This document shows positions 1 to 64,000 of a stretch of DNA of 64,000 bases, in pieces. The stretch comes from Acidimicrobiales bacterium (GTDB lineage: Bacteria > Actinomycetota > Acidimicrobiia > Acidimicrobiales > AC-9): assembly GCA_051985455.1 (NCBI GenBank), contig JBPYEI010000042.1, positions 12,088 to 76,087 of the forward strand. The letters run 5' to 3'. Position 1 is the stretch's first letter, and each line of letters begins with the position of its first letter. The notes under the pieces are model-generated. The model was not told where the DNA came from. It searched no databases and worked only from the letters and a program-made list of their open reading frames with translations. The position numbers were made by a program, and so were the translations under genes.

Positions 1-40
1 ATCAACCACCCGGACCACGCCTATCTCATCCGGACGGGGC

Positions 41-850
41 TCATCTGCGGGAGGCATAGCGGCGGACGATCTCGACGAGAATGTCCGGCGCTTCCTGGGG
101 AACGAGGTGGCCCACGCCCGCCACCCAGATCAGCTCGGCCTCGGGAATGGCGCCGGCCAGCTCCGCCGAGGCCCGGGGCGGCACCAGCCGATCACGGCGT
201 CCGGCGACGACGGCCGTCGGGACCCGTACCGAGCTCAACCTGGCTTCGAGGGAAGGTGTCTCGGCCAACAGCGCCCGCTGCTCGGTCACGAAGCTACGCC
301 ACGTCGCTCCGTCGCTCGCCCGCACGTCCTGCGCCGCAAACGGGATCGCCCGCACCGACGATCCCAGCGTTGGCGGAAGGCGGGTCGAGCGCCGCCGCAG
401 AGTCGGCAGCACCTGGCGCGACACCTGCCAACCGACAAAAGCCAGGCCCTCACCGAGGAGGGGCAGGCCGAGCAGTCGGTCAAAGAGCCCGAGGCTGTGC
501 CTGGTGCCGACGGAGCCGACCAGGACGAGGGCGCGCACCCGATCACGGTGGCGCAGAGCCATGGCCAGGCCCACGCCCCCACCGAAGCTGTGACCGACGA
601 CAGTCGCCTCCTCGACACCCTCGTCGTCCAGCAGGCCCACCAGGGCGTCGGCGTTGCCTGCCATCCCCGTCGCCTGTCCGCCCGTCCGACCGTAGCCAGG
701 TCGGTCGGGAACGAGCACGCGGTTGCTCGACGCCAGCCGACCAGCCACGTCGGCCCAGTTCGAGCCCACCCCCGGTTGGCCGTGGACCAGCAGCACGACG
801 GGTCCCTCGCCCTCGTCGGTGCTCGCCAATCGAGACCGGCGATCGGTCAC
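41..850 (-). CDS. Alpha/beta fold hydrolase
   Basis: LVHGQPG, DRPGYG and GHSFGG nucleophile elbow; C-terminal D..GH catalytic residues. Confidence 0.9.
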   Translation of the reverse strand: MTDRRSRLASTDEGEGPVVLLVHGQPGVGSNWADVAGRLASSNRVLVPDRPGYGRTGGQATGMAGNADALVGLLDDEGVEEATVVGHSFGGGVGLAMALRHRDRVRALVLVGSVGTRHSLGLFDRLLGLPLLGEGLAFVGWQVSRQVLPTLRRRSTRLPPTLGSSVRAIPFAAQDVRASDGATWRSFVTEQRALLAETPSLEARLSSVRVPTAVVAGRRDRLVPPRASAELAGAIPEAELIWVAGVGHLVPQEAPDILVEIVRRYASRR

Positions 851-889
851 AGGATCCTCGGCGGCATCACGGCGGCCGGAGCCTCCGGT

Positions 890-1759
890 TCACGCACCGG
901 TGGCGGTCGTCTCCTCGGCCCCGATCATCAGCGGGTTGCGAGCGACGAGGAAGACCCCCCAAGCCATGCAGATCAGTCCGATGATCTCCAGCGCGGGCGC
1001 GGGCCCGACCGTCGAGATGCGCTCACCCAGCGCAAACGCGCCGATGGCCACGCTCACCACCGGGTCGACGACCGTCAGGGTCGGCAGCGACCAACGCAGC
1101 GGCCCGGCCTGGAAGGCGCTCTGGACGACCACCATGGCCACCACGGCGCAGACGACCAGCGCGTAGGGCTCCCAGTCGCTCGACAGGGTGTGGACGATGC
1201 CGCTGTGGAACTCCTGCGCCGTCACCTTGGTGAGCGCCGCCGCCAGGCCGTAGAACAGACCGCCCGCGGCGGCGAGCAGTCCCGCCCTGACGGCGCCGGT
1301 CGTCGAGCGGGAGACGCCGACCATGACGGCGATGGGCACCAGCGTGCACGTCCCCGTGATGATCCAGGCCAGGTCGCTGGCCTGGTCGTGCCCGGGACCG
1401 GGCGAGGCGACGACGAGGAACAGGGACAGGCCCGCCACCGTGGCCGCCGACCCCAGCCACTCCGACGCCGTGAGCCGTCGCCGCGTGAACGCCGCGCCGA
1501 AGGGCAGTGCGAACAGCAGACCGCTGACCAGCAGGGGCTGGACGAGCACGAGCGAACCGTGGTCGAGGGCGATGAACTGGAGGACGAACCCGGCGCCGTC
1601 GGCCAGGATGCCGATCACCCACAGAGGCCGGGCGAGCAGGCCCACGAGCAAGCCGAAACGCAGTGATCGCTCCGCCGGAGCCTCGCCCGCGGCGCGCTGC
1701 TGGAACACCGACGCCGTGGCGTAGAGCAGCGCTGCGCCGAGGGCGGCGAGAACGGGCAT
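890..1759 (-). CDS. DMT family transporter
   Basis: About 9-10 hydrophobic segments; actinobacterial DMT motifs QQRAA, LVQPLL and QSAFQAGPL. Confidence 0.8.
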   Translation of the reverse strand: MPVLAALGAALLYATASVFQQRAAGEAPAERSLRFGLLVGLLARPLWVIGILADGAGFVLQFIALDHGSLVLVQPLLVSGLLFALPFGAAFTRRRLTASEWLGSAATVAGLSLFLVVASPGPGHDQASDLAWIITGTCTLVPIAVMVGVSRSTTGAVRAGLLAAAGGLFYGLAAALTKVTAQEFHSGIVHTLSSDWEPYALVVCAVVAMVVVQSAFQAGPLRWSLPTLTVVDPVVSVAIGAFALGERISTVGPAPALEIIGLICMAWGVFLVARNPLMIGAEETTATGA

Positions 1760-1786
1760 CGTTCCGCGACGATACGTTGTGGCCGC

Positions 1787-2527
1787 ATGCCGAGGAGAGG
1801 GCGCGTCCGGTCAGAGGTCATCGTCGGCGCCGCCGCCGCCGGTCTGGCCGTCACCCACTTCGGCCCCGCCGCCGTCCGCCTGGTGCCGTCGGCGCACCGT
1901 CTCCTCCCCCGCCTCCACGGGGTGGGCCGCCCCGATCATCTGGCCCTCACCTTCGACGACGGTCCCGACCCGCGGTCCACCCCGGCGTTCCTCGAAGATC
2001 TGGCCCAGAGGGGATGGACAGCGACGTTCTTCATGCTCGGCACCATGGTCCGACGGGCTCCGGGCCTGGTCGCCGAGGTGGCCGCCGCCGGTCACGAGAT
2101 CGGCGTCCACGCCGATGAGCACCGCTCCCACCTCCGGAGGTCACCGGGCGCCGTGCTCGACGACCTGTCCCGCGCCATCGATCTCGTGGGGACCACGACG
2201 GGCAGCCGACCCGTCTGGTTCCGCCCTCCATACGGCACCATCTCCGGCGGTACCGTGCTGGCCGCCAGGCGTCTCGAGGTGCAACTCGTGCTATGGACGT
2301 GCTGGGGCAAGGACTGGCGTGCTACCGCCACGCCGGCCAGCGTCATCGGCGAGGTGGAGCGCGGGCTCTCGCCGGGAGCGACCGTCGTCCTGCACGATTC
2401 CGACTGCGTGTCGGCCCCCGGCGCGTGGCGCTCTGCCCTCGGCTCGCTCCCGCTGCTGGCCGAGGTTGTCCAGCAGAGGGACTGGAAGGTCGGTTCCCTC
2501 GGCGACCACGGAGTGCCCGGGCGCTGA
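1787..2527 (+). CDS. Polysaccharide deacetylase (NodB/CE4)
   Basis: LTFDDGP, H-x3-H (HADEH), FRPPYG and VLHD motifs. Confidence 0.9.
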   Translation: MPRRGRVRSEVIVGAAAAGLAVTHFGPAAVRLVPSAHRLLPRLHGVGRPDHLALTFDDGPDPRSTPAFLEDLAQRGWTATFFMLGTMVRRAPGLVAEVAAAGHEIGVHADEHRSHLRRSPGAVLDDLSRAIDLVGTTTGSRPVWFRPPYGTISGGTVLAARRLEVQLVLWTCWGKDWRATATPASVIGEVERGLSPGATVVLHDSDCVSAPGAWRSALGSLPLLAEVVQQRDWKVGSLGDHGVPGR

Positions 2528-2538
2528 GGCCTCGGCCG

Positions 2539-3315
2539 TCAGGGCGCCGGATGGCCTGGCGTACCCACGCCCGCCCCCACTTCGGGCATCCGTGACGTGG
2601 GCCGCCGGCTGAACACTCTGACCAGACCCCACCAGGTGACCAGCGCCAGCGCCTCGACGATGATGCGCATCGACATCTTGGAGCGACCCTCGACGCGGTC
2701 GACGAACCGGATCGGCACCTCGGTCACGCGCCCGCCGGCGATGGCGGCCCGGTGCACCATCTCGATCTGGAACCCGTACCCGTCGGCTCGGACGGCGCCC
2801 AGATCGATGCGGCGGAGGATGCCGGCGGAGTAGGCCCGGTAGCCAGACGTCAGATCGGTGACATCCAGCCTGAGCAACAGGGCGGCGTACACGTTGCCGG
2901 CCCGTGAGAGCGCCCGCCGGTGGACCCCCCAGTTGGGCATGGAGCCGCCGGGCACGTAGCGGGACCCGACCACGACGTCGAGCCCCTGGCGCAGCGGCGC
3001 CAGCAGATCCGGAAGCGCGGCCGGGTCGTGAGACAAGTCGCTGTCCATCTCCACGAAGGCGTCGAACCCGCGTTCGAGCCCCCACGCGAACCCGTCGCGG
3101 TACGCACTTCCGAGCCCGGCCTTGCCCGGGCGTCGCAGCACGTCGACTCCCCCGATCTCAGCGCCGACGCTGAGGGCCAGATCGGCCGTGCCGTCCGGAC
3201 TGGCGTCGTCGACGACCAGCACGTGAGCGTCGCCGTCGGCGCCGCGAACACGCCGCAGGACGGTGGCGATGTTCTCAGCCTCCTGGTAGGTGGGGAGGAC
3301 GACCAGGACCTTCAT
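2539..3315 (-). CDS. Polyprenol monophosphomannose synthase (GT2)
   Basis: LPTYQEAENI, VDDASPDGT, GLGSAY, EMDSDLSH, GSRYVPGG and GYGFQIE; start taken at MKVLVV. Confidence 0.88.
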   Translation of the reverse strand: MKVLVVLPTYQEAENIATVLRRVRGADGDAHVLVVDDASPDGTADLALSVGAEIGGVDVLRRPGKAGLGSAYRDGFAWGLERGFDAFVEMDSDLSHDPAALPDLLAPLRQGLDVVVGSRYVPGGSMPNWGVHRRALSRAGNVYAALLLRLDVTDLTSGYRAYSAGILRRIDLGAVRADGYGFQIEMVHRAAIAGGRVTEVPIRFVDRVEGRSKMSMRIIVEALALVTWWGLVRVFSRRPTSRMPEVGAGVGTPGHPAP

Positions 3316-3447
3316 GGCGGAGCAGCATACGGGACCACACCCGGACTTTGGTGACATCGCGGGCACGAGTGTCGGCCCCGGGCCGGCGGCGCCATGCAAC
3401 GATGGGGGCCATGCGACGCGGCGCGTGCGAATGACCCTTCAGGCTCG

Positions 3448-4680
3448 ATGACGAGCACCGACGACCAGCCGCACGACGCCCAGCGTCGAGCCCGGAGCAG
3501 GAGCATTCTGTCCCGGTCGGTCCGCCATGCCGTCACCCTGCTGGTACTCGGCCTAGTCATCGAGTACCTGGTGCTCCCCCAGCTGGCCGGCGCCGGCAAA
3601 GCTCTCCACCTCCTCGGCCAGGTCAATCTCGGCTACGCAGCCGGCGGTGTCGTCCTCGAGGTCGCGGCGTGGCTGGCCTACGCCCAGCTGACCCGCGCCG
3701 TGCTCCCCCACACCGCACCGGCGCGCTTCACGATCCTCCGGATCAACATGACCACACTGGCAGTGAGCCACGTCCTGCCGGCGGGCACCGCCGGAGGTAC
3801 CCCGGTCGGGCTCGGCCTGCTGACCGAGAACGGCGTCAGCGGTGCCGACGCCACCTTCGCCGTGGCGACCCAGGGCATCGGCTCGGCCGTGGTGCTCAAC
3901 GTGCTGCTGTGGATCGCGCTCGTCATCTCCATCCCGCTGCGGGGTTTCAACCCGTTGTACGGCATCGCCGCGCTCGTCGGCGTCCTCCTCGGGGCCGGCG
4001 TCGCCGCCCTGGTGATGCTGTTCACGCGGGGCGAGGATCGTGCCGCGCGCATCGTGCGCCGGCTGGCATCCCGCGTGCCCTTCCTCGACGAGGACGTCGT
4101 CACTGCCGGCGTCCGGCGGGTCGCCACTCGCCTGCGCGAGCTGTCGCGGGACCGTCGGGTGCTGGGGCGGGCGGTGGGCTGGGCGGCGGCGTTCTGGTTG
4201 TCGGACGCCGCGTCCCTCTGGGTGTTCCTCGCCGCCTTCGGGCACTTCATGACTCCCTACGGCCTGCTCGTGGCCTACGGGCTGGCCCAAGTCCTGGCGT
4301 TCATCCCCATAACTCCCGGCGGGCTCGGGATCGTCGAGGGCGTCCTGGTGCCCACGCTGGTGGGGTTCGGCTCACCTCGCGGCGTCGCCATCCTCGGCGT
4401 GATCACGTACCGGCTGGTGAACTTCTGGCTGCCGATCCCGGTGGGAGCGCTCTCCTACCTCTCGCTGCGGGTCGAGCCCGGTGCGACGCGCCGGCGCCGC
4501 GCCGAGGAGCTCGAGGAGCTGGCCGAGGCAGCCGGCCGCGAGGCCGAGGACCGTCGTCACTGGGCCGCCCGACACGGGCTGCGCGCGCCGCACGGCCGTC
4601 CGCCCGCTGGGGGCACGGACGAGCAGGCAGACGGGTCCGATGACGCTCAGTCGCACGAGAGGGACCCCCCAGCCGACTGA
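3448..4680 (+). CDS. Lysylphosphatidylglycerol synthase TM / flippase-like membrane protein
   Basis: Multiple TM helices; PITPGGLGIVE and YRLVNFWLP motifs. Confidence 0.8.
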   Translation: MTSTDDQPHDAQRRARSRSILSRSVRHAVTLLVLGLVIEYLVLPQLAGAGKALHLLGQVNLGYAAGGVVLEVAAWLAYAQLTRAVLPHTAPARFTILRINMTTLAVSHVLPAGTAGGTPVGLGLLTENGVSGADATFAVATQGIGSAVVLNVLLWIALVISIPLRGFNPLYGIAALVGVLLGAGVAALVMLFTRGEDRAARIVRRLASRVPFLDEDVVTAGVRRVATRLRELSRDRRVLGRAVGWAAAFWLSDAASLWVFLAAFGHFMTPYGLLVAYGLAQVLAFIPITPGGLGIVEGVLVPTLVGFGSPRGVAILGVITYRLVNFWLPIPVGALSYLSLRVEPGATRRRRAEELEELAEAAGREAEDRRHWAARHGLRAPHGRPPAGGTDEQADGSDDAQSHERDPPAD

Positions 4681-4717
4681 CGGCCAACTGCGACACGACG
4701 GCCAAACGGGGGCGGTG

Positions 4718-5470
4718 CTACCTGCCTTGGCTCCCTCCGCGCCGCTCGCCTGGCCAGGGCACCTGCTCGGTCCAACTGGTGGCGGTGTTGGAGCCGGGCC
4801 CGGTGGCCGGGGGCGGGACCGCGGTCTGGCCGGGTCCCGGCTCGGTCGCCGGAGCCGCCGCCCGCTCGGCCTGCCCTTCCCCGCCGGCGCCCCGTTCTAG
4901 GGCCTTCTCCGGCTCGAGACCCTCGATCTCGCCCAGGGCGGCGTCGATGGCGTCCAGCCGGGCGACCACGTCCTCGGCCGAGCGATCGCCGCCACCCAGC
5001 CCTTTGGCGCTGACGGTAGTCCGCATGCGCTCGGCGACCTGCTCCACCTTCACCACCTGAGGCTCGATCTCGGCGAAGAGCCGTCGGCGAATCGGACGGG
5101 GTTGGCGTTCGGCGGCGACCAGCCGGCGGTCGACCGAGACGGCCAACTCCAGCAGCTCGCCGACGAGGTCCTGCCACGGAGCCTGCTGACGCACTCCCCC
5201 CCACCGCGTGCTCTCGACCGGCCCCACCGACAGCACAGAGCTGGTCGCCACCACCAGGCGACGGTGCATCACGGCGGCGGGCGAGAGCGACCACCGCCAT
5301 CGGAGGGGCACGTTCACCCCCCGGACACCGGGCGCCAGGAGAAGCGGTCGTCTGAGGCGGCGAGCCACGACAACGCCCGCCACCGCCGCCATCAGGACGG
5401 TCAACGCCACGACCAGGGCGATGACAGCCAACACGTCCGAGAGGGACACCGCCAGCATGCGACCAGTCAC
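4718..5470 (-). CDS. Hypothetical membrane-anchored helical protein
   Basis: N-terminal TM segment followed by a coiled-coil-like region; directly downstream of the NUDIX gene on the same strand. Confidence 0.65.
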   Translation of the reverse strand: MTGRMLAVSLSDVLAVIALVVALTVLMAAVAGVVVARRLRRPLLLAPGVRGVNVPLRWRWSLSPAAVMHRRLVVATSSVLSVGPVESTRWGGVRQQAPWQDLVGELLELAVSVDRRLVAAERQPRPIRRRLFAEIEPQVVKVEQVAERMRTTVSAKGLGGGDRSAEDVVARLDAIDAALGEIEGLEPEKALERGAGGEGQAERAAAPATEPGPGQTAVPPPATGPGSNTATSWTEQVPWPGERRGGSQGR

Positions 5471-5479
5471 CGATCGATC

Positions 5480-5953
5480 CTACGTCCGCGCCCGAACGAG
5501 TGTCGCGGCGATGCCGATCAGCTCGCGATCCCGCTCGTATGTGGCCATCGCCTTGGCCTCGTCGACGTTCTGCCACAAGGCCTCATCGATCTCGCCCGTC
5601 GCGTAGGCGCGCGGCGTCACGGCGTCGCCCACCGGGTGCATGAGCCAGAAGCGCACCTCCTTGGGCCGGCCCTTCCTGTCGCGGTACCGGCTGGCCGGGA
5701 GGGCCTCGTCCACCTCGCACGCCAGCCCCGTCTCCTCCTGGACTTCACGCAGGGCAGCCGTGATGTGGTCCTCGCCCGGATCGAGCTTGCCCTTGGGCAG
5801 CGACCAGTCCGCGTACCGAGGTCGGTGCACCAGCACGACCTCGACCTGACCGCCCTCGCCCTGCCGCCAGACGACACCGCCGGCGGCGAGGACAACTGGT
5901 TCGGCATCGGCGGGGCGGCCTCCGGCGCCCGGTGTGTCGTCCGGCTCCGGCAC
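5480..5953 (-). CDS. NUDIX hydrolase (MutT1-like N-terminal domain)
   Basis: AAGGVV, HRPRYADWSLPKGKLDPGE..AALREVQEETG Nudix box; GTG start inferred. Confidence 0.88.
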   Translation of the reverse strand: MPEPDDTPGAGGRPADAEPVVLAAGGVVWRQGEGGQVEVVLVHRPRYADWSLPKGKLDPGEDHITAALREVQEETGLACEVDEALPASRYRDRKGRPKEVRFWLMHPVGDAVTPRAYATGEIDEALWQNVDEAKAMATYERDRELIGIAATLVRART

Positions 5954-5961
5954 CGGACGGC

Positions 5962-7476
5962 TCAGGCCAGCCACGACCGCAGCGACTTGCGATGTGCTGC
6001 GCCCCAAGCCTCTGGCCACTGCCGCCGCGACTCTTCGGACGCCACGGCGGCGAAGCCGAGCAGCTCGCCGATGGCGACGGCCTCGGCGATCGAGGTGTCC
6101 TTCGTGATGCCGGCGCGCAACCAGCTCGTGGCGACCACCGCGTCCTGAAGCCGGCCGAGCACGTCCTGGAGCCCGGCGACGGCAGCGGCGAACCGCTTGG
6201 CCGGCCGGCCCTCGACCCCGATCACGGCCTCGGCTGCGTACCGGCACCGCTTGGCCATGATGCGGACGCGGTGGAGCTGCTCGTCGGCGGGCTCGCCCCC
6301 GAGCTCGGCGACCGACCTCTTGAGCTTGCGCCAGGCCTTGCCGACCAGTGCCGCGGCGACGTCTTCGGCGGGCTTCTCGGCGTCGGCAGTGAGCCGGGGA
6401 TTCGCCACGCCGTCGACGAGCGCGTCGAGCAGGGACACGTAGCGCTCGCTGTCGAGCGCTTCGAACAGGGTCTCGAGCGACCGGTCACGGGACGACGTCA
6501 ACCGGTCCATGAGGGCGTCCACCGGGGGACGGTCCTGCGCCGGCATGCGACCGGTCTCGGTCCGGAGGCGATCGAGGAGCACATCGGCGTCGCGAACCTC
6601 TCCCAGCGGCCCGGCCAGCCAGCCGAGCTCCTGGCGCAGCCGGTCGGCCCATTCGGGGTCGACCAGCGTCTGGAAGGTGCGCAGGTCGGAACGGAGCCGC
6701 CGGGTGGCCACTCGGGCCTGGTGGACCTCCTCGGGATCCTCGTCGAGGCGTACACCGGGGTCGTGGGTCACCAGGCGGTGCAGACCCGAGGCCAGCGCGG
6801 CTCGGACCATGGCGCCCGCGATGGCACCGTCGCCTGGTGGCTCGACGTGACCGTCAGGAGGTGCCTGGGCAGGCGGACCGAGCGCGCGCACGACCTTCGG
6901 CAGCGGGACCGGATCCTCGGCTCCCGCTTCGCGCAGGCGCTTCGCCACCTCTTCGGCTACCCATTGGGGCGCGTCCGGCGCCAGCTCGACCTCGACCTCC
7001 CGGAACCGGGCCAGTACCCGCCGCCCGTCCATGACCGAGACCACGTCGTCGTCGATCTCCGCCAGCGGACGGCCGTCGACATCGGCCACCTGGTGCCGCG
7101 TGCGTTGGCTGTCGAGGCGGGCCACCCGCCTCAGCGTGGAGCTGCGAACGTAGGCCGTGACCAATCGCGCCACCGCCACCGGCACCGAAGCCGAGGCGCC
7201 CTCGAAGTCGAGCTCTCGCCTGGTGAGCGTCGACGACCGGGAACCGCCGGGCAGCTTCAGTGTCCACCGCCCGCCACTGCTGTCCTCGCCCTCCTCGACC
7301 CTGTACCGCAGGCTGACGCCGGAACGGGCCAGGCGCAGGTCGGGCGTGTCCCAGTAGGCGGCGCGCAGTCGACGGGGCGGAATGGCGGTCACCACCGCGT
7401 CCGGGATCGCTTCGGTCAGATCGGGCAGGGTGAAGTGCGGGGAAGCCGCCAGCTTGATCTCCCGCTCGACGGCCAT
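5962..7476 (-). CDS. CYTH and CHAD domain protein (polyphosphate-associated)
   Basis: EREIKL CYTH start, YWDTPDLRL and EVEVE; CHAD motifs VHQARVATRRLRS, LHRVRIMAKRCRY and QDVLG. Confidence 0.9.
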   Translation of the reverse strand: MAVEREIKLAASPHFTLPDLTEAIPDAVVTAIPPRRLRAAYWDTPDLRLARSGVSLRYRVEEGEDSSGGRWTLKLPGGSRSSTLTRRELDFEGASASVPVAVARLVTAYVRSSTLRRVARLDSQRTRHQVADVDGRPLAEIDDDVVSVMDGRRVLARFREVEVELAPDAPQWVAEEVAKRLREAGAEDPVPLPKVVRALGPPAQAPPDGHVEPPGDGAIAGAMVRAALASGLHRLVTHDPGVRLDEDPEEVHQARVATRRLRSDLRTFQTLVDPEWADRLRQELGWLAGPLGEVRDADVLLDRLRTETGRMPAQDRPPVDALMDRLTSSRDRSLETLFEALDSERYVSLLDALVDGVANPRLTADAEKPAEDVAAALVGKAWRKLKRSVAELGGEPADEQLHRVRIMAKRCRYAAEAVIGVEGRPAKRFAAAVAGLQDVLGRLQDAVVATSWLRAGITKDTSIAEAVAIGELLGFAAVASEESRRQWPEAWGAAHRKSLRSWLA

Positions 7477-7481
7477 CGACG

Positions 7482-9638
7482 CTACGTCCGCGGCGCCGAC
7501 GCCAACTTGTCCGGTTCCCTCCGCCGTTGGGCACGTTCCAGAGCCGCCGCCATCAGGCTCCGCTGAGTGCTGATCCCGGTCTCGGTCGGCACCCTCGACC
7601 ACCAGCCGTCGGGGCCGAGCGTCCAGGCCTGCACGTCGTCAGCCAGAAGCAGCTCCAGGACCTCTCGCAGCCGCCCGCGCAGCTCGGGGTCGCTGACCGG
7701 CACGGTCGCCTCGATGCGCCGGTCGAGGTTGCGCCGCCGCAAGTCCGCCGACCCGATGAGCATCGTCTCCGGGCGCTCGCCCACTCCCCCGAAGCTGAAG
7801 ATCCGCGAGTGCTCGAGAAAGCGGCCCACGATCGAGCGAACGCGGATCGTGTCCGACAGGCCGGGTACGCCAGGGCGCAGGCAGCAGATGGCCCGGACCA
7901 TGAGATCTATCGGCACACCAGCTGCGGATGCGGCATAGAGGGCGTCGATGATCGCTGGATCGTCCAGTCCGTTCACCTTCATCACGATGCGCCCCGCCGG
8001 ACCGGCGGCCGCCTCCTCCTCGATGAGCTCGATGATCCTGGCCCGCATGGCCACCGGCGCCAGGATCAGCCGCCGGTACGTCGAGCGGCGGCTGTAGCCC
8101 GTGAGGAAGTTGAACAGGTCGGTCAGGTCGGCCCCGAGCTCGGGGTCGGCGGACAGCACCCCGAGGTCCTCGTACAGCCGGGCTGTCTTGGAGTTGTAGT
8201 TGCCCGTGCCCACGTGGCAGTAACGACGGACGACGCCATCGCCCTCCTGGCGCACGACCAAGGCGGTCTTGGAGTGGGTCTTGAGCCCCACCAGGCCGTA
8301 GACCACGTGCACGCCCGCCTCTTCCAGGGCCTTGGCCCAGGCGATGTTGGCCTGCTCGTCGAAACGGGCCTTGAGCTCCACCAGCGCGGCGACCTGGGTG
8401 CCCTGCTCGGAGGCCCGGATGAGACTGTGGACGATGGGGCTGTCGCCCGAGGTGCGGTACAGCGTCGCTTTGATGGCGAGCACGTTCGGGTCATCGGCGG
8501 CCTGCGCGATGAAGGCCTCGACCGAGGTGGAGAACGAGTCGTAGGGGTGTTGGACGAGCACGTCCCGCTCGCGGATCACGGCGAAGAGGTCGACGGCCTC
8601 GTCCCCCGCCGTGGCCAGCCGGGGCTGCGTCATGGGAGCCCAGGCCGGGTCGTGGAGATCGTGCCGCTCGAGGGCGTGCACCGCCCACAGCCCCTCGAGG
8701 CCGAGGGGTCCTTCGACGCGGTAGACGTCGTCGGGGCCGATCTCCAGCTCCCGGGCCAGCAGCTCGGCCACCTCCGACCCGGCCCCCGCGTCGAGCTCCA
8801 GCCTCACGGCCCGGCCGAAGCGTCGCCGCCTGAGCTCCATCTCGACCGCGACCAGCAGATCGTCGGCCTCCCCCTCTTCGAGCGTGAGGTCGGCGTTGCG
8901 GGTCACCCGGAACGGGTAGTGGGCGCCGATCTCCATGTCGGGGAACAGCGCGTCGAGGTGGGCGGCGATCACCTCTTCGAGGGCCACGAACCGGTCCCCG
9001 CTGGGCAGGACGAGGAACCGGGGCAGCAGCGGCGGCACCTTGACCCGAGCGAAGCGCTGGTCGCCCGTGACCGGATCGCAGACCATCACGGCGAGGTTGA
9101 GCGAGAGATTCGAGATGTACGGGAAGGGATGCCCCGGGTCGACCGCCAGCGGGGTCGGCACCGGGAAGACGAGCCGCTCGAAGACCTCGTCGAGGTGCTT
9201 TCGGTCGTCGTCGGCGAGGGCGTCCCAGCTGGAGAGGTGGAGCCCGGCGTCATCGAGGGCGGGAACGATCTCGCCGAGGAAGATGGCGCTGAGGCGAGCG
9301 ACCATCTGCTCGAGCTTGGGTCGGATGGCCCGAAGCTGCTCGGCGGGGCTGCGGCCGTCGGGCGAACGCGACACCAGCCCCGCCGCCACCTGGTCCTTGA
9401 GCCCCGCCACGCGCACCTGGAAGAACTCGTCCAGCCGCTCGCTGAAGATGGCCAAGAACTTGACTCGCTCCAGCAAAGGCACGTCGGCGCTCTCGGCCAG
9501 GTCGAGCAGGCGCGCGTTGAAATCGAGCTCGGAGAGCTCCCGGTTGAGGTAACGGACGGCGGGATCCTGAGGGTCGAGCTCCCCGCCGGCCGACTCCTCA
9601 TCCCCTCCTGACAGGATGTGGCCGGTATTCACCGCCAT
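7482..9638 (-). CDS. ppk1: Polyphosphate kinase 1
   Basis: LDEFFQVRVAGL, HPFPYISNLS, HPYDSF, ELKARFDE, GLKTHSK, TGNYN and GRFLEHSR. Confidence 0.97.
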   Translation of the reverse strand: MAVNTGHILSGGDEESAGGELDPQDPAVRYLNRELSELDFNARLLDLAESADVPLLERVKFLAIFSERLDEFFQVRVAGLKDQVAAGLVSRSPDGRSPAEQLRAIRPKLEQMVARLSAIFLGEIVPALDDAGLHLSSWDALADDDRKHLDEVFERLVFPVPTPLAVDPGHPFPYISNLSLNLAVMVCDPVTGDQRFARVKVPPLLPRFLVLPSGDRFVALEEVIAAHLDALFPDMEIGAHYPFRVTRNADLTLEEGEADDLLVAVEMELRRRRFGRAVRLELDAGAGSEVAELLARELEIGPDDVYRVEGPLGLEGLWAVHALERHDLHDPAWAPMTQPRLATAGDEAVDLFAVIRERDVLVQHPYDSFSTSVEAFIAQAADDPNVLAIKATLYRTSGDSPIVHSLIRASEQGTQVAALVELKARFDEQANIAWAKALEEAGVHVVYGLVGLKTHSKTALVVRQEGDGVVRRYCHVGTGNYNSKTARLYEDLGVLSADPELGADLTDLFNFLTGYSRRSTYRRLILAPVAMRARIIELIEEEAAAGPAGRIVMKVNGLDDPAIIDALYAASAAGVPIDLMVRAICCLRPGVPGLSDTIRVRSIVGRFLEHSRIFSFGGVGERPETMLIGSADLRRRNLDRRIEATVPVSDPELRGRLREVLELLLADDVQAWTLGPDGWWSRVPTETGISTQRSLMAAALERAQRRREPDKLASAPRT

Positions 9639-9693
9639 GGCGCCAGGTTAGCCGGCCGATGGTGCCGACAGCCCGGGACGAAGGAGCGACGAG

Positions 9694-10560
9694 ATGGGCT
9701 ACGAGCAGATCGCGTACGAGCTCGAAGATGGACTCCTGACCCTCACCCTGGATCGCCCCGACCACCTCAACGCCTTCACCGTCACCGTGCTGCGCGAGCT
9801 GCTCGACGCCTTCGATCGTGCCGACGCCGACGACGCGGTGCGCGTCGTGGTCGTGACCGGCAGAGGCAGGGCCTTCTGCGCCGGGGCCGACCTGTCCGCC
9901 GGCGCCACCGCCTTCGATCTACCCGAGTCGGCGGCGCGCGCCGTCGCGGGACGGCCGCCTCCTCGCGACGGTGGTGGGATTCTCGCCCTGCGCATCTTCG
10001 ACTCGACCAAGCCCGTGATCGCCGCCATCAACGGGCCGGCAGTCGGTGTCGGCATCACGATGACCCTCCCCATGGACTTCCGCCTGGCGTCGGACCGGGC
10101 GCGCATGGGATTCGTGTTCACCCGGCGCGGCGTCGTCCCCGAGGCGTGCTCGAGCTGGTTCCTTCCTCGCGTGGTGGGCATCAGCACCTCCCTCGAGTGG
10201 GTCCTCAGCGGTCGGGTCTTTCCGGCCGAAGAGGCCGCCGCCGCCGGGCTCGTGCGCGAGGTCGTACCCCACGACGACCTGCTCCCGGCCGCCCGCCGCT
10301 TGGCCTCGGACATCTCCGAGAGCAGCTCGGCAGTCTCGGTGGCGCTGTCCCGGCGCATGCTGTGGCGCATGCTCGGCGCGGACCATCCGATGGAGGCACA
10401 CAGGGTGGACTCCCGCGCCATGGCCGAGATGGGGCGGTCCCGGGACGCCCACGAGGGAGTGGGCGCATTTCTGGAGAAGCGGCCCGCCCAATTTCGTATG
10501 ACCGTGAGCGGCGACCAGCCGGACGTCTTCCCCGGTTGGCTCCCCCGAACGTATGAATGA
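9694..10560 (+). CDS. Enoyl-CoA hydratase/crotonase family protein
   Basis: AFCAGADL, KPVIAAINGPAVGVG and EGVGAFLEKR; GAAGGAG RBS upstream. Confidence 0.93.
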   Translation: MGYEQIAYELEDGLLTLTLDRPDHLNAFTVTVLRELLDAFDRADADDAVRVVVVTGRGRAFCAGADLSAGATAFDLPESAARAVAGRPPPRDGGGILALRIFDSTKPVIAAINGPAVGVGITMTLPMDFRLASDRARMGFVFTRRGVVPEACSSWFLPRVVGISTSLEWVLSGRVFPAEEAAAAGLVREVVPHDDLLPAARRLASDISESSSAVSVALSRRMLWRMLGADHPMEAHRVDSRAMAEMGRSRDAHEGVGAFLEKRPAQFRMTVSGDQPDVFPGWLPRTYE

Positions 10561-10600
10561 CCGCTGCACCAGGCCCTACCAGGCCGGGCGGTAGGCTTCC

Positions 10601-11941
10601 GTGCCGGTGACACCGAGACGCCGAGCGGTCACGTCCAGGCGGCGGACCGAGCTGGGGCTGTTGATCCTCGGGGGCATGGTCGTGGGCTTCGCGTACGTCC
10701 TGGCCTCGTTGGGCAAGACCGCGTCCATACCCGCCAACATCGGTCCCTTCCTCGGCGTCATCTTCGGGCTGGCCCTGGTCGCCCACGTGGCCAACAGGTG
10801 GCTGGTCCCCGACGCCACGCCTGTGATCCTGCCGGTCGCGTTCCTACTCAACGGGCTCGGCTACGTCGTCATCGCCCGCCTCAACTACAAGCTGGCCGGA
10901 CTCCAGGCGGTGTGGACCCTGGTCGGCGTGGCCGTGTACGTGCTCACCCTCGTCGTGATCCGCCACTCGCGGGATCTCGCCCGCTACCGGTACCTCGTGG
11001 CGTTCGCCGGGTTGGCCCTCCTCCTCCTCCCGCTCGCCCCCAAGCTCGGACAGAACATCAACGGGGCGCGTCTGTGGGTACGGCTCGGGCCCGTCACCTT
11101 CCAGCCCGTCGAACTGGCGAAGATCGCGCTCATCATCTTCTTCGCGTCCTACTTCGTGGAGAAGCGCGAGCTCCTCACGCTGCCGACGGTCCGCATCGGC
11201 AACCGGCTGTTCACCGACCCTCGTCCGTTCGGTCCTGTCGTCCTTGCGTGGGGATTCTCCTTGCTCGTCATGACGGCCGAGCGCGACGTCGGCTTCTCGT
11301 TGCTCATCTTCGTGCTGTTCATCTCGATGCTGTGGATGGCCACAGGGCGCGTGACGTACCTCGTCGTCGGGGCGGTGCTCTTCGTGATCGGCGCCTTCCT
11401 CGCCGCCCATCTCTTCGGTCATGTCCACGACCGCATCACCGTCTGGCTGGACCCGTGGAAGTACGCAAACGGCATCGGTTACCAGGTGGTGCAGAGCCAG
11501 TACGGCCTCGGCTCGGGGGGGCTGGTCGGTTCCGGTCTCGGTCTGGGCCATCCGACGCTCATCCCGGTGGCGTCCAGCGACTTCATCTTCGCCGCCATCG
11601 GCGAGGAGATGGGTCTGCTCGGCACGGTCGGCATCGTCATGGCGTTCCTCGTGCTCGTCGGCACCTCCCTGCGCACCGCTCTGGGAGCCAAGTCCGACTT
11701 CCCCAAGCTCCTCGCCGCAGGGATCACGGCGGCCATCGGCTTCCAGGCCTTCTTCATCATGGCGGGCGTGGTGCGCCTGCTCCCGCTCACCGGCGTCACC
11801 CTGCCCTTCGTCGCCTACGGCGGTTCGTCGCTCCTCGCCAACTACGTGCTGATCGCTCTCCTCATGAGGGTGTCGGACGAGAACGTCGAGCAGGCCGTGC
11901 CTCCGCAGGCGGAGAACCGGGTCGCGGTCGCCGTCGGCTGA
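10601..11941 (+). CDS. FtsW/RodA/SpoVE (SEDS) protein, actinobacterial RodA type
   Basis: RRTELGLL N-terminus, GARLW, FQPVELAKI, DFIFAAIGEEMG and TGVTLPFVAYGGSS. Confidence 0.93.
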   Translation: MPVTPRRRAVTSRRRTELGLLILGGMVVGFAYVLASLGKTASIPANIGPFLGVIFGLALVAHVANRWLVPDATPVILPVAFLLNGLGYVVIARLNYKLAGLQAVWTLVGVAVYVLTLVVIRHSRDLARYRYLVAFAGLALLLLPLAPKLGQNINGARLWVRLGPVTFQPVELAKIALIIFFASYFVEKRELLTLPTVRIGNRLFTDPRPFGPVVLAWGFSLLVMTAERDVGFSLLIFVLFISMLWMATGRVTYLVVGAVLFVIGAFLAAHLFGHVHDRITVWLDPWKYANGIGYQVVQSQYGLGSGGLVGSGLGLGHPTLIPVASSDFIFAAIGEEMGLLGTVGIVMAFLVLVGTSLRTALGAKSDFPKLLAAGITAAIGFQAFFIMAGVVRLLPLTGVTLPFVAYGGSSLLANYVLIALLMRVSDENVEQAVPPQAENRVAVAVG

Positions 11942-11971
11942 GACACGGCCGGCGGCGGGGCGGCGACGCCT

Positions 11972-12709
11972 CTACGCCTGGAAGGTCCCGGCGGTGGCGA
12001 GGACCTCCTCCGCCACCATGATCGGGACTGCCAGCGGTTGGCGGAGGGCGAGGGCGAGGGCGTCGGACGGCCGGCACTCGATCGTGTGCGATCCGCTGGG
12101 CCCCGAGAGCGCCAGCTCGGCGTAGAAGACCGGGCCGTCGACGCCGACGACCCGAACGGCGTCGAGCTGGAGACCGAACCGCTGGAGGATCGTGGTGAAG
12201 AGGTCGTGCGTCAGCGGCCGTGGCGTGGCGATGCCCCGCCAGGCGTAGGCCAGTGCGACCCCCTCGGGCTGGGCGATGGTGATCCGCAGCTCGCGCCGGG
12301 GAGGGTCGATCTCGTGCAGCACGACAGAGGGGCTGGTGCTCGGCAGTTCGAGGCCCACGCCCATGAACGCCACCTGGCGCATCGGGGCGGGCTCGACGGA
12401 ACCCTCCTCGGTCGGTGGCGGCCAGGCCGGCTCCCCTTCCTCCCGCGCACCTTCCTCGTGGGCGCCGTGCACAATCTCGGCCTTGGCTCCCTCGGCACCG
12501 TGCTCGGCAGGCCGCTCCGCGGAACCCTGTGGAGCTCCTGCGCTCGCCTCGGTCTCGGAGCCCGAGTCCTCGGGTCCGGGCCGTTGGTCACCTTGCGCGT
12601 CGTGCTGTCGATCCGGCGGACGCCCGTCCCCGGGCTCGGAGGGCCCCCCAGATCCACTGCCAGGGCCCTGAAGCGACTCGGCGGGTGCGGGGCCCCCCTC
12701 GCCAGCCAT
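11972..12709 (-). CDS. Bifunctional nuclease family (DUF151) protein with acidic disordered N-terminal extension
   Basis: PRPLTHDL, FYAEL and RPSDALALALR motifs; ATG follows the rodA stop. Confidence 0.8.
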   Translation of the reverse strand: MAGEGGPAPAESLQGPGSGSGGPSEPGDGRPPDRQHDAQGDQRPGPEDSGSETEASAGAPQGSAERPAEHGAEGAKAEIVHGAHEEGAREEGEPAWPPPTEEGSVEPAPMRQVAFMGVGLELPSTSPSVVLHEIDPPRRELRITIAQPEGVALAYAWRGIATPRPLTHDLFTTILQRFGLQLDAVRVVGVDGPVFYAELALSGPSGSHTIECRPSDALALALRQPLAVPIMVAEEVLATAGTFQA

Positions 12710-12717
12710 CGCCGCCC

Positions 12718-13908
12718 TCAGCGGAAGCGCCGCATGCCCACGTTGAGCACGATCCCGATGGCGGCGAAGAAGGCGATGGTCGCCGAGCCTCCATAGCTCA
12801 TGAAAGGCAATGGGATACCCGTGATCGGCATGATACCCATCGTCATGCCGGCGTTCTGGAACACCGAGAGGCCGATAAGTCCCAGGACACCGCCGCACAG
12901 CAGCATGCCGAGGGAGTCCCGGGCCGTCTGGGCGATGCGGAGGATCCGCCAGACCACGACCCCGAACAGGGCGAGAAGGGCAGCGGCACCGACGAAGCCC
13001 AGCTGCTCGCCGACGGCGGTGAAAATGAAGTCGGTCTGCTGCTCGGGCACGTAGTTGAGGTTGGTCTGGGAGCCGTTGAACAGCCCCTTGCCGCTGGTAC
13101 CGCCGGAGCCGATGGCGATCTTCGACTGGGCCAGGTTGTAGGTCGACTTCTGGTTGCTGCTGGAGGTCGAACCGGGGGCGGCGGTGATCGTCTGCCCGTT
13201 CGGCGTCTGGTGGACGAACGAGGTGAGCCGATCTACCTGGTACTGCTTGAGCACGCCGAGCTGGACGACGCCGACGATGCCGAGCACCGCCAGCAGCGCG
13301 AGGGCCGTCAGGTACCGGCCCTTCACGCCTGCTATCACCATCATGACCAGCAGCACGACGGCCATGACGATGGCCGTGCCCAGGTCCGGCTGCTTGTACA
13401 CGAGGAAGATCGGGACCCCCGCCAGGATCAGCAGGACGATGACGTGGCGCAGCCTGATGGCGCCTTGGTGTCTTCGTAGGAACGCGGCTGTAGCCAGGAT
13501 GAGGGCCAGGGTTGCGAATGCCGACGGCTGCAGCTGGAACGAGCCCAGTTGGATCCACCGCGCCGCTCCGAGGGCGGTGCTTCCGATCGGGCTCAGGACC
13601 GCCAGCAGACCCAGCAAGACGGCCCCGTAGGCGATCGCTCCCAGTATCTCGAAGTGGTGGTAGTCGATCAGCACGACGGCGACCAGGACGGCCAAGCCGA
13701 TGATGGCGTAGATCAGCTGCTTCTTGAGGTAGTAGCGAGGGTCGGCGCCCGCCAGCTCCAGCTTGCCTCTGGTGGCGGAGTACACCATCAGCACGCCCAT
13801 GGCGGCGATCGCCAACGTGGCGAAGGTGAGCACCACGTCCACGTGCTGGAACATGGTCGTGCGGCTCCTGGCCCGGGTCGGTTGGTCCAGGACACGTAGA
13901 GCCACCAT
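12718..13908 (-). CDS. rodA: Rod shape-determining protein RodA (SEDS)
   Basis: QPDLGTA, QSKIAIGSGG, VPEQQTDFIF and MPITGIPLPFMSYGGS; GAGGAGG RBS upstream. Confidence 0.9.
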   Translation of the reverse strand: MVALRVLDQPTRARSRTTMFQHVDVVLTFATLAIAAMGVLMVYSATRGKLELAGADPRYYLKKQLIYAIIGLAVLVAVVLIDYHHFEILGAIAYGAVLLGLLAVLSPIGSTALGAARWIQLGSFQLQPSAFATLALILATAAFLRRHQGAIRLRHVIVLLILAGVPIFLVYKQPDLGTAIVMAVVLLVMMVIAGVKGRYLTALALLAVLGIVGVVQLGVLKQYQVDRLTSFVHQTPNGQTITAAPGSTSSSNQKSTYNLAQSKIAIGSGGTSGKGLFNGSQTNLNYVPEQQTDFIFTAVGEQLGFVGAAALLALFGVVVWRILRIAQTARDSLGMLLCGGVLGLIGLSVFQNAGMTMGIMPITGIPLPFMSYGGSATIAFFAAIGIVLNVGMRRFR

Positions 13909-14077
13909 CACCTCCTCGCCACGACCGCCGCTATCGTGGGCCGCATCGATTCTGAAGGAGCCCCAGGGGCGACGCAAGCCACCCCGGCTCCCAGCCGGTG
14001 GCTCCGGCTGCCGTCCCCCGCTCCCTCGGCTCGTCCGGCGCTGGCGGCTGGCGCCCGGCCCCGCCCCGTCGGCAAGG

Positions 14078-14995
14078 ATGCCAGTTGTGATCTTCGCTGC
14101 AACCACACCCGTCGTCATCACCAACCAGAACGACACGGGCTACATCCACGATCTCCTCCGCCAGTACGGGGCCAGCGAGTTCGTCGCTCGTACCGTCCAG
14201 TTCGTCGTCCTGCGCCCGCTCGAGATAATCCTCATCGTCCTCGTCGCCTGGCTGCTGTCCCGGCTCGGCGCCAAGGTGGCCAGGCGGACGCTGCGCTCCC
14301 TCAGCACCCGGACCCGACTCGAGGCCGTCTCCCCTCGGGCCTCGCTGCGGGTCGAGACCATCGGCGCACTCATCACCAGTCTCTGGCGCGCCGTGGTGTG
14401 GACCATCGCCGGCCTCATGATCCTCGGCGCACTCGGGATCAACCTCACGCCCATTCTCGCCGGCGCCACGGTCATCGGCGCCGCCCTGGGGTTCGGGGCC
14501 CAGAGCCTCGTGCGCGACTTCTTGTCCGGCTTCTTCATCATCGCCGAGGACCAGTACGGAGTCGGCGACGCCATCGCGGTCGGTGACACGCGGGGGACCG
14601 TCGAGGAGGTCAACCTGCGGGTCACGCGGCTGCGGGCCGTCGACGGCACCGTCTGGTACCTCCCGAACGGCGAGATCCGCCGGGTCGGGAACTCATCGAT
14701 CCAGTGGGCGCGCGCCATCGTCGACATCGTCGTGCCCTACGACACCGAGGTGGACCGGGCCACGCCTGCGATCACCGACGAGGTCTCGGCGGTCACCTCC
14801 GACCCTTCCTGGTCGTCGATGTGCCTGGGTCCACCGGAGGTGTGGGGGGTCGACTCGATGGACCACGAGTCGATCACCATCCGCGTGGCCGTCAGGACGA
14901 CGACCTCGGACAAGGACGCGGTGACCCGAGCCCTGCGAGGGCGGATCACCGCCCGGCTCCAGCGGGAGGGGATCGTGGCGCCGGCCGACCAGTAG
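14078..14995 (+). CDS. Small-conductance mechanosensitive channel (MscS family)
   Basis: GFGAQSLVRDFLSG, EDQYGVGD and PNGEI motifs. Confidence 0.92.
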   Translation: MPVVIFAATTPVVITNQNDTGYIHDLLRQYGASEFVARTVQFVVLRPLEIILIVLVAWLLSRLGAKVARRTLRSLSTRTRLEAVSPRASLRVETIGALITSLWRAVVWTIAGLMILGALGINLTPILAGATVIGAALGFGAQSLVRDFLSGFFIIAEDQYGVGDAIAVGDTRGTVEEVNLRVTRLRAVDGTVWYLPNGEIRRVGNSSIQWARAIVDIVVPYDTEVDRATPAITDEVSAVTSDPSWSSMCLGPPEVWGVDSMDHESITIRVAVRTTTSDKDAVTRALRGRITARLQREGIVAPADQ

Positions 14996-14996
14996 C

Positions 14997-15887
14997 TCAG
15001 GCGCTCTGGAGGACCTCGGCGACGGCGGTGCGCATCGCCGCGACCGGCGCGTCCTCACCGGTCCAGAGCGTGAAGGAGAGCGCAGCCTGGTGCACGAGCA
15101 TGCCCACCCCGTTGACGGCGCTGGCCCCGCGGTGCCGCGCCATCTCCAGCAGAGGCGTGGTGGTCGGGTGGTACACGAGGTCCACGAGGACCTGACCGGG
15201 ACCCAGCCGGGTGGCGTCCAGCAGCGGCGACGCCGCGCCGGCGTGGCGCGGGTCGTCGGCGGTCGGCGCCGGCGGCCGGTCCCCCCGATCGTCGTTCCCC
15301 ATTCCCACGGGCGTGGCGTTGACCACGAGATCCATTTCCTCGATCTCCGCCGGCCGACCGACGCGGCCCACGACGCCGGCCAGGGCAGCGGCGGCTCGGC
15401 CCCGTTCAGGCGTGCGGTTGACAACCACCACCTCGCGGGCGCCCGCCTGGGCCAGTGCCAGTACCACGGCTCGGGCGGCTCCTCCCGCGCCGACGACCAG
15501 ACACCGACGTCCCGACGGGTCCAGGCCCGGCTCCGACCGCAGCGCGTCGATGAAGCCCTGCCCGTCGGTGCTCTCCCCCACCAGTTCGTCCTGCCGCCGC
15601 ACGACGGTGTTCACCGCCCGGAGGGTCGCCGCCGTCGGGGAGCACCGCGCCAACGCCTCGGCGACGGGCGTCTTGTGCGGCATGGTCACGGACAGGCCCT
15701 CGACACCAAGGGCCGTCGCTCCCACCAGTGCCTCTCGAGCCCGGCCGGCGGGCACCGGGAAGGCGAGATACGCCCAGTCGAGGCCCAGCGCGGAGAAGGC
15801 GGCGTTGTGCAGGACCGGCGAGAGGGAGTGGCGCACGGGGTCCCCGATCACCCCCGCCAAGCGGGTGGAACCGGTCGGCCAGACCAC
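14997..15887 (-). CDS. aroE: Shikimate dehydrogenase
   Basis: GDPVRHSLSP, SVTMPHK, AVNT, GAGGAARA, NATPVG, DLVYHP and MLVHQA. Confidence 0.95.
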   Translation of the reverse strand: MVWPTGSTRLAGVIGDPVRHSLSPVLHNAAFSALGLDWAYLAFPVPAGRAREALVGATALGVEGLSVTMPHKTPVAEALARCSPTAATLRAVNTVVRRQDELVGESTDGQGFIDALRSEPGLDPSGRRCLVVGAGGAARAVVLALAQAGAREVVVVNRTPERGRAAAALAGVVGRVGRPAEIEEMDLVVNATPVGMGNDDRGDRPPAPTADDPRHAGAASPLLDATRLGPGQVLVDLVYHPTTTPLLEMARHRGASAVNGVGMLVHQAALSFTLWTGEDAPVAAMRTAVAEVLQSA

Positions 15888-15892
15888 CCTCG

Positions 15893-17071
15893 TCAGCCCA
15901 GGCCGCGCTGGTGGGCCAGGGCGATGTTGGCGTTCTGCTCGGCCAGCGTGGTGGAGAACGCCTCCGTCCCGTCGGGCGACACCACGACGAAGTACAGCCA
16001 CGGCCCGGGCGTCGGATTGAGGGCCGCAGTCAGCGCCGCGTCCGCCGGGTTGGCGATCGGCGTCGGTGGCAGGCCGGCCACCCGATACGTGTTGTAGGGC
16101 GAGGCGATGGCGAAGTCGGGCTTGCTCAGGGTGCTGACGTGCCCGCCGAGGGCGTAGACAACGGTGGAGTCGAGCTGGAGCGGCATCCCCTTCGCCAGTC
16201 GGTTGTAGACGACCTGCGCCACGCGGCCCTCGTCGTCCGGCGTCTTGGCCTCACGCTCGACGATCGACGCCACGATGAGCGCGTCGTAGGGCGTCACCTT
16301 GAGCCGCGCCGCCTGGTCGGCGATCCCCATCCCGTTGGCCTTGTTGTCGAAGGCCGTGACCATCTGGCCGAGGATCGTCAGGTCGTTGGTGCTGGGCTGG
16401 AAGGAGTAGGTGGCCGGCTGGATCAGCCCCTCCAGGCTGGTGCTGCCGGGGGGCGAGAACGCCGATCGGACCTGTCCGCTGTTGGCGGCGGCCAGAAAGG
16501 CGGACGCCGAGTGACCGGGCAGGCGCCCGACCCGCGTCGCCACGTCCCCTAGAGTGGCGCCGCTCGGGATCACGATGCGATCGGCGGTCGGGCCGTTCCC
16601 GAGAGCGTCGACGACGGCGCCATAGGAGTCGTGTCGATGGAGCGTGTAGCTACCGGCCTGCACGGCGCCGGCTCCGTGAATGCGGACGTACAGGCGAAAC
16701 AGCGTCGGCGTGCTGATCACGCCGTTGCGAGCCAGGGTGTCGGCCATGGCCGAGTACGAGCTGCCCGCCGGCAGGTTGACAGTGACCGCCCGCCCTGGGC
16801 CACCCGGGGGGTTGACCTGGAAGTCGATCCAGATGGCCGCCCCTGCCAGCAGGAGAAGGGCGCCGGCCACGCAGGCCAGCACGATCCGCTGGGTGGACGA
16901 CAGCCTGCGCCGCCGCTTCACCCATTCCACGCCTCCGTCGTCTTCGACCGCGGTGGCCACGGCGCCCTCGTCGGGAGGCGCGGCCCGGCGCGGTGCCTGA
17001 CGCCAGTCCCGAGCGGGTGCCTCCGCTTCCTCTGATGAATCCCCTCGCGCGGGGAGGTCGCCATCACTCAT
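15893..17071 (-). CDS. mltG: Endolytic transglycosylase MltG
   Basis: TM anchor, ASIVERE, VYNRL..GMPLQLD, SPYNTY and GLPPTPIANP. Confidence 0.95.
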   Translation of the reverse strand: MSDGDLPARGDSSEEAEAPARDWRQAPRRAAPPDEGAVATAVEDDGGVEWVKRRRRLSSTQRIVLACVAGALLLLAGAAIWIDFQVNPPGGPGRAVTVNLPAGSSYSAMADTLARNGVISTPTLFRLYVRIHGAGAVQAGSYTLHRHDSYGAVVDALGNGPTADRIVIPSGATLGDVATRVGRLPGHSASAFLAAANSGQVRSAFSPPGSTSLEGLIQPATYSFQPSTNDLTILGQMVTAFDNKANGMGIADQAARLKVTPYDALIVASIVEREAKTPDDEGRVAQVVYNRLAKGMPLQLDSTVVYALGGHVSTLSKPDFAIASPYNTYRVAGLPPTPIANPADAALTAALNPTPGPWLYFVVVSPDGTEAFSTTLAEQNANIALAHQRGLG

Positions 17072-17519
17072 CGGTTGTCCGGGAGGAGCCACGGGCAGCG
17101 TGGGCGTCCAGCCAGGACTGGAGCATGATGGCCGCTGCGACCTTGTCCAGCGAGCCCCGTCTGGCGGTGCGGCGCGCCCCACGCGGCAGACCCGATCGAG
17201 CGAGGGAGCGCCCTGCGCTCACCGACGTCAGGCGCTCGTCGTGGGTCTCCACCGGCACGCCGACCGCGGCGGCGAGATGCTCGACCTCGGCTCGGGCCTC
17301 ACCCGCCGCCGGTCCTTCGGTGCCGTCGAGCGACAGCGGCAGGCCGACAACGACGGTCCCTCCTCCCACCTCGGCCACGATCCTGGCGATCTCGGCGTGA
17401 TCCCGAGCCCGATCGCCCGAGCGCTCGATCACACCGTAGGGCGAGGCCACGGTGCCCTCGCCGTCGCTCACCGCGACCCCGACGCGCCGCTCACCGAGGT
17501 CGATACCCACGACCCTCAT
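17064..17519 (-). CDS. ruvX: Holliday junction resolvase-like protein RuvX/YqgF
   Basis: GIDLGERRVGVAVSD, VVGLP, DERLTS and DKVAAAIMLQ. Confidence 0.95.
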   Translation of the reverse strand: MRVVGIDLGERRVGVAVSDGEGTVASPYGVIERSGDRARDHAEIARIVAEVGGGTVVVGLPLSLDGTEGPAAGEARAEVEHLAAAVGVPVETHDERLTSVSAGRSLARSGLPRGARRTARRGSLDKVAAAIMLQSWLDAHAARGSSRTTDE

Positions 17520-17600
17520 GGCAGCTCGAGGGTGGTGCGGACCAGGTCGGGGGCCTCGGCGATGCGCGCCCGGTCCAGAACCCCGGCCGGGGCCAACTGC
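17516..17600 (-). pseudogene. Possible 3' remnant of alaS
   Basis: Frame GVLDRARIAEAPDLVRTTLELP* ends with its TGA overlapping the ruvX ATG, at the position alaS normally occupies; only weak resemblance to the AlaRS C-terminus. Confidence 0.3.
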
Positions 17601-17766
17601 CGCGGCTCCATAGCGCCCTTCGTCTCCATGCCGGACCGAAAGCCTACCGGCCGCATCTCGACGTCTTGGATCGTCGGGCGCTTACGCCGCCAGTGTGCCG
17701 TGCACGGCGGCGACCACCGCACCAGGGCTGTCCGTTACGTCGCCCAGGGCCCCGCACCCTGGTCCG

Positions 17767-18015
17767 TCAGCGGCGGACCTGCCGGGTCGCCACCTGGGCT
17801 CGGAGGTCGGCCTCGTGCTGGCGCATCGCCTGGCGTCCCTCGGCGACGGCCTGGCGCACGTCGAACCCCACGTCGCGAGCCGCCTGGCCAAGGTCGGACG
17901 AGATCCGGTGGGGCGAGTAGCGCTCGACCGTCTCCCGCACGACCCGCATGATCCAGAAGGACATCCCGAAGCCGAGCCCGGCGCCCATCGCCAGCCAGAA
18001 CAGTCGCTTGAACAC
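17767..18015 (-). CDS. Conserved small membrane protein (DUF6167-like)
   Basis: FKRLFWLAMGAGLG...AEGRQAMRQHEADLR; this family usually lies upstream of alaS. Confidence 0.75.
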   Translation of the reverse strand: MFKRLFWLAMGAGLGFGMSFWIMRVVRETVERYSPHRISSDLGQAARDVGFDVRQAVAEGRQAMRQHEADLRAQVATRQVRR

Positions 18016-18381
18016 CTAGCGCTCCCTCCGCTGACGGAACTGGCGCGCCGCCTCGCTCGTACCCCGCCCCAGGGCCCTCGCCTTGATCACCGGGCTCACC
18101 AGACCGAGATCGAACGACCCCAGGCCCAACTGCGCGCGGGCTTTCGCACCCGAGGATGGCGCCGGATGCAGCCCGTCGCCGCCAATCCCGTCGAGCTCCG
18201 CCGCTCCGGATCGGTTCATACCTGCCCGCGCGTCGTGGCGGACGTCGTCGATGGCACGCACTAGCTGGCGGGACGTCCGATCGAGACTGGCGACGGCCGC
18301 GGCGAGGCGGGCGAGGACGACGGTCACCGTCACGGCCGCGGCGATACCACCCGCCACACCTGCCATCTCCCAACCGCTCAC
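18016..18381 (-). CDS. DUF948-like membrane protein
   Basis: N-terminal TM, helical middle and SPVIKARALGRG C-terminus; syntenic with the DUF6167-like gene. Confidence 0.6.
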   Translation of the reverse strand: MSGWEMAGVAGGIAAAVTVTVVLARLAAAVASLDRTSRQLVRAIDDVRHDARAGMNRSGAAELDGIGGDGLHPAPSSGAKARAQLGLGSFDLGLVSPVIKARALGRGTSEAARQFRQRRER

Positions 18382-18545
18382 GCCGTACCCGTCCCCATGT
18401 CCCTGATGCCGTCACCCCCGCTGGACCCGTCCGACCATGCACAGTCAGCGTCGATCACTAACGTAGCGGCGCATCGCGCCGCCACGCCCAGCCCCGAGCG
18501 TCCGGGAGGCGTAGCCTCGAAGGCAGACGAGCAGGGGAGGCGCGC

Positions 18546-19106
18546 GTGCTGGACACGGACGAGCTCATCGCAGACTGTACGAGCTCCCTCGCCGAACCGA
18601 GCCCGCAGGTCGCGGTCAAGGAGGTCCTGGCTCGGGCGGTGGCGGCACCGGGCGACGTCGAAGCGGCCCTGCCTGCAGCGCGAGCCGAGCTGACGCCCAT
18701 CCACCGGTCGCCGGATCTCACCATCCTCAAGGTGGTGTGGGCGCCGGGGATGCGGATCCCGCCCCACGACCACCGGATGTGGGCGGTCATCGGCATCTAC
18801 GGCGGGGGTGAGGACAACACCTTCTATCAGCGGGCCGAGGAAGCCATTCTGGTATCCGGCGGCCGCGAGCTGCGCACGCGCGACACCCTCGTGCTCGGCG
18901 ACGACGTCATCCACTCGGTGACCAACCCGCGCCAGCACGATTTCACTGGCTCCATCCACATCTATGGGGGCGACTACTTTGGCGTACCTCGGAGCCTGTG
19001 GGACGCACAGACCCTCGAGGAGGGCCCGGCTGACGGCGCCCGGCTGCAAGCACTGTTCGACGAGGCGAACACACGACTGAACGCCTCCGACACGGGCGCC
19101 GGTTAG
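18546..19106 (+). CDS. Cysteine dioxygenase-like cupin
   Basis: PPHDH..WAVIGIYGGGEDN...IHSVTNP...IHIYGG (3-His cupin pattern); GGGAGG RBS. Confidence 0.8.
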   Translation: MLDTDELIADCTSSLAEPSPQVAVKEVLARAVAAPGDVEAALPAARAELTPIHRSPDLTILKVVWAPGMRIPPHDHRMWAVIGIYGGGEDNTFYQRAEEAILVSGGRELRTRDTLVLGDDVIHSVTNPRQHDFTGSIHIYGGDYFGVPRSLWDAQTLEEGPADGARLQALFDEANTRLNASDTGAG

Positions 19107-19148
19107 CGTCCGGCCGGGCGGCGTACCCTCGCGAGCAGTCGGACAACG

Positions 19149-20355
19149 TTGCCCTGCTCGCCTACGGCGCGACGGCTGGCTCTCTTCGTGCTCGTGCTCT
19201 CTCTCGTAGGCATCATCGGCTGCACGAGCGGCGGCTCGGGCGCTCCCACCCACCAGGGGAGTCAGCCATCGGCAGCGCCCATCGGAGTGGTCGACCCCGC
19301 GCCCCCGGAGCAGGCGCCAGTGCTGGCGGCCATGCGCGTCCAGCGCTCCCAGGTGATCGACGGGTACCGGTTCTGGATCGGCACCATCGATGGTGTCGCC
19401 GTCGTGGACGTCGGGAGCGGGGAGATCGACGAGAGCGCCGAGCTGGCCACCTATCTGCTCGACACCAACTTTCATCCGCGGCTGGCGCTGCTGTCCGGCA
19501 CCGCCGGTGCCCAGAACGCCGCCATCAACGTCGGAGACGTGGTCCTGAGCGGCTACGTCGTCGACAAGTCGTCCATCCACTTCCAGCAGGGCGGGTACCA
19601 GAGCCCCTACTACGGGATCGAGATCCATCTGACGGAGCACTCGGACATCGCCGGGACGGTCATCGACCACGTCTCCCGTCCATACCCCGATCCCAACAAT
19701 GCTCAGACCTATGGGTCAGGGCCCTCGGCGTCGGATGCCAAGTGGGCGTTCGTCGACGCCCTCCCGGGGTCGCACGACGCGCTCACCGTGGCCCAGGCCG
19801 CCGGGCCGGCGCTGGCGCCCACGCCGCTGACGACTGCCACGGGGACCCCCCAACCGGGCGGGAGCGTCGTGAACAGGGTGGTGAGCGGGGTCATCGGCCA
19901 GGCCGACGTGTGGACCGAGCCGCTGTCGTGGATCGCGGCGCAGAACTTTTCTGTACCAGACCGACGCAGAGGAGAACGAGGGCAGCGGGTTCGCGTTCAG
20001 CAACGCCCAGCTCGAGGTGCCGTGGCTCATCGTTCGGGGCATCTCCGACACGCCGTGGCCTCCCCAGGCTGACGACAGCGTCCTGGGCGCCCAGCACGCC
20101 GCCACCGTCGTGCGCTACGTGATCGGTCATCTCCCCCAGCAGCTGCACCGGGTGCCGACGAGCACCACCGACCTCTCCCACGTGGCCAACGCGCGAGTTG
20201 CCGGTTATCTCGTCGCCACCAAGGCATACTTCGGTGTGGGTCCGGTGACCCAGGTCGAGTATCGCGACGCCGGCGGCCAGCCGGTCACCCTGCCGGGTGC
20301 CAAGCTGGCCGAGCTCCACGAGTACACCTACCAAGCCAGCAAGCTCGGCCCGTGA
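19149..20355 (+). pseudogene. Lipoprotein of the MTA/SAH nucleosidase (PNP_UDP_1) superfamily, frameshifted near 19950
   Basis: Signal with IIG-C lipobox; LLSGTAG..INVGDVV. Removing one T from AACTTTTCTG restores NFLYQTDAEENEGSGF..PWLIVRGISD. Confidence 0.75.
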
Positions 20356-20404
20356 CCGGATCGGAACAGAAGTGCCTTGACCGGCGGAGTACAAGGGGGA
20401 AACG

Positions 20405-20965
20405 GTGGGAACGCAGCGATGGCTGACGGCGGTGGTCAGCGCCGGCTTGGCTCTCGCCGCCTGCAGCGCCAGCCACGGCACCTCGAGTCAGCACACGACC
20501 ACTCCACCGTCAGCCGCCCCGGCCGGAGCCAACCCCTGCGCTCCTGCCAGCTGTGGAGCGAACGTGAACGGCTCCACCACGACCACGACGCGTGCGAACG
20601 CGTCCACGTCGCCCGCATCCAAGGCCTTGCAGGCGTGGGGTACGGCGAACCTGGCCAGCTTGCAGATGCTCAGCAACGAGGCGAGCCATCTCCTCGCCGG
20701 CGCGGGCAGCATCGACCAGGAGAAGCTGCTCTGCAGTCAACTGGGTGCCAGCACACAGGCAGCGCAGTCGGCACCGCCCCCGCCTGACGCCGCCACGGCG
20801 GCACGTCTCCACACGGCGCTGACCCAGCTCAGTCAGCTCGCCCGCGATTGTACGGCCGCCTTCGGCGGGAGCCAGCCCGCCGCCGCTTCCCGATTGATAT
20901 ATGAGGCAAACCAGGGTACGGCGGCTATCAACGAGGTCATCCGCGCGGTCAATGGACAACGGTAA
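20405..20965 (+). CDS. Hypothetical lipoprotein
   Basis: LAA-C lipobox, Thr/Ser/Pro linker and a helical domain with paired Cys. Confidence 0.65.
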   Translation: MGTQRWLTAVVSAGLALAACSASHGTSSQHTTTPPSAAPAGANPCAPASCGANVNGSTTTTTRANASTSPASKALQAWGTANLASLQMLSNEASHLLAGAGSIDQEKLLCSQLGASTQAAQSAPPPPDAATAARLHTALTQLSQLARDCTAAFGGSQPAAASRLIYEANQGTAAINEVIRAVNGQR

Positions 20966-21204
20966 CCGCCGGTCGTAGCCAGCAAAGCGATCGACACGGC
21001 CTCGATCCCCGTAAGGAATCCCGCAATCACGCGCGCGAGAAACATCGACGATCGCGCGCTGACATCTGTGTCAGCCCCGGACAAATTTGGACGAACTGGG
21101 CATTGCCAATGCCGCAATTGCTTTACCGTATCCGTAAATCCCTGTGAATCCTTTCTTCACTCGCGGGGTATGGGGGTCGACAAAAAAAGGGGCGGAGTGG
21201 GCGT

Positions 21205-22728
21205 ATGCGAGTATTTCCTCGCGCCCGGGGTGGCGCGGCCGCGGCAATAGGTCTCACCGTAGTGATGGTGATAGGGGGCATCACCGGAGTTACCCTGGGC
21301 GAGCTCGCCCTCACCCAAGCGGCAGCAACCCATCCCCAATTAGGCGGCAGCAACACTCATTCGCCCATCAAGGCCAAGCTGGCCTCCGTCGGGTCACCCT
21401 GCGCCCTCGGCAGCATCGGGGGCTACAACGGCTGGGGTATGCCCCTGCCGGCCGGCTACCTGGTCAACGGCACAGTCGACCAAGGCGTGGACTACGCCGC
21501 CCCTGGTGGCACACCGGAGTGCGCCATGGGAGACGGCGAGATCGTGGCCGAGGGGGGTCCGACCCTCGACGGGTTCGGGCCCTGGGCACCGGCGCTGCAC
21601 CTCGATGACGGCCCCCTTGCCGGCCAGACCGTGTACTACGGCCACGCCGGCCCCGACCTGGTCAACGTGGGCGACCACGTCGCCAGCGGTCAGCAGATCA
21701 CCGAGGTGGGCTACGGCATCGTCGGCATCTCCACCGGACCGCACATCGAGATCGGGTTCTACCCGCCGGGCCCCTTCGGCGCCGGCCAGGCCATGCTCGA
21801 CTACATCAACGCCGCCGGCCCCAGCGACAACTCGAGCTGCACGGTGTGGGATGGACCCCAGGGAGGCCACCAGGTCTGTGGCGCCATCCGCGACAAGTAC
21901 CTGGCGCTCGGAGGCGGCTACGTGCTCGGCGGACCTCTCACCGACGAGACCACCACGCCCGACGGCATCGGACGGTACAACCACTTCGCCAACGGCTGGT
22001 CGATCTACTGGACACCCGCCACCGGCGCGTGGTCGATCCACGGCGCCATCCGGGCCAGGTGGGCTTCCCTCGGCTGGGAGCGCAGCGTCCTCGGTTACCC
22101 CCTAACCGACGAGACCGGGACTCCCGACAGGATCGGTCGCTACAACCACTTCTCGCTGGCTGGCTCGATCTACTGGACGCGGGCCACCGGTGCCCACGAG
22201 GTCCACGGCGCCATCCGGGCCAAGTGGGCCTCCCTGCGCTGGGAGGCCGGCGTCCTCGGCTACCCGACGACCGATCAGCGCGTCACTCCCGACAAGATCG
22301 GACGGTACAACGACTTCTCGAAGGCGGGGTCGATCTACTGGACATCGACGACCGGAGCGGCAGAGATCCAGGGCCAGATCCGCGCCGAGTGGGCCTCCCT
22401 GGGCCGGGAGCGCAGCGTGCTGGGATATCCGGTCGCGGACGAGGAGGTGACGCCGAGCAAAGTTGGCCGGTTCAACAACTTCTCCTCGACCCACAGCCTC
22501 GCAAACGTGGACGGGTCGATCTACTGGAGCCCGACCAGCGGCGCCCACGAGGTGCACGGATTGATCCGGTCCACATGGGCCAGCCTGGGCTGGGAGAAGA
22601 GCAAGTGCGCCTATCCGATCAAGGACACGGTCAAGGTGCAGAACCCGCCGGGTCAGCAGAGCGCCTTCCAGGGAGGGACGATCACGCTCGACACCGGCTC
22701 AGGGCAGGTAACCGCGAACTGTCCTTAG
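21205..22728 (+). CDS. Secreted M23-like peptidase domain plus LGFP repeats
   Basis: Signal peptide; QGVDYAAPGGTP, YYGH, VNVGDHV and STGPH; about five LGYP/IYW/GAIRAKW LGFP repeats. Confidence 0.85.
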   Translation: MRVFPRARGGAAAAIGLTVVMVIGGITGVTLGELALTQAAATHPQLGGSNTHSPIKAKLASVGSPCALGSIGGYNGWGMPLPAGYLVNGTVDQGVDYAAPGGTPECAMGDGEIVAEGGPTLDGFGPWAPALHLDDGPLAGQTVYYGHAGPDLVNVGDHVASGQQITEVGYGIVGISTGPHIEIGFYPPGPFGAGQAMLDYINAAGPSDNSSCTVWDGPQGGHQVCGAIRDKYLALGGGYVLGGPLTDETTTPDGIGRYNHFANGWSIYWTPATGAWSIHGAIRARWASLGWERSVLGYPLTDETGTPDRIGRYNHFSLAGSIYWTRATGAHEVHGAIRAKWASLRWEAGVLGYPTTDQRVTPDKIGRYNDFSKAGSIYWTSTTGAAEIQGQIRAEWASLGRERSVLGYPVADEEVTPSKVGRFNNFSSTHSLANVDGSIYWSPTSGAHEVHGLIRSTWASLGWEKSKCAYPIKDTVKVQNPPGQQSAFQGGTITLDTGSGQVTANCP

Positions 22729-22758
22729 CAGGGACGTCGAAGGCCTGGGCCCTGCGGC

Positions 22759-23160
22759 CTACGCGCCGCGGTAGGTGCCGAGCGTCCACACGTTTCCCTC
22801 CGGGTCTTTGATGGTGAACCCCCGGGAGCCGTAGTCCTCGTCCTTCAGTCCCTGGAGCACCTCGGCGCCGTGGGCACGGGCTCGCTCGAACAACCCGTCA
22901 GGGTCGTCACACACGACGTAGATCGATACCGGTCCCTTCGGGAGCCCGGCATGGAGCTCGTCCCCCGGTTCCCGGTCGTCGCCGAGCATGACGCCGCCCC
23001 CGAGCGGCCATTTCAGCTCGGCGTGGTGGACGACACCGCCCTCCTCGACGACCAGTGTCTCCTCGAACCCCAACGTGTCCTCGAGGAACTTGATCAGGCC
23101 CTTGGCGTCGCGGCACCGGAAGGCGGGCCAGACGGTCGGATTGTTCGTGATGGCTGTCAT
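22759..23160 (-). CDS. VOC/glyoxalase family protein
   Basis: HAELKW, DEDYGSRGFTIKDPEGNVWTLGTY. Confidence 0.9.
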   Translation of the reverse strand: MTAITNNPTVWPAFRCRDAKGLIKFLEDTLGFEETLVVEEGGVVHHAELKWPLGGGVMLGDDREPGDELHAGLPKGPVSIYVVCDDPDGLFERARAHGAEVLQGLKDEDYGSRGFTIKDPEGNVWTLGTYRGA

Positions 23161-23164
23161 GGCG

Positions 23165-24004
23165 TCAGTATGCGCCGACGCCGCCAGGATCGTCTTGTAC
23201 GAATGGGAGCTCCTCCGCCATCCACGTAGTCGGCGTGCAGCCAGCGATCTCCCGCCACTCGCGGCTGAGATGGGCCTGGTCGTAGTAGCCGCTCCTCGCC
23301 GCCACGGTCGCCAGGCTGGGTCGCGGCGAGCTCTCCAGCAGCCGTCGCGAGCGCTCGAACCGAAGGACGCGCCCTGCCACCTTGGGCGCAAGGCCCAGCT
23401 CGCGTCGGAACAGCTCGCCGAGGTGACGGCGGCTGTAGCCGACGTCAGCCGCCAGAGCCGCGGTCTCGACGGTGCCGCCCGACGAGACCAGCTGCTCCCA
23501 GGCGCGGCTCACCTCGCGCGGAGGACCACAGCCCTCGCGCAGCCGCCGCACCAGGACCTCGTCCAAGACGGCGAAGCGCTCCCGCCAGCCCGGAGACGAG
23601 CACAGCCGGTCGACGACGCTGCGGGCGCTGGGGCCGAGGACGTCCTCCAGGTCCACCACCCCGTACGCCAGCTCCCCTGCCGGCAGCCCTAGCAGGGTGC
23701 GAGCACCGAGCGGCGTGAGATCGAGGGACACGCCGTGCTGGAAGCCGTCGTGGCGGATCTCCGCCGCGGCCGCATGCAGCCCGCCCACGAAGGCCTGGAA
23801 CCGACCGGGTGCTTGCGCCTCACCGGGCATGCGCGCGATGTCGACCGGCGCGTCGAGGCTGACGATGAACGTCAGATGGCGCGAGGGCAGCCCGCGATGG
23901 GTACCCGGCGGCCCGTCGATCAGGTACCCGCGATAGCCACCGACGATCGACCGCAACGGAGGCGCGGGGGTGCCCCGCACCATCTCGACCGTGGGCTCGC
24001 TCAT
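23165..24004 (-). CDS. AraC family transcriptional regulator
   Basis: GYSRRHLGELFRRELGLAPK and GYYDQAHLSREW helix-turn-helix region. Confidence 0.92.
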   Translation of the reverse strand: MSEPTVEMVRGTPAPPLRSIVGGYRGYLIDGPPGTHRGLPSRHLTFIVSLDAPVDIARMPGEAQAPGRFQAFVGGLHAAAAEIRHDGFQHGVSLDLTPLGARTLLGLPAGELAYGVVDLEDVLGPSARSVVDRLCSSPGWRERFAVLDEVLVRRLREGCGPPREVSRAWEQLVSSGGTVETAALAADVGYSRRHLGELFRRELGLAPKVAGRVLRFERSRRLLESSPRPSLATVAARSGYYDQAHLSREWREIAGCTPTTWMAEELPFVQDDPGGVGAY

Positions 24005-24228
24005 CTCGTCACCGTAGGTGACGGCACGGGAAGCCTTCGATCGTCACCGCCACGAGCCCCCCTCGGGCGGGATGTCGACCCCACCGTACCCCTCACCCGT
24101 CGGGGTGATCCGCTTGGGGCGTCCGCCATCACAGCCCGGAAACGCCGTTGGTTGGCGGGGTTCTCGATTCCATCTCGACGTGGTCAGCGTGGAACAATCC
24201 CGCACAAACACCGCGATACACGGAGACC

Positions 24229-24867
24229 ATGGATACCGCAAGGAGACCGTCGGCGATGATCCCGGAAGGCGCGCGACGCCAGAGGGACGACCTGGCCGAG
24301 CGCGTGCACCGGGAGGTACGCGCGCTCGTCGCCGCCAAGACCGAGGTACACGATCCCGCTCCCTCACCCGTCGCCGGTGCGCAAGGCCGACGACTCCATG
24401 TGCCGCTCATGGTTGTCGCTGGTGTCGCCGTTACGGGCGGGCTCATTCTCGGCGTCGGGATGACCGGTGGCGCGGCGCAGAAGGTCCACAGCACGCGTCT
24501 TGCCGGATCGAGCCCCGCCACCAGCGCGCCGCAAGCGGCGTCGGCAGCTCTCCCCACCCCGTCGTCGGCGGCGTCCTCGGTCACGTCGACGACGTCGACA
24601 GCTCTCTCGGGGTCGACCACTCCTTCCTCGACGTCGGCCAGGCGACCTCCCGGTACCACGACGACCAGCCCAGGGCCCCGCGACGCGGCAAACAGCGCAG
24701 CACCGAGCACATCGACGACCTTCGGTCCACCGACGACGTCGAGCCCACCGCCGACCTCGAGCCCACCGCCGACCTCGAACCCACCGCCGACCTCGAGCCC
24801 ACCGCCACCTTCGACGACGACCACTACCAAGCCGCCTCCGACCACCTCGACCACCGGCGGCAACTGA
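24229..24867 (+). CDS. Hypothetical single-TM protein with Ser/Thr/Pro-rich tail
   Basis: GGAG RBS before ATG; one TM segment then a low-complexity STP region. Confidence 0.6.
   Translation: MDTARRPSAMIPEGARRQRDDLAERVHREVRALVAAKTEVHDPAPSPVAGAQGRRLHVPLMVVAGVAVTGGLILGVGMTGGAAQKVHSTRLAGSSPATSAPQAASAALPTPSSAASSVTSTTSTALSGSTTPSSTSARRPPGTTTTSPGPRDAANSAAPSTSTTFGPPTTSSPPPTSSPPPTSNPPPTSSPPPPSTTTTTKPPPTTSTTGGN
24739..24806 (+). repeat. 18-bp tandem repeat (TCGAGCCCACCGCCGACC, about 3.8 copies)
   Basis: Directly visible; encodes SSPPPT repeats. Confidence 0.9.
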
Positions 24868-24902
24868 GCGCGGCGAGTGTGCGCTCGAACGAGCGCACGC
24901 CG

Positions 24903-26693
24903 TCAGCCCTTGCGAGGGGCGGGGCGGATACCCAGCTCGGCCAGCGCCCGGGAGTCGAGCGGCTTGGGCGCGCCGGTCATGGGGTCGAGCCCGGACTGGG
25001 TCTTCGGGAACGCGATCACCTCGCGGATGTTCTCCTGTCCCGCCAGGACGGCGACGAACCGGTCGATGCCCATGGCGAACCCCCCGTGCGGCGGCGCTCC
25101 GTACCGGAACGCTTCGAGCAGGAACCCGAACCGCTCCTCCGCCTGCTCGTCACTGATACCGAGGACGGCGAAGATACGCCGCTGCAGGTCGCCCCGGTGC
25201 ACGCGGATGCTGCCGGACCCGAGCTCCCACCCGTCGAGCACCAGGTCGTAGGCGAGCGCGCGCACGCGCAGCGGGTCCGACTCGAGCAGGGAGAGGTCCT
25301 CGGGGTTGGGCATGGTGAACGGATGGTGGGCGGCGACCGGTCGGCCGTCCTCGTCGAGCCCTTCGAACATGGGGAAGTCCACGATCCACACGTATCGCGC
25401 GCGGCCCTCCCCGACGGGCGGTCGACCGAGCTCGAGCCGCAACTGTCCCATCACTGTGCACGCCTGGCGATGCTCGTCGGCCACGGCCAGGATCAGGTCA
25501 CCGGGCTCGGCGTCGGCGGCGGCGACGATGCCGGCCTGCTCCTCATGGCGCAGAAAGCGCGACACCGGCGACTCGAGCTGCGGCCGCGTCGTGGCGCCGA
25601 CGCCATCAGCGCCGTCCCCGCCGGCCACCACCCGGGCCCAGACCAGCCCCTTGGCCCCCAGGCCCTTGGCCCGGTCCACCAGAGCGTCCAGCTGCGAGCG
25701 GCTGAGGCCCCCCTTGCCGGGCAGCCGCAACGCCTTCACCGCCGGAGCCCGGAGGGCCTTGAGCTCTGTCTCCGCCAGGACCGGCCCCAGGTCCACAAGC
25801 TCCATGCCGAAACGCAGATCGGGCTTGTCCGACCCGTAGCAGTCCATGGCCTCCGCCCACGTCATGCGCTCGGTGACCAGACGCTCCCGGCCGGTCGCGG
25901 CATGGTCGGCGTCGAGGACGGCCTGGGAGACGAAATCGATCACGTCCTCCTGACCTACGAAGGAGGCCTCGAGGTCCAGCTGGGTGAACTCGAACTGGCG
26001 GTCGGCCCGCAGGTCCTCGTCGCGCAGGCACCGCGCCAGCTGGTAGTAGCGGTCGAAGCCCCCGACCATCAGGAGTTGCTTGGCGATCTGGGGGCTCTGC
26101 GGGAGAACGTAGAAGGACTCCGGTTGGCGCCGCGACGGCACGGCGAACTCCCGCGCCCCCTCCGGTGTCGGGGTCCACAGCAGCGGCGTCTCCACCTCCG
26201 TGAAGCCCTGACGTTCCATCGCAGTCCGGATGGCGGCGTTGACGCGGGCCCGCAGTCGCAGGTTGAGCTGCATACGGTCCCGTCGCAGGTCCACGTACCG
26301 GTGCCGGAGCCGCAACACCTCGTCGGCGTCGATGCGGTCGGTGACAGGGAACGGCGGCGGGTCCGCAGCAGACAGGATCTCGACCTCGCAGTCGCCCACC
26401 TCGACCTCACCGGTCGCCAGCGCCGGATTGACGGTGCCTTCCGGTCGCAGACGCACCGTGCCGGCCACGGCGACGACGTACTCCGAGCGCAGATCATGCG
26501 CATGATCGACCACGCACTGCACCACGCCGGTGTGGTCGCGCAAGTCCACGAACGCCAGGTGCTCACCATGCTCGCGGCGGCTGGCCACCCAGCCGCAGAG
26601 GCGCACGTCCCGGCCGGCGTCGGAAGCGCGCAGCGTCCCGCAGTAGTCGGTGCGCCCTCCCACGGCCACCACGTCCACGGGCGACGAGCTCAT
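24903..26693 (-). CDS. aspS: Aspartate--tRNA ligase (probably non-discriminating)
   Basis: RTDYCG, TPEGAREF, LPQSPQ, RDEDLRADRQFEFTQLD, GAPPHGG and VIAFPK; RREHG His in the anticodon domain. Confidence 0.97.
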   Translation of the reverse strand: MSSSPVDVVAVGGRTDYCGTLRASDAGRDVRLCGWVASRREHGEHLAFVDLRDHTGVVQCVVDHAHDLRSEYVVAVAGTVRLRPEGTVNPALATGEVEVGDCEVEILSAADPPPFPVTDRIDADEVLRLRHRYVDLRRDRMQLNLRLRARVNAAIRTAMERQGFTEVETPLLWTPTPEGAREFAVPSRRQPESFYVLPQSPQIAKQLLMVGGFDRYYQLARCLRDEDLRADRQFEFTQLDLEASFVGQEDVIDFVSQAVLDADHAATGRERLVTERMTWAEAMDCYGSDKPDLRFGMELVDLGPVLAETELKALRAPAVKALRLPGKGGLSRSQLDALVDRAKGLGAKGLVWARVVAGGDGADGVGATTRPQLESPVSRFLRHEEQAGIVAAADAEPGDLILAVADEHRQACTVMGQLRLELGRPPVGEGRARYVWIVDFPMFEGLDEDGRPVAAHHPFTMPNPEDLSLLESDPLRVRALAYDLVLDGWELGSGSIRVHRGDLQRRIFAVLGISDEQAEERFGFLLEAFRYGAPPHGGFAMGIDRFVAVLAGQENIREVIAFPKTQSGLDPMTGAPKPLDSRALAELGIRPAPRKG

Positions 26694-27967
26694 GATCGGG
26701 CGCGCTCGAGCGCGTCCCGTACCGCCTTGGCCACCTCGTGGCGTGGGACCCGTTCCTCCTCGCGCTCGACCCTCAGCCAGTGCAAGGTCACGGTGCCGGC
26801 CGCCACCTCGTCGGGCCCGACGATCAGCGCCAGCTCGGCCCCGGACCGGTCGGCCGCCCTGAGCTGGGCCTTGGCCGAGCGCCGCTCCCACGCCCGATCA
26901 GCGCTCAGGCCGGCCCTGCGTAATTCGTCGGTAATGTCACGCGCCGCCGCGCCGTCGGTCAGGTCCACCACGAACGCGTCCAGCGATGGCGTAGGCGTGC
27001 GAAACACGCCCTCGGCGTCGCACGCCTGGAGCAAGCGCTCGATACCGATGGCGAAGCCGATGCCGGGCGTGGGAGGTCCGCCCAGGGCCTGCACCAGGTC
27101 GTCGTAGCGCCCACCGCCACCGATGCCGTTCTGGGCTGCCTCGAGGGCATGGGCGGCAAACTCGAACGCGGTGCGTGTGTAGTAGTCGAAGCCCCGCACC
27201 AGGCGGTGGTCGATCGTGTAGCGAATGCCGAGGGCGTCCAGTCCGAACCGGACGCGCGCGAAGTGCCCCTCGCAAGGTCCGCACAGCGCGTCCGACAACC
27301 GCGGAGCGTTGGCCGTGACCCGCACGCACGCCTCGTCCTTGCAGTCCAGCACCCGCAGTGGGTTGGCGGCGTAGCGCTCGCGGTGCTCGTCGCAGAGCTC
27401 ATCCTGGTGCTCTGCGAGATAGGCGCGCAGCGATTCGATGTAGGCGGGACGGCAGGTGCCGTCGCCCATCGAGTTCAGCTTCAGCTCGACGCGCCTGAGG
27501 CCGAGCCCCCCGAAGAACCGCGCCGCCAGGGCCACCACCTCGGCATCGAGGTCGGGGTCCTCCGTGCCGAGGGCCTCCACGCCGAGCTGGTGGTGCTGGC
27601 GGTATCTCCCCGCTTGGGGTCGCTCGTAACGAAACGCCGGCGTGACGTACCACGCCTTCCACACCACCGGCGGTCGCAGCTGCACGAACGCCCGGACGAG
27701 CGACGCCGTCCCTTCGGGACGGAGAGCGAGGTGACGGTCGCCTTTGTCCCGAAATTCGTACATCTCCTTGCTCACGACATCGGTGCCCTCTCCCATGCCG
27801 CGCACGAAGACCCCGACCTCCTCGAACATGGGACTCAGGACGAGGCCGTAGCCGGCCCGCTCGACCTCGCGCCCGAACGCCACCACGAGGGCCTCCCAGC
27901 GGGCGGAGTCCGGGGCCAGGACGTCGCGAGTCCCGGCGGGAGCCTGGAAGGCTTGCTGCTGGGGCAC
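26690..27967 (-). CDS. hisS: Histidine--tRNA ligase
   Basis: LRPEGTA, FRYERPQAGRYRQ, LVRGFDYY and GGGRYD. Confidence 0.97.
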   Translation of the reverse strand: MPQQQAFQAPAGTRDVLAPDSARWEALVVAFGREVERAGYGLVLSPMFEEVGVFVRGMGEGTDVVSKEMYEFRDKGDRHLALRPEGTASLVRAFVQLRPPVVWKAWYVTPAFRYERPQAGRYRQHHQLGVEALGTEDPDLDAEVVALAARFFGGLGLRRVELKLNSMGDGTCRPAYIESLRAYLAEHQDELCDEHRERYAANPLRVLDCKDEACVRVTANAPRLSDALCGPCEGHFARVRFGLDALGIRYTIDHRLVRGFDYYTRTAFEFAAHALEAAQNGIGGGGRYDDLVQALGGPPTPGIGFAIGIERLLQACDAEGVFRTPTPSLDAFVVDLTDGAAARDITDELRRAGLSADRAWERRSAKAQLRAADRSGAELALIVGPDEVAAGTVTLHWLRVEREEERVPRHEVAKAVRDALERARS

Positions 27968-27989
27968 GACCGCTCAGGTTAGTGAGGCC

Positions 27990-30212
27990 TCAGGCGCCCT
28001 TGCCCGGGAGTATTCGATAGGCGTCGTACACGCTGTCCAGCCGCTTGATCGTGCCGATCACCGAGTCGAGGTGGCTCGGGTCGGCCAGCTCGAATTCGAA
28101 GCGCATCCGGCTCACCCGGTCCGTAGCCGTGTGGCTGGAGCTGGACAGGATGTTGATGTGGTGCTCGGCCAGGACCTTGGCCACGTCGGCGAGCAGGCGG
28201 GCCCGGTCGAGCGCCTTGACCTCGATCGACGCCACGAACACGCCAGTGGCATCGCGATCCCACTCCACCTCGATCAGCCGCTCGCCCGTCTGCGACGACA
28301 GCGACATGGCGTTGGCGCAGTCGCCCCGGTGGACCGACACGCCCCGGCCTCTGGTGATGAAGCCGAGGATCTCGTCGCCCGGCACCGGCGTGCAACACCG
28401 CGAGAGGCGGATCATCACATCGTCCAACCCCTCGACGTAGACACCGGTGGACTGGCGCCGGCTCGGGCGCCGGGGCGGGCGGGCCGTCGTGGGGAGCTGC
28501 TCGTCGTGGCCGCCGCCCCGCAGCTGCCGGGACAGCCGCTGGGCCACGGAGATGGCCGACACGTGGCCCTCGCCGATGGCGGCATGCAGAGCGTCGAGGT
28601 CGGCGTAGTTCATGGACTCGGCCAGCGTGCTGATCGACGCCGAGGCGGCCAGCTTCTGCACCGGCAGGCCCTCGCGCCGGAGCGCCTTGACCAGCTCGTC
28701 CTTGCCCGTCTCGATGGCATCCTCGCGCCGCTCACGGCTGAACCACTGGCGGATCTTGTTGCGGGCACGGGGCGTGACGACCAGCTTGAGCCAGTCACGC
28801 GAGGGCCCCGCCGTGGGCACCTTGGACGTGAAGATCTCGACCGTGTCACCCGAGTGAAGAGCCGAGTCCAGCGGGATCAGCCGCCCGTTCACCCGGGCGC
28901 CGATGCAGCGGTGGCCGACCTCGGTGTGGATGGCGTAGGCGAAGTCGATGGGCGTCGCCGCCGTCGGGAGGGTGAGGACCTTCCCCTTCGGGGTGAACAC
29001 GTACACCTCGTCCTGGTCGAGGTCGAGCTTGAGCGTCTCCAGGAACTCGGTGGGATCAGGGGTGTCCCGCTGCCAATCGACGATGCGCTGGAGCCATGCG
29101 ATCTCCGCTGCCGTCGACTTCTCCTTGTAGCCCCAGTGGGCGGCGATGCCGAACTCCGCCCGGTTGTGCATCTCCCTGGTGCGGATCTGCACCTCGAGCG
29201 GCTTGCCCAGGGCACCGACGACCGTGGTGTGGAGCGACTGGTAGAGGTTGAACTTCGGCGTGTTGATGTAGTCCTTGAACCGGCCCGGCACGGGGCTCCA
29301 GATGGCGTGGATGGCTCCCAGGGCGGCCCAGCAGTCCTTCTCCGACTCGACCAGGACGCGGATGCCGACCAGGTCGTAGATGTCGTCGAACTCCTTGCCC
29401 TTGACGACCATCTTCTCGTAGATGCTCCACAGGTGTTTGGGCCGGCCCGTGACCTCGCACTTGATGGCCACCTCGTGGAGCCGCTCCCTGACGGACTCCT
29501 GCACCTGCGCCAGATAGATGTCCCGCTCCGGCGAGCGGGTGGCGACCATCTGCTCGATCTCGGCATACCGCTTGGGGTGGAGCGTGGCGAAGGCGAGGTC
29601 CTCGAGCTGCCAGCGGATCTCCTGGATGCCCAGGCGGTGGGCCAGCGGCGCGTAGATGTCCATCGTCTCCTGGGCCGTCCGGCGCTGCTTCCACGCCGGC
29701 ATGCTGGCCAGGGTCCGCATGTTGTGCAGGCGGTCGGCCAGCTTGATGATCAGGACCCGCCAGTCCTTGGCCATCGCCACCAGCATCTTGCGCATGGTGG
29801 CCGCCTGCTGTGCCTCTCTGGAGTCGAACCGCAGGCGATCGAGCTTGGTGACGCCGTCGACGATCGCCGCCACGACCGGCCCGAAGTCCTCGGTCACCGA
29901 CTCCAGTGCGAGTCCCGTGTCCTCGACCGCGTCGTGCAGCAAGGCGGCCGCGATGGTCACGTCGTCGAGGCCCAGCTCGGCCACGACGGTGGCCACGGCG
30001 AGGGGGTGGTTGATGTAGGGCTCCCCCGAATTGCGTACCTGGTCGACGTGGGCCTCCTCGGCCACGGCGTAGGCCTGCACGACGAGCGACGTCGACGCCT
30101 TGGGGTGCCGGGAACGGAAGGCCTTGATCAGCGGTGTGACGGCGGGGGCGGGCGCCGCGGCTTGCCGGTGCCAGGGCAGGATCCCCCGGTCGACGCCCAC
30201 CATGCGCATCAT
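27990..30212 (-). CDS. rel: Bifunctional (p)ppGpp synthetase/hydrolase
   Basis: SGEPYINHP, LLHDAVED, KLADRLHNMRTL and YQSLHTTV; TGS and ACT domains. Confidence 0.97.
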   Translation of the reverse strand: MMRMVGVDRGILPWHRQAAAPAPAVTPLIKAFRSRHPKASTSLVVQAYAVAEEAHVDQVRNSGEPYINHPLAVATVVAELGLDDVTIAAALLHDAVEDTGLALESVTEDFGPVVAAIVDGVTKLDRLRFDSREAQQAATMRKMLVAMAKDWRVLIIKLADRLHNMRTLASMPAWKQRRTAQETMDIYAPLAHRLGIQEIRWQLEDLAFATLHPKRYAEIEQMVATRSPERDIYLAQVQESVRERLHEVAIKCEVTGRPKHLWSIYEKMVVKGKEFDDIYDLVGIRVLVESEKDCWAALGAIHAIWSPVPGRFKDYINTPKFNLYQSLHTTVVGALGKPLEVQIRTREMHNRAEFGIAAHWGYKEKSTAAEIAWLQRIVDWQRDTPDPTEFLETLKLDLDQDEVYVFTPKGKVLTLPTAATPIDFAYAIHTEVGHRCIGARVNGRLIPLDSALHSGDTVEIFTSKVPTAGPSRDWLKLVVTPRARNKIRQWFSRERREDAIETGKDELVKALRREGLPVQKLAASASISTLAESMNYADLDALHAAIGEGHVSAISVAQRLSRQLRGGGHDEQLPTTARPPRRPSRRQSTGVYVEGLDDVMIRLSRCCTPVPGDEILGFITRGRGVSVHRGDCANAMSLSSQTGERLIEVEWDRDATGVFVASIEVKALDRARLLADVAKVLAEHHINILSSSSHTATDRVSRMRFEFELADPSHLDSVIGTIKRLDSVYDAYRILPGKGA

Positions 30213-30300
30213 CTACTTCGACCCGATCAGGCCTACACCCATCTCCATTTCCCCAAAGTAGTCGGCGGAGGGGCCGCCAGGCAGCATCTGCAGGCGTGTG

Positions 30301-31572
30301 CTAGCGCCGCTTGCCCCTCTTTCGGGGCCGAGGCGACGAGCGGCGGGTCGAGGACCGGCCTCCTCGGGTGGAGCTCGGACGCGGGCGCCCGGCGGGAGTG
30401 GGCGCGGGCCGTTGGGCGGCACCGTCGGTCGATTTTGCTGAAGCTCCGTCCTCGGTGGGCGCTCCTCCGTCACCCGACGCTGCGGCGCGGCCGGCTCCGG
30501 ATCCCGCTCGCACCAGGGCGCCCTGCTGGCTACCGCCGGCCCGGGCGGCGGCGGCAGCGGCAGGCGTGAGCAGGGTCATGGCCTCGCCCCGGGCGGTGAG
30601 CCGCTGGCGGATCGTCGCATAGCGTCCCTCGCGCTCCTTCATCATGGCCAGCAGCGGCGAGGCGATGAAGATCGAGGAGTAGGCCCCGCTGGCCAGGCCG
30701 ATGAACAGTGCGAGCCCGAACTCCTGCAGGGTCTTGGCCCCGAGGATCTGGGCGCCGATGACCAGGATGGACAAGATCGGTATCAGGGCCACCAGCGAGG
30801 TGTTGATCGACCGCATCAGCACCTGGTTCATGGACAGGTTCACCATGTCGGTGTAGGTGAGGCGGCCCGTCGATGCCAGGCCCTTGGCGTTTTCCTGGAC
30901 GCGGTCGAACACCACGATGGTGTCGTACAGGGAATAGCCCAGGATCGTCAGGAACGCGACCACCGTGGCTGGGCTGACCTGCAGACCCGACAACGAATAG
31001 ATCCCAACGGTGACGAGGATGTCGTGGATGACGGCCACGATCGCCGCCAGCGCCATCTTCCACTCGAAGCGCAACGTGATGTAGGCGGCGATGGCGAGAA
31101 AGAAGAACAGCAGCGCGTAAGCGGCCTTGTTGGTGATCTCGTTGCCCCAGGTCGGCCCCACGTCTTCGACGCTCACCTGGGACGGCGCCACGTGGGCGAG
31201 GGAGGCGAGCTTGTTGGTGACAGCCTGCTTCTGGGCAGCCTGGTGGGCGGCGGTGCCGGACTGGATGTTCGCCTCGACGTCGAGTGTGCGCCCGCCCAGC
31301 ACGGTGATGGTGGGGTTGGTCAGGCCCACCGAGCCGACCGCCGACCGGGCCTGGCTGACGCTGACGTTGGGGGCCACGACCTGCCAGGACGTGCCTCCCT
31401 TGAACTCGATGCTGAAGTTGAGGCCCTTCACGCCGAGCGAGATGCCGCCCACCACGATGATCACCAGCGACAGCAGGAACCAGCGCCGGCGCTTGCCGAC
31501 GAAGTCGAAGGCGGTCTCGCCGCGGTAGAGGCGCGACCAGAGGCCCCGCAGCCCCCTCCTCGTCTCGCTCAT
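30301..31572 (-). CDS. secF: Protein translocase subunit SecF
   Basis: IEFKGG, VGPTWG, GYSLYDTIVVFDRVQEN and GAYSSIFIA. Confidence 0.96.
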   Translation of the reverse strand: MSETRRGLRGLWSRLYRGETAFDFVGKRRRWFLLSLVIIVVGGISLGVKGLNFSIEFKGGTSWQVVAPNVSVSQARSAVGSVGLTNPTITVLGGRTLDVEANIQSGTAAHQAAQKQAVTNKLASLAHVAPSQVSVEDVGPTWGNEITNKAAYALLFFFLAIAAYITLRFEWKMALAAIVAVIHDILVTVGIYSLSGLQVSPATVVAFLTILGYSLYDTIVVFDRVQENAKGLASTGRLTYTDMVNLSMNQVLMRSINTSLVALIPILSILVIGAQILGAKTLQEFGLALFIGLASGAYSSIFIASPLLAMMKEREGRYATIRQRLTARGEAMTLLTPAAAAAARAGGSQQGALVRAGSGAGRAAASGDGGAPTEDGASAKSTDGAAQRPAPTPAGRPRPSSTRGGRSSTRRSSPRPRKRGKRR

Positions 31573-33047
31573 ACCGGCGTCTCCGCCGGGCGCTTGGCCG
31601 GCCGCTCGGTCCTGGTCTCAGTAGGAGCCGACGCCAGCCCGCTCGCCACCCCCAGCCAGCGCGCTTCAGTGAAGACGCGGTTGCGTCCCAGCATGATCAC
31701 CATGGGCCGGGTGAAGGTGTAGGTAATGACGACGTCCAGCGCAGTGGCGATCAGCAGGTAGAAGGCGAACCCCCGCACCGCGCCGACGCTACGCCACCAC
31801 AGGATGAGGGCGCCGATGGCGGACACGGCGTCAGCGGCCAGGACCGTACGGAACGCCGACTTGAAGCCGCGGTCCACCGAGGAGCGGATGGTCTTGCCCG
31901 AACGTATTTCGTCTTTTAATCGCTCGAAGTAGACGACATACGAGTCGACTGCGATGCCGATGGACACGATGATGCCGATTACGCCCGAGAGGTCGAGGGC
32001 AAGCCCGCTGGTGTGGCTCAGGTAGGACACGATGACCCACAGCAGCGCTGCCGTGAGGGCGAGCCCGGCGATCACGACGAGGCCCAGCGCCCGGTAGTAG
32101 GCGACCATGTACAGCATCACCAGCCCCAGCCCGACCAGACCGGCGATGAGTCCGGCATGCAGGGAATCACGGCCGAGCGTGGGCGACACCGTCGTCGCCG
32201 TCTGCTGATTGAGCTGGACCGGGAGGGCCCCGTAGCGGAGGACGAGGGCCAGGTTCTTCGCCGACGACTCGGTGAAGCTCCCCGTGATCTGGCCCTGGCC
32301 TCCGAAGCTCTGGGCGTTGATCGTCGGCGCCGACTGCACGACTCCGTCGAGCTCGATCGCCACCTGCTTCTGGTAGTTCTGCTGGGCCAGCTGGTCGAAC
32401 TTGGGCGACCCTGAGCTCGTCAGGGTGAAGTTGACCTGCCAGCCACCACCACCGTTCGAGGGCAACGCGGCCGTGGCGTTCTTGATGATGCTGCCGTTGA
32501 GTATGGCGGGTCCGAGGACGTAGCGGGTGGTCGAGCCCGCCTCGGGCAGCAGGACGTTGGACTGCGAGGTGTCGCTCCCCTTCGGCGTGCTGGGCACGCT
32601 GGCGAGCGAGGTGTCGGGCTGGCCGGGCGAGACCGACGACGAGCACTGGGGCGGACCCGGGGGAGGCGGTGGCGTGCCCGGAGCCGGGGCCGTGTAGGGC
32701 ACCGTCGTGCAGAGCACGGGCCGGAAGAACAGCTGCGCCGTCTGGCCCACGATCTGGAGCGCTCGCTGCTGGTCCTTCACGCCCGGTAGCTGGATGATGA
32801 TGTTGTTGCCCTGGCGGGCGATGTTGGGCTCGGAGACGCCGAGGGCGTCGACCCGGTTGCGGATGATCGCGATGGCCTGGTTGAGCTGGTCCTCCGGCAC
32901 CGGATGCGCCGGCTGGTACACGACAGAAGCCCCACCCTGGAGGTCAAGTCCCAACGAGGGCGTGAACCCGGCGGCGATGACCGCCGCCAGGGCGCCCACG
33001 CACACCAGTACGGTCCCGATGATCCACAACAACAGGGGCCGTCTCAC
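31569..33047 (-). CDS. secD: Protein translocase subunit SecD
   Basis: LGLDLQGG, RVDALGVSEP, LRYGALP and FERLKDE. Confidence 0.96.
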   Translation of the reverse strand: MRRPLLLWIIGTVLVCVGALAAVIAAGFTPSLGLDLQGGASVVYQPAHPVPEDQLNQAIAIIRNRVDALGVSEPNIARQGNNIIIQLPGVKDQQRALQIVGQTAQLFFRPVLCTTVPYTAPAPGTPPPPPGPPQCSSSVSPGQPDTSLASVPSTPKGSDTSQSNVLLPEAGSTTRYVLGPAILNGSIIKNATAALPSNGGGGWQVNFTLTSSGSPKFDQLAQQNYQKQVAIELDGVVQSAPTINAQSFGGQGQITGSFTESSAKNLALVLRYGALPVQLNQQTATTVSPTLGRDSLHAGLIAGLVGLGLVMLYMVAYYRALGLVVIAGLALTAALLWVIVSYLSHTSGLALDLSGVIGIIVSIGIAVDSYVVYFERLKDEIRSGKTIRSSVDRGFKSAFRTVLAADAVSAIGALILWWRSVGAVRGFAFYLLIATALDVVITYTFTRPMVIMLGRNRVFTEARWLGVASGLASAPTETRTERPAKRPAETPV

Positions 33048-33061
33048 TGCAGCCGTCCCAT

Positions 33062-33481
33062 CTAGCCGGCGATCTCCTCGGGCCCCTGCTCCTTGCGACG
33101 CTCACGGGCGTGGCCGGACGTCTCGGCCCCCTCTTCGGGGGACTCCTCGTCACTCGCTTCGTCGGCGCTCTCGTCCAGCTCGTCGTCCACGTCGTCATCC
33201 ATCTCGTCGAGGTCCTCGTCAGCCTCGGTGGGATGCTCCACCTTGCGGCCGAGCGCCTGACGCAGCATGGCGATGGTCACGCCGGGCGCCACCTCGATGT
33301 AGACGCGGTCGTCCTCGATCGCTTCGACGACGCCGACGATGCCGCTGACCGTCACGACCTCGTCACCCACGTCGATGGATGACAACAGGGCTTGCTGCTG
33401 GCGGACGCGCTGCTGCTGGGGCCGAATGAGCAGCACATACATCAAAATGAGCAACAGGGGCAGAAAGAGGAGGATTTCCAT
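33062..33481 (-). CDS. yajC: Preprotein translocase subunit YajC with acidic tail
   Basis: LLIRPQQQR, GDEVVTVSGIVG and EVAPGV; lies upstream of secD. Confidence 0.92.
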   Translation of the reverse strand: MEILLFLPLLLILMYVLLIRPQQQRVRQQQALLSSIDVGDEVVTVSGIVGVVEAIEDDRVYIEVAPGVTIAMLRQALGRKVEHPTEADEDLDEMDDDVDDELDESADEASDEESPEEGAETSGHARERRKEQGPEEIAG

Positions 33482-33542
33482 CGGTTGGCCCTCCGAGAAG
33501 GAGCAATCGTCGAGGTTAGTCCAGGCCGGCTGGCGGAGGTTT

Positions 33543-34667
33543 TCACTCGGGAGAGGCGGCCAGGTTGCCCCATCCATCGGCCAGCTCGGCCCGCAAGCCG
33601 GTGAGGGTGCCGGCTCGGATGGCCGCCTGGATGCGGGCCACGAGGGCCAGGGTCCACGCCAGGTTGTGGATGGTGACGAGTCGTCGGGCCGACGCCTCAC
33701 CGACGACCAGCAGGTGGCGCAGGTATCCCCTCGACCAGCGTGCACACACCTCACAGGGGCAAGCGGGATCGATGGGACCGCCGTCCCGGGCGAAGGTCGC
33801 GTTGCGCAACCGGATGGGTCCCTCCGCTGTCAGCGCCGTGCCGTGTCGGGCCAACCGAGTGGGCAGCACGCAGTCGAACATGTCGGCACCCACAGTGACG
33901 GCCTCGACGAGCCCGACAGGGTCGCCGACGCCCATCAAGTAGCGCGGTCGATCCGCAGGTAACTCGGCCACCGTCGGGGCCAGGGCGGCCAGCATCTCGC
34001 TCCGGCTCTCGCCCACCGACAACCCGCCGATGCCGTAACCCGCGAGGTCGAGCTCGGCCGTCCGTCGGGCGCTCTCGGTTCGCAGGGCCTCGTCGATCCC
34101 TCCCTGCACGATGCCGAACAGGGCCTGGCCTTCGCGGCCCGAGCTCCGGTGCGCCCGGCGAGCCCGGTCCCCCCACGCCAAGGTCCGCTCGACGGCCTGG
34201 CGCAGCACCTGGGGTGCCGACGACAGCGGCGGGCACACGTCGAGGGCCATCTGGATGTCGGCGCCCAGGAGGCCCTGGACGGCCACGGCCCGCTCGGGCG
34301 TCAGGCGGTGCGTCGACCCGTCGTAGGTGGAGCGGAACGTCACCCCGTCGTCGTCCACCCGCGGCGCCAGGGACAGCACCTGGTAGCCCCCCGAGTCGGT
34401 GAGCACATGACCTCTCCACGAGGCGAACCGGTGGATCCCGCCCATCTCGGCCACCACGTCGGCACCGGGACGCAACATCAGGTGGTAAGCGTTGGCCAGG
34501 GTGACCTCGACGCCGAGCGCCTCGAGGTCGGCGCTCGAGAGGCCCTTCACGCTCCCGCGGGTCCCGACGGGCATGAAGCACGGTGTGGTGAAGTGGCCGC
34601 GTGGCGTCTCCACCAACCCGCAGCGGGCGGCCCCGTCGGCGGCGACAGCGGTGAACCGAAGCGTCAC
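33543..34667 (-). CDS. tgt: tRNA-guanine transglycosylase
   Basis: TPCFMPVGT, TDSGGYQ, GIVQGG, GGLSVGE, DCVLPTR and CxCxxC..H zinc site. Confidence 0.96.
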   Translation of the reverse strand: MTLRFTAVAADGAARCGLVETPRGHFTTPCFMPVGTRGSVKGLSSADLEALGVEVTLANAYHLMLRPGADVVAEMGGIHRFASWRGHVLTDSGGYQVLSLAPRVDDDGVTFRSTYDGSTHRLTPERAVAVQGLLGADIQMALDVCPPLSSAPQVLRQAVERTLAWGDRARRAHRSSGREGQALFGIVQGGIDEALRTESARRTAELDLAGYGIGGLSVGESRSEMLAALAPTVAELPADRPRYLMGVGDPVGLVEAVTVGADMFDCVLPTRLARHGTALTAEGPIRLRNATFARDGGPIDPACPCEVCARWSRGYLRHLLVVGEASARRLVTIHNLAWTLALVARIQAAIRAGTLTGLRAELADGWGNLAASPE

Positions 34668-35734
34668 GCGCCGCTGCCTGTGCCTGACCTGCTCACGAGC
34701 ATGGCGTCGCCGAAGGACAGGAAGCGGTAACCCTCATCCAGTGCGAGGTCGTAGAGCCCTCGCCACCGCTCGCCACAGAAGGCGTTGACCAGCAGCAGGA
34801 GCGACGAGCGGGGAAGGTGGAAGTTGGTCAGCAGCACGTCGACCAGGCGGAACGGAAAGCTCCCGTGGATGAACAGCGACGTGCGCCCCTGGAGCTCGCC
34901 CGTTGCCGCCGCCGACTCCAGCGCTCGCACGGTCGTCGTGCCCACTGCCACGACCCGGCGCGCTTTGGTGCACGCGTCGAGCGTCTCTGTCGGGACCGCG
35001 TAGCGCTCGCTGTGCATGTCGTGGTCCTCGGGCCGGCTCGCTTTGACAGGCCGGAACGTGTCGGGCCCGACGGCCAGGTCGACCGTCGCCACCTCGACGC
35101 CGCGCTCGCCACACCGCTCAACTAGCTCGGCGTCGAAGTGGAGGCCGGCGGTGGGGGCCGCCACCGAGCCCGAGCGGCGGGCGAACACGGTCTGATACCG
35201 ATCGGGATCGTCGAGCGGCTGGTGGATGTACGGCGGCAACGGCAGCTCGCCACGGGAGTCGAGCAGGCTGTCGTCGAACAGCCGCACGACTCGCCGGCCG
35301 TCGGGCACGGCGCCGCTCGGTCCGGCAGCCCCACCTGGTGGGGCGGCGTGGCCTGGTCCCGCGGCCCCACCCACCTCGACGGCGGGGTCGTCGCCCGCGT
35401 ACAGGGTCGTGCCCGCCGCGACCCGTCGCCCCGGTCGGACCAGCGCCTCCCAACGGCCGCCGCCCCTGTCGTCGGCGGCCGGCTCGAGCAGCAGCACCTC
35501 GACGGCGCCGCCGGTGGCCTTGCGCAGCCGAAGACGGGCGGGGATCACTCGGGTCTCGTTCACCACGAGCAGATCGCCCGGCTCGAGCACGTCGGGCAGA
35601 TCGGCGACCGTGAGATGGCGAGGTGGACTCGAGTCGTCCAGAGCCACCAGCATCCGCGCCGCTGAGCGGTGGGACGTGGGCCGCTGGGCGATCGCCTCCG
35701 AGGGCAGGTGATAGTCGAAGCGCTCCAGCCCCAC
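34664..35734 (-). CDS. queA: SAM:tRNA ribosyltransferase-isomerase
   Basis: FDYHLP, PLPPYI, YQTVFA, AAPTAGLHF, TNFHLPRS and YRFLSFGDAM. Confidence 0.96.
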   Translation of the reverse strand: MGLERFDYHLPSEAIAQRPTSHRSAARMLVALDDSSPPRHLTVADLPDVLEPGDLLVVNETRVIPARLRLRKATGGAVEVLLLEPAADDRGGGRWEALVRPGRRVAAGTTLYAGDDPAVEVGGAAGPGHAAPPGGAAGPSGAVPDGRRVVRLFDDSLLDSRGELPLPPYIHQPLDDPDRYQTVFARRSGSVAAPTAGLHFDAELVERCGERGVEVATVDLAVGPDTFRPVKASRPEDHDMHSERYAVPTETLDACTKARRVVAVGTTTVRALESAAATGELQGRTSLFIHGSFPFRLVDVLLTNFHLPRSSLLLLVNAFCGERWRGLYDLALDEGYRFLSFGDAMLVSRSGTGSGA

Positions 35735-35769
35735 GGCCCGAGCGTACGAGGAGGACTCCCCGGCGCGCG

Positions 35770-36897
35770 CTAGTCGAACAGGCCCTCGGGGGTGGGCGGG
35801 CTGGCCATGCCCAGGTGGCCCCACGCCGCCGGGGCCGGCACCCGGCCCCGAGCTGTGCGCATCAGCAGCCCCCGTTGCAGCAGGAAGGGCTCGTACACGT
35901 CCTCGACCGTCTCGGGCTCCTCGCCGACGCTGACTGCCAGGGTGGAGAGCCCCACGGGACGGCCTCCGAAGCGGCGGCACAGCGCCTCGAGGATCGACCG
36001 GTCCACCTTGTCGAGACCCAGATGGTCGACCCCGAACAGCTCGAGTCCCTCCGACGCCGACGCCCGGGTCACGATCCCCTCACCGCGAACCTCGACGAAG
36101 TCCCTGACCCGGCGCAGCAGCCGGTTGGCGATCCGGGGCGTGCCCCGGGACCGGCCCGCGATCTCCTCGGCGCCCCCGCCGTCGATCTCCACGGCGAGGA
36201 AGCGGGCTGTCCGTTCGACGATCGCCTCGAGCTCGTCCGCGGCGTAGTAGTCGAGCCGGGCGACGAAGCCGAACCGCTCGCGCAGCGGGCTGGTCACCAG
36301 CCCCGTCCTCGTGGTCGCACCGACCAGCGTGAAGCGAGGGAGGTCGAGGCGGATCGACCGGGCCGTTGGTCCCTTGCCGATGACGATGTCGAGCTGAAAG
36401 TCCTCCATCGCCGGGTACAGGATCTCCTCGACGGCCCGCGCCAGGCGATGGATCTCGTCGATGAACAAGACGTCGCCTTCGCTCAGGTCGGTGAGGATGG
36501 CGGCCAGGTCGCCGCCCCGCACCAACGCCGGGCCCGACGTGATCCGCAACCCGGCTCCCATCTCGTTGGCGACGATGCCGGCGAGCGTGGTCTTGCCCAG
36601 GCCCGGAGGTCCGGCGAAGAGCAGGTGATCGACGGCCTCGCCTCGCCGCCGGGCCGCTTCCAGCACGATCTCGAGGTGCTCCTTGAGCTCGGACTGGCCC
36701 ACGAACTCGCCCAGGTGACGGGGACGGAGCCCGACTTCCTCGGCCAGCTCCACGGGCGCGGCCGAGGGGTCGACGGGCCGGCCCCCGTCTGTGGGGGCGC
36801 CGTCGGTGCCACCCCGGGCGGGTCCGCCGTTGGCTCTCCCACCGCCTCGGGCCTCGGCTCGGCCGTCGGGGCTCACGACCTCGCGGCGGCGGCTCAC
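35770..36897 (-). CDS. ruvB: Holliday junction branch migration helicase RuvB
   Basis: [25 protein letters not shown] and [11 protein letters not shown]. Confidence 0.97.
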
Positions 36898-37487
36898 GGC
36901 GTGGCCGCCAGCTCACGCAGGGCCGCCCGCAACACCTCCTCGGTCGCGCCCTCGGCCGGCACCGACTGCAGCACCTGTCGCACCTCGTCGGGACCGTAAC
37001 CCAACCCGGCCAGGGCAGCGCGGACCTCGGCGCGCACGCCGGCCCCGCTGCGGCCGGCGGCCGTCGGCTCTGCATCGAGGTCGGGCAGCTCGAAGCGAGC
37101 CTTGAGCTCGATCAACAGGCGAGCCGCCGTCTTGCGGCCGACCCCGGGGACCAGCACCAGCGCCTCGATGTCGTCGGCGAGCACCGCCCGCTGCAAGGTG
37201 GCCGGGCTGTGGGCAGAGAGGATGGCGAGCGCCAGCGCCGGTCCCACGCCGTGGGCGCCCACCAACGCCTCGAAGCACCGGCGCTGGTCACGGGACGCGA
37301 ACCCGTAGAGCACGATGGCGTCGTCGCGCACGTGGGTGTGCACGTGGAGGAAGGTCGGAGCGCCCAGCTCCAGCGAGACGAGCGTCGACGTCGGGACGGT
37401 GACCCGGTAGCCCACGCCGCCCACCTCGACGAGCACCTCGCCGACATCGTCGCGGTCGATCACCACACCCCGCAGGGAGCCGATCAC
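36894..37487 (-). CDS. ruvA: Holliday junction DNA-binding protein RuvA
   Basis: [21 protein letters not shown] and PGVGRKTA. Confidence 0.96.
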
Positions 37488-37999
37488 GGTCGGCCTCCTC
37501 GTGCCGCGCCGGCGTCGATCCGTTGGGCGCGGGGCGCCACGGTCAGATGACAGATGGCCAGCGCCAGGGCGTCGGCGACGTCATTCGGCGCCGGCGGCTC
37601 CTCGAGGCCGAGCAGGATGGCGACCATCCGCTGCACCTGCTCCTTGGTCGCCGACCCGTACCCGGTAACGGCCTGCTTCACCTCGTTCGACGTGTACTGG
37701 GCAACGGCACAGCCGGCCTCGGCCGCCGCCACCAGCGCCAAGCCGCTGGCCTGCCCGACCGACATGGCCGTGCGGGCGTTGGTCTGAAAGAACACCCGCT
37801 CGACGGCCACCGCCGCAGGGCTGAGCTCGCTGATCAGGGCCCGCAGCTCGGCGGCCAGATCCGCCAGTCGCTCCGGCAACGCAGCCGCTGCCTCGGTCGT
37901 GATCACCCCGGCCGCGACCGCCGACAGCTCGTCGCCGTGGCCGGTGACGCAGCCGTAACCGCACGAGGACACCCCGGGGTCGATTCCGAGCACGAACAC
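37484..37999 (-). CDS. ruvC: Crossover junction endodeoxyribonuclease RuvC
   Basis: LGIDPG, VERVFF, VKQAVTGYG..KEQV and DVADALALAICH. Confidence 0.96.
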   Translation of the reverse strand: MFVLGIDPGVSSCGYGCVTGHGDELSAVAAGVITTEAAAALPERLADLAAELRALISELSPAAVAVERVFFQTNARTAMSVGQASGLALVAAAEAGCAVAQYTSNEVKQAVTGYGSATKEQVQRMVAILLGLEEPPAPNDVADALALAICHLTVAPRAQRIDAGAARGGRP

Positions 38000-38103
38000 T
38001 CGTTCGAGCCTACTGGAGCAGCCGATGGCCGGCGCGGATGGGCGATCGTGCACGGGATGATCGTTGCCGGTCCAAACAATGCGGCAGCAGTAGCGTGTGA
38101 GCC

Positions 38104-38625
38104 ATGGGGGCTGCGGCCGCCGGCGACAGGCGGCTCACCGAACCTCTCATTCGTGGCGTGCCCGCCGAGCTGGCCGAGCACACCGGCTTCCTTTTGTCGA
38201 AGCTGGGCCTGGCCACCAGCCGTCGCTTCGCCGAGGCCATGTCGCCGTTGGGGCTCGACCCTCGCCAGTTCGCCGTGATCACCGTGCTCGCCGCCCACGA
38301 CGGCGTGGCCCAGCAGGAGCTGGCGGAGCGGTTGCGCATCCACCCGAGCTCCATGGTCGCCGTCGTCGACGACTGCGAGACGGCCGGGCTGCTCGAACGC
38401 AGGCGCGACCCCGGCGACCGGCGCCGGTACGCCATCCACCTGACGCCCAAGGGTCGCGCCGTCCTGGCGCGGGCCCGTGACGCCGCTGCCGCGCTGCACC
38501 AGGACATGTTCGGCGAGCTCGACGCGGCCGAGCAACAGGACCTCCACCGACTCCTCCTCCGCCTGGCCACCACCGGCCCCCTCTCCGACTTCGGCACCGC
38601 CTCGGGCGTCAGCCGCCCCGCCTGA
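38104..38625 (+). CDS. MarR family transcriptional regulator
   Basis: QQELAERLRI..SMVAVVD and DRRRYAIHLTPKG. Confidence 0.9.
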   Translation: MGAAAAGDRRLTEPLIRGVPAELAEHTGFLLSKLGLATSRRFAEAMSPLGLDPRQFAVITVLAAHDGVAQQELAERLRIHPSSMVAVVDDCETAGLLERRRDPGDRRRYAIHLTPKGRAVLARARDAAAALHQDMFGELDAAEQQDLHRLLLRLATTGPLSDFGTASGVSRPA

Positions 38626-38628
38626 GCG

Positions 38629-39378
38629 CTACGCCTCGACGAGCTCGAGGATCGAGTCGGGGATGTCGAAGTTGGAGTAGACGTTCTGGACGTCGTCGTC
38701 CTCCTCGAGCGCATCGATGACCCGGAGGACACGGCGCGCGTCGGACTCGTTGGCGAGCGGGACCGAGGTGGTGGCCAGCATGGTGAGGTCGGCGGACTCG
38801 TAGCCGTAACCTGCCTCGTCGAGAGCGGCGCGCAGGCCTCCGAGCTCGGTCGGTGGGCACGTGATGCGCCACGTGTCGCCCTCGTCGGTGAGATCTTCGG
38901 CACCGGCCTCGAGGGCAGTGAGCATGAGATCGTCCTCGGAGACCGTCTTGGGCAGGATGACCACGCCCTTGCGCTCGAACTGCCACGAGACCGCACCGGG
39001 CTCGGCCATGGACCCGCCGTTGCGGGTGAACGTGCTGCGGACGTCGGCACCGGTCCGGTTGCGGTTGTCGGTGAGACACTCGACGATGACGGCCACGCCA
39101 CCTGGCGCGTACCCCTCGTACGTGACGGTCTCGTAGCGCACGCCTTCGAGCTCACCTGTCCCGCGCTTGATCGCCCGCTCGATCGTGTCGGTCGGTATGG
39201 AAGCGTCGCGGGCCTTGCCGTACATGGTCCGGAGCGTGGCGTTGGAGGTCACGTCTCCACCGCCTTCTCGCGCCGCCACCTCGACCTGGCGCAGGACCTT
39301 GGCGAACAGCTTTCCCCGGGCCTTGTCCTGGGCACCCTTCCGGTGCTTGATCGTCGCCCATTTCGAATGACCGGACAT
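38629..39378 (-). CDS. yebC: YebC/PmpR family protein
   Basis: MSGHSKWATIKHRKG, YEGYAPGG, TDNRNRT and DDVQNVYSN. Confidence 0.96.
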   Translation of the reverse strand: MSGHSKWATIKHRKGAQDKARGKLFAKVLRQVEVAAREGGGDVTSNATLRTMYGKARDASIPTDTIERAIKRGTGELEGVRYETVTYEGYAPGGVAVIVECLTDNRNRTGADVRSTFTRNGGSMAEPGAVSWQFERKGVVILPKTVSEDDLMLTALEAGAEDLTDEGDTWRITCPPTELGGLRAALDEAGYGYESADLTMLATTSVPLANESDARRVLRVIDALEEDDDVQNVYSNFDIPDSILELVEA

Positions 39379-39388
39379 GGCAACCCTC

Positions 39389-40021
39389 CTAGCGGGCCGG
39401 GCCGTCGGCGCGGGAGCCGACGTTGGACAAGAAGAGCTCGTGCAGCCGCCAGTCGCCGGCGAGCTCGGGATGGAACGCAGCGACCAGGACGCTCCCCTGC
39501 CGGCACACCACGGGCTGGTCGCCAGCCGGGGTCGCCCCCGGCGACGTTTTGCGGCCCGTCACGCTCGCCAGCACGTCGACCTCCGGCCCGGCGCGTTCCA
39601 CCACCGGAGCCCGGATGAACACCGCTCGCATGGGACCACCCATCACATCGCGTACATCGAGATCGCTCTCGAACGAGTCGACCTGGCGTCCGAACGCGTT
39701 TCGTCGCACCGAGAGGTCGATGGCCCCGAAGCACCGCTGGTCGTCCCGACCGTCGAGGACTTCGGTCGCCAGCAGGATCATCCCGGCGCACGTGCCGAAG
39801 GCGGGCATGCCCTCTGCCAGACGACCGGCGATGGGCCCGAACAGCCCCGAGGAGTCGAGCAGCATCGACATCGTCGTCGACTCGCCGCCCGGGAGGACCA
39901 ATGCGTCGACACTCGCCAGCTCTTCGGGAGCGCGGACCTCGACGGTGTCGGCTCCGAGATCAGCCAGGATCCGGGCGTGCTCCCGGACGTCGCCCTGCAG
40001 CGCGAGGATCCCGACCTTCAC
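39389..40021 (-). CDS. pdxT: PLP synthase glutaminase subunit
   Basis: [23 protein letters not shown] and FHPEL. Confidence 0.96.
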
Positions 40022-40045
40022 CTGGCGGCACCCGAGTTCGCATGC

Positions 40046-40984
40046 CTACCAGCCCCGCTCGGCCAGACGTACCTCGAGGTCGTCGATCTCGCTGCCGAGC
40101 ATGGGCTCCCCCAGATCGCGGCTGACCTCGGCGAGGATGTCTGGCCGACGGAAGTGTGTCGTCGCTTCGACGATCGCTCGAGCCCGCTTCGCGGGATCGG
40201 CGCTCTTGAAGATGCCCGACCCTACGAACACGGCCTCGGCACCCAGCTGCATCACGAGGGCGGCGTCGGCCGGCGTAGCCAGCCCGCCGGCGCAGAACAG
40301 CGGCACCGGAAGCCGTCCCGTCTCGGCGATCTCCTGGACCAGGGCGACGGGCGCCTGGAGCTGCTTGGCCCATCCGTACAGCTCAGCCGAGTCGGCCTGG
40401 GTGATCCGCCGGATGTCGCCGAGGATCGACCGCAGATGGCGGACCGCCTCCACCACGTTGCCCGTGCCCGCCTCGCCCTTCGACCGGATGAGGGCGGCTC
40501 CCTCCGAGATGCGGCGCAGCGCTTCGCCCAGGTTGGTGGCGCCGCACACGAACGGAACCGAGAACGCCCACTTGTCGACGTGGTGGGCCTCGTCGGCGGG
40601 CGTCAGCACCTCGCTCTCGTCGACGTAGTCCACGCCGAGAGCCTCCAGGATCTGCGCCTCGACGAAATGGCCGATGCGCGCCTTCGCCATCACGGGGATG
40701 GTCACGGCGCCCTGGATCGCCTCGATGAGGGCGGGATCACTCATGCGGGCCACCCCGCCCTGACGGCGGATATCGGCGGGAACCCGCTCGAGCGCCATGA
40801 CCGACACCGCACCTGCTCCCTCGGCCACCTTGGCCTGCTCTGCGTCGACGACATCCATGATGACGCCGCCCCGCAGCATCTCCGCCAGGCCCCGCTTCAC
40901 GCGGCCGGTCGCCGTGACGCGATCGCCGCGGGCGCCGCTCTGCTGCCTGCCGACCTGCTCGTTCACGGATGCGTCCTCGCCCAC
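40046..40984 (-). CDS. pdxS: PLP synthase lyase subunit
   Basis: [25 protein letters not shown] and GEAGTG. Confidence 0.97.
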
Positions 40985-41014
40985 GACCCCGAGTTTACTG
41001 GCCGTACTGGCCGC

Positions 41015-41797
41015 TCAGAGCTCCTGGAGTGCCAGCAGCCGCTCGTCGAGCGAGCTCTCCCGTCCGAAGATCCACAGATGATCGACGACCCTGTCTCGCG
41101 CCCGCTGCCTCTGACCGGGCTCACGACTGCCGCCGCCGACCTTCTCCAGGGCCGAGATGAGCCCGGGCGGGTACCGGGTCAGGGCCACGCCGGCCAGATC
41201 GGCGAGCGCCTCTCTGTTCCTTCCCGCCCCCCACGACGGCAGGCCACCCGCCGGAGGAATGAGTGCCGCCACCGGACCGAGCGCGGTGGCGGCCACCGTG
41301 CCGGGCAGGATGTCGTGAACCTTGACGTGGCTCACCTCGTGAGCCAGCACGGCCTCGAGCTCGATCCGTCCCATGGCCGAGACCAGCCCGCTGGTGATCA
41401 CGATCGTCGCCCGGCGCGGGTGGAGCCCGACCGTCATGGCGTCGGGGCTGTCATCGTCGACGACGCGGATCATGGGCTTGGGGATCCCCGACGCGGCGCA
41501 CAGCGCGTCGACGAGGTTGTGCACCCTCGGTTGCTCGTCGATCCCGGCTACACGCGCCCGGGTGAGACGAAAGACGACGACCGGACCGCTCGACCAGACG
41601 CCCAGGCCCACGGCGAGGCCCGCCACGACCCCCACGATGATCCCCACGAGCACGGAGACCACCGCGCCGACCACGGCGGCGCACACCACGAAGACGACGA
41701 TTGCGGGCAACAGCGCGAGAGCGATGGCTCTCCTACGGTTGGCCGCGATCTCCGCCCGACCCGGAACGTCGGGCCTGCTCAGCGAGGTGCTCGACAA
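41015..41797 (-). CDS. M48/HtpX-like membrane zinc metalloprotease
   Basis: Two N-terminal TMs, ELEAVLAHEVSH, REALAD and TRYPPGLISALEK; start uncertain (TTG). Confidence 0.8.
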   Translation of the reverse strand: MSSTSLSRPDVPGRAEIAANRRRAIALALLPAIVVFVVCAAVVGAVVSVLVGIIVGVVAGLAVGLGVWSSGPVVVFRLTRARVAGIDEQPRVHNLVDALCAASGIPKPMIRVVDDDSPDAMTVGLHPRRATIVITSGLVSAMGRIELEAVLAHEVSHVKVHDILPGTVAATALGPVAALIPPAGGLPSWGAGRNREALADLAGVALTRYPPGLISALEKVGGGSREPGQRQRARDRVVDHLWIFGRESSLDERLLALQEL

Positions 41798-42873
41798 CGT
41801 GGGTGGCGCGTGATCTCGGCGTAGATCTGCACGTACCGCTCGGCCAGGCGGTCCATTGCGAAGTCGCCCGCTCGCGCCTCGCCGGCGATGGCCAGCCGCT
41901 CGCCGAGCGAACGGTCCTCGAGCACCCGCCGGAGGGCTCCAGCCAACGCGTCGACATCGCCCGGGGGCACCAGCAGCGCGTCGCGCCCGTCCCCGGTCAC
42001 CTTGCGGTACGCAGGGAGGTCGCTCGCCACGATGGCCGTGTGCGCAGCCATCGCCTCCAGGAGGACGACCCCGAACGACTCCCCGTGCAGCGAGGGAGCG
42101 CAGAACACCTCTGCCCCCCGCAGGCGCGCCGCCACCTCGGAGTCGCTGATGCGCCCCAGCCATTGGATGCGCGGCTCGTCGCTCGTCTGCTGTCGCAACT
42201 CGGCCGTTTGCGGCCCCTCGCCCACCATCCACAGCCGGGCATCGGGTGGAAGGCGATGGAAGGCGGCCAGCAACGTCTCGACCCCCTTTCGAGGCTCGTG
42301 GCGGCCGATGAACACGATCGTCGGTCCGGCGGTCGGCCACGCCGTGGCCTTGGCGAACCGCTCGGTCTCGATCCCGTTGAACACCAGCTCGTAGGCGCCA
42401 CCGAGGGCGGCCCGGGCTGTGGCCTGGGCGTCCGCCGACACGGCACAGCGCCAGGCCAGGAACTCCACGGCCGTCCGGACCAGAGGCCGGAGGATGCCGT
42501 AGGCGAGGCTGACACCCGAGCGGTGGAAGGTACCGACCATCGGCCGGTCCGTGTACAGCAACGTCGTCAGGCTGGGGCCCGGAGCCAGGGGCTCGTGCAG
42601 GTGCACGACATCGAAGTCCTCGTCACGGAGGGTTCGTATCGTCCTGAGGGCGCAGGGGAGGTCGGGCGCCAGAGGCGCCACCGAGCCGTTGCCGGCCAAC
42701 GGGATCGACCGGCCGAGGGGCGTCACCCCGCCGTCGGGCGGCGGGCCGTCGCACGGCGCCAGCACCCGTACCTGGTGGCCCTGGGATCGAAGGGCGCGCG
42801 CCAGACCCAGGACCTGGCCCTGCACGCCCCCGGGGATCGTCAAGCTGTACGGGCACACCTGGGCCACGCGCAC
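41779..42873 (-). CDS. pimA: GT4 glycosyltransferase, PimA-like phosphatidylinositol mannosyltransferase
   Basis: VCPYS..PGGVQ, LHEP, GTFH, GRHEPRKG and GESFGVVLLEAMAA. Confidence 0.85.
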   Translation of the reverse strand: MRVAQVCPYSLTIPGGVQGQVLGLARALRSQGHQVRVLAPCDGPPPDGGVTPLGRSIPLAGNGSVAPLAPDLPCALRTIRTLRDEDFDVVHLHEPLAPGPSLTTLLYTDRPMVGTFHRSGVSLAYGILRPLVRTAVEFLAWRCAVSADAQATARAALGGAYELVFNGIETERFAKATAWPTAGPTIVFIGRHEPRKGVETLLAAFHRLPPDARLWMVGEGPQTAELRQQTSDEPRIQWLGRISDSEVAARLRGAEVFCAPSLHGESFGVVLLEAMAAHTAIVASDLPAYRKVTGDGRDALLVPPGDVDALAGALRRVLEDRSLGERLAIAGEARAGDFAMDRLAERYVQIYAEITRHPRCRAPR

Positions 42874-42950
42874 GGACCAACGGTAGCTCCGGGCCACCTG
42901 TGCCGTTTGCAGCCGAGCGTGCGGGCCCGCAGAACGCCCGCAGGCCGCTT

Positions 42951-42993
42951 CGAGCAGAACCCCCGGTGAACGGGCGGTATCGGCCCGGTGAAC
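42951..42993 (-). promoter_or_regulatory. PHO-box-like 11-nt direct repeat array
   Basis: Minus strand reads GTTCACCGGGC-CGATACCGCCC-GTTCACCGGGG-GTTCTGCTCG; matches the Streptomyces PhoP GTTCACC repeat unit, upstream of a PhoU-like gene. Confidence 0.6.
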
Positions 42994-43113
42994 CACGGCA
43001 CCTGGAGATGTCGAAGGCCGCGATAGCCACGGCAAATCCACAACTTGTGCTCTGGATGCTCACAGGACTACCCGCCTACGGTGACGCGACGTCCGTACGA
43101 GGGAGGGCGCGAG

Positions 43114-43794
43114 ATGACCGTGACAGGCCCGGTATCAGGCGAGGAGTCGAGGGTGCAGCAGACCGCCCTGGTCGAACCGACCGGTGACATCGACGCACTC
43201 GACAGCCTGGTCATCCGTCTCTTCGGCCTGGTAGCCGACGGCATCGAGGGCGCCACGACTGCCTTCCTGGCCAGCGCCCGTCAGGCCGCCGCCCTCCTTG
43301 TGGCCGAGGAGGAGGAGGTGGATGCGGTCTTCCATTCCGTGGAGGACCTCATACGCGCCGAGGTGATCTCGGGGACACCTCCTTCGGAGCCTCGACTGGC
43401 CCGGTTGCTCGTCATCCTCCAGATCGTGCCCGAGCTCGAGCGCAGCGGGGATCTCGTCGACCACATCCGGTGGCGAGCCAGGCAGGGGTTGGCCCGTGCC
43501 CTCACGCCTTCCAGTCGAGAGCTGGTCGAGCGCATGGGCCAACGGGCGACGGTCATGTGGAGGGCCGCCGCCTCGGCCTATCTCGAGCGCGACCGCACGA
43601 TGGCAGAACGCCTTCGCCGGTGGGACGACGACCTCGACGACCTCCACGTCACGCTGACCGTCGAACTGGCGACGACGGCGCTACCGGTGGCCACGGCCAT
43701 CGAGATGGGCCTCGTCGCCCGCTTCCTCGAGCGGCTCGGCGACCATGCCGTGAACGTGGCCCGGCGGCTCGAGGCCTTACCGAGCGAAGTATGA
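43114..43794 (+). CDS. PhoU domain protein
   Basis: Two PhoU repeats: EEEEVD/ELERSGD and DDDLDD/LERLGDHAVNVA; GGAGG RBS. Confidence 0.85.
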   Translation: MTVTGPVSGEESRVQQTALVEPTGDIDALDSLVIRLFGLVADGIEGATTAFLASARQAAALLVAEEEEVDAVFHSVEDLIRAEVISGTPPSEPRLARLLVILQIVPELERSGDLVDHIRWRARQGLARALTPSSRELVERMGQRATVMWRAAASAYLERDRTMAERLRRWDDDLDDLHVTLTVELATTALPVATAIEMGLVARFLERLGDHAVNVARRLEALPSEV

Positions 43795-44159
43795 CCAGAC
43801 CCGCTGACTACTCGGAGAGCATCGAGCTCATCGAACGGGCCCGGTCACATGCCATCTGGGCCCGACGACACCTGCTGGCTCGCCAGGACGACCACGTCGA
43901 CCTGGCCAGGGCCAAGCGCCTGCTCGTCGCCGCCAGTCAGGCGCTCGGGACGGCGGCTACCGATTCGACCCTGCCGACCAGCGTCACCAAGACGGTGGTC
44001 GATTCCTGGGCCGGGCTCGATGCCTTCCTGCTCGCCGCAGGCGAGCTCGACGAGGAGCCGACCAGTGCCGACGCACAACAGCTGTTGACGCGCGCGGCCA
44101 CGTTTCTGATCGAGGCTCTGCCGGGGCGGCAAGTGCGGATACGCGTCGGGACTGGTTGA
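43791..44159 (+). CDS. Hypothetical helical protein
   Basis: ATGA overlap with the PhoU stop; GC3-biased frame. Confidence 0.6.
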   Translation: MTRPADYSESIELIERARSHAIWARRHLLARQDDHVDLARAKRLLVAASQALGTAATDSTLPTSVTKTVVDSWAGLDAFLLAAGELDEEPTSADAQQLLTRAATFLIEALPGRQVRIRVGTG

Positions 44160-44173
44160 ACGGCCCGTCGTCC

Positions 44174-44521
44174 TCAGACGTGGGCCAGGACCTCGTTCAG
44201 CGTGGTCGTGCTCGTGCTCCACACCTGACGAGCGACGTCGATGGTCGGAGCTGCCACCGGCTCGATCGGGCTCGACTTCACGAACGACTCTGCGGTGTCC
44301 AGCGTGGCCACGACGATCGTGTCAACGGCCTGCACGGCACCGTTCACCGCGGTGCGAGCGACGTCAATGCCTTCGGTGGCCAATGCAGCAGTGGACAGGA
44401 CCAGCTGATCAGCGAGCTTGACCCCACCGTCTGGCTCGGCGTGGCCGTCCGCCGCGGGCATCAGAGAGCGTCGGGCTGCGCTGCGGGCCGCCTGCGTGGA
44501 CTCCTGCACGGGTGTGTCCAT
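44174..44521 (-). CDS. Hypothetical small amphipathic Ala/Thr/Val-rich protein
   Basis: Strong AAAGGAG RBS; GC3-biased frame. Confidence 0.7.
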   Translation of the reverse strand: MDTPVQESTQAARSAARRSLMPAADGHAEPDGGVKLADQLVLSTAALATEGIDVARTAVNGAVQAVDTIVVATLDTAESFVKSSPIEPVAAPTIDVARQVWSTSTTTLNEVLAHV

Positions 44522-44690
44522 GGTTGCGCTTCTCCTTTCCTTGACGGGACCTTCCCTTGACGGGCTGGCTCGGCGTCGTCATGTGGCGATCGCTTCTCAC
44601 CCTAGGAGCCCTGAATGGCGAGTCGGTTACCTTCAGGTAAGCAACGAACGAAGCCGCCATTGCATCTGAAAGGGCGCCCGTCGGCGACCG

Positions 44691-45227
44691 TCAGAGCCAG
44701 CCGACGCGCGCGCTGGCAGGCTCCTCCGCTCGAAGACCAGCGACCTCCCCGGCCCGCACCCGTTCGAGGAGCCTGCGGATCGACTCCGTGATCTCGGGTA
44801 CGGCCTCCCGGAGGCTGACGGCGTCGCGAGGATCGATCTCCGTCGGGCTCACGCCCGCCCCGGCGAGGAGCCTGTCGAGGTCGGAGAGATAGTCGGCGAC
44901 CCAGCCGAGCGGATCGACGGAAAGCTCTTCGACGAAGTGACGGTAACCAGGCTCCCATCCCGTGAAGCGGGGATGATGATGGGTCCGGTCGTGGCTCCCC
45001 GGCACGCCCCCAACCGACTCCAGGAGATCGCCTCGCCAGATCGGCCGCCCGACGGCGATGGGCTGAGCCGAGTAGATCGAGCCTGGCAGCTCGCCCCGCT
45101 CGAGCATGCGAACCTCCAGCCGCACGCCACGCTCTGCCCCCTCCTGGCCCGGCCCGGGGTCGGGGTCCACGAAGTACAGGTCGCTGACCACGACACCGAT
45201 CGTCTCGAACCCGAACGCGTACAGCAC
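44691..45227 (-). CDS. Conserved actinobacterial hypothetical protein
   Basis: GAAAGGAG RBS before GTG; LYAFGF..DLYFVDP..EGAERGVRLE..DRTHHHP. Confidence 0.75.
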   Translation of the reverse strand: MLYAFGFETIGVVVSDLYFVDPDPGPGQEGAERGVRLEVRMLERGELPGSIYSAQPIAVGRPIWRGDLLESVGGVPGSHDRTHHHPRFTGWEPGYRHFVEELSVDPLGWVADYLSDLDRLLAGAGVSPTEIDPRDAVSLREAVPEITESIRRLLERVRAGEVAGLRAEEPASARVGWL

Positions 45228-45454
45228 GGGCGCTCCTTTCGGCAGGTCCAGCCTACGACCCGAGCGCACCGAACGGGTGTGGTGGAGCATCCCTTCCCAC
45301 TCCCGAAGCCGGGTGATTGCTTTTTCACCCGCCGCGGTGGATATGGAAACGGTTCAGCGGGGAAAGTCTGAGGGTATACCCCCGCCCCGGAGATTTGTTT
45401 CGAAGGGCCGTTGACTGGGGGCGCACGGTGGCCATCTCAACTGGCGAAGTGAGC

Positions 45455-45919
45455 ATGACCGGCCTCGGGTGGCGGCACCTGGCCGAGCGGACCTGGCCGG
45501 AGCTGGTCGCCGCCGGGTTACCGGCCGAGCTGGCCGAGCTGGGCCAGGACGTGAGCAACCTCACAGGGCGGCCCGTGCTCGTCTACACGATGCCGATGGA
45601 GCAGGTCGGCGTGTCGGGAGTGGCTCTGCCGTTCATCAGCGACGACGGCGTCGTGATCGATCCCTGCCTCCTACGTCGTCCTCGCCCGCTGGCCGCGACC
45701 GTGGCACACGAGCTCGCCCACATCCTGCATCCGTGGTGGCCCGACCTCGACCGCGACCAGCAAGACGAGATGGAGACCTTCGCCCTCGTCCTCGGCCCGG
45801 CGTTGCTGGATCAGCTTCCTCGCACGACGGCCGACGTCAGCATGATGGTGGACTCCGCCCTGGGCCAGTGCAAGCGCGCATCGCGGCGCAGGTGCAGGGG
45901 CGGTGGGCTCGCCGGCTAA
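45455..45919 (+). CDS. HExxH metallopeptidase, ImmA/IrrE-like
   Basis: TVAHELAHIL followed by DEMETFA; start uncertain. Confidence 0.6.
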   Translation: MTGLGWRHLAERTWPELVAAGLPAELAELGQDVSNLTGRPVLVYTMPMEQVGVSGVALPFISDDGVVIDPCLLRRPRPLAATVAHELAHILHPWWPDLDRDQQDEMETFALVLGPALLDQLPRTTADVSMMVDSALGQCKRASRRRCRGGGLAG

Positions 45920-46746
45920 CCCCGAGTCGGCGCCTCAACGATCGCTCCGTCGCCGTCGGCCGTCGAGGCCGGTACTGCTCCGGTGCCCAACACGGCATGC
46001 ATGAACGAGCCGCCCGTCCACATGCCCTGCCTGATGGCGGTTGCAACCGCCTGCGCTCGGTTGGCCACGCCCATCTTCCTGTAGATCGAGCGCAGATGGG
46101 TCTTCACGGTCTCGTTGCCGAGCACCATCTGCTCGGCGATCTGACGGTTCGACCTCCCGCCCAGCAGCAGCTGCAGCACCTCGCCCTCACGTCGCGACAG
46201 TCCCGCCTCTGCTCCGGGCCAGCTCGGGCTGTCGCCGCGGGCCACCCGCGTGGCGATCCGGGTGGCGATCCTGGGGTCGATCACCAACTCGCCTTCGCCA
46301 GCCCGGACGAGGTGGTCGGCGAGCGCCGCCGCCGCACTCGATTCGAGCAGGTAACCCGAGACGCCCAGGCGCAGCGCCTCGAAGACCCTCCGCTCGTCGT
46401 CATCGTCGGCGAAGATCACCACGCGCACCGGCGGATCCGCGGCCACCAGCGATTCGACCAGATGCTGGAAGCGGTCGTCCCGACTGTGGATGTTGACGAG
46501 GGCCACGTCGGCGGCAACACCCTCCGGAGGCAGGGGCGCGCTCGCCCGCAGCACGCCGATCATCTCGACCTGGTCGCCATGGTGGGACAGCATGACCCGG
46601 AGGCCCTCGTTGATGAGCTCGCTGTCGCCGATCAGCACCACCCGCGCCGGTCGGTCGATCCCGGCATCAAGCAGACGTGACTCGACCCACTCCGCGCCCC
46701 GTTGGCGGAGCGCGCCCGGGCCGACACTGGATTCCCCGGCGCCCAT
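45916..46746 (-). CDS. Atypical NarL/LuxR family response regulator
   Basis: LSRREGEVL..SNRQIA..ETVKTHLRSIYRKMGV HTH; degenerate receiver domain. Confidence 0.88.
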   Translation of the reverse strand: MGAGESSVGPGALRQRGAEWVESRLLDAGIDRPARVVLIGDSELINEGLRVMLSHHGDQVEMIGVLRASAPLPPEGVAADVALVNIHSRDDRFQHLVESLVAADPPVRVVIFADDDDERRVFEALRLGVSGYLLESSAAAALADHLVRAGEGELVIDPRIATRIATRVARGDSPSWPGAEAGLSRREGEVLQLLLGGRSNRQIAEQMVLGNETVKTHLRSIYRKMGVANRAQAVATAIRQGMWTGGSFMHAVLGTGAVPASTADGDGAIVEAPTRG

Positions 46747-46843
46747 TTCGTCGCTCCCTGAAGATTCACACCTTCCCGGAAAAGATGCGTCACCGGGGTC
46801 CGGAGCGACGCCAGAGCGGTCCGACTGGGGTCCAGAGCCGACC

Positions 46844-46875
46844 GCTCACGCTGCTACAGCTCACGCTGCCACAGC
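46844..46875. repeat. 15-bp tandem repeat GCTCACGCTGCYACA x2
   Basis: Directly visible, intergenic. Confidence 0.8.
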
Positions 46876-46972
46876 ATCAGTTGCGCAGACAGAGCATAGC
46901 GCCGGACCTGGACGGCTGACAGGGCCATGGAGACCGACATCGACGCTGGGCGCAGATCAGCGGTTCACCAGA

Positions 46973-47809
46973 TCAGCGGGGGGTCGCACCCCGACGCCGC
47001 CGGAGGCCGGCGGCGTCGAGCCTGCCCTCGATCACGGACCGAGCCACCGCCGCCAGGGCGAGATTCTGGGCGCGGGCGTGATCCCGAAGCAGAATGAAGG
47101 CGGCGTCGACCTCGATCTTGCCCTGCTCCGCCAGCATCCCCTTGGCCTGCTCGAGCACGACCCTGGTGCTCAGGGCGGTCTTGAGCTGCTCCGTGAGCGC
47201 CTGGTGCTCGTGCAGGAAACGCTGCTGAAGGATGCTGATGGTGGCCACGTCGGCCAGCGCCTGGCCCAGTACCTCGTCCGGCGGGATCAGGCCCGCCGGC
47301 CGGTTGGCGAACAGGTTCAGGGCGCCGATGCTGTCGTGCCGGAGCCGCATGGGGAGGCCGTACACCGAGCGGAACCCGGCCTCCAGGGCCAAGGGACCGA
47401 AGCGCGGCCAGCGCTCGCTGGCACCCTCGAGGGCGTTGGCCCGCACCGGCTCGCCACCGCGGAAGAAGTCGAGGCAGGGACCTTCCTCGGCCTGGAGCTC
47501 GATCAGCTCCACCAGGCGCGCCCGCTCGCTCGACGAGGCGAGGACCTTGAGGTTGCCGCGCTGGTCGTCCAGCACGATGCCCGCCTCCTCGATGGTCAGG
47601 AGCGCGACGCAGCGCCCGGCCAGCAGCTCGAGGAAGTCGATCACGTCGTAGTCGTTGACCAGCGTGTCGGCCAACTCGAGGAACGTCCGAGCGAGAAGCT
47701 CTTCCCTCCCCAAGGAGGGAGTCCGTCGCCTCTGGGGGGACGTCTGTTCCATCAAACCCGGTACCTCTGTGGACCCGTAGTGGGGAAGCTCGTGATCATC
47801 GGATCGCAC
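46973..47809 (-). CDS. GAF and ANTAR domain protein
   Basis: LADTLVNDYDV, EGPCLD and IGALNLF; ANTAR motif QLKTALSTRVVLEQAKGMLAE; start may be 47752. Confidence 0.92.
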   Translation of the reverse strand: MRSDDHELPHYGSTEVPGLMEQTSPQRRRTPSLGREELLARTFLELADTLVNDYDVIDFLELLAGRCVALLTIEEAGIVLDDQRGNLKVLASSSERARLVELIELQAEEGPCLDFFRGGEPVRANALEGASERWPRFGPLALEAGFRSVYGLPMRLRHDSIGALNLFANRPAGLIPPDEVLGQALADVATISILQQRFLHEHQALTEQLKTALSTRVVLEQAKGMLAEQGKIEVDAAFILLRDHARAQNLALAAVARSVIEGRLDAAGLRRRRGATPR

Positions 47810-48574
47810 CTAGGCATCGAACGTGATCCGACGCGCCACCACGTCGGCGGCCACCTCGCCCAGAGGCCGCCCCTGGGACCAGGCGTGCGCGCGCATGCAC
47901 GCCAAGGCCTCGTCCACGTCGATCTCGAGCTGCACGGCCACCATCCCGGTGGCCTGGTGAACCCGCCGACGGTCCTGCATCATGCGCTCGAGCGGCGGCG
48001 GCAGCCACCCCGGAGGGCGCTCAGCCACGACGTCCAGCACGAGCCGGGTGCCGACCTCGGCGAGCCTCAGCCCCGCCTCCACCTCGTCCTCCTCGAGCGG
48101 GCCGGGCTGGTCACGGTAGAAGTCGAACGCGCCCACCCGGGCCTCGAACGCCTGCAGGGGAAACGCGAAGATGGCACCCAACCCGGCATCGATGGCGGCC
48201 GGCGTGAAGGCCGGCCATGAACGGTCGCCACTGAGCTCGGAGACCAGCACCGGCCGCTGCTCGTTGTAGGAGTCCAGGCAGGGGCCCTCCCCGAGCGAGA
48301 ACTGGAGTTGCTCCATCGTGTGGGCCCGGGAGTCGGAACTGAACAGCGTGCCGCCGTGCTGACCGCCCGACATCACCATCGCTCCCATCCCGCTCACGGG
48401 CAGCAGCTCGACCGAAGCCGTACACAGGCGCTCAAAAGCAGCCGTGGAGGTAGGGGCTTGCTCGACCTCCACCAGGACCGCATCTAAGCGGTCCTGATCC
48501 ATTCCCACAGCGGCGGGACGAACGAGCCGGACCTCGCTGCCACGCGCACCACCACCTCCCCGGTTGACGACCAC
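47810..48574 (-). CDS. GAF and ANTAR domain protein
   Basis: EQLQFSLGEGPCLD and FAFPL; VHQATGMVAVQL..MRAHA ANTAR; start may be 48502. Confidence 0.9.
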   Translation of the reverse strand: MVVNRGGGGARGSEVRLVRPAAVGMDQDRLDAVLVEVEQAPTSTAAFERLCTASVELLPVSGMGAMVMSGGQHGGTLFSSDSRAHTMEQLQFSLGEGPCLDSYNEQRPVLVSELSGDRSWPAFTPAAIDAGLGAIFAFPLQAFEARVGAFDFYRDQPGPLEEDEVEAGLRLAEVGTRLVLDVVAERPPGWLPPPLERMMQDRRRVHQATGMVAVQLEIDVDEALACMRAHAWSQGRPLGEVAADVVARRITFDA

Positions 48575-48666
48575 CTGTCTGTCAGGGGACGTCCCGGCGA
48601 GGTCTGGGCCGGACGTCGCGGACCTGTTGCAAACTTAGCCGCGGTACGGTCGCGCACAAACAGACG

Positions 48667-50295
48667 GTGTCACTCGCCGCACCGCAATCCACTCCGGTGA
48701 CCGAGCTTCGGCACGGCCCATCGACGCCATCGACCGCTCCCCCACCGCGCTATCACTCGATCGAGGGGAGCCGACCGCGTGTCGCCCGGTCCATAATCGT
48801 GAGTGAACAGGCACAGATGATGACCGGGGCTGAACACGCTGAGAGCAGCACCGCCGATGACCCCGCTGCTGGGGCCGATGCGTGGTTGAGCGAATCCGAC
48901 GCAGCGGGGCTCTTGGGGATGTCCCTCAGCTTCGTCCATCGGCAGGTAGCGAGCGGCGCGCTCAAGGTCCAGGAACGAGACAAGGTCTGCCTCATCAGTC
49001 GGGGTGACCTCGACGACTACATCGAGGCCAGCCGCATTCAGCCCAGATCGTCCCGGTTGCGTCCTCCACCACGCCCGCCGCGTGTCGCCTCCGACCGGTC
49101 ACCGAGGCGGTATGTCCCGAGCTGGGGCCGCCGCCGGGAACGTCCGGTGGTCATCTCCTCGGCGGGGCTGATGGCGGGGTTGATCGCCGGGTTGGTCATC
49201 GTCGGGCTCGTCGGTCTGCTGGCGGCGCAGATGCTTTCGTCCCGACCCCAGGTCCGGGTCGACGGTCGAGCCGCGGCTCTGCCGTCTTCCGGGACGGTGG
49301 GCGGCGTGCTCCGAGCTGCCCACGTCCGCCTGCCTGGCGGGAGGCTCTACTCCTTGGTGAGCCGTCGGGTCCTCGAGACCGACGACCGAGCGGTGCCCCC
49401 CGTGCTCCTCGTGAACGGTCGCCCGGCGTCCCTCGGCGCTCGGGTGCGGCCTGGCGACCGGATCGCGGTGCTTCCCGGGTCGGCGACAGAGGCCGCTGCG
49501 CTGAAGGACGAGACGACGGCCGCCCTCCTGACCGGAGCGCCTGCGCCTGGGCCCACCTCACAGACGATCCAGCATGAGGGCCTCCCCGACGTCGAGCGCT
49601 TTCTCTGGCATCCCGGGTCCCAAGGGGCGCAACGGGTTGTCACGGGAGCGGTCAGCGGAGAGGTCCTCAGCCGCGCCCTCGTTCCGCCCTCTCCCGCCGT
49701 CGCCGAGACGGGCAAGGTCGTCGCGCTCACTTTCGACGACGGCCCCGATCCCCTCTGGACGCCGCAGGTGCTCTCGATCCTCCACGACGAAGGCATCAGC
49801 GCCACCTTCTGCCTCATCGCCCGCCAGGTTCCCGGCAACGCCGAGGTGGTGCGGCACGAGGTGGCCGACGGCGACACCGTCTGCGACCACACCGTCGACC
49901 ACGACGTGCATCTCGACCGGGCGCCACGTGGCCACGTGGCCGACCAGATCGACCGGGGAGCCGACATCATCGCGTCGGTCGCCGGCGTGCAGCCTTCCTT
50001 CTACCGGCCGCCGGGAGGGACGCTGTCGCCGACGGTGATCGACGTGGCCCACGCCCGAGGCCTTCGGGTGCTCTACTGGTCGGTCGATCCATCCGACTAC
50101 CTGCGACCGCTCCCTGGGGTGATCCTCCAGCGTGTCCTCGCTGGAGTGCGTCCGGGCGCCATCATCCTGCTCCACGACGGAGGGGGTGACCGCTCTCATA
50201 CCGTCGCCGTCCTTCGCCCACTCATCGACAGCCTCAAGGCGCAGGGCTACGGCTTCACCACGCTGGCCGGGAAGTCGTCCGCCACGGCGCCCTGA
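48667..50295 (+). CDS. Polysaccharide deacetylase with N-terminal excisionase-like HTH, TM and ubiquitin-like region
   Basis: WLSESDAAGLLGMS...ISRGDLDDYI; TM segment; LTFDDGP, HTVDH, YRPPGG and LLHDGGG; start may be 48799. Confidence 0.82.
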   Translation: MSLAAPQSTPVTELRHGPSTPSTAPPPRYHSIEGSRPRVARSIIVSEQAQMMTGAEHAESSTADDPAAGADAWLSESDAAGLLGMSLSFVHRQVASGALKVQERDKVCLISRGDLDDYIEASRIQPRSSRLRPPPRPPRVASDRSPRRYVPSWGRRRERPVVISSAGLMAGLIAGLVIVGLVGLLAAQMLSSRPQVRVDGRAAALPSSGTVGGVLRAAHVRLPGGRLYSLVSRRVLETDDRAVPPVLLVNGRPASLGARVRPGDRIAVLPGSATEAAALKDETTAALLTGAPAPGPTSQTIQHEGLPDVERFLWHPGSQGAQRVVTGAVSGEVLSRALVPPSPAVAETGKVVALTFDDGPDPLWTPQVLSILHDEGISATFCLIARQVPGNAEVVRHEVADGDTVCDHTVDHDVHLDRAPRGHVADQIDRGADIIASVAGVQPSFYRPPGGTLSPTVIDVAHARGLRVLYWSVDPSDYLRPLPGVILQRVLAGVRPGAIILLHDGGGDRSHTVAVLRPLIDSLKAQGYGFTTLAGKSSATAP

Positions 50296-50409
50296 CGCGC
50301 GACCTCAGGGCCGCGCTGGATGTGGCCGACGGATCGGAACGGCAACACCAGGTCAGGCGGAGCTCCGACGCTTGGGCCGGGCACCCAGGTTCCCAGCATC
50401 TCGGCGCGC

Positions 50410-50628
50410 TCAGCTCTGCCGCTCAGCTCGCATTGACAGCGCCAGCTTCGGGCAGCCCGACACCGCAGCCTCGGCGTGCCCGAGCAGCCCGTCGGGGATC
50501 GCCTCCTTGCGGATGATCGGATACCCCCATTCGTCGGGCTCGATCCACTCCGGAAACAGCTCGACACACGAGCCGTAGCCGTCGCAGGCTACCGGATCAA
50601 CGACCAGGTGCAGCTGGCGACGTCTCAT
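50410..50628 (-). CDS. Ferredoxin, likely 3Fe-4S
   Basis: VDPVACDGYGSC...CPKLAL; ATGA overlap with the upstream gene. Confidence 0.88.
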   Translation of the reverse strand: MRRRQLHLVVDPVACDGYGSCVELFPEWIEPDEWGYPIIRKEAIPDGLLGHAEAAVSGCPKLALSMRAERQS

Positions 50629-51962
50629 CGGCGTCGAGGTCTGGCGACGGCCTGCGCACGTATCGGCTCGGGCACCGGTAGCGCCCCTGGTTCGAACGCC
50701 TGGGCACAGGGTCCGCGCTCCTCGTGGGCGCTCACGTGGCGGGGGAAGGCACGAAGCACGCTGCGCACCAGCTTGGCGACCCCGTCGGGGTGGTGGCAGG
50801 CGCCACGGCCGTCGACGAGCGAAGAAAGTTGTGCCAGGCGCTCTGTCGCACCTCGCTGGCTGCCGCCAAGAGCCAGGCTGGTCATGGCTGCCGTCATGGC
50901 TGGCAGGCCGTTCACACAGGGACCGCACTGGCCAGCGGCCTGGGTCTCCAGGTAGGCGACGACGCGGGCCGTCTCGGCCAGCGGGCAGCTGGTCCGAGGA
51001 AGCAGCGCGATGACGCCGGGACCGAACGTGGCCCCCAGCGGCCGGAGATGTTCTTCGCACAGCGGTGTTTCCATGGCCTGCCGGGCCGGTAGCCAGCTCC
51101 CGCCGTAGCCGCCGACCAGGACTCCGCCCACTGTTTCGGGCTGAATGTCGAAGACCTCGACGACATTCCGAACCGGGGTCCCCAGGGCGAGCTCCGTGAC
51201 GCGTGGCCTGGACACCGCCCCGCACACGGTCGCCAACGCGGTGCCGGGCGAGTCCGACGTACCCAACTGGCGGAACCAGCTCGCCCCGAAGCGAGCGATG
51301 AGCGCGGCATGGGCCAGCGTCTCGACGTTCTGGACCAGGGTCGGTTGGCCGTCCACTCCTCGTTCGTGAACAGGTCGGGTCCGGGTGAAGTAGGGCCGCC
51401 CCCCGGGTCCGCCGTTGAGTTGGGCGACCGCCGCCGATGACTCGCCGGCGACGAAGCGGTCCGCAGCCACGACAATCTCCGGCGCCACCGGGTCCAGGCC
51501 GAGCGCTGACCGCTCGGCGACCGCAGCCGATACCGCTTCGACCAAGCGAGCGGGCACGAAGATCACCAACCGGTTGGCACCGACCGCGCCGGCGGCCAGG
51601 GTGGCCCCGTCGAGCACGAGATGCGGCGCCCTGGTGAGCAGCAGCGCATCCTTGCGGCTGGCTGGCTCTCCCTCGGCGCCGTTGGCGACCACGACGGGAC
51701 GTCGAAATCGCTTCGACGCGACGGATCGCCACTTTGTCGCTGTCGGGAACCAGGCGCCACCCCGGCCCCGCAGTCCGCTGCGCTCGAGCTCCACCAGCAG
51801 GTCGGGCCGACCACGACCCCCGCTCAATGGAGGCAAGCCCCAGCGGTCGACGTGCTCGCGAACGGTCGGTCGTTGTTCCCGCGGCAGGAGGGCCTCGAGG
51901 AGCCGGGCCGTGCCTGATGGCGCCGGCACGCTCGTTCCCGGTCTCGACATGGCGACGTTCAC
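50625..51962 (-). CDS. Stand-alone NuoF-like FMN/4Fe-4S oxidoreductase
   Basis: GLRGRGGAWFP, NGAEGEP, AGESSA, QNVET and GQCGPC...GACHHPDG. Confidence 0.9.
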   Translation of the reverse strand: MNVAMSRPGTSVPAPSGTARLLEALLPREQRPTVREHVDRWGLPPLSGGRGRPDLLVELERSGLRGRGGAWFPTATKWRSVASKRFRRPVVVANGAEGEPASRKDALLLTRAPHLVLDGATLAAGAVGANRLVIFVPARLVEAVSAAVAERSALGLDPVAPEIVVAADRFVAGESSAAVAQLNGGPGGRPYFTRTRPVHERGVDGQPTLVQNVETLAHAALIARFGASWFRQLGTSDSPGTALATVCGAVSRPRVTELALGTPVRNVVEVFDIQPETVGGVLVGGYGGSWLPARQAMETPLCEEHLRPLGATFGPGVIALLPRTSCPLAETARVVAYLETQAAGQCGPCVNGLPAMTAAMTSLALGGSQRGATERLAQLSSLVDGRGACHHPDGVAKLVRSVLRAFPRHVSAHEERGPCAQAFEPGALPVPEPIRAQAVARPRRR

Positions 51963-53122
51963 TGGTTGGACGCCGCTGCGTCGCCGCTCGCGCTTCCGGG
52001 TGTCCCCTCGGCCGTGCCGTCGACCCGTCCGCTGGACTGATCCAGACCCAGCCGCATGGTGAGGCTCATCGAGGACGTCCCGCTGTGCACGACGGCCACC
52101 ACCCGGTCGCCGTTCAATGCCACGATCTGCCCTGTTCCCGGTCCGACCGTGACCTGGCTGGAGCTCAGCCGCACGCCCTGTCCCTCCTGAGTCCCGTGCA
52201 GCACGAGATCGAAGGGGAGGTTGGCGCCTCCGCTCAGCTGGCCCCGGATCTCGACAGTCACCAGTCCCGACGCGTCGGGCGCCGACGTCGTGAACGAGCC
52301 GGCGACCGTTGCCTCGAACGCGGTGGTCGGCAGTGATGCGCTCCCTCCCGTAGTGCCAGGCGGTGGGCTGGCCGGTGGGGTCGACGGCGGCGGTGCCGGG
52401 CTGGTGCTCTGCGAGGCGGGAGCAGACGACGCGCCCGCCAGGAGGGACGTGGGAGTACCCGCCCGCTTGGCCCAGTTGGAGCTCAGCGGGCCCAAGACGA
52501 CGAAGAACCCGAGTGTCAGACCGAAGGCCGAGGCGGCACCGCCGCCCAGGACCCGCCGGCCGGCGTGTGTCGGCCAGCCGGCGGCCAGGCGGTAACCGAA
52601 GGCCCCGAGCACGGCGGCCACGCATACCGCATTGACGACCAGGACCAGCCCCAGGCGGGAATCGGTGCCGCTTCCGAGGCCGTGGAGCACGGCCACCGGC
52701 CAGCAGGCGTAGGCCAGCCAGTGGACAACCTTCCAGGTCCGGTAGCCGATGCGACGACGGACGGCACTGGTGATCCCGAGCACGATGAAGAGGTCGAAGG
52801 ACAGCGCCCCGAAGGCGAGCCAGAGGGGCCGGTACGGCGAGCGGAAGGGGATCACGGCATCGAGGAACCCGATGGGGGCGAACCCGTCCATCACCGAGGT
52901 GACGACGTGGAGGACGATGAGCACCAGGCAGAACAGCGACAGGTCGCGGTGGAGGCTCTGGGAGAAGAACCGGGGCCATCGCCGTGACGTCCATCCGAGA
53001 CTGGCGGCCACGCCCAGGACCATCACTGCGCTGAGCAGGATCGTCGCCACGATCCCTGATCCTCTCGTGAGGTACCAGTACGCGGTCGGCCCATGCGTCG
53101 CTGCCAGCACGGCTCCGGGCAC
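51959..53122 (-). CDS. Ferric reductase-like transmembrane protein with C-terminal soluble domain
   Basis: WYLTRGSG, four TM His (SLHR, VLHV, VVHW, VLHG) and GSGTD; PST linker. Confidence 0.88.
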   Translation of the reverse strand: MPGAVLAATHGPTAYWYLTRGSGIVATILLSAVMVLGVAASLGWTSRRWPRFFSQSLHRDLSLFCLVLIVLHVVTSVMDGFAPIGFLDAVIPFRSPYRPLWLAFGALSFDLFIVLGITSAVRRRIGYRTWKVVHWLAYACWPVAVLHGLGSGTDSRLGLVLVVNAVCVAAVLGAFGYRLAAGWPTHAGRRVLGGGAASAFGLTLGFFVVLGPLSSNWAKRAGTPTSLLAGASSAPASQSTSPAPPPSTPPASPPPGTTGGSASLPTTAFEATVAGSFTTSAPDASGLVTVEIRGQLSGGANLPFDLVLHGTQEGQGVRLSSSQVTVGPGTGQIVALNGDRVVAVVHSGTSSMSLTMRLGLDQSSGRVDGTAEGTPGSASGDAAASNQ

Positions 53123-53124
53123 GG

Positions 53125-54063
53125 TCAGCCGCCCTCAGCCGGCCAGCCCTCGGTGCGCACGACATCTCCCGTCGTGCCCACCAGCACCGCTGGCAGACCC
53201 AGGGCCGCGAGCCAGCGCGGAGCATCGGGCCCCTTGACGAGGGCAGCGGTGGCGGCGACGTTGGCGTCGACGCAGCTACCCGCGGCGACCGCCACCGTTC
53301 GCCACGGAGAGTCGACGGGGAGACCGGTGGCCGGATCGATCACGTGGTGCATCGTCATGCCCCCGCGCACCCACGAGCGGGCCGACGTGCCGGAGGTGGC
53401 CAGGCCTCCGGATGCCAGAGCCACCACCTCTCTCACCTGGTCGACCGGCGCGCCGGACTCGTCTGCGAGACCGACACGCCAACCTTCCTCGGGTGGCGGC
53501 CCGGCGATGGACAGGTCACCGCCGATCGACACGAGAACGCCAGCGCCAACCTCCCGTGAGATCATCGCCGCGGCGCGGTCGGCACAGGCCGCCTTCGCCG
53601 TGGCGGCGAGATCGAGCGTCGCGTCGCTCGGCATCCGCAACGTGCGCGATGGCGCGTCCCACTCGATGCATTTCCATCCTGGGACCGGCTGGGCCGGAGG
53701 CCGTCCCTCGCGCTGGTCCTTCTCCATGAGAGCGAAGTCCCGGTCGTAGCCGATCTGGTTCATCGAGGCCTCGATGGTGGGGTCGACGGCACCATCGGTG
53801 AGACGGGCGGCGCGAAGGGCCATGTCGATCTGCTCCGCCATGCCCTGGCTCACCTGAACGGCGCCGCCCCTGCTGGCGTTGAGGCGGGACAGCTCCGAGT
53901 CGGCGCGAAACCGGCTGGCCAACAGGTCCATCCGCTCGAGCTCTCCGCGCAGCAAGGCAGTGGCCCGGGCCAGGCTCGCTACCCCGCTCACCAGCACCTC
54001 CGCGGTGGTGCCAAGGGCACGGACGCTGCTCCTGCCCACGACCGTGGAGCAGGTGGGGCTCAT
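53125..54063 (-). CDS. apbE: FAD:protein FMN transferase (ApbE family)
   Basis: SRFRADSELSRLN, GAVDPT, DLAATAK, GGDL, ATSG and HHVIDP. Confidence 0.93.
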   Translation of the reverse strand: MSPTCSTVVGRSSVRALGTTAEVLVSGVASLARATALLRGELERMDLLASRFRADSELSRLNASRGGAVQVSQGMAEQIDMALRAARLTDGAVDPTIEASMNQIGYDRDFALMEKDQREGRPPAQPVPGWKCIEWDAPSRTLRMPSDATLDLAATAKAACADRAAAMISREVGAGVLVSIGGDLSIAGPPPEEGWRVGLADESGAPVDQVREVVALASGGLATSGTSARSWVRGGMTMHHVIDPATGLPVDSPWRTVAVAAGSCVDANVAATAALVKGPDAPRWLAALGLPAVLVGTTGDVVRTEGWPAEGG

Positions 54064-54432
54064 CTAGTACGAGGTCGACCCCGACACGACGTGCGGGTGC
54101 CTCGTCGTCTGCTGAGGCACGGTCGGCGGGGGCGACAGCTGCGCCGGCGGGGTGGTGGTGGGCGCCGATGTGGCCGGACTCGACGCGGCCGGAGCGGACG
54201 TGGTGGGCGGGGCGGTGGTCGGCGGAGGAGCGGTGGCGGGCGTCCCCGAGGCGGGGGCGGCACGGCCAGGGGTCGTGTGGGCGACGTAGAGGGCGACCGC
54301 TCCTACGGCGGCCACGCTGGCCGCGCCCAGCCACTTGGTCATCCGGCGAAGGCGGCTCAGGGCCTGATCACGCTCGCTACCTCGGGAAATGGGGCCCGAG
54401 GGCGGTCGAGGATGCATCGGCGTCTGATCCAT
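54064..54432 (-). CDS. Small membrane protein, candidate flavinylation substrate
   Basis: RLRR followed by a TM, Pro/Thr linker and C-terminal HVVSGSTSY; stop abuts the apbE start. Confidence 0.7.
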   Translation of the reverse strand: MDQTPMHPRPPSGPISRGSERDQALSRLRRMTKWLGAASVAAVGAVALYVAHTTPGRAAPASGTPATAPPPTTAPPTTSAPAASSPATSAPTTTPPAQLSPPPTVPQQTTRHPHVVSGSTSY

Positions 54433-54439
54433 GGCTCCG

Positions 54440-54470
54440 ACGATACGGGTCGTCCCTTACAGGTATATGA
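54440..54470 (-). promoter_or_regulatory. Direct-repeat operator plus -10 for the apbE operon
   Basis: TCATA-N5-GTAAGG-N9-TATCGT, 7 nt before the ATG (leaderless-like). Confidence 0.6.
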
Positions 54471-54517
54471 AGTCGGGTCGAAATTCCTGCCTCGACCGAA
54501 GGTACCCCGTCCCACCT

Positions 54518-54548
54518 TCATGTTGCCGTCAGGAAGCTCTCGTAGCGT
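54518..54548 (+). promoter_or_regulatory. Direct-repeat operator plus -10
   Basis: TCATG-N5-GTCAGG-N9-TAGCGT. Confidence 0.6.
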
Positions 54549-54554
54549 GTGGTG

Positions 54555-55271
54555 GTGTCCCGCCTCGATCCCCGCTCCGAGAAGGGGGCCCCGTCCCGAC
54601 CGGGACGCCTGACGCAGGACGGGATGTCGCGCCCATCAGTGTCGCCGGCGCCCTCTGCAGCCTCTGGTGGGGAGGTCGTCGACCCCGGTGTCGAGGGCAA
54701 CGCCCGCCTCACGGGCTCCAACTCGGCCCTGCTGGTCGCACTCCTGGCCGTCGAGGGTGTCACCATCCTGTCGATCCGTTCCCTTCTCGGGCCACACGTG
54801 TTCGTGGGGATGCTGCTGATCCCTCCGGTGGCCCTCAAGGTCGGGAGCACCTTCTACCGTTTCCTCCGTTACTACCAGGGGGTGCCCGCCTACCGTCGCA
54901 AGGGACCGCCGCCGTGGGCACTTCGCCTCCTCGGGCCCGTCGTCGTCGTTCTGACGGTTGTCGTCCTGGCCAGCGGCGTCGGCCTCATGTTCGTCGCCGA
55001 GCCGTGGCGCCAGCGGCTGCTGACCGTCCACAAGGCGAGCTTCGTGCTCTGGTTCGGGGCCATGACGATCCACGTCCTCGGTCACCTCGCCGACACCGCG
55101 CGTCTGGCTCCCAGGGACTGGATCAGCAGGGCTGGCCGCCGTTGGCCCAGGGCCGGGGCCCGGCGCTGGACGCTCGTGGCGAGCGTGGCCGCCGGCGCTC
55201 TATTGGGTGTGTGGTTGCTCGGCCGGGTGAGTGGCTGTCTGGCGACTTCGCCCCACGGGCACGGCGGATGA
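54555..55271 (+). CDS. His-containing membrane protein (DUF4405/cytochrome b-like)
   Basis: GVEGNARLTG, GPHVFVG, STFYRFLRYY, VHKAS and IHVLGH; about 5 TMs; start uncertain (54549, 54555 or 54624). Confidence 0.7.
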   Translation: MSRLDPRSEKGAPSRPGRLTQDGMSRPSVSPAPSAASGGEVVDPGVEGNARLTGSNSALLVALLAVEGVTILSIRSLLGPHVFVGMLLIPPVALKVGSTFYRFLRYYQGVPAYRRKGPPPWALRLLGPVVVVLTVVVLASGVGLMFVAEPWRQRLLTVHKASFVLWFGAMTIHVLGHLADTARLAPRDWISRAGRRWPRAGARRWTLVASVAAGALLGVWLLGRVSGCLATSPHGHGG

Positions 55272-55321
55272 GGACGCCGTCGGCGACCTGACCGTCTGGC
55301 GGGGTGGCGCTCCGAGGCCGA

Positions 55322-56668
55322 TCACCTATCCGGCCGAACGGGCTCGAGCTCGACGTCGGGCCGCTCGTCCTGCCCGGTATCACCCGACCCCGGCTGTGAC
55401 AGCACGACACCCTCCTCGATGCCGGAAGCTGGGCTCGAGTCACGCGGGGCGCTGAAAGGCCACGAGACCTCCATGCGCGCGCCGCCGGTCGGCGCGTCGC
55501 CGATACTCCACTTGCCACCGGTCGATCGCACCACGGAGTCGGCGATGGCGAGTCCGAGCCCCGCTCCTCCCGGCTGGTCGGTCGCCCGGTGAAACCGGTC
55601 GAACAGCTGGGCCCGCCCCTCGGGAGGTATGCCCGGGCCGGTGTCCTCCACCGCGCAGAAGGCCCGAGGTCCGGATCGTCCCACCACCACGTGTACGACG
55701 CCGCCGATCCTCGAGTAGCGACAGGCGTTGTCGATGAGGGCCCCGAGCAGTCGGTCGATCCACTCCGGGGGCGCCTTGATGCAGGCCGGGCTCGTCCCTG
55801 TGTGTTCGACCGAGAGCCGTAGCTCACGGGTGGTGGCGACAGCTTCGAACCGGCGGGCACAGTCCTGGGCGATCGTCAACAGGTCGACTGGCTCATCTCC
55901 CGGAGGGGGTGGCTCCGAGTCGAACCGGGCCAGCCACAACAGGTCATGGACGATGCGGCGCAGGCGCTTGCTCTCACCGGCGACCCGCTCCAGGCTTGCC
56001 CTGTAGTAGCCGGCGTCCCGCTGGTTGCTGAGCGCAAGGCCGACCTCGGCCTCGATCACGCTCAAGGGAGTGCGCAGCTCGTGTGAGGCGTCGGCGGTGA
56101 GCTCGAGCTGCCGCCGACGGGCCCGTTCGACAGGCTCCGAGGCCTTGAGCCCGATGGCCAGGGACCCGAAGTAGAGGGCGGCCAGCAGCACCGGCCCTAC
56201 CAGTACCTCGGAGGCGATCAACACTCCCCTCACGTGTGTGGCCTGGGCCAAGCTTTCTCCGGCCACCACCCACACACCGTCGACCGGGGTCGCCGCCAGC
56301 CGGAAGGTGCCCGAAGCGAGGTTGGCGGTCGTGGGGTGGGAGGTGGACCACGCCCGTGGGGGCAGACCAGGAGCGTTGGGGGTCACGCCCACCGCCGGGC
56401 CCCCGGGTCTGGCGGCCCACACGAACACGGGAGCCTCGTTGGGATCGCGGTCGTCGCGTTCGGCCTCGCCCCGGAGCGGCAGACCGTGCTGACGGGCATC
56501 CGACAGCCGTTCCGTCAGTCGGTGGTCGAGGTCGCTGGTGAGCCGGTGTCCCACGAGCACGTCCAGCACGAGGACGACGACCACGTAGACCACGGCGATC
56601 ACCGCCGTCGTCACGGCCGCCACGCGAGCAGCGTGACCGAGGCGCGGCCGCCGGCGCAGCCAGGTCAC
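55322..56668 (-). CDS. Membrane sensor histidine kinase
   Basis: Two TMs, ADASHELRTPL, DNACRY, DTGPGI, FDRFHR and GLGLAI. Confidence 0.95.
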   Translation of the reverse strand: MTWLRRRPRLGHAARVAAVTTAVIAVVYVVVVLVLDVLVGHRLTSDLDHRLTERLSDARQHGLPLRGEAERDDRDPNEAPVFVWAARPGGPAVGVTPNAPGLPPRAWSTSHPTTANLASGTFRLAATPVDGVWVVAGESLAQATHVRGVLIASEVLVGPVLLAALYFGSLAIGLKASEPVERARRRQLELTADASHELRTPLSVIEAEVGLALSNQRDAGYYRASLERVAGESKRLRRIVHDLLWLARFDSEPPPPGDEPVDLLTIAQDCARRFEAVATTRELRLSVEHTGTSPACIKAPPEWIDRLLGALIDNACRYSRIGGVVHVVVGRSGPRAFCAVEDTGPGIPPEGRAQLFDRFHRATDQPGGAGLGLAIADSVVRSTGGKWSIGDAPTGGARMEVSWPFSAPRDSSPASGIEEGVVLSQPGSGDTGQDERPDVELEPVRPDR

Positions 56669-57333
56669 GACGGCACCATCCGGTAGCCGACACCCCGTAC
56701 TGTTTCGATGCGGACGTGGGCGTCGCCCAGCTTTGCCCGCAAGCGAGCGATGTGCACATCGATGGTGTTGGAGCCCACCGCGTCGGCCTCCTGGTCCCAC
56801 ACCTGCACGGCAATCGACCGGCGCCCGACAACAGCCGGCGCCCTCCTCAGGAGCAGCTCGAGTATGGAGAGCTCGGTCGTCGTGAGAGGAAGCGGCCGCG
56901 TCGCCACCGACGCCGACCGGGAGGCGGGGTCGAACGCCACGTCCCCGCAGGCCAGGCGGGTGTCCCTGGTGTCCGAGGGACGCCGCAGGAGCGCCCGGAT
57001 CCTGGCCAGGAGCTCGGGGAAGTCGAAGGGCTTCACCAAGTAGTCGTCCGCCCCGGCGTCGAGGCCGGCCACCCGGTCTGCGGTGCTGTCGCGGGCGGTG
57101 AGCATCAGGACCGGCGTGCCCAAGCGGCGGGACCGGGCCTCGGCGAGCACGTCGAGGCCCGATTGCTTGGGCATCCGCCAGTCCAGGATGACCGCGGAGT
57201 AGTCGTAGGCCCGCAGGTAGGCGGCTGCCTGACCACCGTCCGCGACGGTGTCCACCACATAGCCGTTCTCGCGCAGGCCACGCTCCAGCACCGATCGCAG
57301 CCCCTCGTCGTCCTCGGCCACCAGGATTCGCAC
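56665..57333 (-). CDS. OmpR/PhoB family response regulator
   Basis: VAEDD, ILDWRMP, LTARD, DDYLVKPF and TVRGVGY. Confidence 0.96.
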   Translation of the reverse strand: MRILVAEDDEGLRSVLERGLRENGYVVDTVADGGQAAAYLRAYDYSAVILDWRMPKQSGLDVLAEARSRRLGTPVLMLTARDSTADRVAGLDAGADDYLVKPFDFPELLARIRALLRRPSDTRDTRLACGDVAFDPASRSASVATRPLPLTTTELSILELLLRRAPAVVGRRSIAVQVWDQEADAVGSNTIDVHIARLRAKLGDAHVRIETVRGVGYRMVPS

Positions 57334-57343
57334 AGCTCAGTGT

Positions 57344-57374
57344 GGTCTACCCGAGGAACCTGACGATTTCATGA
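57344..57374 (-). promoter_or_regulatory. Direct-repeat operator upstream of the response regulator (autoregulation candidate)
   Basis: TCATG-N5-GTCAGG-N9-TAGACC. Confidence 0.6.
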
Positions 57375-57438
57375 CGACTGTCGTGGCCGCGTGACGACGG
57401 CCCTCACGTGGACCCGGGTCTCCGCGGTGAAAGGTCCC

Positions 57439-58308
57439 TTACGTGCCACTCCGATGAAGGAGATGCTGGAGCGGCCCTTCGTGGGGCGCGTCGGTGACGC
57501 CGGCAGCCTTGCGGATGAACTGCGCCACCTTGCGCGGCTGGGCGATGAAGGCCGCGTGCGGGCCGTTGATGGTTTCCGTCGTCGCCTTCATCCTGTCGGC
57601 CATGAACCTCTCGGCCTCTGGAGAGATCCCATTGTCCTGCTCAGAAATGAGGTACCACGACGGAATCGTCTTCCAGCCGGCAGCACTTGCTGGTTCTTGC
57701 AGGGCGGCACCTGCCACGGGGCGCTGGGTGACAGCCATCACCTCGGCCACGTCCGTTGGCGCGTCTGCGCAGAACGTCTCCTGAAACTTGTCTCGCTGGA
57801 TGTACAGCTCCGGCCCTCCTGCGGCACCTGGCGCGTCATAATCCGTCAGATAGGACGTCGTGACCACCAGCGGTGGCGGAAACGGTTGCTGCACGCCGGC
57901 AACGCTCTCGCCCACGTCCAGACCAATGGCAGCGAGGAAGACCAGTGCGCTCACGTTGGTCAGCTCAGCCGCAGCCTGCCCCATGGGCGCGCCGCCATAG
58001 GAATGGCCGACCAGGACCACCGGTCCGTCGATGCCCTTGACCCGAGCGGCTATCGATTCTGCATCCGACGAGAGTCCTCGGAGCGGCACCGGGACCGCCA
58101 CGACTGTATGGCCGTCCCTCGTCAGCTCTCGGATCACGCCACCGAAGTACGATGCATCGGCAAATGCGCCGTGTACTAGCACAATTGTAGTTCCCTGCGG
58201 GCTGCCTCCCGTTGCGGCGGGCCCGCCTCCCATTCCCATGCGCGGCTCTGACACGACTACTCCTTCCAGGTACGTAGGCGTTTGTCGCCAGGCATTTTCG
58301 CCTTGCAT
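57439..58308 (-). CDS. Alpha/beta hydrolase
   Basis: VLVHGAFAD, GHSYGG, EQDNGISP and GPHAAF; true start probably near 58239-58260. Confidence 0.9.
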   Translation of the reverse strand: MQGENAWRQTPTYLEGVVVSEPRMGMGGGPAATGGSPQGTTIVLVHGAFADASYFGGVIRELTRDGHTVVAVPVPLRGLSSDAESIAARVKGIDGPVVLVGHSYGGAPMGQAAAELTNVSALVFLAAIGLDVGESVAGVQQPFPPPLVVTTSYLTDYDAPGAAGGPELYIQRDKFQETFCADAPTDVAEVMAVTQRPVAGAALQEPASAAGWKTIPSWYLISEQDNGISPEAERFMADRMKATTETINGPHAAFIAQPRKVAQFIRKAAGVTDAPHEGPLQHLLHRSGT

Positions 58309-58380
58309 CTCACGCTGCTACTCGTATCTTGGGACCGCACGAGACGATCCTGCGGTGAAGATAAGGATTTGGCTGACCAC

Positions 58381-58402
58381 GGTCTATTGGACCATGGTGT
58401 CG
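58381..58402. promoter_or_regulatory. Shared motif copy 1 (GGTCTATTGGACCATGGTGTCG)
   Basis: Near-identical to 62380-62402. Confidence 0.5.
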
Positions 58403-58420
58403 GTTGGACGCCGGGTGCGG

Positions 58421-59089
58421 CTACGTCCGTCGACCGGGCAGGTCGAGCGCGGCAGCAACTCTCACCAGCTCGGCGAGGGAGTCGACCCGCATCTTGCGCA
58501 TGACCTGTCCTCGGTGCGCCTTCACCGTGATCTCGCTGATACCGAGCTCGGCGGCGATCTGCTTGTTCAACAGCCCGGAAACAACCAATGCCATGGTCTC
58601 CCGCTCGCGCCGCGTGAGTGACCCGTAGCGCTCTCTGAGCTCACGAAATCGAGCCTCGTGAGCAAGCGCGGCACGGCTGCGCTCCAGGGCCTGTCTGATG
58701 GCATTCAGCAGGACGTCCTCGCCGAACGGCTTGGTCACGAACTCGACCGCCCCTGCCTTCATCGCCTCCACCGTGGTCGGCACGTCGCCGTAACCCGTGA
58801 TGAAGATGATCGGCACATCTGCACGATTGATGATGCGTTTCTGGAGTTCGAGGCCGTTCAGGCTGGGCAACTTCACGTCGAGAACCAGACAACTCGGACC
58901 GTCGACGGGCGAACCTTCCAGGAACTCCTCCGCCGAGGCGAACGTCTCGGGCTGCCACCCGGCGGAGAGAACGAGCAACTCGAGCGATTCCCGCACTGAC
59001 ACATCGTCGTCGACGACGAACACGACGGGGGTCCCGCCCGACGCCACTGGCGCCGTTGGCGTGCTGCGGGCCTGACCGCTTGAGCTCAT
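58421..59089 (-). CDS. FixJ/NodW-type response regulator
   Basis: VVDDD, VLDVKLP, FITGYGD, AMKAGA and TVKAHRGQVMRKM. Confidence 0.95.
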   Translation of the reverse strand: MSSSGQARSTPTAPVASGGTPVVFVVDDDVSVRESLELLVLSAGWQPETFASAEEFLEGSPVDGPSCLVLDVKLPSLNGLELQKRIINRADVPIIFITGYGDVPTTVEAMKAGAVEFVTKPFGEDVLLNAIRQALERSRAALAHEARFRELRERYGSLTRRERETMALVVSGLLNKQIAAELGISEITVKAHRGQVMRKMRVDSLAELVRVAAALDLPGRRT

Positions 59090-59511
59090 CTCGCCGTCAC
59101 CGGCCCGCTCCTCCACCTGTCCAGCGCGTCCCTCACCGCATCCAGGAGCGCCGCCTCGGTGAACGGTTTGGCAAGGCACCCGACGGCGCCGCGCGCCAGC
59201 ACTCCCGGAACCACGGTGTTCTCCCCGTGACCGGTGATGAACACGATCGGAATCGTCTGCCGGCGCTGTGTCAGCTCCGCTTCGAGGTCGGGGCCCGACA
59301 TCCCCGGCATCACGATGTCCAGGAGCAGGCAGCTCGTCTGGCTGAGGACGTCCGATGCAAGGAAGGCCTCCGCGGATGAAAACGCCTCGGAGGCGAAACC
59401 CAGCTGCCGTAGCAGGTCTGGAAGCGACTCGCGCACGGACTCGTCGTCGTCGACGACGGATATCAGTGGAGGTTTGCCTGTCACCGGTGCCTCATCGCGG
59501 TGACCTGTCAA
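59086..59511 (-). CDS. Single-domain response regulator receiver
   Basis: VVDDD, LLDIVMPGMSG, FITGH and LAKPF; start may be 59484. Confidence 0.92.
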   Translation of the reverse strand: MTGHRDEAPVTGKPPLISVVDDDESVRESLPDLLRQLGFASEAFSSAEAFLASDVLSQTSCLLLDIVMPGMSGPDLEAELTQRRQTIPIVFITGHGENTVVPGVLARGAVGCLAKPFTEAALLDAVRDALDRWRSGPVTAR

Positions 59512-61489
59512 CAGCGCTCAGGGAGCCGCTCGGAATGGAAAAGGAGAACGTCGCACCCGGACCGTCGTTCGGCTCCCCCCAGAGACGACCCTGATGTCCC
59601 TCGATGATGGAGCGGCTGACCGACAGACCGATTCCCATGCCGTCACTCTTCGTCGTGTAGAAGGCCTCCACCAGTTTGTCGAGCGTCTCCGGATCGACAC
59701 CCACGCCGGCATCCCGCACGCTCACCCGCACACGATCGCCCTCGTGCCGTTCGGTCTTGATCAGCAACTGCCGCCGGCGATCGTGCACGTCAGCCATGGC
59801 GTCCGAGGCGTTGCGGACCAGGTTCAGGATGACCTGTTGGAGCTGGATCCGGTCACCAGTGATGGTCGGGAGATCCTCGGCGAGCTCGAGCTGAGCAGCG
59901 ACCCGGTTTCTCTGCAGATCGCTCAGCGTCAACGCCAGGACCTGGCGCGTGACCTCGTTGAGATCGAGGAGCTCGAACGTGTACTCCTGCCTGCTGAACA
60001 GCCCACGCAGCCGGGTGATCACGTCGGAGCCTCGGATGCCATCGCGAATGGTGCGTCTCGCAGTCTCCCGGGCGCCGTCGAGGTTCGGAGGATCGGCGTC
60101 CAGCATCCGAAGACACGTACCGGCGTTGGTGATGATGCCCGAGAGCGGCTGGTTGACCTCGTGTGCGATCGACGCGGTAAGCACTCCGAGGCTCGTCACC
60201 CTCGCGACGTTGGCAAGCTCCGATCTCGCCTTGGCGAGAGCTTGTTCCGACACCAGGCGCGCCGTGACGTCCTGAACCGCGGCGATGTACTCGACTCGAC
60301 CACCCTGGTCGCGGGTCGCGTGGGCGACTGCGTGCAGATGCTTGATCGAACCGTCCGGCATCAGCAGGCGATACTGCCATTCGAGATCATCGGTGCCGTC
60401 TCGTCCACGTTCGACGATCTCGTCCACCGAGGTCAGGTCTTCCGGATGGACGCGACTGCGCACCAAATCGACTGTCACGGGCAGGCCGATCTCGAGCTCG
60501 TAGATGCGATAGAGCTGCTCGGACCAAGTGATCTCGTCCGTCGCCGCCTTCCAGGAGAAGCTGCCGGTAGAGCTGAGCCGCTGTCCCTCTGCGAGAAACG
60601 CCTCGCTGCGCCGCAGCTCCTCCTCGGAGCGCAGATCCTTGGCCGCTTCCGCTTGTTTGCGCGCCGTGATGTCCTGGAACCTGACCAGAGCCCTGCGCTC
60701 GGAATGGCCGGGGAACGACAGGGGACGGGAGTCGACGACGAGCGTCCGCTCGCCTGCGGCGGTGACGACATGATCCACTTCGACCGGCTGGAAGCCATGA
60801 CCGCCCGCAAGCACGTCCCTGAGCTTCTCCACGCTGAGTCCGGCTACGGCTGCCTCTAGCTGCGTCTGCACCGGCGCGGAGTTAAATACGCCATTCCCGA
60901 GCTCGTAAAGCGAAGTTGGTTCCCTCTCGTCGGGCGAGACCCCGAACATCGTGTAGAACGAGCGGTTGCCGGACTGGACCCGCTGGTCGGCTCCCAGCAC
61001 GGCGAGAGGATCGGCGACCGTGTTGAGGATCGCCCTGGTGCATTCGCGCTCGTAGACGACCTGGTCGATGGCCCCGCGGAAGGCAGTCACGTTCGTGAAC
61101 GTCAACACGGCGCCGGCGATCGGCTCACCCTCTGTTGCGTAGGGGGCGATCCGAACGACGAACCATGCGTCCTCGACGCGAAGGTCGATCCGCGACTCGG
61201 CTCTGGCGGTGATGACCTCGGTGCAGTGCTCCTCCAGGCGAGGCAACGTGGCGAGGACCGAGATATCGTGCGGCGCTCGCCCGATATCTGTCAGCGAGAG
61301 GCCCAGGGCATCCGCCGCCGCCTGGTTGAAGGTGGCCAGCTTCAGATCGCGCTGCAGGACGACGATCGGAACTTCGATGCTGTCGAGGATGCTGATCAGC
61401 CCGGTGGCAGCCCCATTTGCGGCCACGTCGCCGCCGCTGTCTTGCAGTGCAGCCCGGCCGGCCCTGAAGGTGGCCGGTTGCTCGGTCAT
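59492..61489 (-). CDS. Cytoplasmic multi-PAS histidine kinase (NodV/FixL-like)
   Basis: Three PAS-like regions, SIAHEVNQPL, QLQQVILNLVRNA and FYTTKSDGMGIGLS; no TM. Confidence 0.93.
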   Translation of the reverse strand: MTEQPATFRAGRAALQDSGGDVAANGAATGLISILDSIEVPIVVLQRDLKLATFNQAAADALGLSLTDIGRAPHDISVLATLPRLEEHCTEVITARAESRIDLRVEDAWFVVRIAPYATEGEPIAGAVLTFTNVTAFRGAIDQVVYERECTRAILNTVADPLAVLGADQRVQSGNRSFYTMFGVSPDEREPTSLYELGNGVFNSAPVQTQLEAAVAGLSVEKLRDVLAGGHGFQPVEVDHVVTAAGERTLVVDSRPLSFPGHSERRALVRFQDITARKQAEAAKDLRSEEELRRSEAFLAEGQRLSSTGSFSWKAATDEITWSEQLYRIYELEIGLPVTVDLVRSRVHPEDLTSVDEIVERGRDGTDDLEWQYRLLMPDGSIKHLHAVAHATRDQGGRVEYIAAVQDVTARLVSEQALAKARSELANVARVTSLGVLTASIAHEVNQPLSGIITNAGTCLRMLDADPPNLDGARETARRTIRDGIRGSDVITRLRGLFSRQEYTFELLDLNEVTRQVLALTLSDLQRNRVAAQLELAEDLPTITGDRIQLQQVILNLVRNASDAMADVHDRRRQLLIKTERHEGDRVRVSVRDAGVGVDPETLDKLVEAFYTTKSDGMGIGLSVSRSIIEGHQGRLWGEPNDGPGATFSFSIPSGSLSAVDRSPR

Positions 61490-62325
61490 TACGAGACGCC
61501 TGAACCGGCGTACAGCTCGCCACTCCGCTGTAGGACGGAATCGGCAACGGTCGGACGAACCTGACGCAGTGCCAGGAGCAGCGCCTCTGCTCGCGGCATG
61601 TCGAACGCTTGTCGGTACTCGGAGAGCAGCCGACCCTCGAGCATTTGGGCCTCTTCCGGGCCGACCGCCTCTCGGAGGGCGTGGGCGACGGCGCGTCCAA
61701 GGCGGGCATAGTCCTCCACCGGGATGAGGTGAGAGTGAGTCGTCCCAAGTCGGGGCACCATGCGCGCATGAATGTCGCTGTTGAAGTTGTCCATCAAGAA
61801 CGCGCACATGGTCGCTACGCCATGTCTCTTGCCGACGTACTGATCGTAGAGTTCTTCGAGTTTCATGCTGGCGGCGACATTCCCGCGCTCCCACAGGATA
61901 TTGACCATCTCGCCCCACAAACGCACTCTCGGGTACCGCCCCCCGGCGCGTGCCCTTGCAACAGCGTCCTCGGCCATTCCGAGGAAGGTCGGTGGGTCGG
62001 GCATCCCGTCGCGGATGAATCGGGACAGCCACTCCTCGGCGTCGACGACCATCATCTGTCCGCGTTGGCGCGCTGCCTCCACGTCCACGCCCTTGGCCTC
62101 GAAGCGTGGGCGCCACGCGTTCCAATGGGTGACGGTCGAAGCCAGGATGAAACTCTCTCCGTTCGCCAGGGCAGCGACACCGAACCGGCACACGGCACGG
62201 CCGAGAAAATCCTGATCCTGGTACAGCTGCACGATGTGATCCGGTGCGGTGGCGTCCGCCAAGACGCGATCCCAGGGCCGCGCCTCCTCCGCCCGTCCAC
62301 GTTGGGGCTCGTGCTCGCCATGCAT
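61489..62325 (-). CDS. MEDS (DcmR-like sensory) domain protein
   Basis: DHIVQLYQD, RLWGEMVNILW, LEELYD and MCAF; GGAGG RBS. Confidence 0.85.
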   Translation of the reverse strand: MHGEHEPQRGRAEEARPWDRVLADATAPDHIVQLYQDQDFLGRAVCRFGVAALANGESFILASTVTHWNAWRPRFEAKGVDVEAARQRGQMMVVDAEEWLSRFIRDGMPDPPTFLGMAEDAVARARAGGRYPRVRLWGEMVNILWERGNVAASMKLEELYDQYVGKRHGVATMCAFLMDNFNSDIHARMVPRLGTTHSHLIPVEDYARLGRAVAHALREAVGPEEAQMLEGRLLSEYRQAFDMPRAEALLLALRQVRPTVADSVLQRSGELYAGSGVS

Positions 62326-62379
62326 CGCATTTACCTCCGGCGAGGGCGCTGTGGCGAGACTACGCCGCCCCAGGCCGAG

Positions 62380-62402
62380 GGTCTATAGGGACTTTGGTGT
62401 CG
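62380..62402. promoter_or_regulatory. Shared motif copy 2 (GGTCTATAGGGACTTTGGTGTCG)
   Basis: Near-identical to 58381-58402; upstream of the MEDS operon. Confidence 0.5.
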
Positions 62403-62425
62403 CTGGCTGAGGGCGAACGGCCGGC

Positions 62426-63433
62426 TCAGAGGCCGTATCCCGGGTCGCTCGGCCAATTGGGCTGGAAGAGGTGCCACTCCTCCGGTGCCAGGCGGATCAG
62501 CTCCTCCAGCTCCCCCGCCATGGTCTGCGTGATGCGGGCGACGTCGTCGCCGACCTCGCCTCGCCGTTCGATCGGGAGCGGGGGACGGACCACGACGCGG
62601 TGGTGGCTGCCGGTCGTCGAGATGACGGCTGCAGGCAGCAACGCTGCCCCCGTGCGCAGGGCGAGCGTGGCGGGCCCGGGCGGCAGTGTCGTCTTCTCGC
62701 CGAAGAACGCCACCTCCACGCCTTTGCCCACCAGGTCGCGGTCGCTCAGCAGGGCGACGACGCCGCCGTCACGCAGGGTACGGAGGATGGTCGGGCCGGC
62801 ACGCCGCCCGAGGGGCACCACGGTCATGCCTGCCGCCTGACGCAGCTCGACGAACCAGTCGAACAGCTCGGGAGGCTCCAGGGGCTCGACCACGACCGTG
62901 AGCGGGTAGCCCACCGAAGACAGCCAGGCGCCGCCCAGGTCCCAGCTGCCGAGGTGGGGCACGGCCAGGATGACCCCGTGCCCTCGGGCGGCGCCCGCCT
63001 CCAGGTGCTCGAAGCCGCGGCGCTCGACCAAGCGGGACAGATCTCCGGCGGAGAACCCGGCCAGGCGGAACGAGTCGGCCCAGTACTGGGCGTACGACCT
63101 GAACGCACGGGCGACGGCTCGATCCAGCTCCCGGCCTTCCAGACCGCCGCCCATGACCCGCCGAAGGTGGCGCCGCACCATCGCCCGTCGCCCCGGCATG
63201 GCGGCCGAGAAGAGGGCACCGGAGAACCCGACCAGCGGCGGGATCGCCCAGTCGGGCGACCCCCGGCCTATCGCGGCGGCGGCCCGGTACCCGGCGAAGA
63301 TCGCTCGGGCACGCTGGTCGGCCGCGAGGGCCCTGACGGTCAGGGACCGCTGATGACGCGTCGCCTGCTCCGGCGAGCCTGGCCTGCCCGCGTCGCCCGG
63401 CTGGCCAGCACCCGTTGCCGGCGATCCCGCCAC
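62426..63433 (-). CDS. patA: Phosphatidylinositol mannoside acyltransferase (PatA-like)
   Basis: SYAQYW, PHLGSWD, LLSDRDL, FFGE, GPATLA and PEEWHLFQPNW; start uncertain. Confidence 0.88.
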   Translation of the reverse strand: MAGSPATGAGQPGDAGRPGSPEQATRHQRSLTVRALAADQRARAIFAGYRAAAAIGRGSPDWAIPPLVGFSGALFSAAMPGRRAMVRRHLRRVMGGGLEGRELDRAVARAFRSYAQYWADSFRLAGFSAGDLSRLVERRGFEHLEAGAARGHGVILAVPHLGSWDLGGAWLSSVGYPLTVVVEPLEPPELFDWFVELRQAAGMTVVPLGRRAGPTILRTLRDGGVVALLSDRDLVGKGVEVAFFGEKTTLPPGPATLALRTGAALLPAAVISTTGSHHRVVVRPPLPIERRGEVGDDVARITQTMAGELEELIRLAPEEWHLFQPNWPSDPGYGL

Positions 63434-64000
63434 CGGCCGCCAGGTGCCCGGCGCTCGGGGCCGGAACGCAGCACGGCGGTCTCACGCCACTGTCGCCAGC
63501 GCGACTCCACTCGCCCGGTCCGCCAGCGCGGTGCGACCTCGCGCTCGCGGGGCGCGGGGCTCGCCTGGCGCCACACCATGACGAAGCGTTGGACCGCCGT
63601 CGCCAGCGTGAGGACGAGCATGGCCCACAGCACCGGAACCAGAAGCGAGCTGAACACCAACCCGATCCCGAGCAGGACGATGCGCTCGGCCCGCTCCATG
63701 ATCCCGCCCTTGGCGTTGAAGCCCAGCGACTCGGCCTTGGCCCGCTCGTAGGAGACGAGGAAGGCAGCGCCGAGCACGGCAAAGGGGAGGACCGCCGCCT
63801 TGCCCCCGTGGGCGGAGGCCAGGTACCAGGCCACGCCGCCGAGGAGGAGCGTGTCCGTGACGCGGTCCGCCACCGAGTCGAAGAACGCACCCCGGGGCGC
63901 AGCCGTGCCCGATGCCTTGGCGACGGGCCCGTCCAGCAGGTCCGGCAGACCGGTGGCGACGAGCAGGATCACGCCGATCCACAGGTGGCCGCTCCCGATG
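63340..64000 (-). CDS. pgsA: CDP-alcohol phosphatidyltransferase (PI/PIP synthase), 5' end outside the window
   Basis: DLLDGPVAK..GAFFDSVADRVTD, SYERAKAE and GIMERAER. Confidence 0.9.
   Translation of the reverse strand, partial: IGSGHLWIGVILLVATGLPDLLDGPVAKASGTAAPRGAFFDSVADRVTDTLLLGGVAWYLASAHGGKAAVLPFAVLGAAFLVSYERAKAESLGFNAKGGIMERAERIVLLGIGLVFSSLLVPVLWAMLVLTLATAVQRFVMVWRQASPAPREREVAPRWRTGRVESRWRQWRETAVLRSGPERRAPGGRWRDRRQRVLASRATRAGQARRSRRRVISGP

Follow-up and report, generated by a model that had tools for sequence, protein, structure and literature searches.

A candidate C-terminal flavin tag in a putative inducible electron-transfer module of an Acidimicrobiales bacterium

Introduction

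MsrQ-like flavinylation systems, known mostly from actinobacteria, consist of a di-heme membrane protein (PF01794) clustered with apbE, as does the locus of a soil actinobacterium of the Acidimicrobiales described here (PMC8238504; PMC11334425). The published accounts, cited here from excerpts, catalogue these clusters, 31 of 1797 of which carry a NuoF-like gene (PF10589) in place of the fused NAD-binding domain (Meheust et al. 2021, eLife, PMC8238504), and propose that an extracytosolic flavin receives its electrons from NAD(P)H (PMC8238504; Huang et al. 2024, mSystems, PMC11334425). According to these excerpts, the published clusters "typically include" a gene for an FMN-binding domain, whereas the present locus has none and its candidate substrate is a C-terminal tail devoid of any domain. 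The excerpts make no mention of a ferredoxin, a small subunit, a two-component system or an operator, all of which are present here. Since the ApbE of this locus lacks a signal peptide, the locus may have been filtered out of the catalogue, as far as the excerpts describe it. A first-pass annotation of this DNA knew of no functional characterisation of such gene sets; we likewise found no functional study of such a module in the literature searched, but the class itself had already been catalogued bioinformatically (Meheust et al. 2021, excerpts).

MsrPQ of E. coli resembles the present locus in that a heme b membrane protein of PF01794, placed under an OmpR-family system, passes electrons outward, here putatively. 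That system, HprRS (YedVW), is linked with msrPQ. In contrast, the present locus has no MsrP, its donor would be a NuoF-like protein with a ferredoxin and not quinol or Fre, and it additionally encodes a flavinylation enzyme and a tail subunit. The transmembrane fold, the bis-His spacing (H-x13-H/H-x12-H) and NAD(P)H as the presumed ultimate donor are shared with NOX, DUOX, SpNOX and STEAP. Unlike in NOX and STEAP, the dehydrogenase is unfused here and divided between a NuoF-like flavo-Fe-S protein and a ferredoxin. The membrane protein has an additional, seventh helix that puts a beta-barrel outside the membrane, and a putative tethered-flavin subunit is added.

In the flavin-based extracellular electron transfer of Listeria (FmnB, PplA, Ndh2 and EetA/B), FmnB is secreted, an ECF transporter supplies FAD, and the electrons pass via quinone and not through a heme protein. 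PplA is a lipoprotein with folded FMN-binding domains. The likeness to the present system lies in the Gram-positive host, the ApbE-type enzyme and a membrane-tethered flavinylated surface carrier, here putative (PMC9973259, excerpts). The tail described below is also similar to an engineered flavin tag, a short unstructured peptide that ends in the modified Ser or Thr, is recognised by ApbE and performs best at protein termini (Tong et al. 2021, as reported in excerpts of PMC12052999). That tag is man-made and reads D-x-x-S-G-A-T, whereas the natural family found here appears to use a C-terminal x-V-V-S-G-[GAS]-[ST].

Results

Organization of the locus

The window is the whole 64-kb stretch of DNA that was analysed. 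Its positions 50410-57374 hold a tightly packed minus-strand five-gene operon, a divergent membrane protein and an OmpR-type two-component system. Genes were called from a GC3 frame plot, a start-codon listing and Pfam, with the following result.

50410..50628, minus strand: ferredoxin (Fer4_15), 72 aa, single-cluster
50625..51950, minus strand: NuoF-like NAD(P)H-binding flavoprotein with Fe-S region, 441 aa
51959..53122, minus strand: MsrQ/NOX/STEAP-like di-heme b membrane protein (Ferric_reduct), 387 aa
53125..54063, minus strand: ApbE-family FAD:protein FMN transferase, 312 aa
54064..54432, minus strand: small single-pass membrane subunit, candidate ApbE substrate, 122 aa
54440..54470, minus strand: operon promoter, degenerate direct-repeat operator and -10 hexamer
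54518..54548, plus strand: divergent-gene promoter, exact operator and -10 hexamer
about 54555..55271, plus strand: divergent five-helix membrane protein of an unnamed actinobacterial family
55322..56668, minus strand: sensor histidine kinase, 448 aa, HisKA and HATPase_c (Pfam)
56665..57333, minus strand: OmpR/PhoB-family response regulator, 222 aa, Response_reg and Trans_reg_C (Pfam)
57344..57374, minus strand: promoter of the two-component genes, exact operator and hexamer

All genes named in the first-pass annotation were recovered in place, and the tight coupling that it claimed for the operon was confirmed: the five genes abut or overlap, the junctions being, from 5' to 3', TAG-ATG, a 2-nt gap, an 8-nt gap and an ATGA in which the ferredoxin start overlaps the NuoF-like stop. 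A mechanical ORF at 50410..51732 was rejected, because its part upstream of 50628 is a wrong-frame artefact; by the GC3 frame plot, the true NuoF-like frame is that of an 866-aa ORF. A Pfam scan of the gene calls found no MsrP molybdoenzyme in the locus, and no FMN_bind domain was found in the locus or in the 68.7%-complete assembly. Near the operon, no acceptor enzyme is conserved and no flavin exporter is encoded, which counts against the reading favoured below. The DNA stretch of the locus was also found in 20 soil-metagenome DNA runs from 14 studies.

The arrangement is widely kept. Among the best 80 related loci of species genomes, the NuoF-like gene is accompanied by a ferredoxin gene in 79, an MsrQ-like gene in 78 and an ApbE gene in 77; since all three stand beside it in 76/80, the arrangement is far beyond chance. 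The synteny survey proposed in the first-pass annotation thus gave a strong result. In the orthologous loci of 13 relatives, ferredoxin, NuoF-like and MsrQ-like genes are present in 13/13 and ApbE in 12/13. The carriers, which are mostly actinobacterial, include isolates of Streptomyces, Nocardia and Streptacidiphilus and MAGs of Acidimicrobiales and Solirubrobacterales, all of which we take to be aerobes.

The putative electron entry

The NuoF-like protein matches Complex1_51K (100 bits) and NADH_4Fe-4S (55 bits) in Pfam, and aligns with T. thermophilus Nqo1 at an E value of 5e-47 with the FMN and NADH motifs kept. Its assignment as the NuoF of complex I was rejected, the TIGR01959 score being 188 bits against a cut-off of 559. 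Five Cys residues (C322, C342, C345, C385 and C415) are invariant. The first canonical Cys of the N3 motif is replaced, which counts against the reading favoured below. The earlier statement that no other nuo genes are present holds for the Pfam-scanned gene calls at 45.5-62.2 kb; in the assembly (1.9 Mb, 68.7% complete), which was searched for PF01512 alone, the sole other match is a canonical NuoF on a different contig. The ferredoxin scores 35.6 bits for Fer4_15 in Pfam (cut-off 22.4) and has the pattern C-x5-C...C-P, with C15, C21 and C59-P60 invariant in 80/80 orthologues.

The di-heme membrane protein

The MsrQ-like protein matches PF01794 (Ferric_reduct) at 45 bits against a cut-off of 28. 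In the alignment H58, H72, H134 and H147 are invariant, with the spacing H-x13-H and H-x12-H. The seven helices of the protein are followed by a P/S/T linker and then by a beta-barrel domain of eight strands (about residues 266-377), which lies on the extracytoplasmic side. By Foldseek, its fold matched STEAP4 at an E value of 2.8e-4 and the transmembrane domain of NOX5 with probability 1.0; by VIA, it matched NOX5 with Z 11.4 (rmsd 4.2 over 160 residues) and STEAP4 with Z 11.3. The membrane domain also matched STEAP1, DUOX and SpNOX, and the barrel matched PloI4 and 2q03 with Z 10.0. The barrel is absent in the loci of 3/13 relatives, and therefore cannot be an obligatory flavin dock.

The small subunit and ApbE

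The first gene of the operon encodes a small protein with an Arg-rich N-terminal helix, one transmembrane helix, a leash of roughly 60 aa rich in P/T/S/A, and the C-terminus ...V-V-S-G-S-T-S-Y. It has no match in Pfam or NCBIfam and no FMN-binding domain. Homologous small ORFs, ending at most 130 nt from the apbE start, finish with [ST]G[GAS][ST] in 56/72 loci, compared with 18/11451 other ORFs as background. The motif stands exactly at the C-terminus in 55 of these 56 loci; in the present protein, two extra residues follow the motif Thr. An anchor-plus-leash protein with a variant end is kept in 13/14 motif-less loci examined, and two further motif-less loci likewise encode such a protein. 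Translation of the small gene is coupled to that of apbE, and in one locus (L084), in which apbE sits 3 kb from the cytochrome gene, the tail-protein gene has moved with it. The MsrQ-like, NuoF-like and ferredoxin alignments, inspected informally by eye, showed no further conserved [ST]G[AGS][ST] site.

In comparison with the canonical D-x-x-[ST]-G-A-[ST], the tail motif lacks the Asp and mostly has Gly or Ser at the position of the Ala; these facts, like the two extra residues after the Thr of the present protein, count against flavinylation. According to excerpts of PMC12052999, the minimal ApbE motif has seven residues, the modified Ser or Thr being the last, and mutation of the Asp to Ala has only a minor effect. 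The C-terminal motif suggests that the small membrane protein is a candidate ApbE substrate, that is, a natural flavin tag, which would give a name to the flavinylated surface carrier postulated in the first-pass annotation.

In these small proteins, 250 basic residues lie on the N side of the transmembrane helix and 79 on the C side. The small subunit is predicted to bind the MsrQ-like protein. Complex prediction, a check suggested with the first-pass annotation, gave an ipSAE of 0.89 in three runs, compared with 0.01 for the best of three controls. The corresponding mark was reached by 58/80 solved complexes and 2/110 mismatched pairs, a calibration that is only roughly valid for this complex because its own alignments and riding ligands were used. 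The pLDDT of the partner was 56-57, and at least 38% of the contacts agreed between runs. In the predicted interface, the N-terminal helix of the small protein rests on the cytoplasmic B-loop and its transmembrane helix exits at the outer loops. The tail was placed without confidence, which also counts against the favoured reading.

ApbE matches PF02424 at 178 bits and aligns to TM1553 and E. coli ApbE, with the H-H-V-I-D-P-x-T-G stretch retained. Neither a signal peptide nor a membrane anchor is present. The domain begins after only 17 residues, and the frame is closed immediately upstream by a TAG. Across 72 loci, an in-frame stop leaves at most 12 residues before the domain in 9, and in 64 the frame that is open upstream encodes no hydrophobic segment. 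ApbE therefore looks cytoplasmic, whereas its target tail looks external, and the extracytosolic flavinylation invoked by the first-pass annotation does not, as usually described, fit this locus.

The two-component system and its operator

The histidine kinase has an extracytoplasmic loop of about 130 aa, in which no Cys, His or Met is conserved in 12 orthologues. Its best NCBIfam matches, RppB and heavy-metal sensor kinases, are both under the cut-off, as are those nearest to the response regulator, namely RppA, CopR/CusR-type, PmrA and HprR (179 bits).

A 16-bp direct repeat, TCATG-N4-CGTCAGG, precedes a TANNNT -10 hexamer by 9 nt at the regulator and divergent-gene promoters. It is exact at 54518-54533, 9 nt from the hexamer TAGCGT (54543-54548), and at 57359-57374, 9 nt from the hexamer TAGACC (57344-57349), which is followed after 10 nt by the GTG at 57333. 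At the operon promoter, a degenerate copy (54455-54470) lies 9 nt from the hexamer TATCGT (54440-54445), followed after 7 nt by the ATG at 54432 in a leaderless-like arrangement. This copy deviates at 3 of the 12 specified positions, which counts against the favoured reading. A scan of the window allowing at most 2 mismatches gave 2 matches, compared with 0.41 expected, and the 54518 site appeared with 1 mismatch; exact matches in the 1.9-Mb assembly are those at 54518 and 57359 only. The 80 loci hold 30 operator matches, compared with 3.0 expected. A near-perfect repeat with the same promoter architecture stands just upstream of the small ORF in 12/12 closest relatives, and in locus L029 the operator also precedes the gene of a divergent-protein homologue. 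A direct-repeat operator common to the three promoters thus lends sequence support to the two-component control put forward in the first-pass annotation.

The divergent membrane protein has no Pfam match. Its candidate starts are GTG at 54549, 54552 or 54555 and ATG at 54624, and its structure model has a pLDDT of 85.7. In 14 homologues H58, H136 and H150 (H-x13-H), a GNxRLT motif and K72 are invariant. The protein had been described as His-rich, a label that does not hold: it contains only about six His, the three above being the invariant ones. A homologue is found near the operon in 15/80 loci, and within the operon in L019.

Discussion

Starting from the observed gene content, cofactor-ligand conservation, synteny, C-terminal motif, shared operator and predicted complex, we propose that the locus encodes an inducible, self-contained module, which would take electrons from NAD(P)H in the cytoplasm and deliver them to the external side of the membrane via a flavin on the tethered small subunit. 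We give this reading a probability of roughly 0.55. The NuoF-like protein would oxidise NAD(P)H through FMN and an Fe-S cluster and reduce the three-Cys ferredoxin, from which electrons would pass one at a time to the inner heme of the di-heme b protein. The outer heme would then reduce FMN, phosphoester-bound to the small subunit at its last Ser or Thr. This subunit would be anchored by its transmembrane helix beside the cytochrome, the flavin being carried on a disordered leash of 50-150 residues. The reduced flavin may finally be oxidised by an external acceptor, for which Fe(III), Cu(II), quinones or humics, a partner protein and O2 are candidates. The purpose put forward in the first-pass annotation, metal reduction or envelope repair, gains no support from the surroundings of the operon, in which no acceptor enzyme is conserved. 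This order of carriers, first suggested from the sequence alone, fits every domain assignment, and the cofactor residues are conserved. ApbE, translated from the codon after the small gene, would install the flavin. Since ApbE has no export signal, we infer that flavinylation takes place in the cytoplasm, before the uncharged tail crosses the membrane. This supposes that the tail is exported with its flavin already attached, and the contrast between a signal-less ApbE and a target predicted to lie outside counts against the favoured reading. The two-component system would activate its own promoter and those of the divergent gene and the operon through the direct repeat at the -35 position.

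The flavin might instead be located inside the cell. The C-terminus would then stay in the cytoplasm and be modified there by the signal-less ApbE, and the tethered FMN would connect the inner heme with the NuoF-like protein and the ferredoxin. Fe(III), Cu(II) or O2 would receive electrons straight from the outer heme, as they do in STEAP, FRE and NOX. The flavin of NOX and STEAP indeed lies beneath the inner heme. The lack of an export signal on ApbE and of a flavin exporter gene in the locus agrees with this arrangement, and cytoplasmic ApbEs with cytoplasmic targets are known (PMC12052999, excerpts). We nevertheless regard it as unlikely, since basic residues are heavily biased towards the N side of the transmembrane helix (250 vs 79), the predicted complex would bring the N-terminal helix to the B-loop in the cytoplasm and the exit of the transmembrane helix to the outer loops, and the role of a cytoplasmic carrier is already filled by the ferredoxin. 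Uncharged leashes rich in S/T/P are, moreover, typical of cell-envelope segments.

It is similarly improbable that the small protein is an unflavinylated structural or assembly subunit of the cytochrome, ApbE having another target or binding or hydrolysing FAD, and the motif serving processing, glycosylation or docking. The loss of the canonical Asp and Ala and the absence of FMN_bind from the locus and the 68.7%-complete assembly are in line with this explanation, and the complex model supports binding through the transmembrane helix only. It is countered by the ApbE core [ST]-G-x-[ST] standing at the very end in 55/72 loci compared with 18/11451 background ORFs, by the coupling of the small gene to apbE even in the split cluster, and by the failure of our informal inspection to find another conserved site in the other operon proteins. 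A further alternative concerns the acceptor and not the wiring: what the exposed flavin or the outer heme reduces may be O2 and not metals, so that superoxide or H2O2 would form outside the cell and serve in signalling, antagonism or oxidative chemistry. The fold matches NOX5, DUOX and SpNOX, the carriers include Streptomyces, Nocardia and Streptacidiphilus, the stretch occurs in 20 soil-metagenome runs, no acceptor enzyme is conserved near the operon, and a multi-flavinylated protein with oxidase activity has been mentioned (PMC12052999, excerpts). The likeness of the fold to NOX and to STEAP is, however, equal, and STEAPs are metalloreductases; we hold a role as an oxidase to be doubtful.

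We therefore favour the outward transfer of electrons to a tethered flavin. In this module, the flavin is probably carried near the last residue of a small tethered protein that has no FMN-binding domain, an arrangement previously undescribed, through which electrons are predicted to move from the cytoplasm to the outer face of the membrane.

Organization of the locus

Genes were called from a third-position GC plot, a listing of start codons, and Pfam and NCBIfam matches. Mechanical ORF lists are rich in artefacts here because the GC content of the region is about 70%, and the reading frame of the NuoF-like protein in an earlier ORF listing needed correction. The gene set that the first-pass annotation had named for this locus was present:

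50410-50628, minus strand: ferredoxin, 72 aa (Fer4_15)
50625-51950, minus strand: NuoF-like protein, 441 aa (Complex1_51K, weak SLBB, NADH_4Fe-4S)
51959-53122, minus strand: Ferric_reduct membrane protein, MsrQ-like, 387 aa (PF01794)
53125-54063, minus strand: ApbE, 312 aa (PF02424)
54064-54432, minus strand: small protein, 122 aa (no family matched)
about 54555-55271, plus strand: divergent membrane protein, about 238 aa (no family matched)
55322-56668, minus strand: histidine kinase, 448 aa (HisKA, HATPase_c)
56665-57333, minus strand: OmpR-type regulator, 222 aa (Response_reg, Trans_reg_C)

Judging from the start and stop positions, each of the five operon genes abuts or overlaps the next. 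The source of the window is a metagenome-assembled genome (MAG) of 1.9 Mb, 68.7% complete. The stretch is contained in 20 soil-metagenome DNA runs from 14 studies, and no RNA run was found among those 20. The best related records among the matches listed were Acidimicrobiales and Acidimicrobiaceae MAGs.

Convergent with the ferredoxin gene, at 48667-50295 (plus strand), lies a gene for a 542-aa protein with an N-terminal HTH_17 (excisionase-type) domain, a TM segment and a polysaccharide deacetylase domain. Just past it are tandem GAF-ANTAR regulators of the RNA-binding antiterminator type (46973-47809 and 47810-48574, both minus strand). Directly past the regulator promoter on the other side, the GC content falls from about 0.70 to about 0.64 over 57400-61000, where genes for an alpha/beta hydrolase, a LuxR-type regulator and a large multi-PAS histidine kinase are located.

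Conservation and spread

Twelve of 40 genomes of close relatives carried an orthologue of the NuoF-like protein (E 1e-82 or better, 44-55% identity), six of the seven same-genus genomes among them. The canonical NuoF matches lay near 30% identity, clearly apart from the orthologues. By tblastn, the ferredoxin, NuoF-like and MsrQ-like genes were found in all 13 of the relatives' loci and apbE in 12. The two-component system was found in 10, two of the three misses being contigs of 7 kb or less, and a homologue of the divergent protein in one, inside the operon. A pattern scan of species genomes gave at least 600 matching stretches, and tblastn at least 581 relatives, the best 80 of which (43-55% identity) were analyzed. 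These best 80 of at least 581 included Acidimicrobiales, Solirubrobacterales, Streptosporangiaceae, Gaiellales, Thermoleophilaceae and Dermatophilaceae, cultured strains of Streptomyces, Nocardia and Streptacidiphilus, and MAGs of Chloroflexota and Dormiibacterota. In the same best 80 of at least 581 loci, the ferredoxin was found beside the NuoF-like gene in 79, the MsrQ-like protein in 78, an upstream ApbE in 77 and all three in 76, which answers in the affirmative the synteny survey suggested at first pass. Of these loci, 60 have a response regulator, 58 a kinase and 15 the divergent protein. When Actinomycetota were sampled evenly, a NuoF-like orthologue (E 1e-70 or better) was present in 31 of 401 genomes, the window's own included, and in 16 of 249 genera.

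The module had also been described as self-contained. This was borne out, since no family outside the core recurred in more than 13 of the best 80 of at least 581 loci, and no recurrent acceptor gene was seen there. The ten commonest neighbour families in these loci (GGDEF-EAL, acyl-CoA dehydrogenase, GNAT, SDR, ABC ATPase, ABC-2 permease, NAGPA, one Pfam-less family, MFS and Kelch) held no obvious acceptor.

Two further observations concern the relatives. A secreted protein of the NAGPA (phosphodiester glycosidase) family, about 467 aa, was found in six of the best 80 of at least 581 loci; in L038, one of the related loci, its gene begins just after the ferredoxin gene (8313-9716, plus strand). 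The genome G014, from another family of the order, holds two copies of the module (L019 and L026). One is without the beta-barrel of the cytochrome, and the other has a divergent-protein homologue and a 467-aa ORF inside the operon. The two-component genes of G014 are the closest to those of the window among the relatives (63% identity for the regulator and 51-54% for the kinase, compared with about 35% in same-genus genomes).

The NuoF-like protein and the ferredoxin

The NuoF-like protein matched PF10589 at 55 bits (cut-off 23.5). Its alignment with Nqo1 of T. thermophilus has an E value of 5e-47, and it keeps the FMN loop as well as the motifs N-x-x-E-G-E-P...K-D and N-V-E-T-L-A. In the N3 motif, C-x2-C-x2-C, the first cysteine is replaced; the invariant cysteines number five, including an extra one 20 residues upstream and one near the C-terminus. 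An identity as the NuoF subunit of complex I was rejected on the TIGR01959 score (188 bits against a cut-off of 559), on the replaced N3 cysteine and on the lack of nuo neighbours. The last point agrees with the first-pass statement that no other nuo genes are present, as Pfam found none among the gene calls from 45.5 to 62.2 kb. A canonical NuoF is encoded on a different contig of the same assembly. The ferredoxin has exactly three invariant cysteines in all 80 orthologues (best 80 of at least 581).

The putative di-heme membrane protein

The MsrQ-like protein matched PF01794 at 45 bits (cut-off 28). Four histidines are invariant in 11 sequences, H58/H72 (H-x13-H) and H134/H147 (H-x12-H), giving two bis-His sites on two helices; the protein is a candidate binder of two b hemes. 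The predicted model had a mean pLDDT of 67.5, with only 60-80 in the TM region. Foldseek matched it to STEAP4 (E 2.8e-4), to STEAP2 and SpNOX, and to the TM domain of NOX5 (probability 1.0). In VIA the Z scores were 11.4 for NOX5 (rmsd 4.2, 160 aligned), 11.3 for STEAP4 and 11.2 for STEAP1, values below 13 being not decisive by themselves for helical bundles. Sequence family, bis-His sites and predicted TM fold all place the protein in the ferric-reductase-domain superfamily.

The short N-terminus would lie outside, on the basis of the positive-inside pattern and the homology to NOX helices 2-6. The seventh helix then leads to a P/S/T linker and an eight-strand beta-barrel outside (residues 266-377, pLDDT 80-90). 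This barrel resembled small ligand-binding barrels in VIA (Z 10.0 for both PloI4 and 2q03, and 8.1 for streptavidin) and gave weak lipocalin and AbmU matches in Foldseek. No conserved Cys, His or SGAT-like site was seen in it in the ortholog alignment, and it is missing in three of the 13 relatives' loci.

Two flavin sites on the cytochrome itself were considered and rejected. An FMN_bind domain at its C-terminus was not found by Pfam, even at E 10, or by the Atlas search, and the domain has no conserved SGAT-like site. The extreme C-terminus does not serve as a general flavin site, as S-G-A-T or S-G-S-T ends were present in only two same-genus orthologues (L015 and L023).

Directly after the outer-heme ligand, residues 147-154 read H-G-L-G-[ST]-G-[ST]-D, in which only the two [ST] positions vary. 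In the predicted complex described below, this outer loop contacts the TM exit of the small subunit. It is a candidate docking site for a flavin or a phosphate.

The small protein and its terminal motif

An ORF ending at most 130 nt from the apbE start and finishing in [ST]-G-[GAS]-[ST] was found in 56 of the 72 loci with upstream sequence (among the best 80 of at least 581), and the motif was exactly C-terminal in 55 of those 56 ORFs. The terminal sequences were SGGS in 35 loci, SGAS in six, SGSS in four, TGGS in four, SGAT in two, and others. Only 18 of 11451 other stop-to-stop ORFs in the same loci ended in this way. As for the non-matching loci, 13 of the 14 examined still encode an anchor-plus-leash protein with a variant end, and the other two do likewise. 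The architecture does not vary: first comes an Arg-rich N-terminal segment with the core R-D-x-x-L-x-R, then a single TM helix with P-G-[HRK] at its exit, and finally a leash of 51-151 residues (median 78), rich in S/T/P/A/G/Q with few charges, that ends in x-V-V-S-G-x-S/T. The gene is translationally coupled to apbE, and where apbE lies 3 kb from the cytochrome gene (L084), the tail protein travels with apbE.

Near its C-terminus, two residues short of the end, the small protein of the window reads V-V-S-G-S-T, in which the core [S/T]-G-x-[S/T] is preceded by a hydrophobic residue. The canonical Asp at -6 and Ala at -1 of D-x-x-[S/T]-G-A-[S/T] are not kept; position -6 is His, Pro or Ala, and Gly is commonest at -1. 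According to the available text of a review on ApbE (PMC12052999), the minimal motif is seven residues ending in the modified S or T, engineered flavin tags work best at protein termini, and changing the motif Asp to Ala has minor effects only. These statements make the C-terminal motif plausible as an ApbE site.

Within 15 positions on either side of the TM helix, 51 of these proteins had 250 basic residues on the N side and 79 on the C side. This skew indicates that the N-terminus is inside and the C-terminus outside. A twin-arginine (Tat) signal was not supported, since the only invariant arginine is R21, followed by D22.

The first-pass annotation had proposed a complex prediction as a check. 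The MsrQ-like protein was modelled with two hemes and FMN, and the small protein was the scored partner. Binding between the two was predicted with an ipSAE of 0.89 in each of the three runs, whereas the best of three controls reached 0.01. The mark used for ipSAE is reached by 58 of 80 solved complexes and by 2 of 110 mismatched pairs, a calibration that is only rough here, where custom alignments and accompanying ligands were used. The pLDDT of the partner was 56-57, and at least 38% of the contacts were common to the runs. Residues 24-61 of the small protein would contact residues 8-29, 48-71, 153-159 and 226-229 of the cytochrome. In the model the N-terminal helix lies against the cytoplasmic B-loop, and the TM exit sits at the outer loops; both placements match the N-in, C-out orientation. 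The positions of the C-terminal tail and of the FMN ligand are not given by the model.

The location of ApbE and of its proposed target

ApbE matched PF02424 at 178 bits (cut-off 25.6), and its H-H-V-I-D-P-x-T-G aligned with HHILDPSTG of 1vrm and SHVIDPQTG of 4xgw. The E. coli equivalog model PRK10461 scored only 83.7 against a cut-off of 498. Family match and catalytic-region signature assign the protein to the FAD:protein FMN transferases, with a putative transferase activity. From residue 15-16 onward it aligns with TM1553 and E. coli ApbE constructs that lack the signal peptide. The 17 residues before the domain and an in-frame TAG directly upstream leave no room for a signal peptide, and no hydrophobic segment was seen among these residues by inspection. 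In 64 of 72 loci (among the best 80 of at least 581) a hydrophobic 15-residue window is absent upstream of the ApbE domain, and an in-frame stop leaves at most 12 residues before the domain in nine of the 72 loci and at most 21 in 12. By these features ApbE seems to be a cytoplasmic enzyme, whereas the target proposed for it seems to lie outside. Near the module there is no gene for a flavin exporter. Cytoplasmic ApbEs do exist, according to the available text of the review (PMC12052999).

The two locations could be reconciled if flavinylation took place in the cytoplasm. ApbE, whose translation starts at the next codon, would attach the flavin there, and the flavinylated, uncharged tail would then be translocated across the membrane. 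This translocation is the weakest link of the argument. The main rival to it is that the tail stays in the cytoplasm and links the ferredoxin with the inner heme. Such a position would leave the tail in the compartment where the signal-less ApbE seems to reside; the skew of basic residues and the predicted complex, on the other hand, both orient the C-terminus outside. A read-through fusion of the small ORF with apbE was also considered. In the window the two are in frame with one TAG between them, but the relatives use other frames (GTGA or TGATG overlaps), and the arrangement was judged coincidental.

In a same-genus locus (L015, the same as L044; about 12079-12576, minus strand), the anchor of the small protein is fused in frame to ApbE through a frameshift within the leash, and the C-terminal motif is lost. 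The small protein and ApbE are separate genes in the sister genome (L023). Either an assembly error or a natural ApbE with a membrane anchor may account for the fusion.

Regulation and the divergent membrane protein

A 16-bp direct repeat, TCATG-N4-CGTCAGG, in which two CGTCA[T/G]G half-sites are spaced by 11 bp, was found at the promoters of the module:

57359-57374, minus strand: operator, exact, upstream of the regulator gene
54518-54533, plus strand: operator, exact, upstream of the divergent gene
54455-54470, minus strand: operator, degenerate (3 mismatches in 12 positions), upstream of the small ORF

A scan of the window with a slightly tighter pattern (at most 2 mismatches) gave 2 matches against 0.41 expected. 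The two exact sites are the only exact matches in the whole assembly, in which one-mismatch sites numbered 12 against 5 for the reversed control. With at most one mismatch, the repeat occurred 30 times in 17 of the best 80 of at least 581 loci, against 3.0 in shuffles, and it lay just upstream of the small ORF in all 12 of the closest loci among them (L028-L039). The window and these 12 relatives share one promoter layout: the repeat, 9 nt, a TANNNT hexamer, 6-8 nt, and the ATG of the small ORF (GTG in L030). This layout is consistent with a leaderless transcript whose activation takes place from the -35 position. The repeat-9-hexamer unit also precedes the divergent gene (window and L029) and the regulator gene (window and L034). 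A scan for consensus promoters and terminators, which is not informative at 70% GC, returned 0 of each. We infer that the regulator binds the direct repeat.

Behind the same unit in two relatives lies a gene for a 417-aa protein (L034, 1069-2322, and L036, 3013-4266, both minus strand). It has a DoxX-like membrane start by eye, a linker and a C-terminal C-x-H...C-x-x-H (Rieske-type) motif. The regulon of the relatives may thus extend to another envelope redox protein. Seven Acidimicrobiaceae loci (L028, L032-L034 and L036-L038) have a further conserved element, CTTAG-N6-CTTAG, at about 20 nt upstream of the operator. It was rejected for the window, where it is not enriched (8 matches against 6.5 expected) and is absent at the promoters.

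The regulator scored 201 against a cut-off of 279 with TIGR01387 and 203 against 250 with the RppA model, and the kinase 140 against 293 with TIGR01386. The nearest named systems in NCBIfam, RppAB, Cus/Cop, PmrAB and HprRS, were all below cut-off. In the outer sensor loop of the kinase, no conserved Cys, His or Met was seen in the ortholog alignment. Membership in the heavy-metal (CusRS/CopRS-type) or RppAB systems was rejected on these two grounds.

The divergent protein is co-regulated with the operon and accessory to it. It is a member of an actinobacterial family without a name, its Atlas matches being unnamed actinobacterial clusters only. The first-pass label of this protein as His-rich had to be corrected: it has about six histidines, of which H58, H136 and H150 (the latter two as H-x13-H) are invariant in 14 homologues; a GNxRLT motif, K72 and Y83-Y84 are also invariant. 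The model has five long helices (pLDDT 85.7). Foldseek found nothing at E 1e-3 or better, the match to FdnI having a probability of 0.80 at E 1.2. Di-heme cytochromes b of the FdnI, CybB and b561 type are four-helix bundles with four axial histidines; the invariant histidines here number three. VIA found generic helical bundles only, amid which were cytochrome b561 (Z 9.0) and CybB (Z 8.6).

Comparison with known systems

NQR, RNF, the reduction of nitrous oxide and extracellular electron transfer in Gram-positive bacteria all depend on flavinylation by ApbE. To our knowledge, all accepted ApbE substrates carry the flavin within a folded domain or integral membrane subunit, or else on a tail that adjoins a folded flavin-binding domain.

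In the available text of Meheust et al. 2021 (PMC8238504), "MsrQ-like" flavinylation systems comprise 1797 clusters, mostly actinobacterial, and are defined by PF01794 at most five genes from an ApbE or FMN-binding gene. The window locus has this arrangement, with PF01794 and PF02424 adjacent, and it shares PF10589 with a subset of 31 clusters that have a NuoF-like gene. It differs in two respects from the systems described in that text. The clusters are typically accompanied by a PF04205 FMN-binding substrate gene; Pfam found no PF04205 in the window locus, and there was none anywhere in the 68.7%-complete assembly. For a cluster to be retained in the published pipeline, its ApbE or a substrate gene had to have a predicted signal peptide; the window locus does not pass this filter, and the other three domains of that criterion are absent by inspection. 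The description of the module as uncharacterized therefore stands in part: no functional description was found in the literature, whereas the class had already been catalogued (PMC8238504).

In MsrPQ, the molybdopterin oxidoreductase MsrP is encoded adjacently, whereas Pfam found none among the genes from 45.5 to 62.2 kb. MsrP was also not among the ten most recurrent neighbour families in the best 80 of at least 581 loci. Huang et al. 2024 (PMC11334425), in the available text, modelled MsrQ-FMN_bind fusions and described flavinylation sites on unstructured C-terminal extensions of FMN_red proteins. These extensions are the nearest precedent for the present tail, except that theirs folds back onto a flavin-binding domain. 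The literature yielded no description of a domain-less tail substrate, of the function of the operon or of its regulator.

Meaning of the module

Real and regulated, this electron-transfer operon is widely conserved and belongs to a class that has been catalogued but not characterized. We give a probability of about 0.55 to the proposed mechanism as a whole, in which electrons would pass from NAD(P)H through the NuoF-like protein, the ferredoxin and the di-heme protein to a flavin on the small protein and then to an external acceptor. What is new here is the putative tail-only flavin carrier, the signal-less ApbE, the donor pair of a three-Cys ferredoxin and a modified NuoF-like protein, and the operator.

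A further reading is that the small protein carries a natural flavin tag, with FMN phosphoester-linked to the last Ser/Thr of a disordered, tethered leash that has no flavin-binding domain. The tag would be installed by the cytoplasmic ApbE and exported with the tail. Outside, the tail would act as a swinging arm that shuttles one flavin between the outer heme of the NOX-like cytochrome, or its beta-barrel, and external acceptors. We put this reading forward tentatively, and in its full form consider it rather unlikely.

If true, the natural flavin tag would be a new class of ApbE substrate and a new answer to the supply of extracellular flavin in Gram-positive cells. With an anchor, a leash and a terminal S-G-x-S/T as its only recognizable features, it would widen the definition of ApbE substrates, and domain-based surveys would have missed a whole class of them. 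The signal-less ApbE poses a testable question, namely how a flavin could be placed outside without an FAD exporter. Since cultured carriers exist among the matches listed (Streptomyces, Streptacidiphilus and Nocardia, with Streptomyces griseorubiginosus and Streptacidiphilus fuscans as examples), bench work is feasible. The operator and the two-component system offer a route to the inducing signal, and thence to the physiological role of the module in soil redox chemistry.
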